Part shown: positions 1-64,000 of the stretch, piece after piece
Layout of the letters: the number at the start of each line of letters is the position of its first letter
Position numbering within the stretch: position 1 is the stretch's first letter
Source of the DNA: Thermodesulfobacteriota bacterium
GTDB taxonomy: Bacteria; Desulfobacterota; BSN033; UBA1163
Direction of reading: 5' to 3'
DNA: 64,000 nt
NCBI GenBank assembly: GCA_041947025.1
Contig: JBHGBJ010000004.1
Span: 85,580 to 149,579 of the forward strand
Translations under genes and position numbers: made by a program
Notes under the pieces: generated by a model
What the model was told of the DNA's origin: nothing
The model's database searches: none
What the model saw: the letters and a program-made list of their open reading frames with translations, nothing else

Positions 1-3000
1 CAGCCCACGATTCCAGGAAGAACTGGAATCCTTATTCCAGTCTCCCTTCGATATCTTATGTCTCTCCTCGGACTATGATCCCGATAAGGGATACTACCCG
101 ACAACGGACGCGGTGCCCGCCGTCCATCGCTTTCTGGTCGGCCGAAAGCTGCGCCATCGGTTTTCGATCCTTGCCGCAGGAGGGATCCGTTCCGCGGCCG
201 ATTCTCAAAAGACGATCCAGCGGGGCGCCAACGGAATCAAGATCGACTGGCCGGTCCTGATGACAGCGGACCCCATGGCCCGGCAGAAATTTCTGAAGAA
301 AGAACCGATCCAGATTTCAAACGATGCCGGGGCCCTCGCGAAACGTATCGCCAACATCATCCGGGTCTGGAACGTTCAGATGATCGAAGTTCTCGGCGCT
401 TCGGGGTTTAAAGAGATCAGAAAGACCGTGGGCGAGGAGAACCGTCTGCTCATATTCGACGACCTGGAGGAAAGAATCTACGATCACTTCAAGAATCAAG
501 ACCGCCTGGAGCGAAACCGCAAGACCAATCAGGCGCGGATTCAGAGAGAAGGGAACGGGTACGGATGGCGATACAGCCAGTTGAAGAACCTGATCCAGAC
601 CTCCCCGCTTCCCCACCGGTTTTACAATTGCGACCTCAGGCCTTCGTGTTATCGCATCTTCGACCGCGATCACGTCTGGCCGGCATCTCTGATCGCTTCC
701 GTGGGGAGGATGGCCAGCGGCGATCGCGACACCCTCCTCCTGGGCCGTACGGAAGAACGGGGGAATCTCGGCGATGGTTTCGACTTTATCAATGTTCTCT
801 TCCAGGACAACCCTGACAGGGTTCCAGAGGAAAAGCTCGACGAAGTATCCACCGGACTCCAGATCGCCCCGCAATTGAAACTGAAAGCCCCCTTCGTGGG
901 AGCCGGAATGTCTGTCGGCTCCATTGGCCCGGGCACGTGGCGTGCCCGCGTCCTGGCAAGCCGCGCCCTTGAGACCCAGATGGATACCGGCGAGGGAGGA
1001 TACCCCACGATCTTCATCCTCGATGCAAAGTGGAACCCTCTGGACCTCACGGACCATCAGGTGACCCTTTTGGGCAAACTGATGGAGGAAAGAAAACTGA
1101 TCCCGGTGGAGGACCTGGTCAAACGGGTCCACCAGGAAATGGATGAGTCTCCTGAATATCAGGAGCTGCTGGATGCCCTGAGCAGATATCCGGCTTCGAT
1201 GCCGGTCCAGTTCGTTCCCATCGTGACGCCCGAAGACCAGCCTTATGTCTCGACACAGCTTAAGACCGGGCTCTTCGGGGTAACGAAGGAGACGATTCGC
1301 CGGGCCCGTCGCGTGGTGATTGCTTACAGCCAGGGAGCCAAGCAAGGCGTGGGCGGCCATTTGCTGGGAAGGAAAGTCTTCGGACTCGTGTCCCGGCTGA
1401 GAGGGGTAGGCGAAGGGATCAGCCTAATCTCTCCTTTTCCCTTCCATAACTGTTATTCGATCGAAGACGTCAAGGCCTTCATCGATGCGGTGCGCATGAT
1501 CAACCGCCACACCACGATCTGTATCAAGGTCTCCCCCTCCCCGGACATCGAATTCATCTGCGCAGGCCTTGCCCGGATCGCCAAAGACAACCAGATGGTC
1601 ATCGAGATCTGGCTGGATGGGCCCCGCGGGGGGACCGGTGCAGCCCCCGATATTATCAAGGGCCAGATGGGAATGCACATGGAGTATGCCATCCCCATCT
1701 GCCACGAAAAACTGATGGATGATGGATTGAGGGATCATGTTGTCTTCATGGGAAGCGGTGGGTTCCGCACCTGGGGAGACGTCGTGAAAGGAGTAGCCCT
1801 GGGACTGGATGGCGTCATCCTGGGTACAGCCGACCTCGTGGCCATCGGTTGCGTCCGGGATCGAAACTGCGAATCAGGATGCCGGAGCGGTATCTCCACC
1901 ATTGAGCCCAAGATGCAGCTCTTGCGCGACGTCGAAATCAACACCCGGCAGATCATCAACTTCCGGGCCATTCTCCAAGCCCAGACCGCAAGAGCTCTTG
2001 CCGCTCTCCACATGAAAGACCTGAGACAGCTCCGGGGCCGTTATGACCTGATCGAATGGCCTCTGCTCGAAGAAAGGGTCCGGCAGCGCCGCCAGCGGAG
2101 GGCCGAGGCCTTCTCGCCTCATCCCTCCGCCAGACAAGAAGAAGAGGGGCTGCGGCCGGAGCCGCAAAGAGAAAATACGATCCCCGTGCCCTCGGATTGC
2201 GGAGTCGCCGCGATCGTCTCCAACCATTTCATTCCGAGCCACGTCATGGATCTGATGCTCGACCGGATGGCGAACCGCGGCATGGACGGCGTCGGCATCT
2301 GGAAAGGAGGGTGCTATCCCTCTCATATGGATCGGTATGCCTTGCATGTTCTCATCAAGGGCAGCCTTCAATCCGACCTGGAACAGGAATATCAATCCCG
2401 AGATCCGGATATTGATCCTGCAGAAATACGGCGCCGGGCCAGGCAGGAGATCCTGGCCAAACGCTGTCAAATCATGAAGGGGATCTCCGACCACTACTTT
2501 AAAGGTCTCGAACTGAACGATTTCGGCAACGACTTTGAGAAGTGCCGTATCCCGTACAAGCGCGATCCAGAAGGTCACGAACAGGACTTTCGCCTCTTCG
2601 GTGAAAAGGATCCGGGGGATGTGTTTCGTTTCTTCGCACGGGTGCGACGGGAAGAACTCTATCGCTTCATCGAAAACGTCCTGTTGAACGATACCATCTG
2701 GCCGCCCCGTCAGATGCGCTATCGCCAGGTCACAAAAGAAAATTATAGAGGCTACACCGATTTTCTCTGCGAGGCTGAAGATGAGTATATTTACCGGCTC
2801 AGCCGCAGGATCACCCGCGAGAACTATGCCGAAGTTCGTGAGAAGAAGGCGGCGGTCCTTTCCTGCGGAAAAAACTCCGGCTGCTGGAAGAGTGACGGCC
2901 GCCACATCCCGTGGGAACTTCCCGAGGCACCGGTCAACGTCATCCACCGACGGCTCGCCACGGGCTCTGTGGTGGACCAGATGAACGCTCATCCTTTTGC

Positions 3001-4801
3001 CGAGCTGCACACGGCCCTCACCCATAACGGGGAAACAACCAATTACCGCACCATGCTGAACCGGGTCTTGCAGTTCAATCTCTCACCTCTTGCTCAGACC
3101 GATACAGCAGTGGCTTCCCTGAAGCTCCATCTGCTCAGCCAATACCTCCATTATCCTTTCGATGCCCTGGTCGAATCTTTCTCGCCCACGACCGGGTGGA
3201 ACCTGACCCAGCTGCCGCCTGATGTGGCAGAGCGGTTCCAACGGGTGCAGGAAGTGGAGTTGGAGAGTGCTCCGGACGGGCCTTACCAGTATCTCTGCGG
3301 CCGCATCGATCCCTACCGCCGGGTGATCGAACGTTTGGATATCATCGACCCGTCACTGCTCCGACCCAATGTGGCGATGCTCTATGATGACGGGAAGAAC
3401 TTCGTCAGCATCATCTGCTCCGAAAAGCAGGGGAGCGATGCCGGGATTCAGGAGCTTTATCGACTCGGATTGATGCAGAGCACCTTCCCTCCTCTCACCT
3501 TTACGGTCAAGACGGGCATGGTGAGCAGGGTCTTCTATGACGAGAAGGGACAGATCACAGGACACGAAGTGCTCGACAAATTCGGCCAACCCATAAAGAT
3601 ACCCTGCGGGAAATTTCCCGCTTCAGAGGCTTCACCTTCATCAGGCCATCAAGGAATCGAGGCCAATCTTGGACTGGATCCTTCAATCTTCTTTAAGGAG
3701 CAATTGCCTCTCTGGGGATTTAGTGAGTTTGAATCGGCATTGGAAAAATTGAAGAAGGACCTGCCTCCTTTGCGAACGGTTGAGGAGCTCACCCAAGTGT
3801 ATGACCGTCTGCGTGCGTGGGATATCGGAAACAAAGACAGAGGGGCACTGCTGGACATTGCCCAGCGGCACATCTATCTCCTCTTGGATGGGATCGACGG
3901 TGGAAATGGAATGATCCGTGTAACTCTTGGGGAAGCGGAAAAGCTTAACCCGCCTGAAAATCCGGATCATGTGCTGGTCGTCGATGCAACGGGATTTAAA
4001 CCCGAGGGAACCGATCCTCTTCGGGTATTGAGCTGTTTCTTGGACCATAGCCATCGCATGGGGTGGAGAAAGTTCATCGTTTACAGAGTGACGGGCCAGC
4101 GAGGCATCGGCATGGGAACGGGCTCGGGCTCAACCGTTGATACGGTCCTGGATGTCTTCGGAAGCCCCGGGGAGTACTGTGGGGCCTTCAACATGGGCAC
4201 CTGGGTGCGGGTCCATGGCCATGCTCAGAACTTCACCGGCATGGTGATGCATTCCGGAACGCTGGAGATTCATGGTGATGTGGGGAAGGTACCAGGATAT
4301 TCTTCAAAGGGAGGGACATTTAACATTCTCGGGAACGTGGTGGACCGAGGCTGGGTCTGTGCGGTCAGTGACCCCCGAGGTCCGGGTTTGGAAATCAATA
4401 TCGTAGGAACGGCATACGAACACCTTTGCCAGGCCTTCATGGGTGGATCCGTCATCATGCTTGGGCTCTTCCGGGGAAGCGATGGAATCCTCCGTCAAAT
4501 GGAGTCTCCCTATAGCGGAGCAAAGATCCTGGCGGGCGCCTCTGCCGGCGAGGCAATCTTCTACGATCCCCGCAAGAGACTGGAGGAGGCTCAATACAGA
4601 GGGTGTGTGGCACAGCCGATCGATGATAAGAAATGGGAGGAGATCGTCAGCCGCTTGATGAAGCTGGAGAATATCTTTGCCCTGGGCTTCTCCCGGGAAA
4701 ACAGCCACCTCGCCGTAAAGATTGGCGGCCATCCCCGGACGATCAAACCCGAAGACTTCCGATGGATTATCCCAAAAGGAGAGCTGGAGGGGTATCATTA
4801 A
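1..4801 (+). CDS. Glutamate-synthase-like multidomain fusion protein, 5' end off-window (reading frame open from nt 2). Domain order: tail of an FMN/TIM-barrel-like segment, then a complete GltB FMN domain with 3Fe-4S Cys triad, then a class-II glutamine amidotransferase domain, then the GXGXG domain
   Basis: Motifs seen in translation: GAGMSVGSIGPG...TGEGG (FMN domain start); GCVRDRNCESGCRSG (3Fe-4S Cys cluster); internal DCGVAAIVS (class-II GATase N-terminal nucleophile motif); GQRGIGMGTGSG...GNVVDRG (GXGXG domain). No in-frame stop between nt 2 and the first ATG at 113. Confidence 0.75.
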   Translation, partial: SPRFQEELESLFQSPFDILCLSSDYDPDKGYYPTTDAVPAVHRFLVGRKLRHRFSILAAGGIRSAADSQKTIQRGANGIKIDWPVLMTADPMARQKFLKKEPIQISNDAGALAKRIANIIRVWNVQMIEVLGASGFKEIRKTVGEENRLLIFDDLEERIYDHFKNQDRLERNRKTNQARIQREGNGYGWRYSQLKNLIQTSPLPHRFYNCDLRPSCYRIFDRDHVWPASLIASVGRMASGDRDTLLLGRTEERGNLGDGFDFINVLFQDNPDRVPEEKLDEVSTGLQIAPQLKLKAPFVGAGMSVGSIGPGTWRARVLASRALETQMDTGEGGYPTIFILDAKWNPLDLTDHQVTLLGKLMEERKLIPVEDLVKRVHQEMDESPEYQELLDALSRYPASMPVQFVPIVTPEDQPYVSTQLKTGLFGVTKETIRRARRVVIAYSQGAKQGVGGHLLGRKVFGLVSRLRGVGEGISLISPFPFHNCYSIEDVKAFIDAVRMINRHTTICIKVSPSPDIEFICAGLARIAKDNQMVIEIWLDGPRGGTGAAPDIIKGQMGMHMEYAIPICHEKLMDDGLRDHVVFMGSGGFRTWGDVVKGVALGLDGVILGTADLVAIGCVRDRNCESGCRSGISTIEPKMQLLRDVEINTRQIINFRAILQAQTARALAALHMKDLRQLRGRYDLIEWPLLEERVRQRRQRRAEAFSPHPSARQEEEGLRPEPQRENTIPVPSDCGVAAIVSNHFIPSHVMDLMLDRMANRGMDGVGIWKGGCYPSHMDRYALHVLIKGSLQSDLEQEYQSRDPDIDPAEIRRRARQEILAKRCQIMKGISDHYFKGLELNDFGNDFEKCRIPYKRDPEGHEQDFRLFGEKDPGDVFRFFARVRREELYRFIENVLLNDTIWPPRQMRYRQVTKENYRGYTDFLCEAEDEYIYRLSRRITRENYAEVREKKAAVLSCGKNSGCWKSDGRHIPWELPEAPVNVIHRRLATGSVVDQMNAHPFAELHTALTHNGETTNYRTMLNRVLQFNLSPLAQTDTAVASLKLHLLSQYLHYPFDALVESFSPTTGWNLTQLPPDVAERFQRVQEVELESAPDGPYQYLCGRIDPYRRVIERLDIIDPSLLRPNVAMLYDDGKNFVSIICSEKQGSDAGIQELYRLGLMQSTFPPLTFTVKTGMVSRVFYDEKGQITGHEVLDKFGQPIKIPCGKFPASEASPSSGHQGIEANLGLDPSIFFKEQLPLWGFSEFESALEKLKKDLPPLRTVEELTQVYDRLRAWDIGNKDRGALLDIAQRHIYLLLDGIDGGNGMIRVTLGEAEKLNPPENPDHVLVVDATGFKPEGTDPLRVLSCFLDHSHRMGWRKFIVYRVTGQRGIGMGTGSGSTVDTVLDVFGSPGEYCGAFNMGTWVRVHGHAQNFTGMVMHSGTLEIHGDVGKVPGYSSKGGTFNILGNVVDRGWVCAVSDPRGPGLEINIVGTAYEHLCQAFMGGSVIMLGLFRGSDGILRQMESPYSGAKILAGASAGEAIFYDPRKRLEEAQYRGCVAQPIDDKKWEEIVSRLMKLENIFALGFSRENSHLAVKIGGHPRTIKPEDFRWIIPKGELEGYH

Positions 4802-4881
4802 AAATCGGGACACATACCATTTTCCCAGCACTTATCCTTAAATAGCGGAAACATCAAAAATGGTATGTGTCCCGATTTTTT
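4801..4881. repeat. REP doublet: two inverted copies of AAAATCGGGACACATACCATTTT separated by about 27 bp, directly after the stop of the glutamate-synthase-like gene
   Basis: Exact inverted 23-mers at 4801-4826 and 4856-4881; same motif recurs at 31507, 32398, 49399 and 50954. Confidence 0.75.
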
Positions 4882-4938
4882 ACTTGAAATCACCTTGGAG
4901 ACTTGGTAGGATATGAAAAAAAAGGGGGGTGATCGGTT

Positions 4939-5226
4939 ATGGCAGTGAGGATTATCATTGATCGCAAAGTGAAGAAAGGGAAGGAATCTGATTTTGCAAA
5001 ACTGCTCAGGGAATTGAGACTGAAGGCTGTTCCGTCAAAAGGTTATATTTCCGGCGAAACGCTTCGGGCCTTGGATGATCCCTCTAACTATATTGTGATC
5101 ACCACATGGCAGAGCGCCGATGAGTGGAAGGAGTGGGAGAAGAGACCGGAGCGAAAAAAGATTCAAGCCAAGATCGAAAAACTGATGGCAAGGCCGACAA
5201 AAACGAAGATCTATTTGCATGCATGA
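4939..5226 (+). CDS. Small ABM-domain (antibiotic biosynthesis monooxygenase-like) protein
   Basis: 95 aa, ferredoxin-fold-like pattern (IIIDRKV...ITTWQSADEW), ATG start. Confidence 0.5.
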   Translation: MAVRIIIDRKVKKGKESDFAKLLRELRLKAVPSKGYISGETLRALDDPSNYIVITTWQSADEWKEWEKRPERKKIQAKIEKLMARPTKTKIYLHA

Positions 5227-5234
5227 CTTGTCAC

Positions 5235-5261
5235 CTACCCTCTCCACTCGAGAGGGTAGGA
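5235..5261. other. Perfect 11-bp-stem hairpin CCTACCCTCTC-cactc-GAGAGGGTAGG just after the ABM gene stop
   Basis: Inverted repeat read directly; no U-tract follows. Confidence 0.35.
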
Positions 5262-5278
5262 AAGAAACGGGAAATTTC

Positions 5279-5402
5279 TTGACAAAGAATTCGGGCCATG
5301 TTAACTTTTTCCGAGTGATTTGAGAAGATAATTTATGCTTGAGCCAGTAAAACGAAATCGAGGACCCTCGATCCTGGTCAATCGGGATCGGGGGTCTTTT
5401 TT
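5279..5402 (+). promoter_or_regulatory. Putative promoter (TTGACA, 17-bp spacer, TGtTAACTT), a short 30-codon leader ORF and an intrinsic terminator (GACCCTCGATCC-loop-GGATCGGGGGTC followed by T7) upstream of carA; candidate transcription attenuator
   Basis: Sequence features read directly; terminator stem 12 bp with one mismatch followed by TTTTTTT at 5396-5402, 55 bp before the carA ATG. Confidence 0.4.
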
Positions 5403-5456
5403 TATGGAAAACTTACTTCCCCTTTAGTTGGCATGGGTATTTGTTAGGAGAACTTA

Positions 5457-6599
5457 ATGAAGAACAGTCAAAAAGCCCTGTTGGCCCTGGAGGATGGAAC
5501 TGTATTCGAAGGAAACTCCTTTGGGTTTGCCGGAGAAAGAGCCGGGGAGCTGGTTTTCAACACCAGCATGACAGGCTATCAGGAGATCCTGACCGACCCC
5601 TCGTACAAGGGACAGATCGTCATCATGACCTACCCTCTTATCGGCAATTATGGTGTCAATGAAGAAGATATGGAATCTCAGGAGCCGAAGGTGGAGGCCT
5701 TTGTCGTCAAGGAGAACAGCTCCCTTGCCAGCAACTGGCGAAGCGGCGCGTCCCTCTCCGATTATCTGATAAAGCACCGCATTATGGGCGTCGAGGCTAT
5801 GGATACGCGGGCCCTCACCAAGCATATCCGGCAAACAGGGGCAATGAAAGCCGTTCTCTCCACGGCGGACCTCGACCGGAATCGGTTGGTCGAAAAAGCC
5901 CGAACATCTCCCGGCCTGATCGGATGGGATCTGGTCAAGGAAGTAACTTGCCAGGCGCCCTATTCGTGGACCGCTGGAAACGACCCCCTGTTCAAGAGCC
6001 CTGACGCTCAGCCCTCTTCCTCCAGCTTTCAGCCGAGGGTCGTCGTTTTAGACTGCGGTGTGAAGCAGAACATCCTCCGCTCCCTCCGGGACCGGAATTG
6101 CAAGGTCTTTGTCCTGCCCGCCTCTGCCTCTGAAGAATCGGTCCTCTCCTATCGACCTGACGGAATCCTTCTCTCAAACGGCCCGGGCGATCCGGAAGGT
6201 GTCCCCTACACCATCGAAACGGTCCGCCATCTCATGGGAAAAAAACCGATCTTCGGAATCTGTCTGGGACACCAGCTCCTGGGCCTCGCCATGGGTGGGA
6301 GGACCTTCAAGTTGAAGTTCGGCCATCGAGGAGCCAATCAACCCGTTAAAGACCTTAAGAGCGGAAGGGTAATGATCACTTCCCAGAACCATGGGTTCTG
6401 CGTGGACCCCGATTCGTTGAATCCGAAAGAAGTCGAATTGACCCAGATCAATCTCAATGACCGAACGTCGGAAGGGATGAGGCACAAGAATCTTCCCGTC
6501 TTCTCGGTGCAATATCATCCCGAGGCCTCCCCAGGCCCTCACGACACACAGGGTTTATTCGATGAGTTCGTGAAGATGATGGAGTTACATAGAAAATAG
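5457..6599 (+). CDS. carA: Carbamoyl-phosphate synthase small (glutamine amidotransferase) subunit
   Basis: 380 aa; CarA N-terminal domain plus class-I GATase with catalytic GICLGHQ motif. Confidence 0.9.
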   Translation: MKNSQKALLALEDGTVFEGNSFGFAGERAGELVFNTSMTGYQEILTDPSYKGQIVIMTYPLIGNYGVNEEDMESQEPKVEAFVVKENSSLASNWRSGASLSDYLIKHRIMGVEAMDTRALTKHIRQTGAMKAVLSTADLDRNRLVEKARTSPGLIGWDLVKEVTCQAPYSWTAGNDPLFKSPDAQPSSSSFQPRVVVLDCGVKQNILRSLRDRNCKVFVLPASASEESVLSYRPDGILLSNGPGDPEGVPYTIETVRHLMGKKPIFGICLGHQLLGLAMGGRTFKLKFGHRGANQPVKDLKSGRVMITSQNHGFCVDPDSLNPKEVELTQINLNDRTSEGMRHKNLPVFSVQYHPEASPGPHDTQGLFDEFVKMMELHRK

Positions 6600-6604
6600 A
6601 TTCT

Positions 6605-6770
6605 CAAATCCCTACCCCCCCTCCCATTACGAAAGGGAGGGCAACCTCCCCCTTTGGCAAAGGGGGATTGAGGGGGATTTACATGGAAATTGAATATTGA
6701 AATTTATTTGGAATTTGCCTGCCTGCGGTTGGCAGGGGATTTGGTTATTGGGATTTCACTTGAGGACGGC
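6605..6770. repeat. Intergenic repeat block: three GC hairpins (CCCTCCC...GGGAGGG; CCCCCTTTggCAAAGGGGG; GCCTGCCTGcggttGGCAGGGG) followed by GGAATTT/GGATTTG heptamer-like repeats
   Basis: Palindromes read directly; the GCCTGCCTG..GGCAGGGG core recurs at about 22780, 25606, 27645 and 41075. Confidence 0.55.
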
Positions 6771-6772
6771 TT

Positions 6773-9700
6773 ATGCCTAAGCGAACCGATATCAAAAGAA
6801 TTCTGATCATTGGCTCGGGCCCGATTGTGATCAGCCAGGCCTGTGAATTTGACTACTCCGGGACACAGGCCTGCAAGGCCCTGAAGGAAGAGGGCTTCGA
6901 GGTGGTGCTGGTCAATTCCAACCCGGCCACGATCATGACCGACCCGGAAATGGCTGACCGTACCTATATCGAGCCGATCACCCCGGAAATCTTGGAAAAG
7001 ATCATCGAACGGGAAAGGCCCGATGCCCTTCTCCCTACCCTCGGCGGTCAGACCGGTCTCAATGTCTCCGTTGCCCTCTATGAGTCCGGTGTCCTTTCGA
7101 GATACGGCGTCAAGATGATCGGGGCCAACTACGAGGCCATTAAGAAAGGAGAGGACAGAAAGCTCTTCAAAGAATCGATGAAGAAAATCGGCCTCGATCT
7201 TCCGAAAAGCGGCCTCGCCTATACTCTGAAGGAATCCCTTGAAGTGGCCAAGGAGATCGGTTTCCCCGTGATCATCCGGCCGAGTTTCACGCTGGGAGGA
7301 ACCGGAAGTGGTGTCGCCTACAATATCGAAGAGTTCGAAAAGCAGGCTGCCCGAGGCCTTGAATGGAGCATGATCGGAGAGATCCTGATCGAGGAATCGG
7401 TTCTCGGCTGGAAAGAGTTTGAGCTGGAAGTGATGAGGGACCTTCATGACAACGTCGTCATTATCTGCTCCATCGAGAACTTCGACCCCATGGGGATCCA
7501 TACGGGAGACAGCATCACCGTCGCTCCCGCCCAAACCCTGACGGACAAAGAATATCAGAGGATGAGGGATGGTGCCATCCGGGCCATCCGGGAGATCGGT
7601 GTCGAGACAGGAGGATCCAACATTCAATTTGCGATTAACCCTGAAGACGGACGGATGGTGATCATCGAGATGAACCCGAGGGTCTCCCGGTCCTCTGCCC
7701 TAGCCTCCAAGGCCACAGGATTTCCCATCGCGAAGATTGCAGCCAAGCTTGCTGTTGGTTACGCGCTCGACGAAATCCCAAATGACATTACGAAAAAGAC
7801 GCCCGCTTCCTTCGAGCCCACCATCGATTATTGTGTGGTCAAGATCCCACGATTCACCTTTGAAAAATTTCCGGGAGCAGACCCCACCCTGACGACCTCC
7901 ATGAAATCGGTCGGCGAGACCATGGCGATCGGCCGGACCTTCAAGGAAGCCCTCCAAAAGGGCCTTCGATCTCTTGAGATCGGGAGAGCCGGTCTGGGTG
8001 CAGACGGCAAGGATAAATTCCCCTTCCCTCCCGGGGTGGTTAAAGAGGCCCTCCGGAAGAGGACCCTTGAAGAGGTCAGAAAAAAACTGACCACCCCGAA
8101 TGCGGAAAGGATTTTCACGATCCGGCATGCTTTGCTCCTGGGAATGAAGATCGAGGAGATTTACGATCTGACAAAGATCGATCCATGGTTCCTCACCAAT
8201 ATCCAGGAGATCATCGAGCTTGAAAAAGAGATCCAGTCCTATGGGACGGAGATGAAAGACCTCGAACTCTGGAAAGCCCAGGCCCCTCATCAGCCTCACC
8301 TTCCGGAAAATCTTTTGAAAAAGGCAAAGGAGTTTGGTTTCTCCGATCGGCAGCTCGGATATCTCCTTGGCGTGGATGAGGCAGCCATCCGAAATATGGT
8401 GAAAGAAAAAGGCATTCTCCCCACTTATAAATTGGTGGACACCTGCGGAGCAGAGTTTGAGGCCTATACCCCTTATTACTACTCCACTTACGAAACGGAG
8501 AGCGAGGCTAAGATCTCTTCGAGAAAGAAAATAATGATTCTGGGAGGAGGTCCAAACCGGATCGGGCAAGGGGTTGAATTCGACTATTGCTGCGTTCACG
8601 CCTCATTCGCTCTGAAGGAGTTGGGCTATGAAACGATCATGGTCAATTCCAATCCGGAAACCGTTTCGACGGACTATGATACCTCGGATAAGCTCTATTT
8701 CGAGCCCCTTACCCTCGAGGATGTCTTCCATATCGTTGAGATCGAAAGGCCCGACGGCGTGATTGTCCAATTCGGAGGACAGACGCCTCTTAATCTTGCA
8801 GTCCCCTTGGAGAAAATGGGAGCGAAGATTATCGGAACGACTCCTGACAATATCGACCGGGCAGAAGACCGAAAACGTTTCCAGGCCCTCCTCAATAAGC
8901 TCGGCCTTGTCCAGCCCCTCAATGGCACGGCGAGATCGATCGACGAAGCCAAGAGGGTAGCTGATGAGATCGGTTACCCTGTCGTTGTCCGGCCGTCCTA
9001 CGTGTTAGGGGGAAGGGCCATGGAAATTGTTTATGATGAGTCATCTTTGGAAGGCTTCGTTCACCGTGCTGTGGAGGCTTCTTCCGAGCATCCCGTTCTG
9101 ATCGATAAGTTTTTGGAAGATGCGATTGAGATCGATGTCGATGCCGTGGCCGATGGAGAATCCTGTATCATCGCCGGCATCATGGAACATATCGAACAGG
9201 CCGGGATTCATTCCGGAGACAGCGCCTGTGTCACGCCTCCTTTTTCTTTGAGCGACGAACTGATCGAAGAGCTCAAACAGAACACCTATGCTCTGGCCAG
9301 GGAGCTTCGTGTCGTGGGTCTGATGAACATCCAGTATGCGATCAAGAATGACGCCGTCTACATCCTTGAAGTCAATCCTCGGGCCTCCCGCACCGTCCCT
9401 TTCATCAGCAAGGCCACGGGCGTTCCATGGGCGAAGGTCGCAGCCAAATTGATGGTGGGAATGGGTCTCCGTCAACTGGGCATCGGTAAAGAGGTCCAAA
9501 TCCGCCATATGGCTGTAAAAGAATCCGTCTTCCCCTTCAACCGTTTTTACGGGACCGACACGGTGTTGGGCCCGGAGATGAAGTCAACAGGAGAGGTGAT
9601 GGGCATTGACGCCGATTTTGGAATGGCTTTTGCCAAGTCTCAAATCGGCGCAGGACTCGATATCCCTTTGAAAGGAAGGGTCTTCATCAGCGTCATGAAC

Positions 9701-10126
9701 AAGGACAAGCGATCGATCATCTTTGTCGCCAAGAAGTTGATCGATCTGAGTTTCGAGATCGTGGCCACCAAGGGAACGGCTAAGGTTCTGGCCAATAACG
9801 GCATTCCTGTCCAGACCGTCTTCAAGTTCGGTGAAGGAAGACCGGATATTGTCGATAAAATTAAGAATGGAGAGATCGACCTCGTCATCAATACGCCGAG
9901 CGGTAAGAAACCCAAAGCGGACGAAGTGGCCATCCGGAGCGAATCCGTCGCCCATAACATTCCATGCGTCACCACCCTCTTCGGTGCGGAAGCAGTGGTC
10001 AACGGGATCGAATCCCTGAAAAGAGGAATGTCCGTGAAATCCATCCAGGAATACCATCTGGCCATCAAACAGGAAGAAACTTCCCGTGAAGTTTCTCGCC
10101 TCCATCAACCCTCTTCCAGAATTTAA
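6773..10126 (+). CDS. carB: Carbamoyl-phosphate synthase large subunit
   Basis: 1117 aa; duplicated ATP-grasp halves, oligomerisation domain and MGS-like C-terminal domain; N-terminus [30 protein letters not shown]-like. Confidence 0.92.
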
Positions 10127-10260
10127 CCACCGTCTCGTCTTTATCATTCCGGACTCGATCTCGGTACGAGTCGATTCCGACCGAAATCCAGGGGGTTCCT
10201 TTCATGAAAAAAAGACCTCGGAGGATACACCGATCTTAGTGAATTCAAGGAAGGATAGAA

Positions 10261-10587
10261 TTACAGATGGAACATTCCTTTTAAGATTGACTTGAGTGGG
10301 TCTATTTCTTTTCTTTCTATTGTTCCTAACTTCCTTATTACAAATCGCTTTTCTATTGTTGCCTGTTTACCGAGCCGAATATACGATTCCCCAAGAAGAC
10401 CGCACTTCTTCCAATCACGAACCTTATAATCCGTTTCGCTTCTATATTCCTGAGTTGTTACTCTCCCAACAACGATATCCTGATCACCTGAATCAAACAA
10501 GACAATCGCGGGCCTCTTCGATACTCCCTGAAGATCCGTATGTGGGAATCCAATAAGAACAATGTCTCCAAAATTATAGGTTATCAT
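10261..10587 (-). CDS. mazF: MazF/PemK-family type II toxin (endoribonuclease)
   Basis: 108 aa; GDIVLIGFP...SKRPAIVL motif characteristic of the PemK/MazF fold; overlaps the upstream small gene by 14 nt. Confidence 0.65.
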   Translation of the reverse strand: MITYNFGDIVLIGFPHTDLQGVSKRPAIVLFDSGDQDIVVGRVTTQEYRSETDYKVRDWKKCGLLGESYIRLGKQATIEKRFVIRKLGTIERKEIDPLKSILKGMFHL

Positions 10588-10780
10588 AGATGGCGTCTTT
10601 CTCTGAATACCCCTTCAAGAATTGAGATATCGACAACTGATCCCATGTCTTTTCATCCTCGTCAAACAGAAGCATGACCCTTATCTTGGAATCCGCTTTA
10701 AGTTTGGCTTTGAGGTCCTCGGGCAGGGATAAATGTCCATCCGGCAGGATCTCGCCATAATACTCATAAGCTTTCATCAA
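10574..10780 (-). CDS. Putative antitoxin (AbrB/MazE-like) partner of MazF
   Basis: 68 aa, acidic C-terminus, immediately upstream of and overlapping the mazF-like gene on the same strand. Confidence 0.45.
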   Translation of the reverse strand: MMKAYEYYGEILPDGHLSLPEDLKAKLKADSKIRVMLLFDEDEKTWDQLSISQFLKGYSEKDAIYDNL

Positions 10781-10929
10781 TCTCCCTCCGAATTGATTTT
10801 TGGTCTTATTATATCACATTTTAGCAATTATTTGTTGACAAACCTTCGGTTACGGAGGAAGTTTCAACAGCGGGAGAAATTCTGAAAATCTTGACGAACC
10901 TATGCTTTCTTGATACCCTCTGGAGTGGA

Positions 10930-11100
10930 GGTGACCTTCCGATACCGGGATCGCAAGGATAACGACAGGATCAAGTCCATGACTCTGGATGCTTCAGAGT
11001 TCATCCGGCGCTTTCTCCTTCACATCCTGCCCGATGGTTCGTGAAGATCAGGCATTACGGAATCCTGAGCAACCGGGTGAATGGGGTCAGGTCTTGCAAT
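10930..11100 (+). pseudogene. Remnant of the C-terminus of an IS91-family (Y2 HUH) transposase, containing a frameshift
   Basis: Translation YRDRKDNDRIKSMTLDASEFIRRFLLHILPDG then, in the +1 frame, FVKIRHYGILSNR; matches the conserved C-terminal signature of IS91/IS801 transposases. No N-terminal part is present. Confidence 0.5.
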
Positions 11101-12010
11101 AACACATTTTATTTGATAGGGTATCTTCATGACAAGGCCTTTACGAATTGAGTTCGCGGGAGCTGTATATCATATCACATCCAGAGGCAATGCCAAGCAG
11201 GCTATTTTCATCGATGATCAAGATAGAGGTCGGTTTTTTGACGTATTATCGGTTGTTGTGGAGAGATTTAATTGGTTCTGTCATGCCTATTGCCTGATGG
11301 ACAATCATTATCATATTTTGATTGAAACCCCTAGCGGAAATTTATCAAAGGGGATGAGAGAGTTGAACGGGGTGTATACTCAAGGGTTCAATCAAAGGCA
11401 CAAACGTGTAGGCCATCTCTTTCAGGGGAGATATAAGGCGATAATAGTGGAAAAGAACAATCATTTAATGTCTCTCTGTCGATATGTGGTCTTAAACCCT
11501 GTGAGGATTGGTTTAAAAGAAAGACCTGAGCAGTGGAAATGGAGCAGTTATAGCTCTACTATTGGAACAGAGAAAAGACCTGCCTTTTTGACCACTGATT
11601 GGATACTCTCGCAATTTGATGGGAGAAAAAGAGTAGCCATGGAGAAGTATAGAAGGTTTGTGATGGAGGGGGTCGATAAAGAATCTCCATGGGAGACATT
11701 AAGGGGGCAGATCTTTTATGGGACAGATGAATTTATCAAACAACTCGGCGGCTTACTGGATGAGAAGGGGGATATAAAGGAGGTGCCTAAGCTCCAGAGA
11801 TATGCGGCAAGGTCCTCTCTCAGTGAACTGTTTAGCGAGAAAAAAGCGAAGAATAGAAGAGTTAAGGATAAGATTATTCATGCTGCTTATGTTCGTCATG
11901 GTTATACAATGAAAGAAATTGCAGAACATTTGGGTTTCCATTATGCTACTATAAGCCGGGCAATGAAACGGATTGAGCAGAGATAAGATGTATGATTGCA
12001 AGACCTGACC
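11081..12010 (+). mobile_element. IS200/RAYT-like unit: HuH Y1 transposase gene bracketed by 18-bp inverted repeats GGGGTCAGGTCTTGCAAT / ATTGCAAGACCTGACCCC
   Basis: Inverted repeats at 11081-11098 and 11993-12010 read directly, flanking CDS 11129-11986. Confidence 0.55.
11129..11986 (+). CDS. Y1 HuH tyrosine transposase (IS200/REP-associated-tyrosine-transposase-like) with a C-terminal helix-turn-helix extension
   Basis: 285 aa; HuH motif DNHYHILIE, catalytic-Tyr region RYKAIIVEK..., C-terminal DnaA-domain-IV-like HTH (MKEIAEHLGFHYATISRAMKRIEQR). Confidence 0.7.
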   Translation: MTRPLRIEFAGAVYHITSRGNAKQAIFIDDQDRGRFFDVLSVVVERFNWFCHAYCLMDNHYHILIETPSGNLSKGMRELNGVYTQGFNQRHKRVGHLFQGRYKAIIVEKNNHLMSLCRYVVLNPVRIGLKERPEQWKWSSYSSTIGTEKRPAFLTTDWILSQFDGRKRVAMEKYRRFVMEGVDKESPWETLRGQIFYGTDEFIKQLGGLLDEKGDIKEVPKLQRYAARSSLSELFSEKKAKNRRVKDKIIHAAYVRHGYTMKEIAEHLGFHYATISRAMKRIEQR

Positions 12011-12056
12011 CCACTTCATTTAGCCATCAAGCCAGGAAGGTAGAGAGGAGGTTCTC

Positions 12057-12998
12057 ATGCGAATTGCAGTCTTTGGCCCAGGAGGTGCTGGCGGTTACTT
12101 TGGCGCACAACTAGCTCGTGCCGGGGAGGACGTTATCTTCATCGGTCGCGGGGAACACTTGAAGGCAATTCGCGACCGGGGCCTTCGAGTGGAAACTTCC
12201 AAAGGAGAGATTGTCATTCAGCCCGCCCAAGCGACCGATGATCCCGCTCAGGTGGGAGTGGTTGATTCCGTGATCCTCGGCGTCAAGACGTGGCAAGTGG
12301 CAGAGGCGGCACGAGCCATGAAGCCGATGATCGGGCCAAAAACTTTCGTGGTGCCGTTACAAAACGGGGTGGAAGCATCTTCTCAATTAGCCGGAGCCTT
12401 GGGAGCGGAGCACGTCTTAGGCGGTTTGTGCGGAACTTTGAGTTGGATTATGGAGCCGGGCCGTATTCGCAGTATCGGCGAGGCCCATTTCATCAAATTC
12501 GGCGAGTTGGACAATCGGCCAAGTGAACGAGCCGAGCAATTGCGAAAGGTCTTTGAGAGAGCGGGCGTGAAGGTCGAAGTCCCTCCAGACATCCACGTAT
12601 CGCTCTGGGAAAAGTTCCTCTTCGTAGTCTCCTTTGGGGGAGTGGGCGCAGTCACGCGGGCGCCGATCGGGGTAATCCGCACCCTACCTGAGACGCGCCG
12701 GTTGCTGGAAGAATGCCTTCGTGAAATCTTCGCAGTGGCCCGGGGCCGTCAAGTTGCGCTTCCGGACGGAAGCGTTGAGAAGGCAATGGCGTTTCTGGAC
12801 TCTCTGCCACCCGGCGGGACAACATCGCTTCAAAGGGACATTGCCGACGGCAAGCCCTCTGAGCTCGAGGCTTGGAACGGTGCCGTGGTGCGCCTGGGCA
12901 GGGAAGTCGGCGTCGCGACACCGGTCCACGAGATCATTTACCATAGTCTCTTGCCGCTGGAGTTGCGCGCCCGCGGCAAAGTCCAGTTTCCTGCGTGA
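12057..12998 (+). CDS. panE: 2-dehydropantoate 2-reductase (ketopantoate reductase)
   Basis: 313 aa; N-terminal Rossmann motif MRIAVFGPGGAGGYFG, ApbA/PanE family pattern. Confidence 0.8.
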   Translation: MRIAVFGPGGAGGYFGAQLARAGEDVIFIGRGEHLKAIRDRGLRVETSKGEIVIQPAQATDDPAQVGVVDSVILGVKTWQVAEAARAMKPMIGPKTFVVPLQNGVEASSQLAGALGAEHVLGGLCGTLSWIMEPGRIRSIGEAHFIKFGELDNRPSERAEQLRKVFERAGVKVEVPPDIHVSLWEKFLFVVSFGGVGAVTRAPIGVIRTLPETRRLLEECLREIFAVARGRQVALPDGSVEKAMAFLDSLPPGGTTSLQRDIADGKPSELEAWNGAVVRLGREVGVATPVHEIIYHSLLPLELRARGKVQFPA

Positions 12999-13007
12999 TG
13001 GAGTGCC

Positions 13008-13943
13008 ATGATGAGACGTGATTTTGCCGCCAATGCCGGAGCATTTATTGCAGCCATTCTCTTCGGGGCCTCGGTCGTTGCCGTCCGGGTTGCGGTTCAA
13101 GATATTCCACCTTTGACGCTGGCAATCCTACGATTCGCACAGGGAGGCCTTCTCTTACTGATCTTTCTGCTCATTTGGTCGCGAAATCTTCTCCGTATCG
13201 GATGGCGCGATGTTCCCTACCTTCTTCTTCTCGGAGCCATTTTCTTTACCATCTTTCCGGTCACCTTTAACACCAGTCTCCGTCTGACCCAGGCGTCGCG
13301 CGGCGCATTGATGCTGGCAACGATGCCCCTCTGGAGCGTCTTGATTGCCCGGGCCGCTAAAAAGGAGCGCCTCAGCACACGGCAAATGTGCGGCGTCTTG
13401 CTGACCTTCGCAGGCGTGGGGATCGTGCTTGCGGAGCGAGGATTGGCTTTTTCCGGCACAAGCTTATCTCTTGCAGGAGATGGACTCATGCTGGTGACCG
13501 CACTCTGCGGCGCAGTCTATGGGGTCTTGGCAAAGCCGATGTTGACTCGCTACAAGGCTTTGACCGTAACGGCTTATGCGATGCTGTTTGGCACACTCCT
13601 GCTTGTACCAGCCGCTTTTTTCGAAGATCCTTTCTCCGCAATGGCACGGATGCATACCGATACCGTATGGCTCGTATTGTTCCTCGGAATATTCGGCGGA
13701 GCCATTGCCTATTTTCTCTGGACCTTTGCCCTGACGCGCCTTTCTCCGACCCAGGTCGCAGTCTATGTGAACCTGAACCCGATGATGGCGACTCTCCTGG
13801 GCGCAACCCTTCTCGCGGAAAAACTGACCGGCATCTTCACCGCCGGATTTGTAGCGGTATTGGCAGGAGTATTGCTTGTCAATTTACCCGGCAGAGTACG
13901 AACGCCGCTTCCTATTGAGAAATCTCAAACCATTCGCGGCTGA
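13008..13943 (+). CDS. EamA/DMT-family transporter (10 TM)
   Basis: 311 aa, two EamA-like repeats, hydrophobic throughout. Confidence 0.75.
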   Translation: MMRRDFAANAGAFIAAILFGASVVAVRVAVQDIPPLTLAILRFAQGGLLLLIFLLIWSRNLLRIGWRDVPYLLLLGAIFFTIFPVTFNTSLRLTQASRGALMLATMPLWSVLIARAAKKERLSTRQMCGVLLTFAGVGIVLAERGLAFSGTSLSLAGDGLMLVTALCGAVYGVLAKPMLTRYKALTVTAYAMLFGTLLLVPAAFFEDPFSAMARMHTDTVWLVLFLGIFGGAIAYFLWTFALTRLSPTQVAVYVNLNPMMATLLGATLLAEKLTGIFTAGFVAVLAGVLLVNLPGRVRTPLPIEKSQTIRG

Positions 13944-15369
13944 AGTATCTCTTGGAGATGAGGAAGGCCTGGACGAATTGCGAGAGATTCATAGACCACC
14001 AGACAGAAGCAGCACCGAAGCCGAAGAGAACAACAAAGATATAGCTCAAGGGAATTCTTACCAGCCACACGCTGAGGGCTATTCTTATCAAGACACTCTT
14101 CGTATCCCCTGCCCCGTTTAGCCCCCCACTGAGAATAACGCTCCACGCCATAAACGGCTCGCTGATCAGGCTGATAAAGATATATTTGACGCTTTCCTGG
14201 ATAACGATTTCGTTCTTTGACAGGAACGACACAATCCACCTCGCATTTGAGACCACTGCGATGACCATCAGGCTTACGATCACAACCCCAATCGTTGCCG
14301 TGACAAGGCCACTCTTAAAAGCATCTTCTTCTTTCTTTTCGCCCAAATGGTTTCCAACGATCACGGCATTGGCCATATTGAATCCAAACACTGGAAGATA
14401 AATGGCTGACTCGATCCTCAGTCCGGCGGTCAGGGCCGCAAGGATTTCAATCTTATGCTCGGGCAGGACACTCAATATGAGGAAAAGAACCATCGAGGAG
14501 AGCTGCCACAGGACCTGCAGAACGCCCATGGGCCAGCCAATGCTCGCAATCTTCTTGACCCGGCCCAGGGAGAATCTCTTTTCACCGCTCATGAGGCTTC
14601 TGACACAGGTGAGATTGACCAGACACCCGATCAAGACACTTGAAGCCGTGGCCAATGCAATCCCCCTGAAACCCAGGGCCGTGTGAAATACGAAGAAGAA
14701 ATTGAGCGAGATATTGACCCCGCATACAAGGGCCATGGTCCTCAAGGAGGACTTAACCCTGTTACAGGATCGGAGAATCCCATTACAGTTAATCAGCACA
14801 TAGTGAAAGAGCAACCCGGCAGCATAGATGCGAATGAAGGAGATCGTCAGAGGTTTGAGTTCTCCGGGGATATTCAGGATCTGGATCATGGCCGGGCTCA
14901 AAAATATGCCTGCCACGGCAAGGATCGCCCCGGCAATCGTTGCTGTCACAATTGAGGAAAAGACCGATTCCGTTATCTCTTCTTCGTTCTTTGAGGCAAA
15001 AAGCCTCGAAACGACCGAGACAGTCCCCACGGTAAGTGCATTGGCAATGACGATGAAGATGAAATAGAGTTGAACGACGAAACCATAGGCAGCTTGAACC
15101 TCTTTGCCAACCCTGCCAGCAATATAGACATCGGTGAGGCCGATCAAAAACTCAAAGAACATAATCAACGTCATCGGCCAACTGACGGACCAGCTACGGG
15201 AGACGAAGGCCCTGGTATCCAAAGATTTTCTGTCAGGAGGCGTGATCCTTTTACGCTTTTCCAAAATCCTTTCCCATGATCCTCCAGAGAATCTCCTCGA
15301 TTTCAGCCGACATCTTGGGAATTCTCTCCCCTTCCCTTCCCTTGATTCGAATCTCATACAGAGTTTCAA
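13912..15369 (-). CDS. MATE-family efflux transporter; the true start is uncertain (the 15369 start is TTG and would overlap the upstream gene by about 118 nt)
   Basis: 12-TM MATE pattern (RKSLDTRAF...WPMTLIMFFEFLIGLTDVYIAGRVG). Confidence 0.75.
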   Translation of the reverse strand: MKLCMRFESREGKGREFPRCRLKSRRFSGGSWERILEKRKRITPPDRKSLDTRAFVSRSWSVSWPMTLIMFFEFLIGLTDVYIAGRVGKEVQAAYGFVVQLYFIFIVIANALTVGTVSVVSRLFASKNEEEITESVFSSIVTATIAGAILAVAGIFLSPAMIQILNIPGELKPLTISFIRIYAAGLLFHYVLINCNGILRSCNRVKSSLRTMALVCGVNISLNFFFVFHTALGFRGIALATASSVLIGCLVNLTCVRSLMSGEKRFSLGRVKKIASIGWPMGVLQVLWQLSSMVLFLILSVLPEHKIEILAALTAGLRIESAIYLPVFGFNMANAVIVGNHLGEKKEEDAFKSGLVTATIGVVIVSLMVIAVVSNARWIVSFLSKNEIVIQESVKYIFISLISEPFMAWSVILSGGLNGAGDTKSVLIRIALSVWLVRIPLSYIFVVLFGFGAASVWWSMNLSQFVQAFLISKRYFSREWFEISQ

Positions 15370-16153
15370 GCTGGGGAATGAGATTTTTCAGCTCAGGGGT
15401 CTTCTCCACCCTCTGGTTGATCAAGTTACGTTGTTCGGCCGCCCTCTCAAAATCCTTCTTATCGATCGGGATGCGATAGAGCAAGTTCAGGATCTCCAGG
15501 AGGCGCACCTTCCCAAGGTAGTCTTCCTCCAAAGAGACATACTGGGGCAGTGAGACAATAAACCAGATCGTCTCTATCCCGAAGTCGGGCGCCCTTTGCA
15601 AGATGAGAGTCATAATACTGGTCGGCCCCTCGTAATGGCTTGCCTGTGCTTCCGATTTCTTGAGATCGAGCTCCGTTTCTCTCCCGACCGCCCCTCCGTT
15701 CACAATGAAAGGCTTTGTATGAGGCACCGCGTCATACATGCTCCCCAGGAGGCAATATTTCTTAACCTTGAGAACCTTAAGGAGCCGTAAAACAGATTCC
15801 ACATAGACCTCCGCCAAACCATGAGGCTCAAGAAGGCGGAGGAAAAGAAAGTCATTCCCTTCCTCCCTCTTGGCGTAGGAGAGAGCCACATTGGGGATGG
15901 AGACTCGCCGGGTCTCTCCCTCAAAATAGAGAGTCGGACGATAGCGGGTGAAATCGAAGAAGCAACCGGGCTTAGCCAGTCTGGCCAACTCCTTCGCTTT
16001 AAATTGAGCCTCCAATCCGTTCAGGATCAAGCTGCCGACATGATTGACGTCGATCCACGGGTTCAGGACTGCAAAGACATAAGGCTCGTTCAAATCCGGT
16101 ATCGGTTCGTCTAAGACAAAGGCACCTATCTTCACTTGTTGTCCCTCCGGCAT
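15251..16153 (-). CDS. PAC2-family (proteasome assembly chaperone 2-like) protein
   Basis: 300 aa; N-terminal YVFAVLNPWIDVNHVGSLILNGL resembles the PAC2 GW.D.G motif, and the later LPQYVS...LLEILNLL region resembles the PAC2 core; assignment is from memory of family patterns only. Confidence 0.4.
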   Translation of the reverse strand: MPEGQQVKIGAFVLDEPIPDLNEPYVFAVLNPWIDVNHVGSLILNGLEAQFKAKELARLAKPGCFFDFTRYRPTLYFEGETRRVSIPNVALSYAKREEGNDFLFLRLLEPHGLAEVYVESVLRLLKVLKVKKYCLLGSMYDAVPHTKPFIVNGGAVGRETELDLKKSEAQASHYEGPTSIMTLILQRAPDFGIETIWFIVSLPQYVSLEEDYLGKVRLLEILNLLYRIPIDKKDFERAAEQRNLINQRVEKTPELKNLIPQLETLYEIRIKGREGERIPKMSAEIEEILWRIMGKDFGKA

Positions 16154-16303
16154 GAACTCTCTTTTATTCTATTATAAAGAATCCTTAAAATCCTTGGAAA
16201 TAAATTTCTGGTGACAAGGAAGGATCCCGGAATTCACACTTGCGGCTTAATCTGTTCTGGATTGGATTTCAGTAAACACATTCTTTGCCGAGAAACCATC
16301 CAT

Positions 16304-16993
16304 TCATATCTTCAGGCCTGAGGCAAGTTCCTGCAAGGCCTCGCGATTCAGGATAAGAATCCTGTTCTTCTTTACATCGATGATCCCCTTGGCCTTCATC
16401 TTTGCCAGGGTCCTTGAAAGGGTCTCACTGATCGTTCCCAGCTTTAAGGCCAACTGGGTCTTGCTCAAATCAAGTTCGACCTCCTTGGCGCTTTTCCCCT
16501 CCCTTGATAATTTCAGCGAAAGGTCGATCAGGTACTTTGCGATCCGGGAGGAAACTTCCTTCAGTGAAAGCTCCTCGATCAGGGATGCAAATCTCTTTAA
16601 GAACTGGGAGAGGGAGACGATCATGTTGATGCTGAGCTGGGGATTCTTTTCGATCAACCGTATAAAATCTTTTTTTGGAAAAAAGAGAAGTTGACTATCG
16701 CTTAGGGCCTCGGCAAAAGCAGGATAAGTCCCTTCGAGAAAAAGGGCTGCTTCGGCAAAAGAATCGGGAGCATTGACCACGTGGAGAATCTGTTCTTTTC
16801 CATCGGCCGAAACCTTATAGACCTTCACCTTTCCTGAAAGGATCACATAGAATCCTCGGGTCTCCTCCCCTTCGGCGAAAAGGACTGCTCTTTTTTCGAC
16901 CTGCCTTACGGAGGCGATGGACCTTAACTTCTTCAGGTCTTCATCCTGCAATCCGGAAAAAAGAGGACATCGTCTTAAGAGATCAATGGACAT
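16304..16993 (-). CDS. Crp/Fnr-family transcriptional regulator (cNMP-binding domain plus C-terminal HTH)
   Basis: Likely start MSIDLLRRCPLFSGL; cNMP-binding beta-roll; HTH TQLALKLGTISETLSRTLAKM. Confidence 0.8.
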   Translation of the reverse strand: MSIDLLRRCPLFSGLQDEDLKKLRSIASVRQVEKRAVLFAEGEETRGFYVILSGKVKVYKVSADGKEQILHVVNAPDSFAEAALFLEGTYPAFAEALSDSQLLFFPKKDFIRLIEKNPQLSINMIVSLSQFLKRFASLIEELSLKEVSSRIAKYLIDLSLKLSREGKSAKEVELDLSKTQLALKLGTISETLSRTLAKMKAKGIIDVKKNRILILNREALQELASGLKI

Positions 16994-17336
16994 AAGGGCC
17001 TCAGGCTTGAAGAGCGCTTCGCTTGAGGACCGCTTTGCTTGAGGCAAAATAATCACTCAACCCCAAGGCCAAAAGCCGCTCCTCAAATCCCGCTCTGCGG
17101 GTTGTTCCTCCATCCCCCAACAGACTTCAATTTATAGTCTTCTTGCCATTTTTGCAAGCAAAAAGAAGCCAACCGCCTTCCAGATAAAAAGATTATTAAA
17201 TGATTCCAATTACATAGAGCATTATCCGGCCTTCTTCCTCCCTCTCTAAAAGTCATTCTCTCTTGCCAATATGATGTTGAAATAAAAAAGGATTTATGTT
17301 AATTTTAGTCAATACTTACCTCTGGAGAAAAAATCT

Positions 17337-19139
17337 TTGAATTCCCTTGTTAAAAACCTGATTTTTTGGGGGATTATTATTGCCGCGATGATCCTCCTTT
17401 TCAACCTTTTCAGCAAACCGCGCCAAACAATAATGGAAAAGAACTACTCCGATTTCATCTCTGCGGTTGAAGACAATAAGGTCCTTGAAGTCGAGAGCCG
17501 CGGCAGAAACATCATCTGGAGGGATGCTGAGGGGAAGCGTTACCAGACTTATGCACCCGAAGATCCTGAGATGATTAGGCTTCTTAGAGAGAAGAAGGTG
17601 ACCATTACCGCGAAGAAAGAGGAAGAGTCTCCTCTCTGGCAGAATATCTTAATCTCCTGGTTTCCGATGATTCTTCTGATCGGTGTCTGGCTCTTTTTCA
17701 TGAGGCAGATGCAAATCGGAGGAGGAAAGGCCCTCTCCTTCGGAAAGAGCAAGGCCAAAATCCTGACCAAGGAACATCATCAAGTCACCTTCGAGAATGT
17801 GGCTGGGATCGAGGAGGCAAAGGACGAGCTTCAGGAGATCATTGCCTTCCTCAGGGATCCTAAGAAGTTTACGAAACTGGGAGGAAGAATCCCCAAGGGC
17901 GTCCTCCTCATCGGCGCTCCCGGAACCGGGAAGACACTTCTGGCGCGGGCCATTGCGGGTGAAGCGGATGTCCCATTTTTCAGTATCAGTGGCTCGGATT
18001 TCGTCGAAATGTTCGTCGGCGTCGGAGCTTCACGGGTACGAGACCTCTTTCTCCAGGGAAAAAGAAATGCTCCCTGTATCATTTTTATTGACGAAATCGA
18101 CGCGGTCGGCAGGCACCGGGGAGCAGGTCTGGGCGGCGGCCATGATGAACGGGAGCAGACCCTGAACCAATTGCTGGTCGAAATGGACGGTTTTGAATCG
18201 AATGAAGGCGTGATCCTGATTGCGGCGACAAACCGGCCGGATGTCTTGGATCCTGCCCTGCTCAGGCCAGGCCGTTTCGACCGCCAGGTCGTCGTGCCCG
18301 TTCCCGATGTGAAGGGAAGAGAGGAAATCTTAAGCGTTCACTCCAAGAGGACACCCTTAGCCGAGGATGTGAAGCTCGATGTTCTGGCCAGAGGGACGCC
18401 CGGTTTTACCGGAGCCGATCTCGAAAATCTGGTCAACGAGGCGGCTCTTCTGGCTGCCCGGCTGGGAAAAGAACGGGTTGAGATGATCGATCTCGAACAG
18501 GCCAAGGATAAAGTCCTCATGGGCGTGGAGCGTAAATCGATGATCATTCCTCTCGAAGAAAGGAAAATTACCGCCTATCACGAGGCTGGCCACACCTTGG
18601 TGGCCAGGATGATTCCGGGGACAGATCCCATCCATAAGGTGACCATTATCCCCAGGGGACGGGCCCTGGGGCTGACCCAGCAGCTTCCCCTCGATGAAAA
18701 ACATACCTACCCAAAGGATTACCTCCTGAACAATATCACCATCATGATGGGCGGAAGGGCTGCAGAAGAATTGGTCTTGAACCGACAAACCACCGGAGCA
18801 GGAAACGATATCGAACAGTCCACGGGCATTGCCCGAAAGATGGTCTGCGAGTGGGGGATGAGCGAAAACCTGGGTCCCCTCAGCTTCGGCAAGCAAGAAG
18901 AGCAGATCTTCCTGGGAAGAGAGTTTGCCCAGCACCGGGACTATAGTGAAGACACAGCCCGCCTGATCGACAGTGAGATCAGGATGATCATCAATCAGAG
19001 CTATGAAAAAGCAAGAGAGATCCTCCAAAAGAACATCGCCATACTCCATCAATTAGCCAATGCCCTTCTCGAAAAAGAGGTCCTTGATAGTCGCGAGATC
19101 GATTCGATTATAAAGGGGGAGACGGTTTCGCTTTCATGA
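17337..19139 (+). CDS. ftsH: ATP-dependent zinc metalloprotease FtsH
   Basis: 600 aa; two N-terminal TM segments, AAA+ Walker A GAPGTGKT, second region of homology, zinc HEAGH motif; TTG start with upstream GGAG. Confidence 0.92.
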
Positions 19140-19140
19140 G

Positions 19141-20343
19141 ATGAACTTGATCAGGTGCCTTCATATCACCAATGCCAGAGAGACCATTCACCAAATGGGG
19201 ATGGTCGGGGTGGATGCCACTGGTATGAAGTTGATGAAGGGAAAGGCTCTTCATTTCAACCTCAGGGTTGAAGGAATCAATCCTCGAATTGCCAATCTGC
19301 TCAAACAAGAGATGCTTTCCCTGGGCGGCGATGCCGCTCTCGACAAGAGGGGGCTCGATTGTAGCACCGGACAGACGGATTCCATTCTTATGGGAACCCA
19401 GAAGCAGTTTGAAAAGCTCGTCCTCAAACTGGATCAGTACCCCAATCTCCGGCTGGTCGGCGAATCCCTGAGAGAGACCCTTGAGAACATTTCCAAGACC
19501 CGCTATTCGATCCGTTGCAGGAAGAAGACCTACACCCTGGGAAAACGAACCCTTCTCATGGGAGTACTCAATGTGACACCGGACTCTTTTTCGGACGGGG
19601 GTCTCTTCTTTGATCAGGAAAAAGCCATTGCTCATGGATTGAGGATGATGGAAGAGGGTGCAGATTTCATAGACATTGGAGGGGAATCGACCAGGCCGGG
19701 CTCAAAGCCTCTTGGACTGGAGGAAGAGCTCCGCCGGGTGATCCCTGTGATCGAGTCTCTTGCAAAAGAGGGGGAAGTCCCGATTTCGATCGATACCTAT
19801 AAGTCGGCTGTGGCAGAGAGAGCCATTGCAGCAGGAGCTGAAATCATCAATGACATCAGTGGGCTACATTTCGATCCCCTTCTCGGGAAAGTGGCTGCAA
19901 AGGAAGGTGTCCCGATTGTCCTGATGCACATCCGTGGAACACCTGAAACGATGCAGAAGGACGTCCATTATGACTCCCTTTTCTCCGAAATCCTTCAATA
20001 TTTGAAAGAGTCCATTCGAAGGGCGGAATCAGCCGGGGTGGACCCTCAACAAATCATTGTCGATCCGGGCATTGGCTTTGGAAAGAACCTCGAAGACAAC
20101 CTTCTTATCATAAAACATATGCAAGAATTCCGGGTACTTGGAAAACCTTTGCTCCTGGGGACCTCCCGGAAGACTTTCATCGGGAAGATTCTTAATGCGG
20201 AAGTCAACGGTCGGCTTGAGGGAACACTTTCAAGCATCGCCATCTGTGCCATGAACGGAGCTCACATTATCCGTTGCCATGATGTGCTGCAGGCAAGAAA
20301 AGCAGTTGCCGTTGCAGATGCGATCCGTCTGGCAGGGGCTTAA
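19141..20343 (+). CDS. folP: Dihydropteroate synthase with an extra N-terminal domain of about 120 aa
   Basis: Pterin-binding DHPS core (LMGVLNVTPDSFSDGG...DIGGESTRPG...); start overlaps the ftsH stop. Confidence 0.85.
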   Translation: MNLIRCLHITNARETIHQMGMVGVDATGMKLMKGKALHFNLRVEGINPRIANLLKQEMLSLGGDAALDKRGLDCSTGQTDSILMGTQKQFEKLVLKLDQYPNLRLVGESLRETLENISKTRYSIRCRKKTYTLGKRTLLMGVLNVTPDSFSDGGLFFDQEKAIAHGLRMMEEGADFIDIGGESTRPGSKPLGLEEELRRVIPVIESLAKEGEVPISIDTYKSAVAERAIAAGAEIINDISGLHFDPLLGKVAAKEGVPIVLMHIRGTPETMQKDVHYDSLFSEILQYLKESIRRAESAGVDPQQIIVDPGIGFGKNLEDNLLIIKHMQEFRVLGKPLLLGTSRKTFIGKILNAEVNGRLEGTLSSIAICAMNGAHIIRCHDVLQARKAVAVADAIRLAGA

Positions 20344-20357
20344 GAGTTCGGAGTTGT

Positions 20358-20385
20358 AGGGAACGCAGATCTGCATTCCCTACAG
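20358..20385. repeat. Gene-end palindrome GTAGGGAACGCAGATCTGCATTCCCTAC preceded by GAGTTCGGAGTTG
   Basis: Read directly; related GAGTTCGGAGT-containing elements occur at the acpS and tsaE 3' ends. Confidence 0.5.
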
Positions 20386-20540
20386 CGGAATGAACGCTGA
20401 AAAGGGTTAGGAGGCCAGTCTGGTTTCTTTACCCCTTACGAAAGCCTTCTGTGATGAGGCTTGACCTTCTCAATAAATCTATGTTAACGATTTTCCAACT
20501 TTGTTCTCGACCTTAGCCGGAGACTGGAGAACGAATCAAA

Positions 20541-21917
20541 GTGAAAAAGACGACACGCAAATTATTCGGGACAGACGGAATCAGAGGGGTTGCCAATGTC
20601 GAGCCGATGACGGGGGAGTTGGCCATGCAGCTCGGCAGGGCCATTGCCCATATTTTCAAGGAAGTTAGAGGGAAGCATCGGATTGTCGTAGGAAAGGATA
20701 CGCGCCTCTCGGGGTACATGCTGGAGACGGCCTTAGCTTCGGGCCTCTGTTCCATGGGGACCGATGTGATGCTGGTGGGCCCCCTTCCCACCCCTGGCAT
20801 CGCTTTCATCACCACCAGCATGAGGGCGAACGCCGGCGTGGTCATCTCGGCTTCTCACAATCCTTATTACGATAATGGGATCAAGATTTTTTCCCGGGAC
20901 GGCTTTAAGCTTCCGGACGAGATGGAACATCAGATCGAGGAGTTGATTTTTTCAGACCACCTCCGTTCCCTTCGACCCACGGCGAATGAAGTCGGAAAGG
21001 CCTACAGGATCGATGATGCCATCGGAAGGTATGTGGTCTTTCTCAAGAATACCTTCCCCAACGACCTGACACTGGATGGCCTTCGGATTGTCTTGGACTG
21101 CGCCAACGGCGCAAGCTACAAAGTCGCACCCATGGTCCTTGAAGAATTGGGAGCGGAAGTCATCCCCATCGGCGTGGAGCCCGATGGAGAGAATATCAAT
21201 GCCGGTTGCGGTTCGCTTCACCCCGAAGTGATCAGCCGCCTCGTCCTTGAAAAAGGAGCAGACATTGGCATCGCCCTGGATGGCGATGGAGATCGAATCA
21301 TCTTTGTGGACCGCCACGGAAAAGAGGTGGACGGGGATCACATCCTCGCGATCTGCGGCCTCCAAATGTTATCAGAGGGGCGGCTGAAGAAAAAGACAGC
21401 GGTCACCACGGTGATGAGCAATATCGGATTGGATCGAACCATGAAAAGATTTGGAGGGGAAGTGGTCCGGACCCAGGTGGGAGACCGCTATGTCGTCGAA
21501 GAGATGGTTCGGGGAAACTACAATCTGGGAGGAGAACAATCAGGCCATACCATCTTTCTGGATTACAACACGACGTGCGACGGCGTCCTCACAGCCCTCC
21601 AGGTTCTTGCCATCGTGAAGCAGAAGGATCGTCCCTTAGACGAGCTGGCCAAGGTGATGGAGTCCCTACCCCAGGTTCTCTATAACGTTGAAGTAAAGGA
21701 GAAGAAGGATCTCTCCCGGATTCCGGAGGTGGAGAAAAAGGTAAAGAAGATTGAAAAAACATTGGGCGAATCAGGAAGGATTTTAATGCGATACTCGGGG
21801 ACCGAACCTCTCCTTCGGATTATGGTTGAAGGCGAAGATGAAGCCAGGCTCCATCAGTTTGCCCAGGATCTCGTAGAATTGGTCAAAAAACACCTTGGGA
21901 AAACACACAGTGGGTGA
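20541..21917 (+). CDS. glmM: Phosphoglucosamine mutase
   Basis: 458 aa; [10 protein letters not shown]-terminus, active-site Ser loop [11 protein letters not shown]; GTG start. Confidence 0.9.
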
Positions 21918-22048
21918 CACGGAGACACGGAGATACGGTGAAAAGATCGCACGCGGTGTATTTCTGATACAGAGACTCGGAGCAAGATTCTCACCGTGTC
22001 TCGCTATCTCCCTATCCCCGCGTCATTTTTTTAGGAGGGGGATTTGTA

Positions 22049-22759
22049 ATGAGACTGGGGGTTAATATCGACCATATCGCAACCGTGAGACAGGCCCGGG
22101 GTGTGGCTTATCCTGACCCTGTCACGGCTGCTGGGATCGTGGAGTTGGCCGGCGCAGATGGGATTGTATGCCATTTAAGAGAGGACCGGCGCCATATCCA
22201 GGATCGGGATCTACGGCTTCTCAGGGAAGTGATTCAAACCCGGCTCAATTTGGAAATGGCCGCCACCGAAGAAATGATCCGCATCGCCCTGGCCACCAAG
22301 CCCGATATCGTGACCCTTGTTCCGGAAAAGAGGGAAGAATTAACAACGGAGGGGGGTCTCGATGTCGTCAAGTCCTTTCAATCCCTGAAGAAGGGTATCC
22401 AGCGCCTCCAAAAGGGGGGCATCCCCGTCAGCCTCTTCGTCGATCCCACAAGGGACCAGATCAGGGCATCTGAAGGAGTGGGGGCCTATTCCGTCGAAAT
22501 CCACACCGGCCGCTACTGTGAGGCAAGGACTCTCGCTCAGGCAGATGAAGAGCTTAAGAAGATCCTGGATGCCATAGGAGAAGCCTCCAAACTCAATCTG
22601 CGAATCGCCGCAGGACATGGGCTCAATTATGTCAATGTCCGGCGAATCGCTGAAATTCGGGAAATCGAAGAACTAAACATCGGCCACAGCATCATCGCAA
22701 GGGCGGTCTTCGTGGGACTGGATCGAGCGGTCCGGGAGATGATTGAGCTGATCAAATAA
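22049..22759 (+). CDS. pdxJ: Pyridoxine 5'-phosphate synthase
   Basis: 236 aa; [18 protein letters not shown]... TIM-barrel PdxJ signature. Confidence 0.9.
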
Positions 22760-22774
22760 GATGCGGATTGTAGA

Positions 22775-22866
22775 GTGCGCCTGCCTGCCGCCTGCCTCCG
22801 GCAGGGGCTGGGAATGCGGAGCATAAATCCCTTATTCCGAATTCCGCACTCCGAATTCCGAATTCG
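22775..22866. repeat. Intergenic repeat block: GCCTGCCTGCCGCCTGCCTccGGCAGGGGCTGGG palindrome plus CCGAATTCCGCACTCCGAATTCCGAATTCG direct repeats
   Basis: Read directly; shares cores with the blocks at 6718, 25606, 27645 and 41075. Confidence 0.55.
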
Positions 22867-22868
22867 AT

Positions 22869-23267
22869 ATGATCATCGGCACAGGCATCGACATCGTGAA
22901 CGTCGAACGGATCCGGGGCGTAATGGCCCGTTGGGGGGATCTTTTTCTCGCCAGGGTCTTCACGTTAAGGGAAATCGTCTTGTGCCAACAAAGAACCCGC
23001 CCTTCCGAATGTTTTGCAGTCCGGTTCGCAGCCAAAGAGGCGCTTCTTAAGGCTCTTGGAAGAGGTCTTCGCAACGGCATCCAATGGACTGATATCGAAG
23101 TCGAGAGCGACCCCCTTGGGAAGCCTCTCTTCTCCCTTTATCGAAGGGCGAAAGAGGTTGTCGAAGCCCAAGGAGTCCAAAAGACTCTTCTCACTCTCTC
23201 CCACGAGCGATCTTACGCCGTGGCACACGTGATCTTAGTGGGCGGACTCCGTAGGGGCGATTCATGA
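22869..23267 (+). CDS. acpS: Holo-[acyl-carrier-protein] synthase
   Basis: 132 aa; MIIGTGIDIVNVERI N-terminus typical of AcpS; the 3' end overlaps a perfect palindrome GTAGGGGCGATTCATGAATCGCCCCTAC. Confidence 0.85.
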   Translation: MIIGTGIDIVNVERIRGVMARWGDLFLARVFTLREIVLCQQRTRPSECFAVRFAAKEALLKALGRGLRNGIQWTDIEVESDPLGKPLFSLYRRAKEVVEAQGVQKTLLTLSHERSYAVAHVILVGGLRRGDS

Positions 23268-23299
23268 ATCGCCCCTACTCCGAACTCAGAACTTAGAAA

Positions 23300-24865
23300 A
23301 TGGGGGGAATGGTGATGAAGGTAGCGACGGCCGAGCAGATGCAGGAATTGGATCGAAAGAGCATCGAGTTGTTCCGGATTCCCGGGATCGTCCTGATGGA
23401 AAACGCAGGGAGGGGGGCGGCAGAGGCCATCGCCAGCACCTTTCCCGACATTCGGACAAAGAAGATCGCCATTATCGCCGGAAAGGGAAACAACGGAGGA
23501 GATGGCTTCGTCATTGCCCGGCACTTTCTGAATCAGGGAATCCCGGTGAAGGTCTTCCTGCTGACCGATCCCAAGTCTTTGCGAGGGGATGCGGAGAGCA
23601 ATTTCAACATCTTCCACCGCATGAAGGGGGAGGTCATCCCTGTCCCCTCCACTAAGGATTATCAAAAGATCAAGAAGAGTCTGGAATCCTTCGATCTTCT
23701 GATCGATGGCATATTCGGGACAGGGCTCGATGCCGAGGTCAGGGGGTATTATCGGGAAGTGATTGACCATCTGAACACCCTGCAAAAACCCATCGTCGCC
23801 ATTGACATTCCATCCGGATTAGATGCCAATACGGGCAAACCCCTGGGCGCAGCGGTTCGGGCGACCCTGACCATCACCTTTGGCCTGCCCAAAGTCGGGC
23901 ACCTCATCGCTCCCGGATCCGATTATACGGGGACGTTGAAAGTGATCGATATCGGTATTCCAAAGAGACTGGTGGAGGAAGAAAAGATTCAGACCCACCT
24001 TCTGGAATATGATGAGATTCGAAAGGGGCTGTCCATTCCCCGACAATCCGATACCCATAAGGGAGACTACGGTCACCTGTTGGTCATCGCCGGATCGGTG
24101 GGAAAGACCGGCGCAGCCGCCATGGCTTGCGAGGCCGCTCTCAGGATGGGAGCGGGCTTAGTCACCTTGGCCATTCCCAAGAGCCTCAACCCGATCATGG
24201 AGGTGAAATTGACAGAGGTCATGACAGAGCCCCTTCCGGAGACCCCAAAACAGACATTGAGCCTCCGGGCTTTCAAATCGATTCTTCGCCTCTGTGAAAA
24301 TAAGAAGGCCGTGGTTATCGGCCCCGGCATCGGAACCTACAAGGAGACCCAATCCCTTGTCCTCAAGCTGATCAAGGCATTGGAGGTCCCTATCATCCTG
24401 GATGCGGATGGTCTGACCTCGCTGGGAGCCCAACCCAAAAACCATCTCATCAAGAGACAGCCCCTCATTCTCACCCCCCATCCGGGAGAGATGGCAAGGC
24501 TGATCGCATCCACTCCCAAAGATGTCCAGGAGGATCGAATCGCTGCCAGTAGAAATTTCGCCCAAACCCACCATGTCTATCTTGCTCTCAAAGGACATCG
24601 GACCCTGATCGCTACCCCCAGAGGTGAGATCTTCATCAATCCCACCGGAAATCCTGGATTGGCTTCAGGGGGAACCGGCGACGTACTCACCGGAATGATC
24701 GGGGGGTTGATCTCTCAGGGATTTGATATTCTCTCTTCCCTTCAGATATCGGTCTACCTTCATGGATTGGCCGGAGATACTTTGGCCCAAGAATTGGGAC
24801 AGAAATCTCTGGTGGCGACGGACCTCATTCAAAAGATCCCTTCCCTTCTCCGGGGAAGGATTTGA
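23300..24865 (+). CDS. nnr: Bifunctional NAD(P)H-hydrate repair enzyme (NnrE epimerase plus NnrD dehydratase; YjeF family)
   Basis: 521 aa; YjeF N-terminal domain (GKGNNGGDG) and C-terminal carbohydrate-kinase-like domain (GSVGKTGAA...GGTGDVL). Confidence 0.85.
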   Translation: MGGMVMKVATAEQMQELDRKSIELFRIPGIVLMENAGRGAAEAIASTFPDIRTKKIAIIAGKGNNGGDGFVIARHFLNQGIPVKVFLLTDPKSLRGDAESNFNIFHRMKGEVIPVPSTKDYQKIKKSLESFDLLIDGIFGTGLDAEVRGYYREVIDHLNTLQKPIVAIDIPSGLDANTGKPLGAAVRATLTITFGLPKVGHLIAPGSDYTGTLKVIDIGIPKRLVEEEKIQTHLLEYDEIRKGLSIPRQSDTHKGDYGHLLVIAGSVGKTGAAAMACEAALRMGAGLVTLAIPKSLNPIMEVKLTEVMTEPLPETPKQTLSLRAFKSILRLCENKKAVVIGPGIGTYKETQSLVLKLIKALEVPIILDADGLTSLGAQPKNHLIKRQPLILTPHPGEMARLIASTPKDVQEDRIAASRNFAQTHHVYLALKGHRTLIATPRGEIFINPTGNPGLASGGTGDVLTGMIGGLISQGFDILSSLQISVYLHGLAGDTLAQELGQKSLVATDLIQKIPSLLRGRI

Positions 24866-25071
24866 TGTTTTGACAGTACGATATTCCGTCTCTCATTAAA
24901 GAACAGGGCGAAAACACTGCTCCGTACCAACTCCGGCCTCCGGCCCGAAGAGTTGATTTTCGGTCGCTCTTCTTTTAAGATATGAAACACATACCCCCTG
25001 CAATCCCCATCTCAATATCTTGTGGATATTTGCATGGAGTTTTTCTCGAAGGGAAAAAAAGGAGAGGGCCA

Positions 25072-25545
25072 ATGTACGTTGAGATGAAAGTGAAGTTTCT
25101 GACCTTCGATTCCACGTCAAACGGGTTCGTCGTGCTCTTGATGGACCTGGCCAATAAGACAGGCCTTCCCATCTGGATCGGTCCCTTTGAAGCAAATGCC
25201 ATTGCCATGAAGCTCAAAAAGATGGGCTCCCAGCGGCCGATGACCCACGATCTGATTCACTCCATTCTCAGAACCCTTGAGTCCCAGGTGATGAAAATCG
25301 TCGTCAATGACCTGAAGGAGAATACGTACTATGCCCTGATCCATCTCAATCGCGCAGGGAAGGAGATCATCATCGATTCCCGCCCCAGCGACGCCATCGC
25401 CATTGCCCTTGCGGTCAATGCTCCGATCTTTGTCTCTGAGCACGTCATTGAAAAAGCACGAACCATCGATTTGGAAAAGGATGGGGACCAATTGAAGGAA
25501 TGGCTTGAAAAGCTCAATCCCGATGATTTTAAGTATAAAGCGTAG
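25072..25545 (+). CDS. Bifunctional-nuclease-domain (DUF151) protein
   Basis: Likely start MYVEMKV; conserved LPIWIG...ANAI and RPSDAIAIAL motifs of the BFN family. Confidence 0.65.
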   Translation: MYVEMKVKFLTFDSTSNGFVVLLMDLANKTGLPIWIGPFEANAIAMKLKKMGSQRPMTHDLIHSILRTLESQVMKIVVNDLKENTYYALIHLNRAGKEIIIDSRPSDAIAIALAVNAPIFVSEHVIEKARTIDLEKDGDQLKEWLEKLNPDDFKYKA

Positions 25546-25559
25546 TCATCTCCACGGGA

Positions 25560-25745
25560 TGACAAGTGCCAAATTACAAGCGCCAAATAACAAATAAATT
25601 CCCCTGTCTGCCCCCGCCGGCGGCAGGGGCAGGCAGGAATCACCAAGAATTGGAAATTCCAACCAAAATTGTTTCGGTGATTCGGATCTGGAAATTGTGA
25701 TTTATTTGGGATTTGGAATTTGTGATTTGAGATTTGAAGGCGTCC
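25560..25745. repeat. Intergenic repeat block: CCCCTGTCTGCCCCCGCCGGCGGCAGGGGCAGGCAGG palindrome, GAATCACC...GGTGATTC inverted repeat, and GGAAATT/GATTTGG heptamer-like repeats
   Basis: Read directly. Confidence 0.55.
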
Positions 25746-25749
25746 AAAG

Positions 25750-26226
25750 GTGCTCCTTCATTCCAAGAGTGCATCCGAAACGATTCGCATCGGGAAATAC
25801 ATTGGGGGCCTGCTCTTGCCCGGAGATGTTGTGGCCTTATCCGGCGAATTGGGAACAGGGAAGACCCAATTCATCAAAGGCCTGGCTGCGGGGTTGGGGA
25901 TCAGGAAGTCTGCAAAGATCATGAGCCCCTCGTTTACGCTGATCCATGAGTACGTCGGAAAGGTGCGGTTTTATCATATCGATCTTTACCGGCTCGAGTC
26001 TGAAAAAGAGGCCGAAGAATTGGGATTGGAGGAATATTTCCAGGCCGGAGGAATCACGGCGATCGAATGGGCGGATCGAATACCTTCCTTGCTTCCCCAA
26101 GAGGTTTTCTGGATATCCATTCGTTACACTGGAGAGCACACCCGATCCTTTGAAATGATCGGCAAAGGGAAACGATATGTAGAGCTTCTAAAAAATGCGG
26201 AGTTCGGAGTGCGGAGCATCTTATAG
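25750..26226 (+). CDS. tsaE: tRNA threonylcarbamoyladenosine biosynthesis ATPase TsaE (YjeE)
   Basis: 158 aa; P-loop [13 protein letters not shown]; non-ATG start likely. Confidence 0.8.
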
Positions 26227-26315
26227 CTGAAAGCTCAAAGTTCAAAGCTCAAAGGTTTTTCACTTTCAACTTTGGGCTTAAGAAACTCCGATCTATCCCG
26301 CAGGGAGGTTTCAGC

Positions 26316-27554
26316 ATGGCCTTGGTGGTTCAAAAGTATGGTGGCACTTCCGTAGGAGATACCGACCGAATAAAGAATGTGGCTTCAAGGGTCATGTCGA
26401 CCAAGAATCAAGGGAATCAGGTGGTGGTTGTCGTTTCAGCCATGGCAGGAGAAACGGATAAATTGATTCGCTTGGCCCAGCAGGTTACGCCCAATCCCGA
26501 TGAGAGAGAATTGGATGTGATGGTCTCAACAGGAGAACAGGTCTCCATCGCTTTGCTCGCCATCGCCCTCAAATCGATGGGTTGCGATGCAAGATCTTAT
26601 CTCGGGTTTCAAATCAAGATTGCAACGGACAGCGCTTTCGGCAAGGCCCGTATTACAGGCATCGAGTCAGAGAAGATCCTTGACGACTTGAAAAAAGGAC
26701 GGGTGGTGGTCGTGGCGGGATTTCAGGGGATCGATGAGCTGGATAATATCACCACTCTGGGCCGTGGAGGATCGGACACTACGGGCGTCGCCGTCGCTGC
26801 CGCTCTGAAAGCGGATGTCTGTGAAATCTATACCGATGTCGATGGGGTGTATACCACCGATCCCAACGTCTATCCGAAAGCGAGAAAGTTATCCAAAATC
26901 TCTTACGATGAGATGCTCGAAATGGCCAGCCTGGGAGCCAAGGTATTGCAGATCCGTTCTGTGGAGTTTGCAAAAAAATATGATGTTCCCATCCATGTCA
27001 GATCATCATTCAACGACAATCCTGGGACAATCGTTTGCAAGGAGGACGAAGAGATGGAAAGGGTCATCGTTTCCGGTGTCACTTACAACAAGAATGAAGC
27101 AAAGATTGAGGTCTTCCGTCTTCCCGATGTTCCCGGGATAGCGGCCAAACTATTCAAGCCCATTGCGGATGCCAATATCGTTGTGGACATGATCATCCAG
27201 ACTTCCAGCACAGAGAAAGGTTGCGCCGATGTAGCATTCACCGTTCCCAAATCGGATTTTTCCAAGACCCTTCAGATGGTGAAGGGTACCCTTAAAGAGT
27301 TTGGGGAGAAAGAAATCAACTCCAATGAAGATATCGCCAAGGTATCGATTGTGGGAGTGGGGATGAGGAGCCATTCCAATGTCGCCGCGCAGATGTTTTC
27401 CGCCTTGGCAAAGGAAGGGATCAATATCCAAATGATCTCCACTTCAGAGATCAAGATCTCTTGTATCATCGATGCCAAGTATACAGAACTGGCGGTCCGT
27501 GCTCTCCATGATGCCTTTCAACTGGATAAACCGGAAGTGAAAGAAGAGAAATAG
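26316..27554 (+). CDS. lysC: Aspartate kinase with two C-terminal ACT domains
   Basis: 412 aa; [14 protein letters not shown]-terminus, amino-acid-kinase fold, two ACT repeats. Confidence 0.9.
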
Positions 27555-27599
27555 AACGATCATTGCAAAATGCGAAAGGAACAATATCCCGTTAGCAAT

Positions 27600-27745
27600 G
27601 AATCAGGAGAAACATTGATTTACAAGAGGTAGTGTCATTCCCGCGAAACCCTTGCCTGCTGCCTGCCTGTCGGCAGGGGCAGGAGAATCCAGAAAAACAC
27701 TGGATTCCTCGTCAAGCCAGGAATGACAAACACAGTGATCATACG
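27600..27745. repeat. Intergenic repeat block: outer inverted repeat GTCATTCC...GGAATGAC enclosing CCCTTGCCTGCTGCCTGCCTGTCGGCAGGGGCAGGAG palindrome
   Basis: Read directly. Confidence 0.55.
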
Positions 27746-27779
27746 ATGACGGACTGATTAGCAAATAAGAGGGCTATCT

Positions 27780-29357
27780 TTGAGTAAGTTACCCGTTAGA
27801 CTTTACGATACCACTCTCCGCGACGGTTCTCAGGCTGAAGATATCGCCTTCTCCGTGGAAGACAAGATTCGAATCGCTCAAAAGTTAGATGAGCTGGGCA
27901 TCCATTATATCGAGGGCGGGTGGCCGGGCTCCAACCCGAAAGATCTCCAGTTCTTTCAGGACATCCAGAAGATCAAATTCTCCCATGCGAAGATCGTGGC
28001 TTTCGGAAGCACGAGCCGGGTGGGAACCCTGCCTGAAGATGATGTCAATATCCGGGCCCTGATCGAGGCTGGCACAAAGGGAGTAACCATCGTCGGGAAA
28101 TCCTGGGATATTCACCCCCTGGAGGCGTTGAAGATCACCCTGGACCAGAATCTTCAGATGATCCATGACTCCATTCTCTTTCTCAAGAATCGGGTTGAAG
28201 AAGTGATTTTCGATGCAGAACATTTCTTTGACGGATTCAAGAACAATCCCCGTTATGCCCTTTCCACACTGAAAGCTGCCCAGGAAGCCAAGGCGGATTG
28301 GATCGTCTTGTGCGATACCAATGGGGGAACATTTCCCGACGAGATCCAATCGATCATCGAGAAGGTAAAAAAGAAGATAAGGGTCCCTCTCGGTATCCAT
28401 GTCCATAACGATACGGAGATGGCTGTAGCCAATTCGATCCTGGCAGTCAGACAGGGCGCCACCATGGTTCATGGAACGATGAACGGGTATGGGGAACGCT
28501 GCGGGAATGCCAACCTCTGCTCGATCATTCCCAATCTCAAATTGAAGATGGGGATTGACTGCATTTCGGATGCCCAATTGAAGAAGATCACCGAGGTCTC
28601 CCGCTTCGTCTCAGAGCTGGCCAACCTTCCCCATCACCGGTATCTTCCCTATGTCGGGGAGAGCGCCTTCGCCCACAAGGGAGGGTTGCATGTCAGTGCG
28701 ATCCGGAAGAGTGACGCCACTTATGAACATGTATCACCGGAGAGAGTTGGAAATCGTCAAAGGGTCCTCATCTCCGATCTCTCAGGAGCATCGAATATTC
28801 TTTACAAGGCTGCAGAGTTCAAGATCAATTTGAAGAGTAAAGATCCCAAAGTGAAGAAGATCCTCGACGACCTGAAGCGCCTCGAGAACGAAGGCTTCCA
28901 ATTTGAAGGAGCAGAAGGTTCTTTTGAAATCCTGATCAAGAAGGCCCTCGGACAACATAAGAAATTTTTCGAGCTGATGGGATTTCGCGTGATGGTAGAA
29001 AAGAAGGAGGAGGAAGGACTCCCTCTCTCCGAAGCAACCATCATGGTCCGAGTGGGCGACCAGGTGGAGCATACGGCGGCGGTCGGAAACGGTCCTGTCA
29101 ACGCCCTGGACAATGCGATCCGCAAGGCTCTGGAGAAGTTTTATCCAGAGCTGAAAGAGGTCAAGCTCCTCGATTACAAAGTCAGAATTCTCTCCACCAA
29201 AAACGGAACCGCTGCCCAGACCAGGGTCTTGATTGAATCAGGGGATGGGACTTCAAAGTGGGGGACCGTTGGCGTCTCCGAAAATATCATTCAGGCCAGC
29301 TGGCAGGCCCTCGTCGACTCCATCGATTATAAACTCCTCAAAGAAAAAAACGGATAG
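27780..29357 (+). CDS. Citramalate synthase / 2-isopropylmalate synthase family enzyme (likely CimA-type, with C-terminal LeuA-dimerisation-like domain)
   Basis: 525 aa; [15 protein letters not shown]-like motif, HxH metal motif (GIHVHND); TTG start. Placement downstream of aspartate kinase fits a role in Ile/Leu biosynthesis. Confidence 0.8.
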
Positions 29358-29470
29358 AAGCAATGTCAAATGCCTTACCCCCCATCGTCCCTTTCACTTA
29401 AGGGGGGGGATAGAGGGGGGTTACAGCAGCAGGGGATGCCACCCCACACGAAAGCGGGAAGCACCACACT

Positions 29471-30145
29471 TTGGCATTTATGAGATATCTTTCTCTTGGC
29501 CAGCAGAGGATCCTTTTCGCATTAGCTTTTCTCCTCCTCATTGCCCTTTATTTTCAATTCTACCATCGGTCCTCTACATCCATTCCGAAAAAGAATGTCA
29601 GAGAATTTGTCGTTGAGGTCGAAGGAGAGGTTCGCCGGCCCGGAATCTATATTTTTGAAACACCTCCGACCTTAAAGCAAGCAATCGAGAAAGCAGGAGA
29701 CCTGAAGGAACCCGCAGAATTTGACCAGGGAGCATCATCAGAAATCTTAGGAACTGGAACTTTGCTCACCGTCACGAAAGAACCGTCAATAATCTCTCCA
29801 TCCTCCCCTCACCCCTCTCCTCTCCCTCCAGGGGAGAGGGCACAGGGTGAGGGGCCTCTGTTAAGGGGGAACGATGGGGGGATGAAACGGGATCAAATAA
29901 GAATAAAGATCCGTAGGATGGCTGCCAGCAAATTGCTTGTCTTCTCCATTCCCCTCGACCTCAATCAAGCCACGGCGGAGGATCTCCGCCTGATCCCTGG
30001 AATCGGAGAGTCCTCAGCTCAAGAGATTGTGGATCATCGGGAAAGAAGAAAGGGATTCCGATCTGTGGAAGAGCTGAAAAACATCAAAGGAATCGGCGAG
30101 AAAACATTCCAGTCCATCAAGCCCTATCTTGCGGTCAGCCCCTAA
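29471..30145 (+). CDS. comEA: ComEA-family DNA-binding competence protein (TM anchor, SLBB domain, tandem helix-hairpin-helix); the linker contains a GC-rich nested palindrome
   Basis: C-terminal LDLNQATAEDLRLIPGIGESSAQEIVDHRE...IKGIGEKTFQSIKPYL HhH pair; linker PSSPHPSPLPPGERAQGEGP is encoded by the palindrome CCCCTCACCC...GGGTGAGGGG at 29799-29855. Confidence 0.75.
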   Translation: MAFMRYLSLGQQRILFALAFLLLIALYFQFYHRSSTSIPKKNVREFVVEVEGEVRRPGIYIFETPPTLKQAIEKAGDLKEPAEFDQGASSEILGTGTLLTVTKEPSIISPSSPHPSPLPPGERAQGEGPLLRGNDGGMKRDQIRIKIRRMAASKLLVFSIPLDLNQATAEDLRLIPGIGESSAQEIVDHRERRKGFRSVEELKNIKGIGEKTFQSIKPYLAVSP

Positions 30146-30309
30146 TCTTCATCATTGATTATTGTTGATTGAATTTTGGGTTCCAATCGTCAATCATAAG
30201 AAACCACATCTTTCGACGGTGACCAGCCAGCCGTGAATGATTGTCTCCCCACTCAGCCTCCCCTTAGATTAAGGGGAGGTGTGGAGGGGTTACTCTAAAT
30301 GGGAATGCT

Positions 30310-30828
30310 TCACACTCCGTCCCAGTCGATAGCCGTTTTTTCTGACGGCAACGGTATGATGTAAACGGGTTTTCGAGTTCGATGCAATACGGCACTGGAG
30401 ACACTTCCCAGAAAGGTATGTTTTAAGAATCCCTTCCCATGGGTTCCAAGGACGATCATATCGCATCCTTCATCGTCTGCAGCCTTCAAGATCTCTTCAA
30501 CGGGGTGGCCAATCGGAACAAGGGTTTTTGAAACAAGGGTAAGACATGGTGGTCCAAATTGCGTTTCCACCTTTTGGCAAAATTTCTGCAAGTGTTTCTT
30601 AATCTCCTCAATGTCCTTCTCCCGCTCTTCCTCCTTGTTCTTTTCCAAGATTTCATAAACTCGGTAACCCCCTTCGGGAACCATATAGGGGCGAACGGGT
30701 TCAATCGTATGCAAGATGATAATCCTTGCATCATGTCTCTTGGCCATATCCATAGCGTACAAGAAGGCATAAGAAGAATTCTTGCTGAGATCAGTGGCGT
30801 AAAGGATATTTCTGATTTGCGGGATCAT
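30310..30828 (-). CDS. Universal stress protein (UspA family)
   Basis: 172 aa; ILYATDLS...IIILHTIEP...MIVLGTHGKG Usp ATP-binding pattern. Confidence 0.8.
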   Translation of the reverse strand: MIPQIRNILYATDLSKNSSYAFLYAMDMAKRHDARIIILHTIEPVRPYMVPEGGYRVYEILEKNKEEEREKDIEEIKKHLQKFCQKVETQFGPPCLTLVSKTLVPIGHPVEEILKAADDEGCDMIVLGTHGKGFLKHTFLGSVSSAVLHRTRKPVYIIPLPSEKTAIDWDGV

Positions 30829-30927
30829 ATCTCTCCTCCTTTTCTTAAATTTTAAAGCAAACGATCTATAAACAAATCAGTTAAAAACTGTATTTTACAG
30901 AAAGAAAGACCGTATTTTTGGCTGACC

Positions 30928-30970
30928 GGAACGTGCCCCGCGAGCCCCGCCTTGTAGGCGGGGTAAAGGG
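30928..30970. other. Nested GC-rich palindrome GTGCCCCGCGAGCCCCGCCttgtaGGCGGGGTAAAGGGGCAC in the divergent intergenic region between the usp and PRC-barrel genes
   Basis: Read directly. Confidence 0.4.
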
Positions 30971-31056
30971 GCACAATAGGAACGATGATACCTTTCCGGG
31001 GAGCTTCACTTGAAACAGGCCGTATGAGTAATTACCTTTTTAGTAAGAAAGGAGTG

Positions 31057-31509
31057 ATGGAAATGAGCAAATCATTAAGTCTTTTCGCTGTGTTATCCAT
31101 TCTTGTGCTGGGGCTGATGGTTGCCCCTCTATACGCTTCCGAACCGGCTTCGAGGGGTTGGAACAGAGCCTACCAGACGAGCGAGATTATCGGATCATGG
31201 GTTATGAATCACGAGGGAAGATATCTGGGAAAAGTTCAGGATCTTGTGGTGGACGCGGAGGGTCGCATCATCTTCGCGATCGTTGGATACTGGCCATGGG
31301 ATTGGAGAATCATCAACGATAATTCAGTGGCCGTCCCCTTCAATGATTTGACTTATGATCGCAGTGGAAAAACTCCGGTGGCCATCGCTGACATAACCTG
31401 GGAGAAATTCCAGTCCGCTCCCAAGTTTGCAAAATCCGAATTGACAGATCGCCAGCGGGCAGAAGAGGTTTATCGATACTTCGGGCAGCAACCCTATTGG
31501 ACTCGCTAA
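31057..31509 (+). CDS. Secreted PRC-barrel-domain protein
   Basis: Signal peptide MSKSLSLFAVLSILVLGLMVAPLYA; PRC-barrel-like core (VMNHEGRYLGKVQDLVVDAEGRIIFAIV); RBS AGGAG upstream of the 31057 ATG. Confidence 0.5.
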   Translation: MEMSKSLSLFAVLSILVLGLMVAPLYASEPASRGWNRAYQTSEIIGSWVMNHEGRYLGKVQDLVVDAEGRIIFAIVGYWPWDWRIINDNSVAVPFNDLTYDRSGKTPVAIADITWEKFQSAPKFAKSELTDRQRAEEVYRYFGQQPYWTR

Positions 31510-32425
31510 AAATAGGGACACATACCATTTTTCTTGACATTGATCGTAAAAGGGATTTTAATGATCTTATGTCACGAATTGCCCGAATCATCGGAGCCGG
31601 GTATCCCCATCATATTGTCCAACGGGGCAACAACAGGGAAAAAGTCTTTTTTGATCCCGGAGACTACCAAAGGTATCTCTCCTTCGTCTCAAGATATTCA
31701 GAAGAGAAAGAAGCCGCTATCCTTGCTTACTGCCTCATGCCTAATCACATCCACCTGCTCGTGAGGCCCTCGGACGAGGAAAATCTCGCCAAGATGATGC
31801 AGGGGATCACACTCTGCTACAGCAAATATTTTAACGGAGAAAATGGGCGGACCGGAAGACTCTGGGAATGCAGATACCATTCCACTGTCATCGATGGGGA
31901 GAGATATCTGTGGGCCGTCAGCAAGTATATTGAGAATAATCCTGTCAGAGCCGGGATGGTCAAAAAACCCGAGGATTACCTCTACTCCAGCGCGAAGAAT
32001 CATCTTTTGGGAATCGAGGATCCCCTTCTCAAAGACCCACTCTTCGATAGCAGCCAGCTGAAAGAATACCGAAGCTTCATGAAGTTAGAGGAAGGAAAAG
32101 GTATTCTGGAGGAGATAAGGAAGCAGACAAGATCGGGCAGACCTCTCGGTGATGAGGGATTTCTCAAGATTCTTTCTGAGAGAATGGGTTGCAGCATGTC
32201 TTTTAGGCAAAGGGGAAGACCGAGGAAGAAGACAGAAGGATGCTGACGACGCGGAGAAAGGATGACGCGGTGATAGCGAAACGAGGAGAGACTTTTTCTC
32301 CGAGTCTCCGTGCCTGCGCGCTGAAGCGCAGCGTGTCTCCGATTCCCGGTGTGAGAAATATTCTGCGTCACTCCATCTCGTCTGGATATTTTGACATCCT
32401 TAAAAATGGTATGTGTCCCGATTTA
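31507..32425 (+). mobile_element. REP-associated tyrosine transposase (RAYT) unit: RAYT gene bracketed by inverted REP copies (AAAATAGGGACACATACCATTTTT at 31507-31532 and AAAAATGGTATGTGTCCCGATTT at 32398-32425)
   Basis: REPs read directly in inverted orientation, flanking CDS 31569-32246. Confidence 0.7.
31569..32246 (+). CDS. REP-associated tyrosine transposase (IS200-like Y1 HuH transposase)
   Basis: HuH motif PNHIHLLVRP, catalytic-Tyr region RYHSTVIDGERYL, N-terminus MSRIARIIGAGYPHHIVQRGNN typical of RAYTs. Confidence 0.75.
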   Translation: MSRIARIIGAGYPHHIVQRGNNREKVFFDPGDYQRYLSFVSRYSEEKEAAILAYCLMPNHIHLLVRPSDEENLAKMMQGITLCYSKYFNGENGRTGRLWECRYHSTVIDGERYLWAVSKYIENNPVRAGMVKKPEDYLYSSAKNHLLGIEDPLLKDPLFDSSQLKEYRSFMKLEEGKGILEEIRKQTRSGRPLGDEGFLKILSERMGCSMSFRQRGRPRKKTEGC

Positions 32426-33027
32426 TGAAGGTAACTCATTTTCCTAATGCGGCTTTTGATGTGGTGGCCATGGCCGCCTCTGCCGGCGGTCTCACGGCCT
32501 TGAGCAAGATCCTCGCCGCCCTGCCTCAAGATTTTCCCGCGGCGATTCTCGTCGTTCAGCACCTGGACCCGCGGCACCGGAGCCTGATGGCTGAGATTCT
32601 CAGCCGGCGCACACCCCTGAAGATTCAGGAGGCCAGAGAAGGAGATACCTTGGCCCCCGGGACCGTTTACATCGCCCCTCCGAACCGGCACCTCTTGGTC
32701 AACATTGACGGCACCCTCTCCCTTTCTCAGTCGGAATTGGTTCACTTTGTCCGGCCTTCTGCCGACTTGCTCTTCGAGTCCGTGGCAGCCATTTACAAGG
32801 ATCGTGCGATCGCCGTTGTCCTCACCGGAACCGGAAGTGACGGCACCATGGGAGTTCAGGCGATTAAGAAGATGGGCGGTACGGTCGTTGCCCAGGACGA
32901 GAAGACATCGGAGTTTTACGGTATGCCGAGTGCAGCCATCCAGACCGGCAACGTTGATTTCATCCTTCCCCTCGATGAGATCCCCTCAGCCCTGATCACC
33001 CTGGTCATGAAAGGAGACGCCTTATGA
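32425..33027 (+). CDS. CheB-type protein-glutamate methylesterase catalytic domain (no receiver domain)
   Basis: VVAMAASAGG...HxxxSLMAEIL...GTGSDGTMG...GMP motifs of the CheB methylesterase fold. Confidence 0.8.
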   Translation: MKVTHFPNAAFDVVAMAASAGGLTALSKILAALPQDFPAAILVVQHLDPRHRSLMAEILSRRTPLKIQEAREGDTLAPGTVYIAPPNRHLLVNIDGTLSLSQSELVHFVRPSADLLFESVAAIYKDRAIAVVLTGTGSDGTMGVQAIKKMGGTVVAQDEKTSEFYGMPSAAIQTGNVDFILPLDEIPSALITLVMKGDAL

Positions 33028-34883
33028 ACGCCGCCCAACCGGACAAGGAATTCGAAGCGCTCCTCGAATACCTTCAAAGCACCCGTGGGTTTGATTTCGC
33101 GGCCTACAAGAGGCCCAGTCTGATGCGTCGGGTGACCAAGCGCATGCAGATGATTAAGATAGATAAATTCTCAGACTACATGGACTACCTGGAGGTTCAT
33201 CCCGAGGAGTTTGCACAGCTCTTTGACACCATCCTGATTAACGTCACCTCTTTTTTCCGTGATCAACCTGCCTGGGACTTTCTTTCCCAGCAGATTCTTC
33301 CGAAAATCCTGGAAGCGAAGAGGTCGAACGATCCCATCCGCGTCTGGAGCGCCGGCTGCGCCTCCGGCGAAGAAGCTTACAGCATTGCCATTTTGTTTGC
33401 AGAGGCCCTCGGCCCTGATGCATTTCGTGATCGCGTGAAGATCTATGCCACGGACGTGGATGAAGAGGCTCTCACCCACGCCCGCCACGCAAGCTACAGT
33501 GAAAAGGACCTCGATCCTGTTCCTCCGGAGCTTCGGGAAAAGTATTTTGAGCATGGGGCGAGCCGCCTGATTTTTCGCAATGACCTCCGCCGCTCCGTCA
33601 TCTTCGGTCGTCACGACCTGGTCCAGGATGCTCCCATCTCGCGCCTCGATCTTCTCACATGCCGCAACACCCTGATGTATTTCAACGCGGAGATTCAAGG
33701 CCGCATCCTGGCCCGGTTCCATTTCGCCCTCAATGATCCCGGCTACCTCTTCCTGGGAAGGGCTGAAATGCTTCTGACACACACCAGTATCTTCACTCCG
33801 GTAGAGCTGAAATGCCGTATCTTCTCGAAAGTCCCCAAGATTCAGATGCGCGACCGGCTCCTCGTCCTTGCCCAGGCAGGAAACATGGAGGTCGGAAACC
33901 ATCTGGCCAGACAGTTGCGTGTCCGCGATGTCGCCTTCGAATCGTCTCCCATGGCGCAGATCGTGGTCGATGCCGATGGAAACCTGGCCATGGCCAGCGA
34001 ACGGGCAAGGACGCTGTTCGGTCTCACCCAGAGGGATGTCGGACGTCCCTTTCAGGACCTTGAACTGTCTTATCGACCGATCGATCTGAGATCCCTGATC
34101 GACAAATGCGAAAACGAGAGGCGCATCGTGAAGGCGGAGAATGTCCAACGTCAACTGTCGGATGGATCGCCCCAGTCTCTTGAAATCCAGCTGACCCCCT
34201 TGGTCGAGAACGGCGCAACCATTGGGGTGAGCATCGTTTTTAACGATCAGACCCGCTATCTTAAGCTCCAGGAAGAGCTTCAGCGCAACCAACAGGAGCT
34301 CGAAACCGCCTACGAAGAGCTTCAGTCAGCCAACGAAGAGCTCGAAACCACCAACGAGGAACTCCAGTCGACCAATGAAGAGCTTGAAACCACCAACGAG
34401 GAGCTCCAGTCTTCGAACGAAGAGCTGGAAACCATGAACGAAGAGCTCCAATCCACGAACGAAGAGCTTTCGACGATCAATGAGGAGCTGCGGCAGCGCA
34501 CGGAAGAGCTCAACCAGACAAACGCTTTTCTTCAATCGATCCTCGGCAGCCTCCACGGCGGGGTTGCCGTCTTGGATGCAAGGCAAAACATCATCTCCTG
34601 GAGCCGCAGGGCAGAGGACCTCTGGGGACTTCGCCCCGAAGAGGTCCAAGGCCGGTCTTTCGTAAGCCTCGATATTGGCCTGCCCGTAGAAGAGCTGAAG
34701 ACGGCGATTCGGGCCTGTCTCGTGGCAGATTCCGAATACGAGGAAGTCATCGTCGATGCGGTCAATCGCAAGGGCAGGACCATCAATTGTCGCGTCACCT
34801 GCACCCCCATTGTCGGAGCGGCCAAGGAGCGCCATGGCGCCATCCTGATGATGGAAGAGCTCGATTCCGGATGCAAGAAATAG
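33024..34883 (+). CDS. CheR-type SAM-dependent methyltransferase fused to a coiled-coil with repeated NEELQST/NEELETT heptads and a C-terminal PAS domain
   Basis: CheR N-terminal and MTase motifs (VWSAGCASGEEAYSIAI); 21-bp imperfect tandem coding repeats at about 34290-34500; start overlaps the cheB-like stop. Confidence 0.8.
   Translation: MNAAQPDKEFEALLEYLQSTRGFDFAAYKRPSLMRRVTKRMQMIKIDKFSDYMDYLEVHPEEFAQLFDTILINVTSFFRDQPAWDFLSQQILPKILEAKRSNDPIRVWSAGCASGEEAYSIAILFAEALGPDAFRDRVKIYATDVDEEALTHARHASYSEKDLDPVPPELREKYFEHGASRLIFRNDLRRSVIFGRHDLVQDAPISRLDLLTCRNTLMYFNAEIQGRILARFHFALNDPGYLFLGRAEMLLTHTSIFTPVELKCRIFSKVPKIQMRDRLLVLAQAGNMEVGNHLARQLRVRDVAFESSPMAQIVVDADGNLAMASERARTLFGLTQRDVGRPFQDLELSYRPIDLRSLIDKCENERRIVKAENVQRQLSDGSPQSLEIQLTPLVENGATIGVSIVFNDQTRYLKLQEELQRNQQELETAYEELQSANEELETTNEELQSTNEELETTNEELQSSNEELETMNEELQSTNEELSTINEELRQRTEELNQTNAFLQSILGSLHGGVAVLDARQNIISWSRRAEDLWGLRPEEVQGRSFVSLDIGLPVEELKTAIRACLVADSEYEEVIVDAVNRKGRTINCRVTCTPIVGAAKERHGAILMMEELDSGCKK
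34290..34500 (+). repeat. Coding 21-bp tandem repeats (about 9 units) encoding heptads E-E-L-(Q/E)-(S/T)-(T/A)-N
   Basis: Read directly in both DNA and translation. Confidence 0.7.
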
Positions 34884-34912
34884 ATTCGGACACCGGCGCC
34901 CAGGATATCCCC

Positions 34913-37870
34913 ATGAAGGCAACAAACAAGACCAAAGCAGATCTGATCGAAAAGAACAAGGATGCGGGGCGGAGCCTTAAAGAGGCCAAAGAGAAGCTAT
35001 CAACTCACCGGAAAGATGAAGCTACGCTTCTCCTTGCCCAGGAACTGGCGCACACCATCCTTGACCAGTCAACAGAAGTCATCATGATCTGCGATGAAAA
35101 TGGCAAAATTATTCAGGCGAGCCAGATGGCACACCGGTACTTCGGAGCAAAGATACTACGCCAGCAATTTGATTCTCTCTGCCGTTTGTCGATCACATCC
35201 CCTTCTCCCTTGCAACCAAATCAGTTTTCCGTCTCCTCCGTTTTGTCGGGCAAGATCATCCGCTCTCTGGAAGTCACTCACAGAGGAGATGATGCCAAAG
35301 AGTCCTATTTCCTCCTGAGATCAAGGCCCTTAACCCATAATGGAAAGAGAATCTTGGGTTGCGTCGTCAGCCTGACTGACATCACCGAGCGCAAGCAAGC
35401 GGAGGAGGAGCTCAGAAATTCTCGTAACGAGCTGGAAAGAAGGGTTCTGGAACGAACTGCCGAACTGTCAGCGACCAATGAACAATTGAAGACCGAAATC
35501 GACATCCGCAAGCAAACCGAAAAGGTTCTGGAAAAGATGACCCGGGAACTGTCGGAACGAGTCAAGGAAATAAACTGTCTCCATTCTGTCTGCTATTCCA
35601 TTGAAAAGAGGTACCTTGGAGTAGATGAGAAACTTGAAAATATTGTTCACCAAATTCCGTCAGGGTGGCAGTTTTCCGAGATCGCCTGTGCGAGAATCAC
35701 TCTGGAAGAAAATGAGTACCGAACCGATAACTTCAAAGAGACCCCGTGGAGGCAGGCGAGTCAAATCGTGTTTGATGGCCGCGAAGTCGGGGCGATCGAG
35801 GTCTACTATCTGGAAGAAAGACCCGAGGCGGATGAGGGACCTTTCCTCAAGGAGGAGAGGGATCTCATTAACACGATTGCCATTGAATTAGGAGAGATGA
35901 TTGCCCATCTCCAGGCGGACGAGGCCATCAAAAGAGAACGGCAGCGATTTAATGATGTCCTGGAGATCCTGCCGGTTTACGTGGTCCTCTTGTCACCGGA
36001 TTATCACGTGCCTTTTGCCAATCGCTTCTTCCGGGAGCGCTTCGGTGAGTCCCAGGGTCGGCGCTGCTTTGAATACTTGTTTGACCGAAGGGAGCCCTGC
36101 GAGGTTTGTGAAACCTATACCGTTGTGAAGACCCACGCCCCTCACCACTGGGAGTGGAAGGGCCCGGACAATCGGATTTACGACATCTACGATTTCCCCT
36201 TTACGGACACGGACGGTTCCCCCCTCATCATGGAGATGGGCATCGACATTACCGAGCGGAAGCGGGCAGAAGAGGCCCTGAGGACCGCCCACCAATACAA
36301 CCGGAGCCTCATCGAGGCAAGCCTTGATCCCCTCGTTACCATAGACGCGAACGGCAAAGTGATGGATGTAAACAGTGCTACGGAGCGGGTGACCGGCGTT
36401 TCCCGCAACGAAATCATCGGCAGCGATTTCTCAAGTTACTTCACAGAACCGGAGAAGGCAGAGGAAGGTTATCAAAAGGTCTTCGCAGAAGGATCGGTCA
36501 GAGATTATCCCCTTGCCATCCGTCACGAATCGGGCAAGGTCACCGATGTCTTATACAACGCCGCCGTCTATAAGAACGAGGCCGGTGAAGTCCGGGGCGT
36601 TTTTGCTGCGGCAAGGGACGTGACTGAGCTCGCGGAGACCAGGAAGCATATCGAAGCGACCAATGCTCTCCTCAGTCTCTTTGTCAAGATGCGAGCACGG
36701 AGCGATTATCTCGATGCAGTCCTGAAGCTGATCCAAGCCTGGACCGGCTGCCGATGCGTGGGCATCCGGGTATTGAATGAAAGAGATTATATCCCCTATG
36801 AATCCTATGTGGGATTCGGCCGGGAGTTCTGGGAATCGGAGAATTTGCTCTCCGTGAAATATGACCAGTGCGCTTGCATCAGGGTGATCACCGGCAACCC
36901 CGATCCTCAAGATCTTCGGACCATGACACCGGCAGGCTCTTTTCGTTGTGAGAATACCTTTGAATTTGTCGGAGGCCTATCGGAAGAGGAGAAGGCAAGG
37001 TTCAGAGGCGTCTGCATCCAGAATGGGTTCAGGTCGGTTGCCATCATTCCCATTCGTTACCGCGATCGGGTCCTCGGTGCAGTTCATCTGGCAGACGAAA
37101 GAGCGGCCCATGTGCCGCTCACGAGAATAGAATTTATCGAATCCATGGCGCCCCTGATCGGAGAGGCAATGAACCGGTTCAATTTGGAGGAAGAATTGAA
37201 AGATTCGGAGAACCGGCTCCGGTATCTCTCTTCTCAGCTTCTGACCGTCCAGGAAAATGAGAGGAAACGGATTTCAAGGGAGGTTCATGACAGTCTCGGA
37301 CAAACCCTTGCTGCGATAAAATTCGGATTGGAAAGCAAGCTGAGCCAGATGGGCAAAGGTTCCGCACCGCCGGGAGTCTCTGTAGAAGGTCTCATCTCTC
37401 TGACTCAAAACGGGATCGATGAGGCCCGAAGAATCCAGATGGATCTCAGACCTTCGATCCTCGATGATCTCGGGATCATCTCCACCCTCAGCTGGTTCTG
37501 CCGGGAATTCCAAAGGATCTATCCGGCGATCCGGATCGAAACGCAGATCGCTGTCCAGGAAGAAGAAATATCCGGCCCCCTCAAAACCGTGATCTATCGG
37601 GTGATGCAGGAGGCCCTGAATAATACCGCCAAACATAGCAAGGCAGACCGCGTCCGCCTTTCTCTGGGAAAAGCCGACTCTAAGATGCAGCTGATCATCG
37701 AAGACAATGGGAGAGGATTCGACCCGGAAGGTCTGATTTTAACCCAAGGCCCTGAGAGAGGAATCGGCCTCAGCAGCATGAGAGAGCGAACCGAATTTGC
37801 CGGCGGGGTTTTCACCATCGAAGCGGCTATCGGAAAAGGAACGACGATCAAAGCGAGCTGGCCCATTTGA
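34913..37870 (+). CDS. Multi-sensor signal-transduction histidine kinase (several PAS domains, a GAF domain, HisKA_3 dimerisation/phospho-acceptor and HATPase_c)
   Basis: H-box REVHDSLGQTLAAIKF (HisKA_3, pairs with NarL/LuxR response regulators); N/G boxes near the C-terminus; PAS-like blocks; Cys cluster RRCFEYLFDRREPCEVCE. Confidence 0.8.
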   Translation: MKATNKTKADLIEKNKDAGRSLKEAKEKLSTHRKDEATLLLAQELAHTILDQSTEVIMICDENGKIIQASQMAHRYFGAKILRQQFDSLCRLSITSPSPLQPNQFSVSSVLSGKIIRSLEVTHRGDDAKESYFLLRSRPLTHNGKRILGCVVSLTDITERKQAEEELRNSRNELERRVLERTAELSATNEQLKTEIDIRKQTEKVLEKMTRELSERVKEINCLHSVCYSIEKRYLGVDEKLENIVHQIPSGWQFSEIACARITLEENEYRTDNFKETPWRQASQIVFDGREVGAIEVYYLEERPEADEGPFLKEERDLINTIAIELGEMIAHLQADEAIKRERQRFNDVLEILPVYVVLLSPDYHVPFANRFFRERFGESQGRRCFEYLFDRREPCEVCETYTVVKTHAPHHWEWKGPDNRIYDIYDFPFTDTDGSPLIMEMGIDITERKRAEEALRTAHQYNRSLIEASLDPLVTIDANGKVMDVNSATERVTGVSRNEIIGSDFSSYFTEPEKAEEGYQKVFAEGSVRDYPLAIRHESGKVTDVLYNAAVYKNEAGEVRGVFAAARDVTELAETRKHIEATNALLSLFVKMRARSDYLDAVLKLIQAWTGCRCVGIRVLNERDYIPYESYVGFGREFWESENLLSVKYDQCACIRVITGNPDPQDLRTMTPAGSFRCENTFEFVGGLSEEEKARFRGVCIQNGFRSVAIIPIRYRDRVLGAVHLADERAAHVPLTRIEFIESMAPLIGEAMNRFNLEEELKDSENRLRYLSSQLLTVQENERKRISREVHDSLGQTLAAIKFGLESKLSQMGKGSAPPGVSVEGLISLTQNGIDEARRIQMDLRPSILDDLGIISTLSWFCREFQRIYPAIRIETQIAVQEEEISGPLKTVIYRVMQEALNNTAKHSKADRVRLSLGKADSKMQLIIEDNGRGFDPEGLILTQGPERGIGLSSMRERTEFAGGVFTIEAAIGKGTTIKASWPI

Positions 37871-37965
37871 ATTTCAGATTTCAGATTTCAAATTTCAAAT
37901 TTTAAATCTCAGATTGAAGAAAGACAAACCATTTGAATTTCAGATTTCAAATTGAAGATCCATCA
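37871..37965. repeat. Heptamer array (GATTTCA / AATTTCA units); the inverted complement of the array lies at 38400-38450
   Basis: TGAATTTCAGATTTCAGATTTCAAATTTCAAATTT versus CAATCTGAAATCTGCAATTTGAAATTTGAAATT. Confidence 0.6.
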
Positions 37966-38034
37966 GGAAACATTGCTCAATTGATCGCAGATTCAAATGC
38001 TTTCTTAAATGTGAAATGATTTCGGGAGGGCTAA

Positions 38035-38388
38035 ATGGACCAGGAACAGCTGAAAGTAAGAACGAAGGAATTTGCAAAACAAGTGATCTCTTTGTGTAGA
38101 CAGCTTCCTGCTACAGGGAAGGGAGACTGATTGGAGACCAATTTTTCGCTCGGGCACTTCGGTAGGAGCAAATTACAGGGCAGCCTGCCGGGCACGGTCA
38201 AGGCCGGATTTTATCTCGAAGCTCAGTATCGTGCTGGAAGAAACGGACGAATCGCTTTACTGGATGGAGATCCTTAATGAAAATAGGATTCTGAATTCAA
38301 AACCTCTTCCGGGGTTAATGAAAGAGGCAAAAGAACTCATTGCCATTTTCGTTTCAAGTCTGAATACGGCCAGGGGTAGGCAATAAAT
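38035..38388 (+). pseudogene. Four-helix-bundle protein gene (TIGR02436-like; formerly called 23S rRNA intervening-sequence protein) disrupted by frameshifts
   Basis: N-terminal part MDQEQLKVRTKEFAKQVISLCRQLPATGKGD in one frame; C-terminal part FRSGTSVGANYRAACRARSRPDFISKLSIVLEETDESLYWMEILNE... in another frame. One break falls in a T5 run. Confidence 0.5.
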
Positions 38389-38399
38389 ACCGCCCAATT

Positions 38400-38450
38400 T
38401 CCAATGCGTTTCATGTTTCAATCTGAAATCTGCAATTTGAAATTTGAAAT
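38400..38450. repeat. Right-hand heptamer inverted repeat, partner of 37871-37965
   Basis: See the partner feature. Confidence 0.6.
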
Positions 38451-38455
38451 TAGTT

Positions 38456-39115
38456 TTATTCTCGTGAGACCAGGCCTTTTTCGATGGCGAAGGCGGTCAG
38501 GGCTTGTACATTATGGAAGTCCAGTTTCTCCATGATGTTGGCCCGGTGTTTCTCAATCGTTTTCACGCTGATGCAAAGCTCCTGGGCAATCTCCTTATTC
38601 TTATATCCTTCTGCAATCATCTTCAGGACTTCACGTTCCCGGGGGGTCAGCGATTCCCAGGCCGTGCGCGTTTTCAAGGTTTTCCTTCCTTCCAGGTACC
38701 CCTCGATCACTTTCTCGGAAACCTCCGGGCTGATATAAGGTTTGCCGCTCAACACTTTTCTGACCGCCATCACTAATTCTGTGTGGGTGGAATCCTTTAA
38801 AAGATATCCGTCAGCTCCCGCCTTCAGCGTATTGAGAATATACTCCTCAGCCCTGTGGACGGTCAAAACCAGGATCCTCGTCTTCGGACACTGCCTCTTG
38901 ATCTCCCGGATGGCTTCCATTCCATTCATCCGGGGCATGGAAAGATCGGTCAGGATCAGATCCGGCTTATGTTCCTCAACCTGTCGGATCGCCTCACGGC
39001 CATCTTCAGCCTCCGCCACGATCTCAAATTCCGGGTGAGAAGAGAGAAGGGATTTTAAGCCCTCCCTGAGGATGGTATGGTCTTCAGCGATTACAATTCG
39101 AAACTTTTTCTCCAT
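38456..39115 (-). CDS. NarL/LuxR-family response regulator (REC plus LuxR HTH)
   Basis: Likely start MEKKFRIVIAEDH; LILTDLSMPRMNG receiver Asp; C-terminal LTPREREVL...IAQEL.ISVKTIEKHRANIMEKL. Confidence 0.85.
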   Translation of the reverse strand: MEKKFRIVIAEDHTILREGLKSLLSSHPEFEIVAEAEDGREAIRQVEEHKPDLILTDLSMPRMNGMEAIREIKRQCPKTRILVLTVHRAEEYILNTLKAGADGYLLKDSTHTELVMAVRKVLSGKPYISPEVSEKVIEGYLEGRKTLKTRTAWESLTPREREVLKMIAEGYKNKEIAQELCISVKTIEKHRANIMEKLDFHNVQALTAFAIEKGLVSRE

Positions 39116-39226
39116 AATGCCGGCCCTTCCCTTTCTCAAATCGTTGGAAAATACATGAAATCATCTCACCAAATACTGTCAATACCTTATTTAGCATTTC
39201 GTGAAGTAATAGTAAAGTAGAAAAAA

Positions 39227-39649
39227 ATGCGAAAGGCTTTCGCCGTGTCCAGAATATTGATTATAGAGAACAGCACCATTTACCGACAATTATTAAAAGA
39301 AACCCTCCAGTCCCGATTCCCATCGGTGGAGATCCTCGAGGCAGTGGATGGAGAGGAGGCACTTCAGCAGATTCATGCCTTCTCCCCGGACCTGATCTTT
39401 ATGGATATCAAATTGCCCGGAACCAACGGGCTGGAGTTGACCAGAAAAATAAAAGACCAATATCCTGCCTTGCCGATTGTCATCCTTACAGCCTATGACC
39501 TGCCGGAATACCGGGAGGCGGCATCGCAATCCAAGGCGGATTACTTTCTCGCAAAGGGTTCCGCGACAAGGGCGGATATCTCCACCATGGTTGGATCCAT
39601 ATTATCCACCCTGTGTCAGAACCGGACGGGTCCCCGAAATGGGGATTGA
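39227..39649 (+). CDS. Stand-alone CheY-like receiver-domain protein
   Basis: 140 aa; FMDIKLPGTNG phospho-acceptor Asp region, ILTAY, LAKG Lys; the N-terminal acidic pair is replaced by EN. Confidence 0.65.
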   Translation: MRKAFAVSRILIIENSTIYRQLLKETLQSRFPSVEILEAVDGEEALQQIHAFSPDLIFMDIKLPGTNGLELTRKIKDQYPALPIVILTAYDLPEYREAASQSKADYFLAKGSATRADISTMVGSILSTLCQNRTGPRNGD

Positions 39650-40031
39650 CCTAAAAATAGGGTCTTTTTGTTCAAGAAATACTGGGTTTTACTGATTTAC
39701 TCATCCGGCAGGCTCTGCTATTTATGACCAAAGAAAAACGGAGGGATAGCCGGGCAAAACCTTTTCGACCGACGCCGGTTTAGCGGCTGAACAAGCGAGC
39801 GAACGAAGATGATCGTTTTTTCCATAAAAATTCAATTCATCAAGTGGGAAATCCGGTTTCTTAAATTCAGATGGCGGAGATTGGAACAGGAAAGAATGCC
39901 TCATCCCTCACCCTTACGGAACGGAAGAGATCGTCCTTGTCTCACTGGAATCTCTGAATTTCGGGGCCTGTTATGAAATGCGCACAGCGCGGGTGCGGCC
40001 TCGGTTTCCGTAAAGAGAGGCAAGCCGAAAG

Positions 40032-40301
40032 ATGAACGATAAAAGAAAGGAAGAGACCATGAGCGCGATGAAGGCGGGAGAAATATGGCTGAACAGCATC
40101 ACAGGGGGAATTTACAAGATCCGGGACATCATAAACCAGATGGTCATCCTGCAGTCGGTCAGGGGGGCAAACCAGATCCTTACAAGCAAAGAATGCTTGA
40201 ATCTTTTTTATGTCATGGTTCCTCGCGAAGAGGATTCCAGATTTCCTTCAGAAAGGGGCCGGCCTTCCCCGGCAGTCAGAAGAATCGAAGAGCCTTGCTG
40301 A
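40032..40301 (+). CDS. Hypothetical small protein
   Basis: ORF only; no recognisable motif. Confidence 0.2.
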   Translation: MNDKRKEETMSAMKAGEIWLNSITGGIYKIRDIINQMVILQSVRGANQILTSKECLNLFYVMVPREEDSRFPSERGRPSPAVRRIEEPC

Positions 40302-40310
40302 TCCATTCGA

Positions 40311-41006
40311 ATGAAACGATTGGTTCTTAGCCGAAGAAGATTCTTAAACCTGTGGGGAGCCGGAATCATCTCCTTTTTGATCCGTCCTCAAGACATTTCC
40401 TTCGCTCAGGCGAGAAAGGAGGCACCAATGGCCTATACTGCCAAAGATTACAATCGACTTTTGGGAATGGAGGGGTTCAGCGACACCCTTCTCAAGAACC
40501 ACTTCACCCTGTACCAAGGTTATGTCAACAATACCAACAAGCTGGTGGAGGCGTTTGCTCAGATGCTCAAGGAAGGAAAGGTGGCGACCCCCGAGTTTGC
40601 CGAGCTCAGGAGGAGGTTTGGATGGGAGTTCAACGGGATGAGACTGCATGAGTACTATTTTGAAAACCTCGGCGGAAAAGGAGGACTGGATAAGGCAGGC
40701 AAGCTCTTCAAGAAGATGTCGGAAGATTTCGGCGGGTACGAACCCTGGGAAAAAGAATTTAAGGCCGTGGGAGCCATGCGCGGGATCGGCTGGGCCGTTC
40801 TCTACCAGGACAGTCTCAACGGGAAACTCATCAACTTCTGGATCAACGAGCATGATGGTGGACATCCTGCCGGCTGCATCCCCCTGCTGATATTGGATGT
40901 TTTTGAACATGCCTTCATGATTGATTATGGATTGAAGAGAGCAGACTATATCGAAGCTTTTTTTAAGAATATCAACTGGAAAGGCGTAGAAGGAAGGCTG
41001 AAGTGA
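40311..41006 (+). CDS. Fe/Mn superoxide dismutase family protein with twin-arginine signal peptide (diverged)
   Basis: SRRRFLNLWGAGI Tat motif; C-terminal DVFEHAFMIDY matches the DVWEHAYY(L)DY metal-ligand motif; N-terminal NHFTLYQGYVNNTN resembles HHxKHH..YVNNLN. Confidence 0.6.
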   Translation: MKRLVLSRRRFLNLWGAGIISFLIRPQDISFAQARKEAPMAYTAKDYNRLLGMEGFSDTLLKNHFTLYQGYVNNTNKLVEAFAQMLKEGKVATPEFAELRRRFGWEFNGMRLHEYYFENLGGKGGLDKAGKLFKKMSEDFGGYEPWEKEFKAVGAMRGIGWAVLYQDSLNGKLINFWINEHDGGHPAGCIPLLILDVFEHAFMIDYGLKRADYIEAFFKNINWKGVEGRLK

Positions 41007-41071
41007 ATCAATAATCCGCGTGTTTCCCCCTTTACAAAAGGGGGAGTTTCCTTATGTCCTCCCTCTTCTAA

Positions 41072-41100
41072 AGCCTGCCTGTAGGCAGGGGAGGTGCGGA
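41072..41100. repeat. GCCTGCCTGtaGGCAGGGGAGG palindrome preceded by CCCCCTTTacaAAAGGGGGAG hairpin (41028-41050)
   Basis: Read directly; same family as 6644 and 6735. Confidence 0.5.
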
Positions 41101-41128
41101 GGGATTAAATTAAAAGGAGGTAAAGGAC

Positions 41129-41575
41129 ATGGCCGTTTCATTAAAGCCCGTGACTAAGGTGAGTGATAAGTTAAAAGGAATGTTAAACGACGCCATTGCT
41201 CGAGAGATTCAGGTGAGCATCCAGTACATGTGGCAGCATGTGCAGGTGATGGGGGTCAAGGGGGTCGCCGTGCAGGATCGATTCAAGCAGACCGCCATCG
41301 CCGAGATGAAGCATGCGGAGTCCATTGCGGAAAGGCTCTGGTATCTCGAGGGAACTCCCACCACAAAGCCGGCGGCGATCAAAGTGGGGGAGAATCTGAA
41401 GGAGTTTCTTGAGCTGGATACGAAGGCCGAAGAGGAAGCAATCGTGCTCTATAAACAGATTATCGAGCTTGCCCAAAAAGAAGCGGATGTGACCACCGCC
41501 TTTATGTTCAAAGAAATTCTCGAGGATGAAGAAGAACATCACGATCTCTTCACAACCATGCTCGAAGAGGTGTGA
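41129..41575 (+). CDS. Bacterioferritin / ferritin-like di-iron protein
   Basis: 148 aa; paired E..H ligand motifs (AEMKHAE ... EEEHHD) of the ferritin-like four-helix bundle. Confidence 0.65.
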   Translation: MAVSLKPVTKVSDKLKGMLNDAIAREIQVSIQYMWQHVQVMGVKGVAVQDRFKQTAIAEMKHAESIAERLWYLEGTPTTKPAAIKVGENLKEFLELDTKAEEEAIVLYKQIIELAQKEADVTTAFMFKEILEDEEEHHDLFTTMLEEV

Positions 41576-41621
41576 GACAGTCCGGTATGGCTTTTCGCCA
41601 ATATCTGACCAGGAGGTACCC

Positions 41622-41798
41622 ATGAAGTGCTATCGATGCAGCAAACATATGGTCTATGAGAAATTCTACGGCTATCAGGAAAATTTCTGGGGATGGAGAT
41701 GCATCTTCTGCGGAGAGATCGTCGATCACGTGATCCTGGAGAATCGCCTCTCAGCAAGGACGGGCACCCCACCCAATGGCCGCGCCCGGAGAAAGTGA
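41622..41798 (+). CDS. Small zinc-ribbon protein (CxxC...CxxC)
   Basis: MKCYRCSKHMVYEKFYGYQENFWGWRCIFCGEIVDH; two Cys pairs. Confidence 0.4.
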   Translation: MKCYRCSKHMVYEKFYGYQENFWGWRCIFCGEIVDHVILENRLSARTGTPPNGRARRK

Positions 41799-41875
41799 AG
41801 CTCTCCCGCTTACGGATGGCAGGGAAGCTTTCGAAGGGGACCTCCCCTCAAGCCCGGAGGGCTGACTGCATCCAT

Positions 41876-42532
41876 CTATTCTTGGGAAACCAATCCCTTC
41901 TCGATGGCGTAGGCAGTCAAGGCCTGGACATTATGGAGGTTTAACTTGTCCATGAGGTTGGCTCGATGCTTCTCGACCGTCTTCTCACTGATACAGAGCT
42001 CATCCGCAATCTCTGTGTTCTTAAACCCCTCGGCGATCATTTTCAGGATTTCCCGTTCCCGGGGGGTAACCGTATCCCAGGGAGTCTGAGGCGTTAGGGC
42101 CTTCTTCCCTTCCAGATACCCTTCAAGCACCTTATCGGAGATTTCCGGGCTAATATAGTGGCTGCCACTTAGGACTCTTCTTACTGCCATGACCATTTCA
42201 GTGTGGGTAGAATCCTTCAGGAGATACCCGTCTGCTCCGGCCTTGAAAGTGGCAAGAATGTATTCATCTGCCTTATGAACAGTGAGGACCAGAACTTTTG
42301 TCTTTGGAAATTGCCTCTTGATCTCCCGGATAGCCTCCATCCCGTTCATCCGGGGCATGGAAAGGTCGGTCAGGATAAGATCGGGCTTCAATCTTTCAAC
42401 GCACCGGATCGCTTCCCGGCCATTTCCTGCTTCTCCCACGATCTCAAACTCAGAATAAGCGGAGAGAAGAGCCCGCAACCCTTCCCTGAGAATCGTGTGA
42501 TCCTCAGCAATAACAATCCGGTGTTTCGCCAT
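41876..42532 (-). CDS. NarL/LuxR-family response regulator, paralog of 38456-39115 (protein roughly 80 percent identical, DNA roughly 75 percent)
   Basis: Likely start MAKHRIVIAEDH; same motif set as the paralog. Confidence 0.85.
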   Translation of the reverse strand: MAKHRIVIAEDHTILREGLRALLSAYSEFEIVGEAGNGREAIRCVERLKPDLILTDLSMPRMNGMEAIREIKRQFPKTKVLVLTVHKADEYILATFKAGADGYLLKDSTHTEMVMAVRRVLSGSHYISPEISDKVLEGYLEGKKALTPQTPWDTVTPREREILKMIAEGFKNTEIADELCISEKTVEKHRANLMDKLNLHNVQALTAYAIEKGLVSQE

Positions 42533-42823
42533 TCCAATTAGCCTTTTTCCCTTCAATAATAAGGGCTTATTCCGGACCAAAGAAATTTTTTATTTATTTA
42601 TCATATTATTTAAGAGGAGTAAAGCAAAAAAACTGCTCTCTTCCTCCGTATGGGAGATGCCAAAATTCGGCACTTTGCCCACGGGAATATGGGACTTACC
42701 CAATCGGATTTATGCATATTACGTGCGAGAATTGCCTTATCGCGTTTATGAATGGCCATCCAGAGATATTCTGTGATCTCCTAGTATCCTGGCCAACTCA
42801 CACCCTGATGCCTGATATCCTGT

Positions 42824-43828
42824 TCAATATCCTTCTAAAATGAAGTCTGAGAATATGATTCTGTAGGTAACCACTGCGGCAAATATCAGGAATAGAACGA
42901 TAGAGGCAAGGCTAAGCTTCTTCTGAACCGAGGGAACAACCTTCAAAAGACTCTTCGTATGCCTGAAGGGCATCAATACGCCCACTCCCATCCCCGTGAT
43001 CGCACCCCCAAACAAGGATATGTAAAGAGGATAGCCGATATACCCATATTCTTTCTGAAGAATGCAGAAGGGACAGTGATGGGTCGGCAGTTCATAAAAA
43101 TAGAGGGATATGAAAGAGAGGATGGACAGAATGGAAACAAACAAGAGAATGGCGCTCAGAGATGAAAATAGATATCCTCCCCTGCCCCTGAGGTAATAGT
43201 AGATCCCGGAAGCAGTAGTGGATATGACGAAGAGGTAAAAGATCACTTTCATCGGAACGCCCGACAGTAAGACGATCTCCGAGACGGAGCGAACGGATTC
43301 CCCGCTGAAGAGGCTTCCGCAGCAGGAGGTGATGATATCGGGCCGGAGGTGAAGAAAGTAGTTGTCCTGCATCACAATCTCTGCAAGGATCAGGGGGGTT
43401 AAAATCAGCAGAAGAAAGTACTTCTTCTTGATCAGGGGATAATCGTAGCCCCGGTTGTCCGTGTAGTTCAAGATGAGCCAGAGGCCTGCGAGAAGAAAAT
43501 TGATCGTCTTCAGGACAAGGGCAGGATACCCATAGCTATTCACGTAGAGAGATCCTGCGGCGCACATTGCGCCCACAAAGAACGTATGCAAGTGGTCGGC
43601 GGTAAAGACATAGAGAAAGAGGGAGACGAGCTCGAACCCGAAGAGATAGGTGAGGAGGGTTGAGATGAGATAGGTCTTTCTTTCAAGAATGAGTTGAAGC
43701 TCGCTTCCGCTCTTGATGTCCCATTTTCTCAGGATCTGGACTCCGTAAGAAACGGAGTACAAAACCATGAAGCCGATCAGGATGGAGGACACGTAGAGCG
43801 CGATGATGCTCGGATGAAGGGTCATCAC
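42824..43828 (-). CDS. Polytopic membrane protein (about 8-9 TM) with conserved Cys motifs (SCCGS and PTHHCPFC); function unknown
   Basis: 334 aa, hydrophobic throughout; start overlaps the stop of the upstream ABC ATPase gene (operonic). Confidence 0.5.
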   Translation of the reverse strand: MMTLHPSIIALYVSSILIGFMVLYSVSYGVQILRKWDIKSGSELQLILERKTYLISTLLTYLFGFELVSLFLYVFTADHLHTFFVGAMCAAGSLYVNSYGYPALVLKTINFLLAGLWLILNYTDNRGYDYPLIKKKYFLLLILTPLILAEIVMQDNYFLHLRPDIITSCCGSLFSGESVRSVSEIVLLSGVPMKVIFYLFVISTTASGIYYYLRGRGGYLFSSLSAILLFVSILSILSFISLYFYELPTHHCPFCILQKEYGYIGYPLYISLFGGAITGMGVGVLMPFRHTKSLLKVVPSVQKKLSLASIVLFLIFAAVVTYRIIFSDFILEGY

Positions 43829-44502
43829 GTCCCTCCATCCACTCTTCCATCCCTGAGGTTGATCACTCTGTCCACAACTTTGGATTCAGAGACGATAGGG
43901 TCATGACTTGCGATCAGCACGGTCTTCCCTTCGTTCTTGAGCCTTTCCACGATTTCCATAAACTCCCGGGAGAGCTTGGTATCGAGGTGTGCTGTGGGCT
44001 CGTCAGCGATCACGACTGACGGATTATTGATCAACGCCCTCGCAATGGCCACCCGCTGGGACTCTCCGCCTGAAAGCCATTCCACTTTCGAGAACTCTTT
44101 CTTCGAAAGACCGAAGAGCTCAAGCAGGCCCATCGCCCTCTTCCTCAAAGAAGAGAATCTCTCCCCATTCGGGTAAGCAGGAACCATCACATTCTCCAGA
44201 ACTGTTATCCCTTTAATCAGATGGAATTGTTGAAAGATGAATCCAAAAGTGGTCCGTCTGACCTCGGTGAGAAACCTCTCTGGGAGACTCGATATCTCCC
44301 TATCGAAAAGCGTGATCCTGCCCGCTGTCGGCCTTGCCATGCAACCCAGGATGCTGAGGAGGGTGGTCTTCCCGGACCCGCTCGGGCCCTTAAAAACGGT
44401 CACTTTGCCGGAGTCGATCGTCAGGGTGATCCCCTCAAGGGCCACGAATTCATTCGGGTTCCCCATGTTAAAAACCTTTTTGATGTTCAGCAATTCGATC
44501 AT
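43825..44502 (-). CDS. ABC transporter ATP-binding protein (MacB/LolD-like)
   Basis: Walker A GPSGSGKTT, ABC signature LSGGESQR, Walker B VIADEPT. Confidence 0.88.
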   Translation of the reverse strand: MIELLNIKKVFNMGNPNEFVALEGITLTIDSGKVTVFKGPSGSGKTTLLSILGCMARPTAGRITLFDREISSLPERFLTEVRRTTFGFIFQQFHLIKGITVLENVMVPAYPNGERFSSLRKRAMGLLELFGLSKKEFSKVEWLSGGESQRVAIARALINNPSVVIADEPTAHLDTKLSREFMEIVERLKNEGKTVLIASHDPIVSESKVVDRVINLRDGRVDGGT

Positions 44503-44506
44503 TCTT

Positions 44507-45643
44507 CTATGACCTCATGATTGAATCCGGATCGATGGTGGCGGCCCTCCACGAGGGCACAATCGTTGAAACGGTGTAGGGGATGACCGTGAGGAAAAAG
44601 AGGGTCCCCACTTGATAGGCGCTGATGAAGGGCGTCAGCCTGAAATCCGGATAGAGCACGGACCAGCCCTTCAGCACGGGTGAAAAGACGGCTGCGGATG
44701 TGAAGAAGATATGACCGTAAGCCAGCAGAATTCCCAGCAGAAAGGAGGTCAGTGAAACCGCTACTCCTTCCCAGAATTTCATGAGCAGCACGTCCGAAGT
44801 CTCCCATCCCAAGGCCTTCAAGATCCCGATCTCCCGCTTTTCTTCCGCGCTCAATCCTGCTGCCTTGTCCCATGCAAAGATGATGAAAGCCATCACCGAG
44901 CCAAGGAGGATGACAATAAGGATTCCGCCTCGCCAGTCAAAGACGCTGTCATAGGTCCTCAATATCTCATCCCTGAGGATGGGCCGGCTGTCCGGAAGAA
45001 GCTGAAGGATCTTCGTCGCGATGGTCGTCAGCTCTTTCTTGTTCCGGACGCTCACGGTTAAGTCAGTGAAATACCCTTTCGATATGCCGAAGAGCTTCCT
45101 GAAATCTTTCTCTGCCATTAAGATGAGATCTGAAGAGACGAGTTCCGAGTCGGAGGAAAGAATCTCCTGAATCTCTAAATTCAAGACCGCTCCGTTATAG
45201 GCTCGAAAGGAGAGGCTGTCACCCTCGAACGCCAGGCGGCTCTTCGAAATTCCCTTTCCGATGCTGATCCTTTCAGGACCGCCCGTACCATCTCCCGGCA
45301 CCAAGAGGGTATAATTAGCCCCCACCACCGGATCGTAATAGTATCCCCAGAGGCGTCCTTTTACCGCGTGGACCCCTCTGATTCTCCTGATGGAATCGAT
45401 GTAGCTCGCCGGAATCAGATCGTGTCTTCCGCCGCTCATGCGCTGGACAAGCATCTCAGGCGAATCTCTCAGGACGAAAGCAGCTTCTTTCTTTATCGAG
45501 TGAGTGAAGAAGACGGCCGAAGCCAACAAGAAGACAATCAGGGTGTAGACCGCAACCAATGCCCCATTCTTCCCTTTCTTCCTGAAGATCGAGGAAAGGG
45601 TAAAATCAATCACGTGCTTTTGTTTCCCGATCCAGTTTTCCAT
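44507..45643 (-). CDS. ABC transporter permease of the FtsX/MacB type (N-terminal TM, large periplasmic domain, three C-terminal TMs)
   Basis: 378 aa; FtsX-like C-terminal module. Confidence 0.8.
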   Translation of the reverse strand: MENWIGKQKHVIDFTLSSIFRKKGKNGALVAVYTLIVFLLASAVFFTHSIKKEAAFVLRDSPEMLVQRMSGGRHDLIPASYIDSIRRIRGVHAVKGRLWGYYYDPVVGANYTLLVPGDGTGGPERISIGKGISKSRLAFEGDSLSFRAYNGAVLNLEIQEILSSDSELVSSDLILMAEKDFRKLFGISKGYFTDLTVSVRNKKELTTIATKILQLLPDSRPILRDEILRTYDSVFDWRGGILIVILLGSVMAFIIFAWDKAAGLSAEEKREIGILKALGWETSDVLLMKFWEGVAVSLTSFLLGILLAYGHIFFTSAAVFSPVLKGWSVLYPDFRLTPFISAYQVGTLFFLTVIPYTVSTIVPSWRAATIDPDSIMRS

Positions 45644-45935
45644 AAAAGTGCTCGATTCCTTTCGGAGGACCGATGATGCTCCCAGCGGGAAAATGCTCCA
45701 TAGACATGGGGTAGTCCTGAAAGGCCGTATGGAGGTCAGCCTGCGACGGATGCCGGGTATATCGGGCTTCGGTGCAAAGACAGAGGTCGGTCAGTTCCAG
45801 TCTTTTGACCAACTGCGCCATCTCTTGAAGCAACGGATCATCCGCCCTCATCCGAAAGAAGGAATGGAAGAAGATGAGGCAAAAGAGAGAGACGCCGACC
45901 ATCACGAAGATTAGAAAGGCATTCGATTTCCTCAT
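45606..45935 (-). CDS. Hypothetical small membrane-anchored protein; overlaps the permease start by 38 nt
   Basis: ORF with an N-terminal TM helix; weak RBS. Confidence 0.2.
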   Translation of the reverse strand: MRKSNAFLIFVMVGVSLFCLIFFHSFFRMRADDPLLQEMAQLVKRLELTDLCLCTEARYTRHPSQADLHTAFQDYPMSMEHFPAGSIIGPPKGIEHFYGKLDRETKARD

Positions 45936-46011
45936 TGTCTCTATTGTCTCTATTTCGGCGCCGATCCCTTACCCCTTGAGATGCCTGATTGACGATCTGA
46001 AGCGGTTCTGC

Positions 46012-46548
46012 TTAAAAAAGACTCGACAGGATTCTCTTTAGTCCCTCTTGGTTGACCTCACCGAGGACCTTAAATCGAATCACGCCCTTTCGATCGCAGA
46101 GAAAAGTGGTTGGAATGCCCGTGACGCCGTACTGCCGGGCCGTTCCCGAAGTAGAGTCAAGAAGAACGGGATAAGAGACTCTCATATTTGCCAGATAAGA
46201 CTCGGCCGCCCCTCTATTCTCTCCCACGTTGATTGAGAAAGGAATCAACCCCTTTCCTCCGTAACTGTTGTAAATCGATTCGATAGCAACCATCTCCTTG
46301 ATGCAGAAGGAACACCAGCTCGCCCAGAAGTGAACCAGGATCACCTTGCCGGGGAAGTCGCTGGGCAGAGTGATCTTATTCCCTTTCAAATCAGGCAGGG
46401 AAACCGTTGGAAGCGTGTCTCCGACCCTGAGAGATGCCTCGGCTGCCGCCGGCCAAAAAGCCACCGGGAGGAGAAAAGTTCCCGCTACCTTCATGCAGAA
46501 CTTCCAGAGATCCCTTCTGGACAAGACTTCAACTCCGGTTTTTTCCAT
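46012..46548 (-). CDS. TlpA/ResA-like periplasmic thiol-disulfide oxidoreductase (thioredoxin fold)
   Basis: WASWCSFC active-site CxxC; strong RBS GGGAGGGG before the 46548 ATG; RRDLWK N-region (possible Tat-like signal). Confidence 0.8.
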   Translation of the reverse strand: MEKTGVEVLSRRDLWKFCMKVAGTFLLPVAFWPAAAEASLRVGDTLPTVSLPDLKGNKITLPSDFPGKVILVHFWASWCSFCIKEMVAIESIYNSYGGKGLIPFSINVGENRGAAESYLANMRVSYPVLLDSTSGTARQYGVTGIPTTFLCDRKGVIRFKVLGEVNQEGLKRILSSLF

Positions 46549-46574
46549 AAACCCCTCCCGTGATTAGAAAGCCC

Positions 46575-48320
46575 CTACGCAATATTCCAGATTCCCATCA
46601 TTCCGAGGTCTTCGTGCTCAACGATGTGGCAATGGAACATGGACGTGCCCGCGAAATCCATCACCGACATGAGAATCCTCACGCTGCCCATGGCCGGGAC
46701 CAAGACCGTGTCCTTCCACGCTGGCACGCTCGTGTAAAACGCGGCGTACTCGGGGTCGCCCCCGTTAATGGCCAGCACCTGGCACGGATTGACGTGATGG
46801 TGAAAGGGATGATCCATCATGCTGTGGTTGAAAATCTCCCAGACCTCGTAGGTGCCGAGCTTCGAGTGGATCGTATGGGCGATCATCCTGCCATGGGGAT
46901 CGCCGGTCCCGGTGCCGTGGCCGTGGCCGCTCGAATCGTGAAGGAGAAGAGGACGGCCTTGATCCCCTGCGAGTTCGAATGTGATACCATTGATCGCGGC
47001 AAGTCCATGACCCATATTCGTGCCACTCATGTTCACGCCACCCATATTCATGCCGCTCATGTTCATGCCACGGCCCATACCCATCATACCCATGCCCATG
47101 CCGTGGCCCATGCTGAGGGTGAGTTGCTCTGTCTTGACCGGTGCCACCCGGACTCGAGTGGCGCCGGGGTTGACGGAAGCGGGCAGTTGGTCCGCAATGC
47201 GTTCCCCGCGATAAGAAAGGGTCAGGAGCGTGTGTTGCTGCATCGCGCCCATGCCTTGCCCACCGCAGTTGCCCATGCAGTGGCCGCTGCGGTTGTAAGG
47301 AAGCGAGAACAATCGGTAGCTCTTCTCGCTCTGGTCGGCCTTCACCAACAGATCCACGCGCTCGCCCGGTGAGAGGAGGAGAGAATTCACCGCGTAAGGC
47401 TTGTCGAGCAGCCCGCCTTCCGTACCGATGACGTGAAGGGGATGGCCCTCCAGGCTCAGCTTGTAGAAACGCGCGTTGCTGGCGTTGATGACCTTCCAGC
47501 GCTGGACCTGGCCCGGCTTGATGCTCATCACGGGGTTGACCTGTCCATTGACCATCACGACGTCGCCCTCTTTACCGTGCACGTAATCCATCATTGAGGT
47601 GTGGGCGCCGGGTTTTCCCTCCCCGATGCTGATGTCCTTGAGAAGGAGCAGACGAGTCTCGTAGCCGGCCAAGGCCTTGACCTCGTCCGCAACCTCCAGG
47701 GCCCCGGCCAACCCGCCCCACATCTGCTCGGCGACGGAACCGTGAATGTGGGGATGATAGAAATTCAGTGTGCCAGCCGGATGTTTCGACAGGTCATAAT
47801 CATAGACGAAGGTCTCATCGGTCATGCAGATGATCATGACGTTGTCGGAATTGCCGGAGGGAGAGACGTGCAACCCGTGGGTGTGGAGGTTACTGATGTC
47901 CCGGTCGTGGCCCATAAGGTTGTTGCCCAGCATGGAGAGGGAATTTTTGAAGCGGATCTGCAACCGGTCGCCGCTCTTGACCCGGATCGTCGGCCCGGGA
48001 TAACTGCCGTTATACGTGAGCAGTTGGGCCTCAGTGCCTCCGATACGGACGGGTGTGACCTTGGCTTCGAGGCTGACGATGACCTGTTTTGGATCATTAC
48101 TTTGGTTGGCAGCGACAGGCGGTTCCTTGAATGGATCTCCCGGTGGCGGATCAATCACTGCCACCTGGCCTCCTCCCATCATTCCCATTCCCCTCATCCC
48201 CATCATCCCGCCTCTCATCCTGGCCATTGCCGGATCAGCCTTCAGGCCGAGATAGGCCCCTGCAAGACCCAGGGATGTGAGCTTAAAGAAATCTCTTCGA
48301 TTCAAATTTCGCTTCTTCAT
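46575..48320 (-). CDS. Multicopper oxidase (CopA/CueO-like) with Tat signal and Met/His/Gly-rich inserts
   Basis: Tat motif NRRDFFKL; type-1/2/3 copper motifs HTHGLHV and HCHIVEHEDLGMMG; Met-rich tracts MRGGMMGMRGMGMMGGG and GHGMGMGMMGMGRGMNMSGMNMG. Confidence 0.88.
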   Translation of the reverse strand: MKKRNLNRRDFFKLTSLGLAGAYLGLKADPAMARMRGGMMGMRGMGMMGGGQVAVIDPPPGDPFKEPPVAANQSNDPKQVIVSLEAKVTPVRIGGTEAQLLTYNGSYPGPTIRVKSGDRLQIRFKNSLSMLGNNLMGHDRDISNLHTHGLHVSPSGNSDNVMIICMTDETFVYDYDLSKHPAGTLNFYHPHIHGSVAEQMWGGLAGALEVADEVKALAGYETRLLLLKDISIGEGKPGAHTSMMDYVHGKEGDVVMVNGQVNPVMSIKPGQVQRWKVINASNARFYKLSLEGHPLHVIGTEGGLLDKPYAVNSLLLSPGERVDLLVKADQSEKSYRLFSLPYNRSGHCMGNCGGQGMGAMQQHTLLTLSYRGERIADQLPASVNPGATRVRVAPVKTEQLTLSMGHGMGMGMMGMGRGMNMSGMNMGGVNMSGTNMGHGLAAINGITFELAGDQGRPLLLHDSSGHGHGTGTGDPHGRMIAHTIHSKLGTYEVWEIFNHSMMDHPFHHHVNPCQVLAINGGDPEYAAFYTSVPAWKDTVLVPAMGSVRILMSVMDFAGTSMFHCHIVEHEDLGMMGIWNIA

Positions 48321-48379
48321 GGGTGCCTCCTTGGCCGTTCTCTCGATAAGAGGATGATACTTACAAAACCCTCGCCAGA

Positions 48380-48904
48380 CTACTGGTCGCCGCGAATCTG
48401 TCCGGAGATCATTTTCCTGTAGTCGGATAAGAGGTTCTTTGTCTTCTCCTTAATCCCATCCATCTCTTTTCGAAGGACCTCCTTATCACGACTATTCGTA
48501 GCGGCCATCAACTTTTCCTGGATCTGGACGACCTCGGCGATCACCTGTAAAGCATCCTGCATCGACAAGATGTAGAGAATATCGCGCATGGTCAATCCTT
48601 GGTCCATGTTATGACTCATTTCGGGCTGGTTCATCGGCATCGAACCGCTCATCATATTGCCCATCATGTTCCCCATACCACAGCGCATGGGCATCATCTG
48701 CATCGATTGGCCGCCCTGCATCATCCCTTGATTCATCCAGGATGGGTTCGGTTGATTGAATGGCCCCCCTTGCACCCCTGTCGGAGGACCGGGCACGGGT
48801 ATCGTCTCCTGGGGACGTGCCGTTACCTGTTGCTGTGGCGTCTGGGCAAAGGCAGCACCGCAGGATACAAAGAGAATCCAAAACAGAATGAACGTTCTTC
48901 TCAT
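48380..48904 (-). CDS. Secreted Met-rich protein, probable periplasmic Cu(I)-binding protein
   Basis: Signal peptide MRRTFILFWILFVSCGAAFA after RBS GGAGGAGG; Met-rich core MMQGGQSMQMMPMRCGMGNMMGNMMSGSMPMNQPEM. Confidence 0.5.
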   Translation of the reverse strand: MRRTFILFWILFVSCGAAFAQTPQQQVTARPQETIPVPGPPTGVQGGPFNQPNPSWMNQGMMQGGQSMQMMPMRCGMGNMMGNMMSGSMPMNQPEMSHNMDQGLTMRDILYILSMQDALQVIAEVVQIQEKLMAATNSRDKEVLRKEMDGIKEKTKNLLSDYRKMISGQIRGDQ

Positions 48905-48960
48905 ATCATCCTCCTCCGTTCCTTTCTCTTCAATAACGAAGAGCGAAAGGGTGAAGTCCA

Positions 48961-49431
48961 TTAATCGAGGCCCTTCACCAGATTGAATGTAATCTCCTGA
49001 AATTTTAGTACGGGTTTGCCTGAATGGTCTTTCATGAACTCCTTTGCATCGCCTTCGTTTTGGAAAGGAATGAGCTCTTTTCCCATGGGCCCGAAGACAT
49101 TGCTTCCTGCGACGTAATAGGCCTTGTACCCATCCGTAAAAGTCAGGCTGTAGTAATCTTTGACATAAATGGAATCCGTTTTCTTCGAGGGTTGATGCTT
49201 CTTCAGGTTGAAGTAATACTTGAACATATCTTTTGCCCCGTCGAAAACAACATAGGTCCCGTCTGTAAAGACAATCTCGGCAAGCCAGTCAGGATATTTT
49301 GCAACGAACATCCCGCAGACCGGGCATTTGTCCTTCGGAGAAGGGTTGATCGGCTTTCTTTCCCCGCCGTTCACATCAGCCGCCAGCATCAGGACCAGAA
49401 AAATCGGGACACATACCATTTTCTTATTCAT
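48961..49431 (-). CDS. NosL-family copper-chaperone-like protein; the N-terminal codons are encoded by a REP copy
   Basis: DKCPVCGMFV metal-binding motif as in NosL; N-terminus MNKKMVCVPIFLVLML, where KMVCVPIF is the translation of the REP at 49399-49423. Confidence 0.55.
   Translation of the reverse strand: MNKKMVCVPIFLVLMLAADVNGGERKPINPSPKDKCPVCGMFVAKYPDWLAEIVFTDGTYVVFDGAKDMFKYYFNLKKHQPSKKTDSIYVKDYYSLTFTDGYKAYYVAGSNVFGPMGKELIPFQNEGDAKEFMKDHSGKPVLKFQEITFNLVKGLD
49399..49423. repeat. REP copy AAAAATCGGGACACATACCATTTTC (forward orientation)
   Basis: Exact match to the REP core; inverted partner at 50954-50980. Confidence 0.75.
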
Positions 49432-49631
49432 CCTTCGGCATTCCCTTCGTCTCTAAGATAAATTGCGTCTCGATGGGCTCTTACCCACACAAACCATTGA
49501 CCTTCGACAGGCTCAGGCCGAACGGCGGTCCGTTGAAATGAAGTGATTTTTCCGTTCATACTGAGATTGTCGAAGCATAAAATCAATCTGGGCAACAGCC
49601 CCTCGATCTGTCACAGATGGAGAATCACGCT

Positions 49632-50183
49632 TCATGGATGCTTTTGCTCCATGCCTTTGTGGTCCATTTTTTTTTCTTCCATCATCTTCATGCGACGAGC
49701 CTGTCGTCTTTCCCGGATCATCTTCGTGTCAGCGTACATGTCTTCATAGGAAGCCTTAATCGCCTGATCAAAACTGGCAATCACACCACCATTCTCCTTG
49801 ATGAACTTTTCGGCTTCTTCCTTCTTTTCAAAGGCCCACTTCGCCCGGTGTGTCATAACCCCCATCTTATTTCCGCCCATCACCCAGAAAGCCTTCTCCA
49901 CATCGATCAGCGCCTTTGAGCCATAATCGCCCACCGTGATCGCCTTAGGGGTCTTATCCAGCTGCAGGGCAAGTTCAACGGCGGCACAGTGGATGCTGCA
50001 TGTCCCAATCGACGTTCCATCGTCATACTCGATGAACACGCGGCTATGAGCATACTGCTGCCGGTTCATTCCGCAGTACTTGCAGGACGGGTACTTCTGA
50101 ATGTCTTCCTGACCCAAAGAGATTCCTGTCATGCAAAAGCAAAATATGAAAGCCACTGTTAAAAAAATGTATATCCGTTTCAT
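49632..50183 (-). CDS. NosL-family copper-chaperone-like lipoprotein/secreted protein (second paralog)
   Basis: Signal peptide; CKYCGM motif; Met/Lys-rich C-terminal tail. Confidence 0.55.
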   Translation of the reverse strand: MKRIYIFLTVAFIFCFCMTGISLGQEDIQKYPSCKYCGMNRQQYAHSRVFIEYDDGTSIGTCSIHCAAVELALQLDKTPKAITVGDYGSKALIDVEKAFWVMGGNKMGVMTHRAKWAFEKKEEAEKFIKENGGVIASFDQAIKASYEDMYADTKMIRERRQARRMKMMEEKKMDHKGMEQKHP

Positions 50184-50365
50184 AGAGGTCTCCTTTCGAA
50201 CGTAAGAAAGATCAGACGGGGAATTTTCCCCCGCCCTTTTCAGAGAAATCGGTCAACCCGTGAATCAACCCATTCATAATTTCGAACAGATATCCTGCCT
50301 TTCGAGTCGAGATTTCCTGCCTACCCATCGGTCCAGAAGTATTTCAGGCCCATCACCACCCCCTT

Positions 50366-50797
50366 TCAACCAACGGAAAATTCTCCCCTTTTCCACTTTT
50401 CTTTTTCCGTTTCAGTCTGAGATTCTTCCTGCCTGTACTCGCATTTCTCACATAGACCCTGCTCTTCAAACGAGACCTGGCAAAAAGTACCCCTCTCCTT
50501 CCAGCACGGTTTAGCACATCCCTGCCTAACGGACTGCCGCATGCACTTCAGGCAGCCATCCTTGAACCAACAGGGATAGAAGGTCAGGTGGTATGCCACA
50601 CCAGCCAGATTGAGACCTTTATCAAGAAGGCCTTGAATAAAGGAAAGGCGCTTTAGATCTTGGTCAGTGTACAACCGATGATCGTGTTTTCGAGGAGGTT
50701 TGAGAAGGCCATGGCGCTCCCAGACGCGGAGAGTTTCCGGGTGCACGCCCATGAGATCCGCCACAACGCCTATTGTATAAAGAGGTTTTTTCTCCAT
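50366..50797 (-). CDS. MerR-family transcriptional regulator with a Cys-rich C-terminal domain (10 Cys)
   Basis: N-terminal MerR HTH (YTIGVVADLMGVHPETLRVWERHGLL); C-terminal CWFKDGCLKCMRQSVRQGCAKPCWKERGTFCQVSFEEQGLCEKCEY. Confidence 0.8.
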   Translation of the reverse strand: MEKKPLYTIGVVADLMGVHPETLRVWERHGLLKPPRKHDHRLYTDQDLKRLSFIQGLLDKGLNLAGVAYHLTFYPCWFKDGCLKCMRQSVRQGCAKPCWKERGTFCQVSFEEQGLCEKCEYRQEESQTETEKEKWKRGEFSVG

Positions 50798-50953
50798 CCA
50801 AAGACCTTCAAAAGAAACTTTGAGCTATTTTCAATACCCTTTTATAAGAAACTCTATCCGATTGGGATAAGCGTTCATATGGGTTCAATGATGTATTCTC
50901 GGGAAAAATGGACTGTATTTTTCGGATACTCTGACGAAATAGAGCAAGTGTAA

Positions 50954-50980
50954 AAAAAATGGTATGTGTCCCGATTTTTT
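50954..50980. repeat. REP copy AAAAAATGGTATGTGTCCCGATTTTTT (reverse orientation)
   Basis: Exact match to the REP core. Confidence 0.75.
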
Positions 50981-51151
50981 AAAATACAGCGTCTATGGGT
51001 CGAAAATACATCATTCACCTGATTATTTTTTTAACGAGGCCGTGATTGAATGAAAGGTAACAAAGGCTGGCAGCTTTTCATCTCGCTTGAAATAGGTTAT
51101 GCTGAGCACGGTACGGGTGCCCTTTTGACACCCCCATTATCAGAAGAAAGG

Positions 51152-51769
51152 ATGAAGATGATCCTAAAGATCCTGATCGTCATCAGCTTGATAAGCTTCT
51201 CTACGCCTTGTTGGGCAGACATCTACAAGTATGAAGATGAAAACGGGGTGATTCATTTTACGAATCGGCCCAGAGATCCTCAATTTAAACTCTACCTTCA
51301 AGATAGGACCGGAAAGGGTGAAGAGATGCCAGGCGCTTCTTTCGAGACGGATCCCCCTTCTGTCGACCACCCTTACGAGGCCTTGATTTCTGCAGTTTCC
51401 AACAAATATCAGGTCGATTCTGCTCTGATCAAGGCCATCATTCGGGCTGAATCGGGATTCAACCCTCTTGCTGTCTCACCAAAAGGAGCAAGGGGGCTGA
51501 TGCAATTGATGCCGGAAACCGCTTCACGAGTGAAGGTGTCCAATCCTTTTAATCCTCAGGAGAATATCGAAGGCGGGGTTCGGCATTTCAAGTATCTTCT
51601 CTCGCTTTTCCATAATGATGTCCGGCTCTCATTGGCCGCCTACAATGCAGGGGAGGATATCGTTTCCAAATTGAGAACGATTCCGCCTTACCGGGAAACC
51701 ATCGATTATGTTCGAAAGGTATTGTACTTTTACCAACTCAACCAAGGGCAAAAAGCCATCATTTTTTAA
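51152..51769 (+). CDS. Lytic transglycosylase (SLT domain) with N-terminal DUF4124-like domain and signal peptide
   Basis: ADIYKYEDENGVIHFTN (DUF4124-like); SLT catalytic motif ESGFNPLAVSPKGARGLMQLMP. Confidence 0.8.
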   Translation: MKMILKILIVISLISFSTPCWADIYKYEDENGVIHFTNRPRDPQFKLYLQDRTGKGEEMPGASFETDPPSVDHPYEALISAVSNKYQVDSALIKAIIRAESGFNPLAVSPKGARGLMQLMPETASRVKVSNPFNPQENIEGGVRHFKYLLSLFHNDVRLSLAAYNAGEDIVSKLRTIPPYRETIDYVRKVLYFYQLNQGQKAIIF

Positions 51770-51789
51770 TTCCCCCCGTTTCGGTCTTG

Positions 51790-52770
51790 ACAGAATACAG
51801 TATTTTTCTTGAAGAAATACTGTCTTCTACTCATTGCTCCATCATGGGATTTGTAAGAAAATGACGGCATTATAAAAGAATTGCCAACGAACCCGTAAAC
51901 GTGATAAGAAAGCCCATGGATTTAAAATCCTTTGAATTTCTTGTACAGAGTGACAGAGAGGTTAAACAATACTGGATGCGGCAGTGCTGGAAAAACGACT
52001 TCCTCTTCTGTATACGTTGCCGGGCGAGAAGGATCTATCGGGTCCGGCGCGACCGATACCGTTGCAGCCAATGCGGTTATGAATTCTCCGATTTTACCGG
52101 AAGGTGGATCAATAGGGTGAAACTTCCGCTAAGAGACTGGCTCTGGCTGGTCAAACTTTTTGAGTTGGAAATCTCGGCCAGAAAGGTTTCTCAGCAGCTC
52201 GGTATATCCTATCCGACCGTGCTCAAAGCCTTTCACCTGATCCGAAAGGCGATTACCGCTCATGCGGATGGCCGCGATTCTCTCCTCAACGGGGAAGTCG
52301 AGTTGAACCAGACCTATTTTGAAGATCGTCGTCGCAATAGACCTTCCCATAAGATTCCTGTCTTCGGTATTCTTGAAAGAAAAGGCCAGGTCAGAGTGGA
52401 GATCTTGAAAGAAATCACTGCGGAGGAGATGCTCAACAAGACGGTTAAGACGGTGAGGAGAGGGTCCGTCGTCTACACCGATCGATTCAACGGGTACGAT
52501 GCACTGATGTTCTGCGGCTACAAGCATATCCGGATGAACTCCGGGAAACGGTTTACCCGTAAGGAAGTCTACATCAATGGTGTGGACGGCTTCTGGAGTT
52601 ATGCGAAGGAGAGGATCAACAAGTTTCACGGAGTCTCAAGGGAAAAGTTCCCTTTCTACCTGAAGGAGATGGAGTTCAGGTACAACCACAGGAATAAGCC
52701 GATTTTCGATAAATTGGTCTGCTACCTTTGTGATCTGGCGGTGGTCTGAGAATATCTGTCTGAGGCAAGA
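51790..52770 (+). mobile_element. IS1595-family (ISXO2-like) insertion sequence, approximate ends
   Basis: Transposase CDS inside; left-end palindrome ACAGTATTT-n9-AAATACTGT at about 51803-51830; ends and target-site duplication not confidently defined. Confidence 0.4.
51916..52749 (+). CDS. IS1595-family transposase (N-terminal zinc ribbon plus DDE domain)
   Basis: CIRCRARRIYRVRRDRYRCSQCGYEF zinc ribbon followed by a DDE_Tnp_IS1595-like core (YTDRFNGYD...NGVDGFWSYAKER). Confidence 0.75.
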   Translation: MDLKSFEFLVQSDREVKQYWMRQCWKNDFLFCIRCRARRIYRVRRDRYRCSQCGYEFSDFTGRWINRVKLPLRDWLWLVKLFELEISARKVSQQLGISYPTVLKAFHLIRKAITAHADGRDSLLNGEVELNQTYFEDRRRNRPSHKIPVFGILERKGQVRVEILKEITAEEMLNKTVKTVRRGSVVYTDRFNGYDALMFCGYKHIRMNSGKRFTRKEVYINGVDGFWSYAKERINKFHGVSREKFPFYLKEMEFRYNHRNKPIFDKLVCYLCDLAVV

Positions 52771-52773
52771 GCG

Positions 52774-54483
52774 ATGGATTCCCATCAAGATCGGATGGCC
52801 TCTTATTTGATCGAAAAGGGGCTCCTTCAAAAAGAAGATTTGGATAAGATCCTTCCTCCGGGCCAGCCGGCCGGCGCCCTTTCTCTGGAGGAAAAGCTGA
52901 TTCAATCTGGACTGATGGGCGAGGAGCAATTCCGGAAGGTGGTGGAAGAATTTTATGGGGTCCCTTTTTTTGCAGTCAAAGATCTGCCACCTGAACCCGT
53001 CCTCGTCAATTCTCTCTCGGTCGATTTCATGAAAGAGTCCAAATTCATCCCCGTTCGCTTCGCCGAAAACGAGCTGACCATCGCCATGAGTCATCCTCTC
53101 GATTTTTACACCATCGACGCCATACGGGTCGCCACGGGTCACCAGGTTCGGGTGGTCTATGCCATGGAGGAGGGAATTCTGTGGGCCATTGACCAATATT
53201 ATGGATCGGGGAACACTTCCATGGAAAAGATCATTGAGGATCTGGATGCTGTCCCGGAGTACCGGGTCGAGGATGAGGAGAATATCGATCATCTTCGGGA
53301 CATGGCGTCGGAGGGACCGGTCATCCGGCTGGTCAATCTCATTATCAGCAAGGCCATCGAGACCAGGGCCAGCGATATTCACTTTGAGCCCTTCGAGGAC
53401 CAGTTCAGGGTCCGTTATCGGATTGACGGGGTGCTGCACGATGTGGAATCGCCTCCGAAGCGCCTCCAGGCGGCCATCGCCTCCCGTGTCAAGATCATGG
53501 CCAAGCTCAACATTGCGGAGAGACGTCTTCCGCAGGATGGGCGGATCATGCTCCGCGTGAAGGGAAAGGAGATCGATTTCAGGGTCTCTTCGGTTCCGAC
53601 CATCTACGGGGAAAGCATCGTTCTAAGGATCCTGGATAAGAGCAGCATTGTCCTCGATATTGAGAAACTCGGTTTCCCGCACGATACGCTCACGGGATTC
53701 AACGATCTGATCCAGAGGCCCCACGGCATCATTCTGGTCACGGGCCCGACCGGAAGCGGAAAGACCACAACCCTCTACTGCGCCCTGGAGAAGATCAATG
53801 CCCCGGACAAGAAGATCATCACCATCGAGGACCCTGTGGAATATCAGCTCAAAGGGATCAACCAGATCCAGGTCAAGCCAGCGATCGGCCTTTCCTTTGC
53901 CAATGCATTGAGATCGATTGTCCGTCAGGATCCGGATGTGATTCTGATCGGAGAGGTCCGGGATGCTGAGACAGCAGAGATTGCGATCCACTCCGCATTG
54001 ACCGGTCACCTCGTATTGAGCACGCTCCACACGAATGATGCGCCCAGCGCGGTCACCCGATTGATCGATATGGGGATGGAGGATTTCCTTCTCTCCTCGA
54101 CCCTGATCGGGATTTTAGCCCAGCGGTTGGTTCGCGTGACCTGCCCCCACTGCCAGGTTCCCTATATCCCCGATCCTGCGATTCTGAAGGAAATGGATCT
54201 CCACGGCAGGGAGCCTGATCATTCGAAGATCGTGGGAGTCAAGGGATGCGAACACTGCGCCCAGACAGGATATTGGGGCCGGGCGGGGATCTTTGAATTT
54301 TTGAAGGTGACCGAAGAGATACAAAAACTGATCCTGGGAAAGAAGGACGCCAATATTATCAAGGAGGAGGCTCGCAAACAGGGGATGAGGACGTTGAGGG
54401 AAGACGGTTGGCTGAAGGTGAAGCAGGGGATGACCACCGTTTCGGAAGTCCTGAGGGTCACCCAGGAGGAGAGGGTCGGATAA
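52774..54483 (+). CDS. gspE: Type II secretion / type IV pilus-type assembly ATPase (GspE family) with N-terminal T2SSE_N domain and C-terminal zinc-binding CxxC...CxxC
   Basis: Walker A GPTGSGKTT, Asp box, Walker B, His box; tetracysteine CPHC...CEHC. Confidence 0.9.
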   Translation: MDSHQDRMASYLIEKGLLQKEDLDKILPPGQPAGALSLEEKLIQSGLMGEEQFRKVVEEFYGVPFFAVKDLPPEPVLVNSLSVDFMKESKFIPVRFAENELTIAMSHPLDFYTIDAIRVATGHQVRVVYAMEEGILWAIDQYYGSGNTSMEKIIEDLDAVPEYRVEDEENIDHLRDMASEGPVIRLVNLIISKAIETRASDIHFEPFEDQFRVRYRIDGVLHDVESPPKRLQAAIASRVKIMAKLNIAERRLPQDGRIMLRVKGKEIDFRVSSVPTIYGESIVLRILDKSSIVLDIEKLGFPHDTLTGFNDLIQRPHGIILVTGPTGSGKTTTLYCALEKINAPDKKIITIEDPVEYQLKGINQIQVKPAIGLSFANALRSIVRQDPDVILIGEVRDAETAEIAIHSALTGHLVLSTLHTNDAPSAVTRLIDMGMEDFLLSSTLIGILAQRLVRVTCPHCQVPYIPDPAILKEMDLHGREPDHSKIVGVKGCEHCAQTGYWGRAGIFEFLKVTEEIQKLILGKKDANIIKEEARKQGMRTLREDGWLKVKQGMTTVSEVLRVTQEERVG

Positions 54484-54488
54484 AACCC

Positions 54489-55703
54489 ATGCCGGAATTT
54501 CTTTACAAGGCGACCACCCGGTCCGGAGGAACGGTAGAGGGCCTCATGGAGGGGAGGGATGAAGAGAACGTCATCGAGGGGCTTCATCGGCTGGGGTACA
54601 TTCCGATCCGGATTACCTCGGCTGAAAAAAAGGGAGGGGCCTTCGGTCTCTCCTCAATTTTCCCCCGGCGGGTGGGAATCAAGGACCTGCTCGTCTTGAC
54701 CCAAGAACTCTCGACACTGATCTCCGCAGGGCTGCCCATTGACCGGAGTCTCAATATCCTGAGCAGCTTGGCAGAGAATGAAAAACTGAAGGAGGTGACG
54801 AAGGACGTGCTCAGCAAGGTCGAGGGAGGAAGCTCTCTCGCGGACGCTTTGAACAATCATCCCCGGATCTTCTCAAAACTCTATGTGAACATGGTTAAGG
54901 CGGGCGAGTCCGGTGGTTTTCTGGAAGCCATCCTGTCCCGTCTGGCCCAGTATCTTCAAAGCGTCAAGGAGATTCGAGAGTCCCTGGTTTCCGCGATGAT
55001 CTATCCTCTCATTCTCACGATCGTCAGCGGGATCTCTGTAGCGATTCTGGTGACCTTCGTCATTCCCAGATTCGCGAGGATCTTTGCAGATACCGGCCAG
55101 GCGATCCCCCTGCCAACGCAGATCATGCTCGCGATCAGCCATGGAGTGAGAGGTTATTGGTGGCTGGGAGCTGGCGCGATCGCCCTCGGTTATCTTGGGC
55201 TCAGGATCTATCTCCAGCAGGAAGAGAGGAAAGTGAGATGGGACCGGTTCAAATTGAGATGGGTCTTGATGGGCGACATCATCAAGAAAGTGGAGGTGGC
55301 CCGTTTTTCAAGGACGCTCGGGACCTTGCTCCAGAGCGGAGTTTCGATTCTTCCGGCCCTCAACCTGACCAAAGAGATCTCCCAGAACAGAGTGATCTCA
55401 CAGTCCATTGCCTCCATTCACGACCGGCTCAGGGAAGGAAAGGCGATCTCAAAATCGTTGGCAGAAACCGACGTCTTTCCGCCTCTGGCGGCCCATATGA
55501 TTGGTGTCGGAGAGGAGACCGGAAGGCTCGACGAGATGCTGATCAAGGTGGCTGAGACCTATGAGGAGAATGTCCAGAGGGCGGTCAAAAGGGCCGTCTC
55601 CCTCCTGGAACCTTTCATCATCCTCTTCATGGGCCTTGTTGTAGGGTTCATCGTGATCTCCATGCTATTAGGAATCTTCAGCATCAATGAAATTCCTTTT
55701 TAA
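54489..55703 (+). CDS. gspF: Type II secretion inner-membrane platform protein (GspF family)
   Basis: About 405 aa, two T2SSF repeats, three TM segments. Confidence 0.88.
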   Translation: MPEFLYKATTRSGGTVEGLMEGRDEENVIEGLHRLGYIPIRITSAEKKGGAFGLSSIFPRRVGIKDLLVLTQELSTLISAGLPIDRSLNILSSLAENEKLKEVTKDVLSKVEGGSSLADALNNHPRIFSKLYVNMVKAGESGGFLEAILSRLAQYLQSVKEIRESLVSAMIYPLILTIVSGISVAILVTFVIPRFARIFADTGQAIPLPTQIMLAISHGVRGYWWLGAGAIALGYLGLRIYLQQEERKVRWDRFKLRWVLMGDIIKKVEVARFSRTLGTLLQSGVSILPALNLTKEISQNRVISQSIASIHDRLREGKAISKSLAETDVFPPLAAHMIGVGEETGRLDEMLIKVAETYEENVQRAVKRAVSLLEPFIILFMGLVVGFIVISMLLGIFSINEIPF

Positions 55704-55977
55704 CCCCTCTCCCGTGAGACGAGTGGGGCCATGAGGAGGGAGGGTCGATTCAGGGGGACAGGCAGTCAGGTTTCTCAGCTTTAGAATGCGGTCGTTTTAA
55801 GTGATCGAGGATTGGCTCTTGCAGAGAGGTGATTCTTTTCGTTAGCCGGGAGCTCCGTAGGGGAGCGATAAGGTTTCCGCTCTAGAGCTTCGTCACCCGA
55901 CCGCCTGTCCCATGCCGAGTGAATAGCTTTTCTTTGATTACGACGTAGTCTCCCAAGGATGAGCAAGAGGAGAAGAG

Positions 55978-56421
55978 ATGAAAGATAAGAGCGGGGCAAG
56001 AGAAAAAGGGTTTACGCTGATCGAGATTCTGGTGGTCGTCATCATCATCGGTCTGCTGGCGGCCTTGGTGGGACCAAAGTACTTTGGCCAGGTGAGCACG
56101 GCCAAACAGAAGGCGGCCAAGGCCCAGATTGAGCTCTTCGCCACGGCCTTGGATACCTTTCGTCTGGATACGGGAAGATACCCAACCCAGGAGGAAGGCT
56201 TGAAGGCCCTGAGGGAAAAGCCTTCCGGGTTGGAGAACTGGCAGGGACCTTACCTTCCGAAAGAGATCCCCATGGATCCGTGGGGGAAGCCTTATGTCTA
56301 TAAGTTCCCGGGCGAGCATTACGATTACGATCTGATATCCTATGGACTCGATGGGGCGGAGGGAGGCACGGGAGAGAATCAGGATGTTGTGAGCTGGAAA
56401 GACGTAGGGAAGGAGAAATGA
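55978..56421 (+). CDS. gspG: Major pseudopilin GspG
   Basis: Prepilin leader ...KGFTLIEILVV; conserved GspG core. Confidence 0.88.
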   Translation: MKDKSGAREKGFTLIEILVVVIIIGLLAALVGPKYFGQVSTAKQKAAKAQIELFATALDTFRLDTGRYPTQEEGLKALREKPSGLENWQGPYLPKEIPMDPWGKPYVYKFPGEHYDYDLISYGLDGAEGGTGENQDVVSWKDVGKEK

Positions 56422-56876
56422 AGAAGAAGGGTTTTACATTAATCGAATTGATCATCGTCTTGCTCCTGGCGGGCCTGGCTGTATCGCTGGTCACCCCTTC
56501 TCTTTTCCGGCTCTCCAAAACGGCCGAACTGAGGGGAATGGCCCAAAAGATTTCTGCTATCCTCCGCTACTGCCGGAGCGAGTCTATTCATAAAAGACAG
56601 GTTTATCAGGTTCTTTTCGATTCCCATCAGAGGGAGGTAAGGGTTCGGTCCATGGAAGATGAGAAGGTCACCCGGAGATATGCTCTCCCCGAAGGGATTC
56701 AGATCGAGGAAGTCAAGATCCCTTCTCCTCAATATCTTACGGAGGTTCCGACAATCGAGTTTTATCCCAATGGGGGATCGAACGGAGGTTCCATTCTTGT
56801 GGGTAGCCGAGACCGCAAGGGATACATGATCAAGGTCCATTTTTTGACCGGGATCGTTGAAATCGAGAAGGTCTGA
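56418..56876 (+). CDS. Minor pseudopilin GspH-like
   Basis: Prepilin N-terminus KKGFTLIELIIVLLL; size and position. Confidence 0.6.
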   Translation: MKKKGFTLIELIIVLLLAGLAVSLVTPSLFRLSKTAELRGMAQKISAILRYCRSESIHKRQVYQVLFDSHQREVRVRSMEDEKVTRRYALPEGIQIEEVKIPSPQYLTEVPTIEFYPNGGSNGGSILVGSRDRKGYMIKVHFLTGIVEIEKV

Positions 56877-56888
56877 CCGAGTGACTCG

Positions 56889-57320
56889 ATGTTAAGTGTC
56901 AGAGCCCAACGCTCACATCCGAAAGGGTTTACCCTGATCGAAGTAGTCATTGCCCTTGCGATCTTGGGGATAGGACTGGTCGTGATCATGGAACTCTTCT
57001 CGGGAGGACTTCGTCTGGGAAGGACCTCGGGAGAGTACACCGTGGCAAGCAATTACGCCCGGATGAAGATGGAGGAGATCAGGCTAAACCCGTCCGTTCA
57101 AGAAGGGACAGAGGAGGGAGAATTCAACGGCCTTTATCGATGGCAGGTTGAAGTGAAAAAGATCGAAGTCTTGCCGCTCGAAAAGAACAGGGACTTTAAT
57201 GCTCCGGCTGAACTTTTTCAGGTTAAGGTCCATGTCATTTGGAAGTCAGGGGGAAAGGAAAGGTCCATGGGTCTGGAAACTTATCAAACGGCCAAAGAGG
57301 AAGGGAATGGAAACATTTGA
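56889..57320 (+). CDS. Minor pseudopilin GspI-like
   Basis: Prepilin N-terminus KGFTLIEVVIAL; size and position. Confidence 0.6.
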   Translation: MLSVRAQRSHPKGFTLIEVVIALAILGIGLVVIMELFSGGLRLGRTSGEYTVASNYARMKMEEIRLNPSVQEGTEEGEFNGLYRWQVEVKKIEVLPLEKNRDFNAPAELFQVKVHVIWKSGGKERSMGLETYQTAKEEGNGNI

Positions 57321-58077
57321 GTCTCTTCTTCTCATTGAGAAACGAAGGGATCGCGGATTCACCCTGCTTGAGGTGATCGTCACACTCACCGTTATTGGAT
57401 TCATTCTTCTCATCATTTTCGGGGCCTTCCGTCTGGGCTTCTCTGCCTGGGACAAAGGGGAATCTCTCAAGGAAGAGTATCAAAGGACGCGGATGATCTC
57501 CCAGTTGATCGCTCAGCAGATGAAATCGGCCGTCCCGTACAAGATCAAGACCAAGAAGGCAGAAGGGGATTATCTCGCCTTCGAGGGAGATGACCATTCC
57601 GTGAAGTTCGTCTCGGCTTTCTCGGTGAAGGCGAAAGAATCCGAAGGATTTGTTTTTGCCGCCTATGATTTCAGAAGAGAAGGAAGGGAAGGAGGCCGTT
57701 TGGTTTTTTACGAGCAGAGGGCTCTCAACAAAGACTTCTTTGAAGAGAGACCCAAGGAGGAATTGGAAATTCAGCTGCTGGAGGGGGTTTCAAATGTCCA
57801 GTTCGAATACTATCGGGAGGAAGACCCGGATGAGAATCGGACAGAGGAATGGGTTCCAGAGTGGAATGCAAGAGAAGAGAAGGAGTTGCCCAGGGCCTTC
57901 CGAATGACGATCACCTATGCTGCCGCTCCAGAGGCGGGGCAGTCCGGGCAGACCAAGGAGAAGAAGGTCTCCATCCAGCTTCTCGCATCCATTCCAGCCC
58001 ATCAATTGGAGGAGTTGAGAACCGCTCCACCCGGCATAAGGGGATTACAGCAAATACCCCAGAGAAGAGCGAATTAA
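57307..58077 (+). CDS. Minor pseudopilin GspJ-like
   Basis: Prepilin N-terminus RGFTLLEVIVTL; size and position. Confidence 0.55.
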   Translation: METFESLLLIEKRRDRGFTLLEVIVTLTVIGFILLIIFGAFRLGFSAWDKGESLKEEYQRTRMISQLIAQQMKSAVPYKIKTKKAEGDYLAFEGDDHSVKFVSAFSVKAKESEGFVFAAYDFRREGREGGRLVFYEQRALNKDFFEERPKEELEIQLLEGVSNVQFEYYREEDPDENRTEEWVPEWNAREEKELPRAFRMTITYAAAPEAGQSGQTKEKKVSIQLLASIPAHQLEELRTAPPGIRGLQQIPQRRAN

Positions 58078-59157
58078 ATGGGCCGAAGAATCGAACTCGG
58101 AATCAGGAATCCTGCAATCGGCAATCGAAAAGGTGTGGCGATGATCATGGTGCTTTGGGTCATCGCCATCCTTTCGGTGGTCGTTTTGGAATTCTGTTTT
58201 GGCATGAGGACAGAAGCCAATATCGCCAAGAACTTTAAGGAAGACGTGCAGCTTTATGCCATAGCGGAAGGAGGCGTCGAGCGGGCCATTGTAGAGTTGA
58301 TCTACAAACACGACCTCAGGGTTCAACAACTGAGAAGGGGTACGAAAACCGAAGAAATCCCTCCGGAGATGAAGGAATGGCTGACGGATGGAAGACCCTA
58401 CCCTCTCGTCTTCGATCAGGGATCCTGTGAGATCAGAATCATGGCCGAAGGAGGCAAGGTCAATATCAACAAGGTCTCCGAAGCCACGCTACGAAAAATC
58501 ATCGGGAACTTAGGTCTTGAAGCGGAACAAAGGGATATCGTGACCGATTCGATCTTGGATTGGCGGGATCCGGATGATCTCTACCGTATCAATGGGGCCG
58601 AGAATGACTATTATCAGTCCCTCAAGGAACCCTATCTCTGTAAGAACGACAATCTCGATTCGATCGAAGAACTCCTCCTCGTCCGAGGTGTGACCCCTGA
58701 ATTATTCTATGGGAGGAAGAAGACTCTCAACGGAGAGGAAGAGAGCAAGGCCGATCAAGCCGGATTGAAAGATATCTTCTCCATTTATTCCTCGGGAGAG
58801 CAGATCGACATCAACAGTGCCACGTCTGTCGTCTTGAGGTATGTCCTGGGAGTGCCGGAGGATGTCTCTCGACCAATCGTTAAGGCCCGAGAGGAGAAGG
58901 GATTCTTGAACCAACAGGATCTGCTTCAAAGGGTGCCCGAGATCTTACCTTTTATCGGGGAAGTGGGAAAGATCGCTCTCTATCAGTCCATAACCCCCTA
59001 CTACACCACCGAATCCGTGGCAAGGAGTAAAGAAGGAGGTGCGACTCGAGGCATAAAAGCCATCCTCAAGGTCGATCCGAAGGAGAGGAAGGGATACAAG
59101 ATCGTTCAATGGATCGATGCGGTGGGGTATTCAACGGCCTCAAACCCTGATTTTTGA
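58078..59157 (+). CDS. GspK-like minor pseudopilin
   Basis: 359 aa; N-terminal hydrophobic segment without the conserved Glu5; helix-hairpin-helix-like region typical of GspK. Confidence 0.65.
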   Translation: MGRRIELGIRNPAIGNRKGVAMIMVLWVIAILSVVVLEFCFGMRTEANIAKNFKEDVQLYAIAEGGVERAIVELIYKHDLRVQQLRRGTKTEEIPPEMKEWLTDGRPYPLVFDQGSCEIRIMAEGGKVNINKVSEATLRKIIGNLGLEAEQRDIVTDSILDWRDPDDLYRINGAENDYYQSLKEPYLCKNDNLDSIEELLLVRGVTPELFYGRKKTLNGEEESKADQAGLKDIFSIYSSGEQIDINSATSVVLRYVLGVPEDVSRPIVKAREEKGFLNQQDLLQRVPEILPFIGEVGKIALYQSITPYYTTESVARSKEGGATRGIKAILKVDPKERKGYKIVQWIDAVGYSTASNPDF

Positions 59158-59220
59158 ATCGGGCTTTGCCTGGGGGAAATCGAAGAGCTCCAGGGCGGTT
59201 GATTTAATGGAAGGTTCGCC

Positions 59221-60639
59221 ATGATCTTTTATGAAACAAGTTTCGGAATCGATTTTATGCAGGACCACCTTGCCCTGGCCGTCTTGAGAAGATCGTTCGG
59301 CAAGATCAGTCTGGCGGGTTATGAAATTCATCCCATGCCTCCCCCGATGCCGGTCGAGGACCGGGAGGCCCATCTGATCGGCTTGATCAATGCATTTGTA
59401 TTGAAATATCAGGTCGATAAAGACCGGGTCTCCATCTCCATCCCGAGAAGAAAGACCGTTGCCCGGTTCATCACGCTTCCGGTGGCTACGAAAGAAAACT
59501 TGAGAAAGGTGCTCGAGTACGAGACTTCCAAATATACTCCCTTTGAAAAGGGAGAGGTTTACTTCGACTATCTCATTCTCAAAGAGGAGAAAGAGTTGAT
59601 CCATCTTTTCTCGGTCTTTGTGAAGAAGGAGGAAGTCGATCCTTACTTATCCTTGTTGAAGAAGATCGGAATCGAGCCGATTTCAATCCAGATTTCCTCC
59701 ATGGGAGCCCTCAATCTCTTCTTTCATAACGACGGGGCAAAGAAAGAAGGGGCTTCGGTTTTGCTCGATATGTCAGAACCTTTTTCCGAGATGAACATCC
59801 TCCAGGGAAAGGACTGGAAGGAGAGTTTTCATCTCCCCTTACCTTCTGAGAAGAAGGAACTGACTGTCCTGAGCACCGTTAAGCGGCTGGGACTGGAAAC
59901 CCAACTCTCCTCCAAAGGAAACCTCTTCGTTTATGGACTGGACGCCGACGAGAAGGTCCTGGAAGTCCTCAAAGAGACTTTTCCTGCCCTGGTGGTCTCT
60001 CCGCCTCCGTGCCATCGCATCCCTTTAGAACAGGGCGGGCCTTTTCCTTACAGGATTTACTCCTCGATTGGCCTTCCGCTTAAGGGCTTGGTTAAGACCC
60101 GGCTGGAACTCAATCTCCTGCCCTTGGAAATGCAAAAAAAGGTCAGACAGATAGGAAAACCGGTTTCCATCTTCCTGGCCTCATTGGCCTTACTTCTGGG
60201 TCTGACATGGGGCGCAGGAATCTTCTTTCGGTACCGGAATGAATTGGAGACCGTGAACGCGGAGATCAAGAAGAGAAAACCGGAAGTGGAGGCTGTTGAA
60301 AACTTACAGAAGCAGAAGGAGACCATGGCCAAAGAGATTTTTGACTTTGAGAAGATCCGTTCCGGGGAAACAAGCAAGATCGACATCCTGAAGGAGTTAA
60401 CCCAGCTCTTGCCCGGCACGGTCTGGATCTGGAATTTCAAGTATAACGGAAAGGAGATCGAGATCAGCGGATATGCGGATTCTGCCCCCGAATTGATCTC
60501 TCTTCTCGACAAGTCCCCTCTCTTTGAGAGGGTCGAATTCTTATCCCCCGTGACGAAGGACAGACAGTTTAAACCGGAAGGGGATAAGGAGAAGGAAAGA
60601 TTCAGGATTAAGGTAAGGATCGAAGGGAGGAAGTCGTGA
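59221..60639 (+). CDS. GspL-like / PilM-PilN-like assembly protein (cytoplasmic actin-like domain, TM, periplasmic domain)
   Basis: 472 aa, single internal TM (about residue 315); position in the operon. Confidence 0.5.
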   Translation: MIFYETSFGIDFMQDHLALAVLRRSFGKISLAGYEIHPMPPPMPVEDREAHLIGLINAFVLKYQVDKDRVSISIPRRKTVARFITLPVATKENLRKVLEYETSKYTPFEKGEVYFDYLILKEEKELIHLFSVFVKKEEVDPYLSLLKKIGIEPISIQISSMGALNLFFHNDGAKKEGASVLLDMSEPFSEMNILQGKDWKESFHLPLPSEKKELTVLSTVKRLGLETQLSSKGNLFVYGLDADEKVLEVLKETFPALVVSPPPCHRIPLEQGGPFPYRIYSSIGLPLKGLVKTRLELNLLPLEMQKKVRQIGKPVSIFLASLALLLGLTWGAGIFFRYRNELETVNAEIKKRKPEVEAVENLQKQKETMAKEIFDFEKIRSGETSKIDILKELTQLLPGTVWIWNFKYNGKEIEISGYADSAPELISLLDKSPLFERVEFLSPVTKDRQFKPEGDKEKERFRIKVRIEGRKS

Positions 60640-61253
60640 CCTGGAAGGAATGGTCCTTTATCAATCTTAAGACGTCAACATATTCCCAGAAAAAGGTATT
60701 GTGGGTCGGAGGGGCCGCCGCACTCTCTCTCCTCATCTATTTTCTCGGGGTCCTTCCTCTTTCTGACGCTGCCAGGAGAGCCCAGGAGGAGATCGTCCTG
60801 AAGAAGAATATCTTGCTGAGGTATAAGGAATATCTTCAGAATCGGAAGAAGATCGAAGAGGAGCTCGATCAGGCCCAGAAACGATACGCAGGTCTTCAAC
60901 AAAGGCTTCTCTCCGGGGAGACACCCCAATTAGGAGCAGCCCAGCTTCAGGAGATCGTGAGGAGGCTTTCGGAGAAGAACGGGATTGCCATCAGAAGCTT
61001 TAGAATATTGGAGCCAAAGGAGACTTATGGCTTTACGAGGATTTCTCTTCACATTGAATTCAATCCGGTCAACAACATGCTCAGCCTCGGCCAATTCATT
61101 CACGATATCGAGCAACAGGAAAAGGAGCTGATGATTTCTGAAGCGGACCTTCTTGTCCCCAATCCGAGGATGCCCAACAGCGTTCAAGGAAGTCTCGTCA
61201 TCTCCGGATTGATGAAAACGAGCCCCGTGAAGGAGAAGGGGAAGGAGGGATGA
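60636..61253 (+). CDS. GspM-like / PilO-like bitopic protein
   Basis: 205 aa, N-terminal TM then coiled-coil and periplasmic domain; position. Confidence 0.45.
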   Translation: MTWKEWSFINLKTSTYSQKKVLWVGGAAALSLLIYFLGVLPLSDAARRAQEEIVLKKNILLRYKEYLQNRKKIEEELDQAQKRYAGLQQRLLSGETPQLGAAQLQEIVRRLSEKNGIAIRSFRILEPKETYGFTRISLHIEFNPVNNMLSLGQFIHDIEQQEKELMISEADLLVPNPRMPNSVQGSLVISGLMKTSPVKEKGKEG

Positions 61254-62062
61254 TGTCACTCAAGTATCTGGTCTTCACCGTTATGCTTACTTTGATCGTT
61301 ATCCTCCTGGGAGTGGAAAATTACGCCACCTGGACTCAGCCTCTTGAAATCTCACCCGGAAGAAGAATGGAAAAGAAGACGGAGACAAGACCCGAGACGA
61401 TACCGGTCATTGCGGATGCAAGAGCTTCTTCTATCGCCTCCTATGTCTCTATCGCCGAAAAGAATATCTTTAATCCAGAAAGGAAGGAATTCCCGCTGCC
61501 AATGGCTGCGACCCAGAAGCCTCCTGCCCGGCCCCAGGTGATTCTATACGGAGTGACCATCCTTGCGGACCGTCAATATGCCTCCGTCGCCACCCCTGGC
61601 CGACCTCTCAAGAAAGGCGAGAGGGAGACGATCACACTAAAACCAGGGGAGAAGATTGGAGAATATAAGCTGACAGAAATATTGCCCGATCGAATTAGAC
61701 TGGAGGCTTCCGGGGATAGTTTTGAAGTCCTTCTCTACGATCCCGCAACGCCGAAAAGAAGAAGCGATACGAAGACCGCGACGAAGAAGCCTCCTGGCAT
61801 CCCAACCCCCGGCCCCGGGCCCATGCTTCCCTCTGCCGAAGCGCCGAAACCTGTTCCTCTCCCGGTTCCATCGCCGGTGCCAGCCGAAAGACCGAGGGTT
61901 CCGTCTCAAGAAACAGTGTCCCCACCCCCTTCACCCCCTCCTGTGACTCAAACTCCTGCGCCAACCTTTCCCCAGACCACTCCTCCTCCGGTCTATCCCG
62001 GAAGGACGAGAAGGGTGCCCTACCCGCCCCCAAGAACTCCATTACAGCAAGGAGGATCATAA
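61250..62062 (+). CDS. Bitopic proline-rich protein (GspC/GspN-like or PilP-like candidate)
   Basis: N-terminal TM then P/T-rich C-terminus; position between the gspM-like gene and the secretin. Confidence 0.35.
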   Translation: MMSLKYLVFTVMLTLIVILLGVENYATWTQPLEISPGRRMEKKTETRPETIPVIADARASSIASYVSIAEKNIFNPERKEFPLPMAATQKPPARPQVILYGVTILADRQYASVATPGRPLKKGERETITLKPGEKIGEYKLTEILPDRIRLEASGDSFEVLLYDPATPKRRSDTKTATKKPPGIPTPGPGPMLPSAEAPKPVPLPVPSPVPAERPRVPSQETVSPPPSPPPVTQTPAPTFPQTTPPPVYPGRTRRVPYPPPRTPLQQGGS

Positions 62063-62065
62063 GAG

Positions 62066-64000
62066 ATGAGAATGGCAAATGTTTGGTCTAAGATTCTTAT
62101 CTTGCTCTTCGTGATTGAGGCAGTCGCCCTTTTTGGGACCACTCAATCTTTAAAGGGACAGCCGACAGAAGGAATTCCGACTTCCCCTCCGGTGGGCCCT
62201 TCCACACCTTTAACTCCGACCCCTCCTCAATTCCCTGGTCCGATTCCAAAAGAATCGTCTCCCGCTCTGCCACCCATGGGGCCTGTTCCATCCCAAACGC
62301 CCCCTCAACTTCCCGGCCCGATTCCAAAAGAATCCTCTCCCGCTCAGCCGCCTATGGGGCCTGTCCCGTCCAAAACGCCTCCCCAGCCTCCCGTTCCAAG
62401 TCCTCAGGAACCTCTTGCCCCTCAGCCACCCATCCCCCCTGCTCCGTCCCAAATGCCAGGACAGCCTCCGACTGTCCCCTCCCCACCGAAAAAAGGCCCG
62501 GATACCCGGACAACGTCGGGGATTGTTTTTAATTTTGACAACGCCGATCTCTACGAGGTGATCCGTGTCATGGCAGAGGTATTGAAGATCAATTACATCA
62601 TCGACCCAGCGGTCAAAGGGATCGTCAATATTCACACCTCAGGCCAGATCTCGGCCGAGGATACCCTCGCGATCTTCCAATCCATCCTGAAGTTAAATGG
62701 AGCAACTGCCGTTAAGAAAGACAATCTTTATGAAATCGTTCCCTTCGGCGACGCGAAGAAGCTCTACACATCTCCGTCAACCATCGAGGAGAGCAAAAAG
62801 ATTGTTCCCGATGGAAGATATATGATCGAGATCGTCCCCTTAAAATATATCCCGGTCACAGAGGCTTCAAAGATCATCAAACCCTTTCTATCCGACGGAG
62901 CCGATATTGTGGAGCATCCGGCTCATAATATTCTGATCATGGGTGACGTTGCGCAAAATATCAAGAAGATCCTCGACATTCTCGCACTCTTTGATATTGA
63001 CATCTTCACCGACTTGAGAGTCAGGATCTACCCTGTCTTGAATGCGGATGTGACGGAGATCTCCAAGGAAATGGAGCGGATCTTTTCCTCCTTTGAGATC
63101 TCGACGAAGTCGGGCAGGGGCGTGGGCATCACCTTTACACCGGTTGCCCGAATTAACTCGCTCCTGGTCGTCAGCTCCATCCCGAATATTTTCGGAAAAG
63201 TGGAGGGCTGGCTTAAAGAACTCGACAAGACCCCCCTGGAGACAAAATTCGGTGTCTTCGTCTACTATTGCCAGAACGCCAAAGCCAAGGATCTGGTCGA
63301 TGTTTTAAAGGGCGTATTCATTGGGGCCAAAGAAAAGAAAGAAGAATTTAAGGCCAAAGTGACCGAGCCGACTCCCAGAGGAATCAGACAGCCCCCTGCC
63401 GCGACTCCTCCTGCTTCAACGCCTCCGACCCAGGAAGAATCCGCAACTGTGCCAGAAGGAGAAATCAACATCGTCGCGGATGAGGCAAACAATGCCGTGG
63501 TCATCCGGGCTTATGCCAGAGACTACAGGAGCATCCTGGAAACCGTCAAGAGGCTGGATATCTACCCGAGGCAGGTCCTGATCGAGGTGCTGCTTGCCGA
63601 CGTCACCTTGAATGACGACACCCAGTTCGGCATTGAGTGGTCGAGATTTCTGACAAGCAAGTCCCCCAATGCCCAGAGCATCGTGATGCAGGCACAACCG
63701 CCTACCGACCCTTTGACCTCATCGCTTTCCGGGACGGTCACCGGCGGGTTTCGATACGCGATTGTGGACGTAGGGCAAAGGATTTCTGCTGCGATCCGAT
63801 TGGCCGCGTCGGAAGGTCGCGTGAATGTGAGAATTTCACCGACCATCCTCGCCTCCAACAATAAGGAGTCGAAGATTCAAATCGGATCTTCACAACCCAT
63901 CCCTACCGGCGTGTTCACTTCGACCACCGTGTCCGCTGCCGCTTCGGGTGTCGTTGAAACTTCGGTGGAATATAAAGATATCGGCACGATCCTCACCGTG
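62066..64000 (+). CDS. gspD: Secretin (GspD family), 3' end off-window, with a proline-rich N-terminal extension containing a 78-bp tandem duplication
   Basis: RBS AAGGAGGA; signal peptide; N0/N1-like domains (VFNFDNADLYEVIRVMAEVLKINYIIDP); start of the secretin domain (GIEWS...). Absent from the ORF table because no stop occurs before the window end. Confidence 0.85.
   Translation, partial: MRMANVWSKILILLFVIEAVALFGTTQSLKGQPTEGIPTSPPVGPSTPLTPTPPQFPGPIPKESSPALPPMGPVPSQTPPQLPGPIPKESSPAQPPMGPVPSKTPPQPPVPSPQEPLAPQPPIPPAPSQMPGQPPTVPSPPKKGPDTRTTSGIVFNFDNADLYEVIRVMAEVLKINYIIDPAVKGIVNIHTSGQISAEDTLAIFQSILKLNGATAVKKDNLYEIVPFGDAKKLYTSPSTIEESKKIVPDGRYMIEIVPLKYIPVTEASKIIKPFLSDGADIVEHPAHNILIMGDVAQNIKKILDILALFDIDIFTDLRVRIYPVLNADVTEISKEMERIFSSFEISTKSGRGVGITFTPVARINSLLVVSSIPNIFGKVEGWLKELDKTPLETKFGVFVYYCQNAKAKDLVDVLKGVFIGAKEKKEEFKAKVTEPTPRGIRQPPAATPPASTPPTQEESATVPEGEINIVADEANNAVVIRAYARDYRSILETVKRLDIYPRQVLIEVLLADVTLNDDTQFGIEWSRFLTSKSPNAQSIVMQAQPPTDPLTSSLSGTVTGGFRYAIVDVGQRISAAIRLAASEGRVNVRISPTILASNNKESKIQIGSSQPIPTGVFTSTTVSAAASGVVETSVEYKDIGTILTV
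62233..62388 (+). repeat. Two tandem 78-bp coding repeats, each encoding a 26-aa unit ([F/L]PGPIPKESSPA[L/Q]PPMGPVPS[Q/K]TPPQ)
   Basis: CGATTCCAAAAGAATC recurs at 62241 and 62319. Confidence 0.6.

Follow-up and report, generated by a model that had tools for sequence, protein, structure and literature searches.

Genomic context of the regulator

The gene under study lies on the minus strand at 50366–50797 of the window (the whole 64-kb stretch of DNA analyzed). It encodes 143 amino acids plus stop from an ATG start, with a MerR-superfamily winged helix-turn-helix (HTH) fused to a Cys-rich domain resembling the two-CW domain. A protein 100% identical to it (P0001) is annotated as from a Thermodesulfobacteriota MAG. 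The gene leads a run of about ten genes that all lie on the minus strand, and the suggestion from a sequence-only reading that it heads a copper island was confirmed. It is followed by genes for two NosL-family proteins, the first of 183 aa (49632–50183; Pfam NosL, E = 3.8e-15; syntenic in loci L001 and L105) and the second of 156 aa (48961–49431; Pfam NosL, E = 1.9e-32; syntenic in the close clade), a Met- and Gly-rich protein of 193 aa with no Pfam or NCBIfam match (48380–48961), and a CueO-like multicopper oxidase (MCO; 46575–48320). The latter had three Pfam Cu-oxidase domains, an N-terminal signal region with an RR, and a Met-rich insert, and scored 179.9 bits against the CueO model, under the cutoff of 525. 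The rest of the cluster spans 42824–46548 and consists of a thioredoxin/TlpA-like redoxin (46012–46548), a 109-aa ORF (45606–45935), an FtsX permease (44507–45643), an ABC ATPase (43825–44502), and a 334-aa ORF (42824–43828), with the redoxin, permease, and ATPase assigned by Pfam. FtsX and ABC genes also occur in the type-B operons of close relatives. The copper link is conserved in the closest clade, where the regulator precedes NosL, YtkA-like, ABC-transporter, and multicopper oxidase genes.

Protein architecture

Residues 1–72 (50582–50797, minus strand) form a winged HTH like those of HspR, GlnR, and TnrA. Pfam MerR_1 (PF13411) matched residues 7–68 with 69.1 bits (E = 3.6e-19, cutoff 21.6), in agreement with the initial assignment of this ORF to the MerR family. 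The best NCBIfam match was HspR (NF047375), with 61.8 bits vs a cutoff of 105 and limited to the HTH (residues 4–69). GlnR was the top match for the HTH in a PDB profile search (E = 3.4e-13), which also matched TnrA. Foldseek aligned the HTH to GlnR/TnrA with TM values of 0.75–0.82 across ~70 residues, and structure comparison superposed it on MerR-family heads with rmsd of 1.1–2.2 Å. All PDB and NCBIfam alignments of the regulator stopped at residue 68–85. The AlphaFold model had an overall pLDDT of 83.8, with 93–97 in the HTH, and contained no long dimerization helix after residue 72 and no helix between residues 72 and 119. NCBIfam scores were far under their cutoffs for CueR (24.2 vs 147.4), ZntR (42.4 vs 167.95), MerR (38.8 vs 150.85), CadR (27.3 vs 151.45), SoxR (19.5 vs 116.9), and TnrA (21.6 vs 140). 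The early match boundary, the low scores, and the missing helix all agree with the prior view that this is not a canonical two-Cys CueR/MerR sensor. The regulator is a member of the MerR superfamily with an HspR/GlnR-like head joined directly to a Cys module without the MerR coiled coil; it is not a CueR, nor is it a typical HspR.

The Cys-rich module covers residues 74–120 (50438–50578, minus strand), and includes YPCW, CxxC, a Cx3C that lies within KPCWK, GTFC, and a second CxxC. An extended C-terminal domain with ten cysteines and both CxxC and CxC motifs had been described here. The domain itself stood, as a module of ~45 aa that was conserved and family-specific among 93 homologues and had no Pfam match, and its details needed correction: the translation has eight Cys (C76, C82, C85, C94, C98, C106, C116, and C119), all inside 44 residues, that make up two CxxC motifs (82–85 and 116–119) and one Cx3C (94–98), and CxC is absent. 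The SoxR motif, CX2CXCX5C, was likewise absent from the regulator sequence. PDB sequence searches with the Cys-domain profiles returned nothing, even at E ≤ 10. In the AlphaFold model the module had a pLDDT of ~70–88 and short strands at 86–89 and 105–108.

Residues Y74, C76, C98, W99, C106, C116, and C119 were invariant among the 93 homologues, and W77 and C82 were 99% conserved; six Cys of the module are therefore invariant or near-invariant. The other two, C85 and C94, were jointly present in 36 sequences and jointly missing in 53. Among these 53 sequences, 52 carried 1–4 additional tail Cys, so that the count of potential ligands is conserved. The C-terminal tail of the regulator itself (residues 121–143 and stop; 50366–50437, minus strand) is charged, non-conserved in alignments, and without Cys, unlike the Cys-rich tail of the Bacillota-type homologues. 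A helix was predicted at 120–136 with lower confidence.

Relatives of the cysteine module

Searching 1.84 billion proteins with the Cys-domain profile matched only 39 representatives, nearly all of the same architecture. A few were stand-alone proteins that match the NCBIfam “two-CW domain” (NF045718). One of them, P0150, was retrieved by the family C-terminal profile with E = 1.5e-5 in the 1.84 billion proteins and scored 38.9 against NF045718, over its cutoff of 35 bits. A homologue search from P0150 found only 3 proteins, and a profile search found 19 small stand-alone proteins. Using hhalign, the family profile matched the two-CW-like set at 97.5% (E = 6e-12) and the regulator sequence alone matched at 90.5%, with the set partly chosen by similarity to the query profile. 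The regulator shares with NF045718 two invariant Cys-Trp dipeptides (C76-W77 and C98-W99 in the module, invariant or 99% conserved in the 93 sequences), the core (K/R)PCW(K/E)xxGT(F/Y)C, and a terminal CxxC, and the Cys of the two-CW-like proteins aligned with 7/8 Cys of the regulator. The regulator’s domain, the shorter of the two, gives no match to the NF045718 model even at E ≤ 10, and the two-CW proteins retrieved are small and stand-alone without a fused DNA-binding domain, unlike the regulator. Judged by these profile comparisons, the Cys module is probably a distant relative of the two-CW domain. We inspected two genomic contexts of stand-alone two-CW genes, one beside recA and one beside HdrD-like genes, and these were uninformative. 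Our literature searches found no publication on NF045718 and no paper on the MerR-type/Cys-rich regulator family.

Predicted operator palindrome

A predicted operator occupies 50807–50824 (no strand assigned) and reads TTCAAA-AGAAAC-TTTGAG on the plus strand, the sole exact match in the window. Its core, TCAAA-N6-TTTGA, lies at 50808–50823 and extends to YTCAAA-N6-TTTGAR, 11 nt upstream of the ATG. The site had been noticed before as an imperfect dyad upstream of the start; its presence and position were correct, and the palindrome is perfect. A lone 5-bp dyad means little, because the pattern with one mismatch allowed was about as frequent in the window as in shuffles. However, a weight matrix built from other loci only ranked this site first in the 64-kb window (16.2–16.3 bits vs shuffle maxima of 13.4 and 12.0), and the palindrome also sits at the matching position in orthologous loci. 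The family consensus, TCAA(A/T)-N6-(A/T)TTGA, stands beside the gene in relatives that span three phyla. Across 154 loci (1.25 Mb), operator density was 1.40 per kb upstream of the gene, 0.97 downstream, and 0.049 elsewhere, a ~20–29-fold enrichment beside the gene (about 25-fold). By this comparative evidence the dyad is a real, conserved predicted operator that occurs family-wide.

A putative additional half-site upstream, TTGAAA (50829–50834, minus strand), was conserved in the close clade as TTGAAAA-N3/4-TTCAAA in an anchored alignment of 14 upstream regions. No second operator was found in the window ahead of the nosL-1, nosL-2, or MCO genes. Secondary weight-matrix matches at 57724–57747 and 44464–44487 fell within coding regions and scored at or near shuffle levels with a matrix built from the whole family, and we attribute them to chance.

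Promoters and predicted mode of regulation

Reading by eye, we placed a weak candidate sigma-70-type promoter, P1, at 50841–50870 on the minus strand, with −35 TTATCC (50870–50865), an 18-nt spacer, and −10 TATAAA (50846–50841). This puts the predicted operator at roughly +11 to +28. The block TTGyCC-17/18-TAnAAA was conserved in the close clade. P1 was not called by a simple promoter scanner, which accepts only −10 hexamers ending in T. A sigma-54 promoter was also weighed for the block TGGCAT-N5-GTTC, which is conserved upstream of the operator; we discarded this reading, since there is no −12 GC element and the GG/GC pair is absent from the copy in the window.

The geometry differed in more distant loci. 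For 15/25 upstream operators from loci of <62% identity, mostly Bacillota, the right half TTGAnn was followed by exactly 17 nt and then a TATAAT-like box (12 exact matches), and only 4.9% of control TTGA sites had the same spacing. The operator thus overlaps the −35 box in Bacillota-type loci, which predicts a repressor. With the operator over the −35 box in Bacillota and just downstream of the promoter in the window, we infer that binding would repress the regulator’s own gene. One predicted promoter precedes the operator in the close clade, and in type-B loci a second predicted −35 box follows it by 4–5 nt; activation may occur there. Bacillota also have intergenic operators downstream of the regulator, where we could place no convincing −35/−10 pair; such sites might work as roadblocks or as partners in looping.

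The regulator and nosL-1 are separated by 182 nt, within which a G+C-rich hairpin (50214–50236, minus strand; 10 pairs, 6 of them G-C) could serve as a partial terminator or attenuator. Close relatives have no terminator-like hairpin between the regulator and the next gene, and their spacing ranges from overlap to a gap of up to ~90 nt. Given the single operator and the hairpin before nosL-1, any control of the copper genes in the window would depend on read-through, a point that weighs against the repressor model favored below.

Gene neighborhoods and hosts

Most family members sit beside Fe-S/orange-protein, DsrC/DsrMK-like, or (CoA-)disulfide-reductase genes and not copper genes, and no copper gene was found among the 25 commonest neighbor clusters. 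Distant members precede Mrp/NifU/“orange-protein”-type Fe-S genes or DsrC/DsrMK-like genes, the latter in one subclade within Thermodesulfobacteriota. Neighbors in ~80 loci included the Mrp/NUBPL ATPase (44, with 27 directly downstream), Nitro_FeMo-Co (42), MinD+Fer4 (27), DUF134 (18), and NifU_N (17). All named hosts of the family belong to taxa known to be strictly anaerobic. Since the neighbors are mostly not copper genes, a general signal (redox, oxygen, thiophilic metals, or Fe-S integrity) is more likely than copper by itself.

Proposed mechanism and alternatives

We tentatively favor a model in which the protein is an autoregulated repressor whose Cys domain holds a cofactor labile to oxygen, redox, or copper, most likely Fe-S. 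Two regulator subunits would bind the palindrome, and co-transcription would extend repression of the regulator gene to the nosL-nosL-Met-rich-MCO-redoxin-ABC genes. The Cys domain would carry the labile cofactor, probably as one or two Fe-S clusters. Oxygen, a raised redox potential, or Cu(I) would then oxidize or destroy the cofactor, alter dimerization or DNA affinity, and lift repression. Under this model the regulator would be a MerR-type counterpart of OrpR, the [4Fe-4S] redox sensor of Desulfovibrio orange-protein operons. The conservation and covariation of the Cys, the strict-anaerobe hosts, and the operator-bearing Fe-S-biogenesis neighbors all bear indirectly on the Fe-S idea. The arrangement of a CPxC and a CxxC before a helix also fits a zinc ribbon or treble clef. 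With somewhat more reserve, we extend the model to a new anaerobe-specific sensor class, in which a MerR head would be dimerized and switched by a two-CW domain with an Fe-S (possibly Cu-thiolate) cluster. Such a class would control orange-protein/Mrp/NifU genes in Bacillota and Chloroflexota in place of OrpR, DsrC/DsrMK-like genes in one Thermodesulfobacteriota subclade, and NosL/MCO genes in the clade of the window.

Direct sensing of a thiophilic metal is a less likely alternative. The apo protein would repress at the palindrome until Cu(I), or Ag/Cd/Zn, formed a polynuclear cluster with six to eight thiolates, of the CopY or Ace1/Amt1 Cu4S6 type, releasing the DNA and inducing the NosL/MCO/ABC genes. 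Cu4S6 clusters use six Cys ligands, the number that is invariant here, and the repressor geometry agrees with CopY and CsoR logic. The regulator leads the NosL/YtkA-like/ABC/MCO clusters across the closest clade, and one relative adjoins a CDF cation-efflux gene. Since Fe-S clusters are attacked by Cu(I), Fe-S repair genes could plausibly belong to a regulon for copper stress. However, copper genes are missing from the commonest neighbors of the family, where Fe-S/orange-protein, DsrC/DsrMK-like, and CoA-disulfide-reductase genes prevail; the floating C85/C94 pair and its compensating tail Cys suggest more than six ligands; and no known Cu(I) sensor domain resembled the protein in NCBIfam, Pfam, and PDB searches.

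We consider it less probable still that the module is a structural zinc domain, with one or two Zn(Cys)4 sites that substitute for the coiled coil in dimerization, and with a thiol-disulfide switch that ejects Zn, or a partner protein, providing the signal. Eight Cys suit two four-Cys sites, the absent coiled coil needs some replacement dimer contact, and the modeled short beta strands flanked by CPxC and a helix-start CxxC are zinc-ribbon/treble-clef-like. Yet structural Zn ligands normally keep their positions, whereas two ligands here can lie either in the core or in the C-terminal tail. Nor would a plain Zn fold explain why the family was seen only in strict-anaerobe taxa, and no Zn-ribbon family was matched in Pfam or the PDB.

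It is very improbable that the protein is an ordinary HspR heat-shock repressor titrated by DnaK with an incidental Cys tail, the case that the sequence-only reading had named as contrary to its own. HspR is the best NCBIfam match of the N-terminal domain, JGI annotates several relatives as “heat shock protein HspR”, and groEL lies 3–5 kb downstream in 6 Clostridia loci. Against this, the HspR score is far under its cutoff and covers the HTH alone, and the Cys domain is invariant across phyla. The conserved palindrome TCAAW-N6-WTTGA differs from the HspR inverted repeat, whose consensus is CTTGAGT-N7-ACTCAAG, and none of the 154 loci contained a DnaK, DnaJ, GrpE, or ClpB motif. Least probable of all is a canonical CueR-like activator that remodels a 19–20-bp-spacer promoter upon Cu(I) binding, which would suit the MerR superfamily and adjoining copper genes and is already contradicted by the lack of a coiled coil and C-terminal two-Cys loop, the CueR score, and a predicted operator outside any long −35/−10 spacer.

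Implications

To our knowledge, few sensors for oxygen, redox, or copper stress have been characterized in strict anaerobes, and we know of regulators for orange-protein and Mrp-type Fe-S systems only from Desulfovibrio (OrpR). The family described here is a small candidate that lends itself to testing: its domain boundary is defined, six Cys are invariant, the predicted operator spans 16–18 bp, and predicted target operons occur in cultivated genera such as Desulfitobacterium, Desulfosporosinus, Lutispora, and Pseudobacteroides. One orthologue from a cultivable organism is Desdi_0227 (P0093). If the favored model is true, it would give the first role to the two-CW domain, which is unpublished and has no assigned function, and would link damage of Fe-S clusters by oxygen, redox, or copper to copper detoxification. 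It would also add to the known ways of wiring the MerR head to a signal, which include the coiled-coil sensors, CarH (B12-binding), and TnrA/GlnR (tail-regulated). In the window, the regulator is likely the control point of the NosL/multicopper oxidase island of a Thermodesulfobacteriota MAG.

Comparison with known regulators

CueR, ZntR, and MerR belong to the same DNA-binding superfamily and likewise occur beside metal genes, but they have an antiparallel coiled coil and a two- or three-Cys loop, both of which the regulator lacks. Their operator lies in a 19–20-bp spacer and they act by promoter remodeling. In contrast, the predicted operator of the regulator is not centered in an over-long spacer, but lies over the −35 in Bacillota-type loci and downstream of the predicted −10 in the window, and repression is predicted. 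SoxR provides the precedent for coupling a MerR-superfamily head to a redox-sensing [2Fe-2S] cluster, although it keeps the coiled coil that is missing here. Regulators that sense through a bound Fe-S cluster also include OrpR, FNR, IscR, and Wbl.

HspR of Actinobacteria and Campylobacterota represses its own operon by binding an inverted repeat there, as predicted for the regulator, but has no Cys-rich domain, and the regulator has a different inverted repeat and no adjoining chaperone genes. The closest solved relatives of the DNA-binding domain are the Bacillus nitrogen regulators GlnR and TnrA, which share the coiled-coil-free MerR head. They bind a palindromic operator of like size (TGTNA-N7-TNACA) and are mainly repressors at promoter-overlapping sites. 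Their tail is a short glutamine-synthetase-binding peptide without a Cys domain, and their regulon is unrelated to that of the regulator.

A functional analogue is OrpR of Desulfovibrio vulgaris, whose [4Fe-4S] cluster senses redox and which controls the orange-protein (orp) operons (Nitro_FeMo-Co, MinD+Fer4, Mrp) in an anaerobe (PMC8359166); Mrp-ORP is an Fe-S carrier (PMC6345978). OrpR is a sigma-54 activator with a [4Fe-4S] PAS domain and AAA+ and Fis-type HTH domains and has no sequence relation to the regulator, but the gene set that it controls also adjoins most members of the regulator family, where it is preceded by the family palindrome.

Architecture of the regulator

The regulator ORF at 50366-50797 (-) encodes 143 amino acids from an ATG start. 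Its N-terminus, MEKKPLYT, was common to homologues, and the ORF proposed in the sequence-only reading is real. A protein of identical sequence has been recorded for a Thermodesulfobacteriota MAG. The proposed MerR-family membership also held, as the sole Pfam match was MerR_1 (residues 7-68, 69.1 bits). That reading had counted ten cysteines and named CxxC and CxC motifs. We found eight (C76, C82, C85, C94, C98, C106, C116, and C119), forming two CxxC motifs and one Cx3C motif, and the regulator sequence contained no CxC.

Matches to known regulators were restricted to the DNA-binding head. HspR was the best NCBIfam model (61.8 bits; cutoff 105), and the next models, ZntR, MerR, CueR, and SoxR, scored far under their cutoffs and reached no further than the first ~70 residues. 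When a family profile was run against every PDB sequence, matches were again confined to the head, with GlnR (E 3.4e-13) and TnrA on top, then MerR, CarH, CadR, and CueR. The AlphaFold model, built with 93 homologues (mean pLDDT 83.8, pTM 0.72), had a confident winged HTH at residues 9-71, followed by short strands at 86-89 and 105-108 (pLDDT ~70-88) and a helix at 120-136 that was of lower confidence and not conserved. The model contained no long helix equivalent to the MerR/CueR coiled coil, and Foldseek aligned ~70 residues to PDB structures, with GlnR and TnrA again best. Because of the head-only matches, the ranking of GlnR/TnrA, and the missing coiled-coil helix, the regulator belongs to the 'short' MerR-superfamily branch (HspR, GlnR, TnrA, CarH) and lies outside the coiled-coil metal sensors. 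A CueR-type activator was contradicted by the tested features, in agreement with the earlier view that this is no canonical CueR, and so was a typical HspR, the identification named beforehand as the refuting outcome.

A cysteine domain with variable candidate ligands

A search of 5.8 billion protein clusters returned 153 relatives, those with organism names coming from Thermodesulfobacteriota, Chloroflexota, Bacillota (e.g. Desulfitobacterium, Calderihabitans), and Actinomycetota. Scanning genomes at one per species yielded 80 loci, among them some from Dehalococcoidia, Desulfosporosinus, Lutispora, and Pseudobacteroides. We take the named host groups to be strict anaerobes.

Homologue alignments extended over the cysteine region. 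Y74, C76, C98, W99, C106, C116, and C119 were invariant in 93 sequences, and W77 and C82 (both 99%), K100 (96%), and K96 (95%) were nearly so. C85 and C94 varied as a pair. Both were present in 36 sequences, including that of the window, where tail cysteines were almost never found; both were missing in 53, and 52 of these had one to four additional C-terminal tail cysteines, frequently arranged CxxCxxC. Such compensation would be expected if the family depends on its overall count of thiolate ligands (~7-9), as it suggests.

A profile of the cysteine domain alone had just 39 matches at E <= 0.001 among 1.84 billion representative proteins. Nearly all were 110-180 aa long and carried the domain near residues 70-125, as the regulator does, and the module is therefore essentially specific to this family. 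The exceptions were the small stand-alone proteins P0150 (two copies), P0153, and P0155, which match the NCBIfam 'two-CW domain' NF045718 (P0150 at 38.9 bits, cutoff 35). When the MerR C-terminal set was compared, profile to profile, with a two-CW-like set partly chosen by similarity to the query, the probability was 97.5% (E 6e-12, 50 columns), and the regulator sequence alone gave 90.5% against the same partly query-selected set. Seven of the regulator's eight cysteines aligned to two-CW-like cysteines, and the aligned positions took in both CW dipeptides and the core (K/R)PCW(K/E)xxGT(F/Y)C. Since the window domain did not reach a direct NF045718 match, we consider it a probable distant relative of the two-CW domain and not a member. 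We found no paper on the two-CW domain in the literature and no solved structure for the cysteine domain in the PDB.

Stand-alone two-CW-like proteins (P0150, P0157, P0158, P0159, P0161, P0165-P0167; 68-253 aa) had the core PCW...CP...CP...PCWE..GT(F/Y)CK...C..C in common, and some had transmembrane-looking N-terminal segments or two domain copies. They carried no annotation, and their gene neighbourhood was uninformative at the two places examined.

Predicted operator and promoter geometry

The upstream dyad described in the sequence-only reading is present, though perfect and not imperfect: TCAAA-N6-TTTGA (50808-50823), or TTCAAA-N6-TTTGAG in its extended form (50807-50824), 11 nt upstream of the regulator ATG. 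The upstream regions of 25 close relatives had the identical palindrome at the identical position. The exact YTCAAA-N6-TTTGAR occurred once within the 64-kb window and, across all fetched loci, almost exclusively directly upstream of the regulator gene. The relaxed TCAA(A/T)-N6-(A/T)TTGA was present family-wide, with 1.40 sites/kb in the 200 bp upstream and 0.97 in the 250 bp downstream of the regulator gene against 0.049 elsewhere (154 loci, 1.25 Mb), and many of the sites elsewhere lay at stereotyped positions ahead of the first gene in the neighbouring operon. A weight matrix made without the window's own site ranked 50804-50827 first in the 64-kb window, exceeding every shuffle.

Among 25 upstream operators from loci below 62% identity, mostly Bacillota, 15 had a TATAAT-like box exactly 17 nt after the right half-site TTGAnn (exact TATAAT in 12), compared with 4.9% of control TTGA sites. 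From this we infer that the operator there overlaps the predicted -35 hexamer of the promoter serving the regulator gene itself, a repressor geometry. The close clade had a conserved TTGyCC-17/18-TAnAAA block upstream of the operator. Read by eye, as were all promoter assignments, which are sequence predictions, it gives in the window TTATCC (50870-50865), an 18-nt spacer, and TATAAA (50846-50841) on the minus strand, and the palindrome would lie at ~+11 to +28, again a repressing position. In one close relative (L002 = L014, 5039-5746), the gene divergently upstream of the regulator encodes a response regulator and is accompanied by a fragment weakly similar to sigma-54 activators, also divergent. 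A sigma-54 promoter was considered for the regulator operon and none was found.

Gene context

As proposed earlier, the regulator heads a copper island. It is followed on the same strand by two NosL genes (49632-50183 and 48961-49431), a Met-rich protein (48380-48961), and a CueO-like multicopper oxidase (MCO; 46575-48320), all (-), then, also (-), by a thioredoxin/TlpA-like redoxin, a 109-aa ORF, an FtsX permease, an ABC ATPase, and a 334-aa ORF. The 182-nt gap between regulator and nosL holds a G+C-rich hairpin (50214-50236) that relatives lacked, and co-transcription with the downstream genes is likely. The MCO has an RR-containing N-terminal signal region and a long Met/Gly-rich insert (MGHGMGMGMMGMGRGMNMSGMNMGG...); the 193-aa protein before it is Met-rich too (MMQGGQSMQMMPM...) and had no family match. 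These Met stretches resemble Met motifs that bind Cu(I) in the periplasm. An inverted repeat in the 200-nt gap between the NosL genes (49502-49575; 24-nt arms, 79% complementary, 26 nt apart) could be an RNA structure or repeat element.

Genes for an Fe/Mn superoxide dismutase (40311-41006, +), a ferritin/Dps-like protein (41129-41575, +), and a LuxR-type response regulator (41876-42580, -) lie directly past the cluster, so the region resembles a wider neighbourhood for oxidative and metal stress. Tandem 7-bp repeats (AATTTCA x6.6 and AATTTGA x4.6) at 37870-37915 and 38420-38451, the AATTTGA array ending just upstream of the start of another LuxR-type response-regulator gene (38456-39139, -), could be regulator-binding or phase-variable elements. 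An IS1595-family transposase with zinc ribbon and DDE domain (51901-52749, +) sits between an SLT transglycosylase gene (51050-51769) and type II secretion gspE (52774-54483); the gspE-transposase arrangement also adjoins a 90% identical regulator fragment in metagenome locus L160.

Relatives of at least 70% identity had the layout regulator-NosL-NosL-ABC-MCO or regulator-YtkA-like-two unknown proteins-FtsX-ABC-NosL-NosL. Their gaps between regulator and next gene ranged from overlap to ~90 nt with no terminator-like hairpin, which points to operons headed by the regulator. A 62-70% subclade (metagenome contigs L106-L111) had a MoCF_biosynth gene followed by two tandem regulator copies and then DsrC-like, DsrM-like (Nitrate_red_gam), and DsrK-like (Fer4_8 + CCG) genes, with palindromes upstream of and between the copies and again ~930 bp downstream. 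In the 57-61% group, a DUF134/ferredoxin/Nitro_FeMo-Co/MinD-Fer4/Mrp cluster lay divergent to the regulator, and genes for a pyridine-nucleotide disulfide oxidoreductase and a CDF exporter shared its direction. Across the ~80 genome-scan loci, mostly Bacillota and Chloroflexota, the commonest neighbour was an Mrp/NUBPL Fe-S-carrier ATPase (44 loci, 27 directly downstream), then Nitro_FeMo-Co (42), MinD-like ATPases with ferredoxin inserts (27), DUF134 (18), and NifU_N (17). The same genes make up the Desulfovibrio 'orange protein' (ORP) system, in which Mrp-ORP is an Fe-S carrier (PMC6345978). OrpR, a redox sensor with a [4Fe-4S] cluster, controls the ORP operons of D. vulgaris (PMC8359166). 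groEL lay 3-5.5 kb downstream of the regulator-Mrp pair only in L030, L045, L046, L063, L070, and L092 (Lutispora/Clostridiaceae), which we read as a lineage-specific neighbourhood and not a heat-shock link.

Proposed mechanism and comparison with known systems

Beyond the established architecture, conserved cysteine pattern, operator and its placement, and synteny, the regulator would act as a dimeric repressor controlling itself and the downstream genes. A single sensor module is shared by operons for Fe-S trafficking, DsrC-type thiol chemistry, disulfide reductases, and copper handling, so its signal is probably one that reports generally on metal-sulfur and thiol homeostasis in anaerobes. 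Most economically, the two-CW-like domain would carry an Fe-S cofactor that is lost or oxidised upon exposure to O2, Cu(I), or a raised redox potential. The strict-anaerobe hosts and the OrpR precedent agree with this reading, and so does the MCO, which requires O2 to work and whose induction upon oxidant exposure therefore makes sense. The main alternative, direct binding of Cu(I) or another thiophilic metal by the cysteine domain, best fits the window's clade. A more conservative one is a structural zinc module with a thiol switch or none; the ligand-count compensation is easier to reconcile with a bound metal or cluster than with a structural site that is fixed.

Since we found no characterised member of the family and no literature about it, we class the regulator as a MerR-superfamily protein whose sensor module is new and whose operator and regulon are predicted. 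Its DNA-binding head works like those of GlnR, TnrA, and HspR, its proposed regulatory logic resembles that of OrpR, SoxR, CopY, and CsoR, and the two-CW domain is the only relative of its sensor module.
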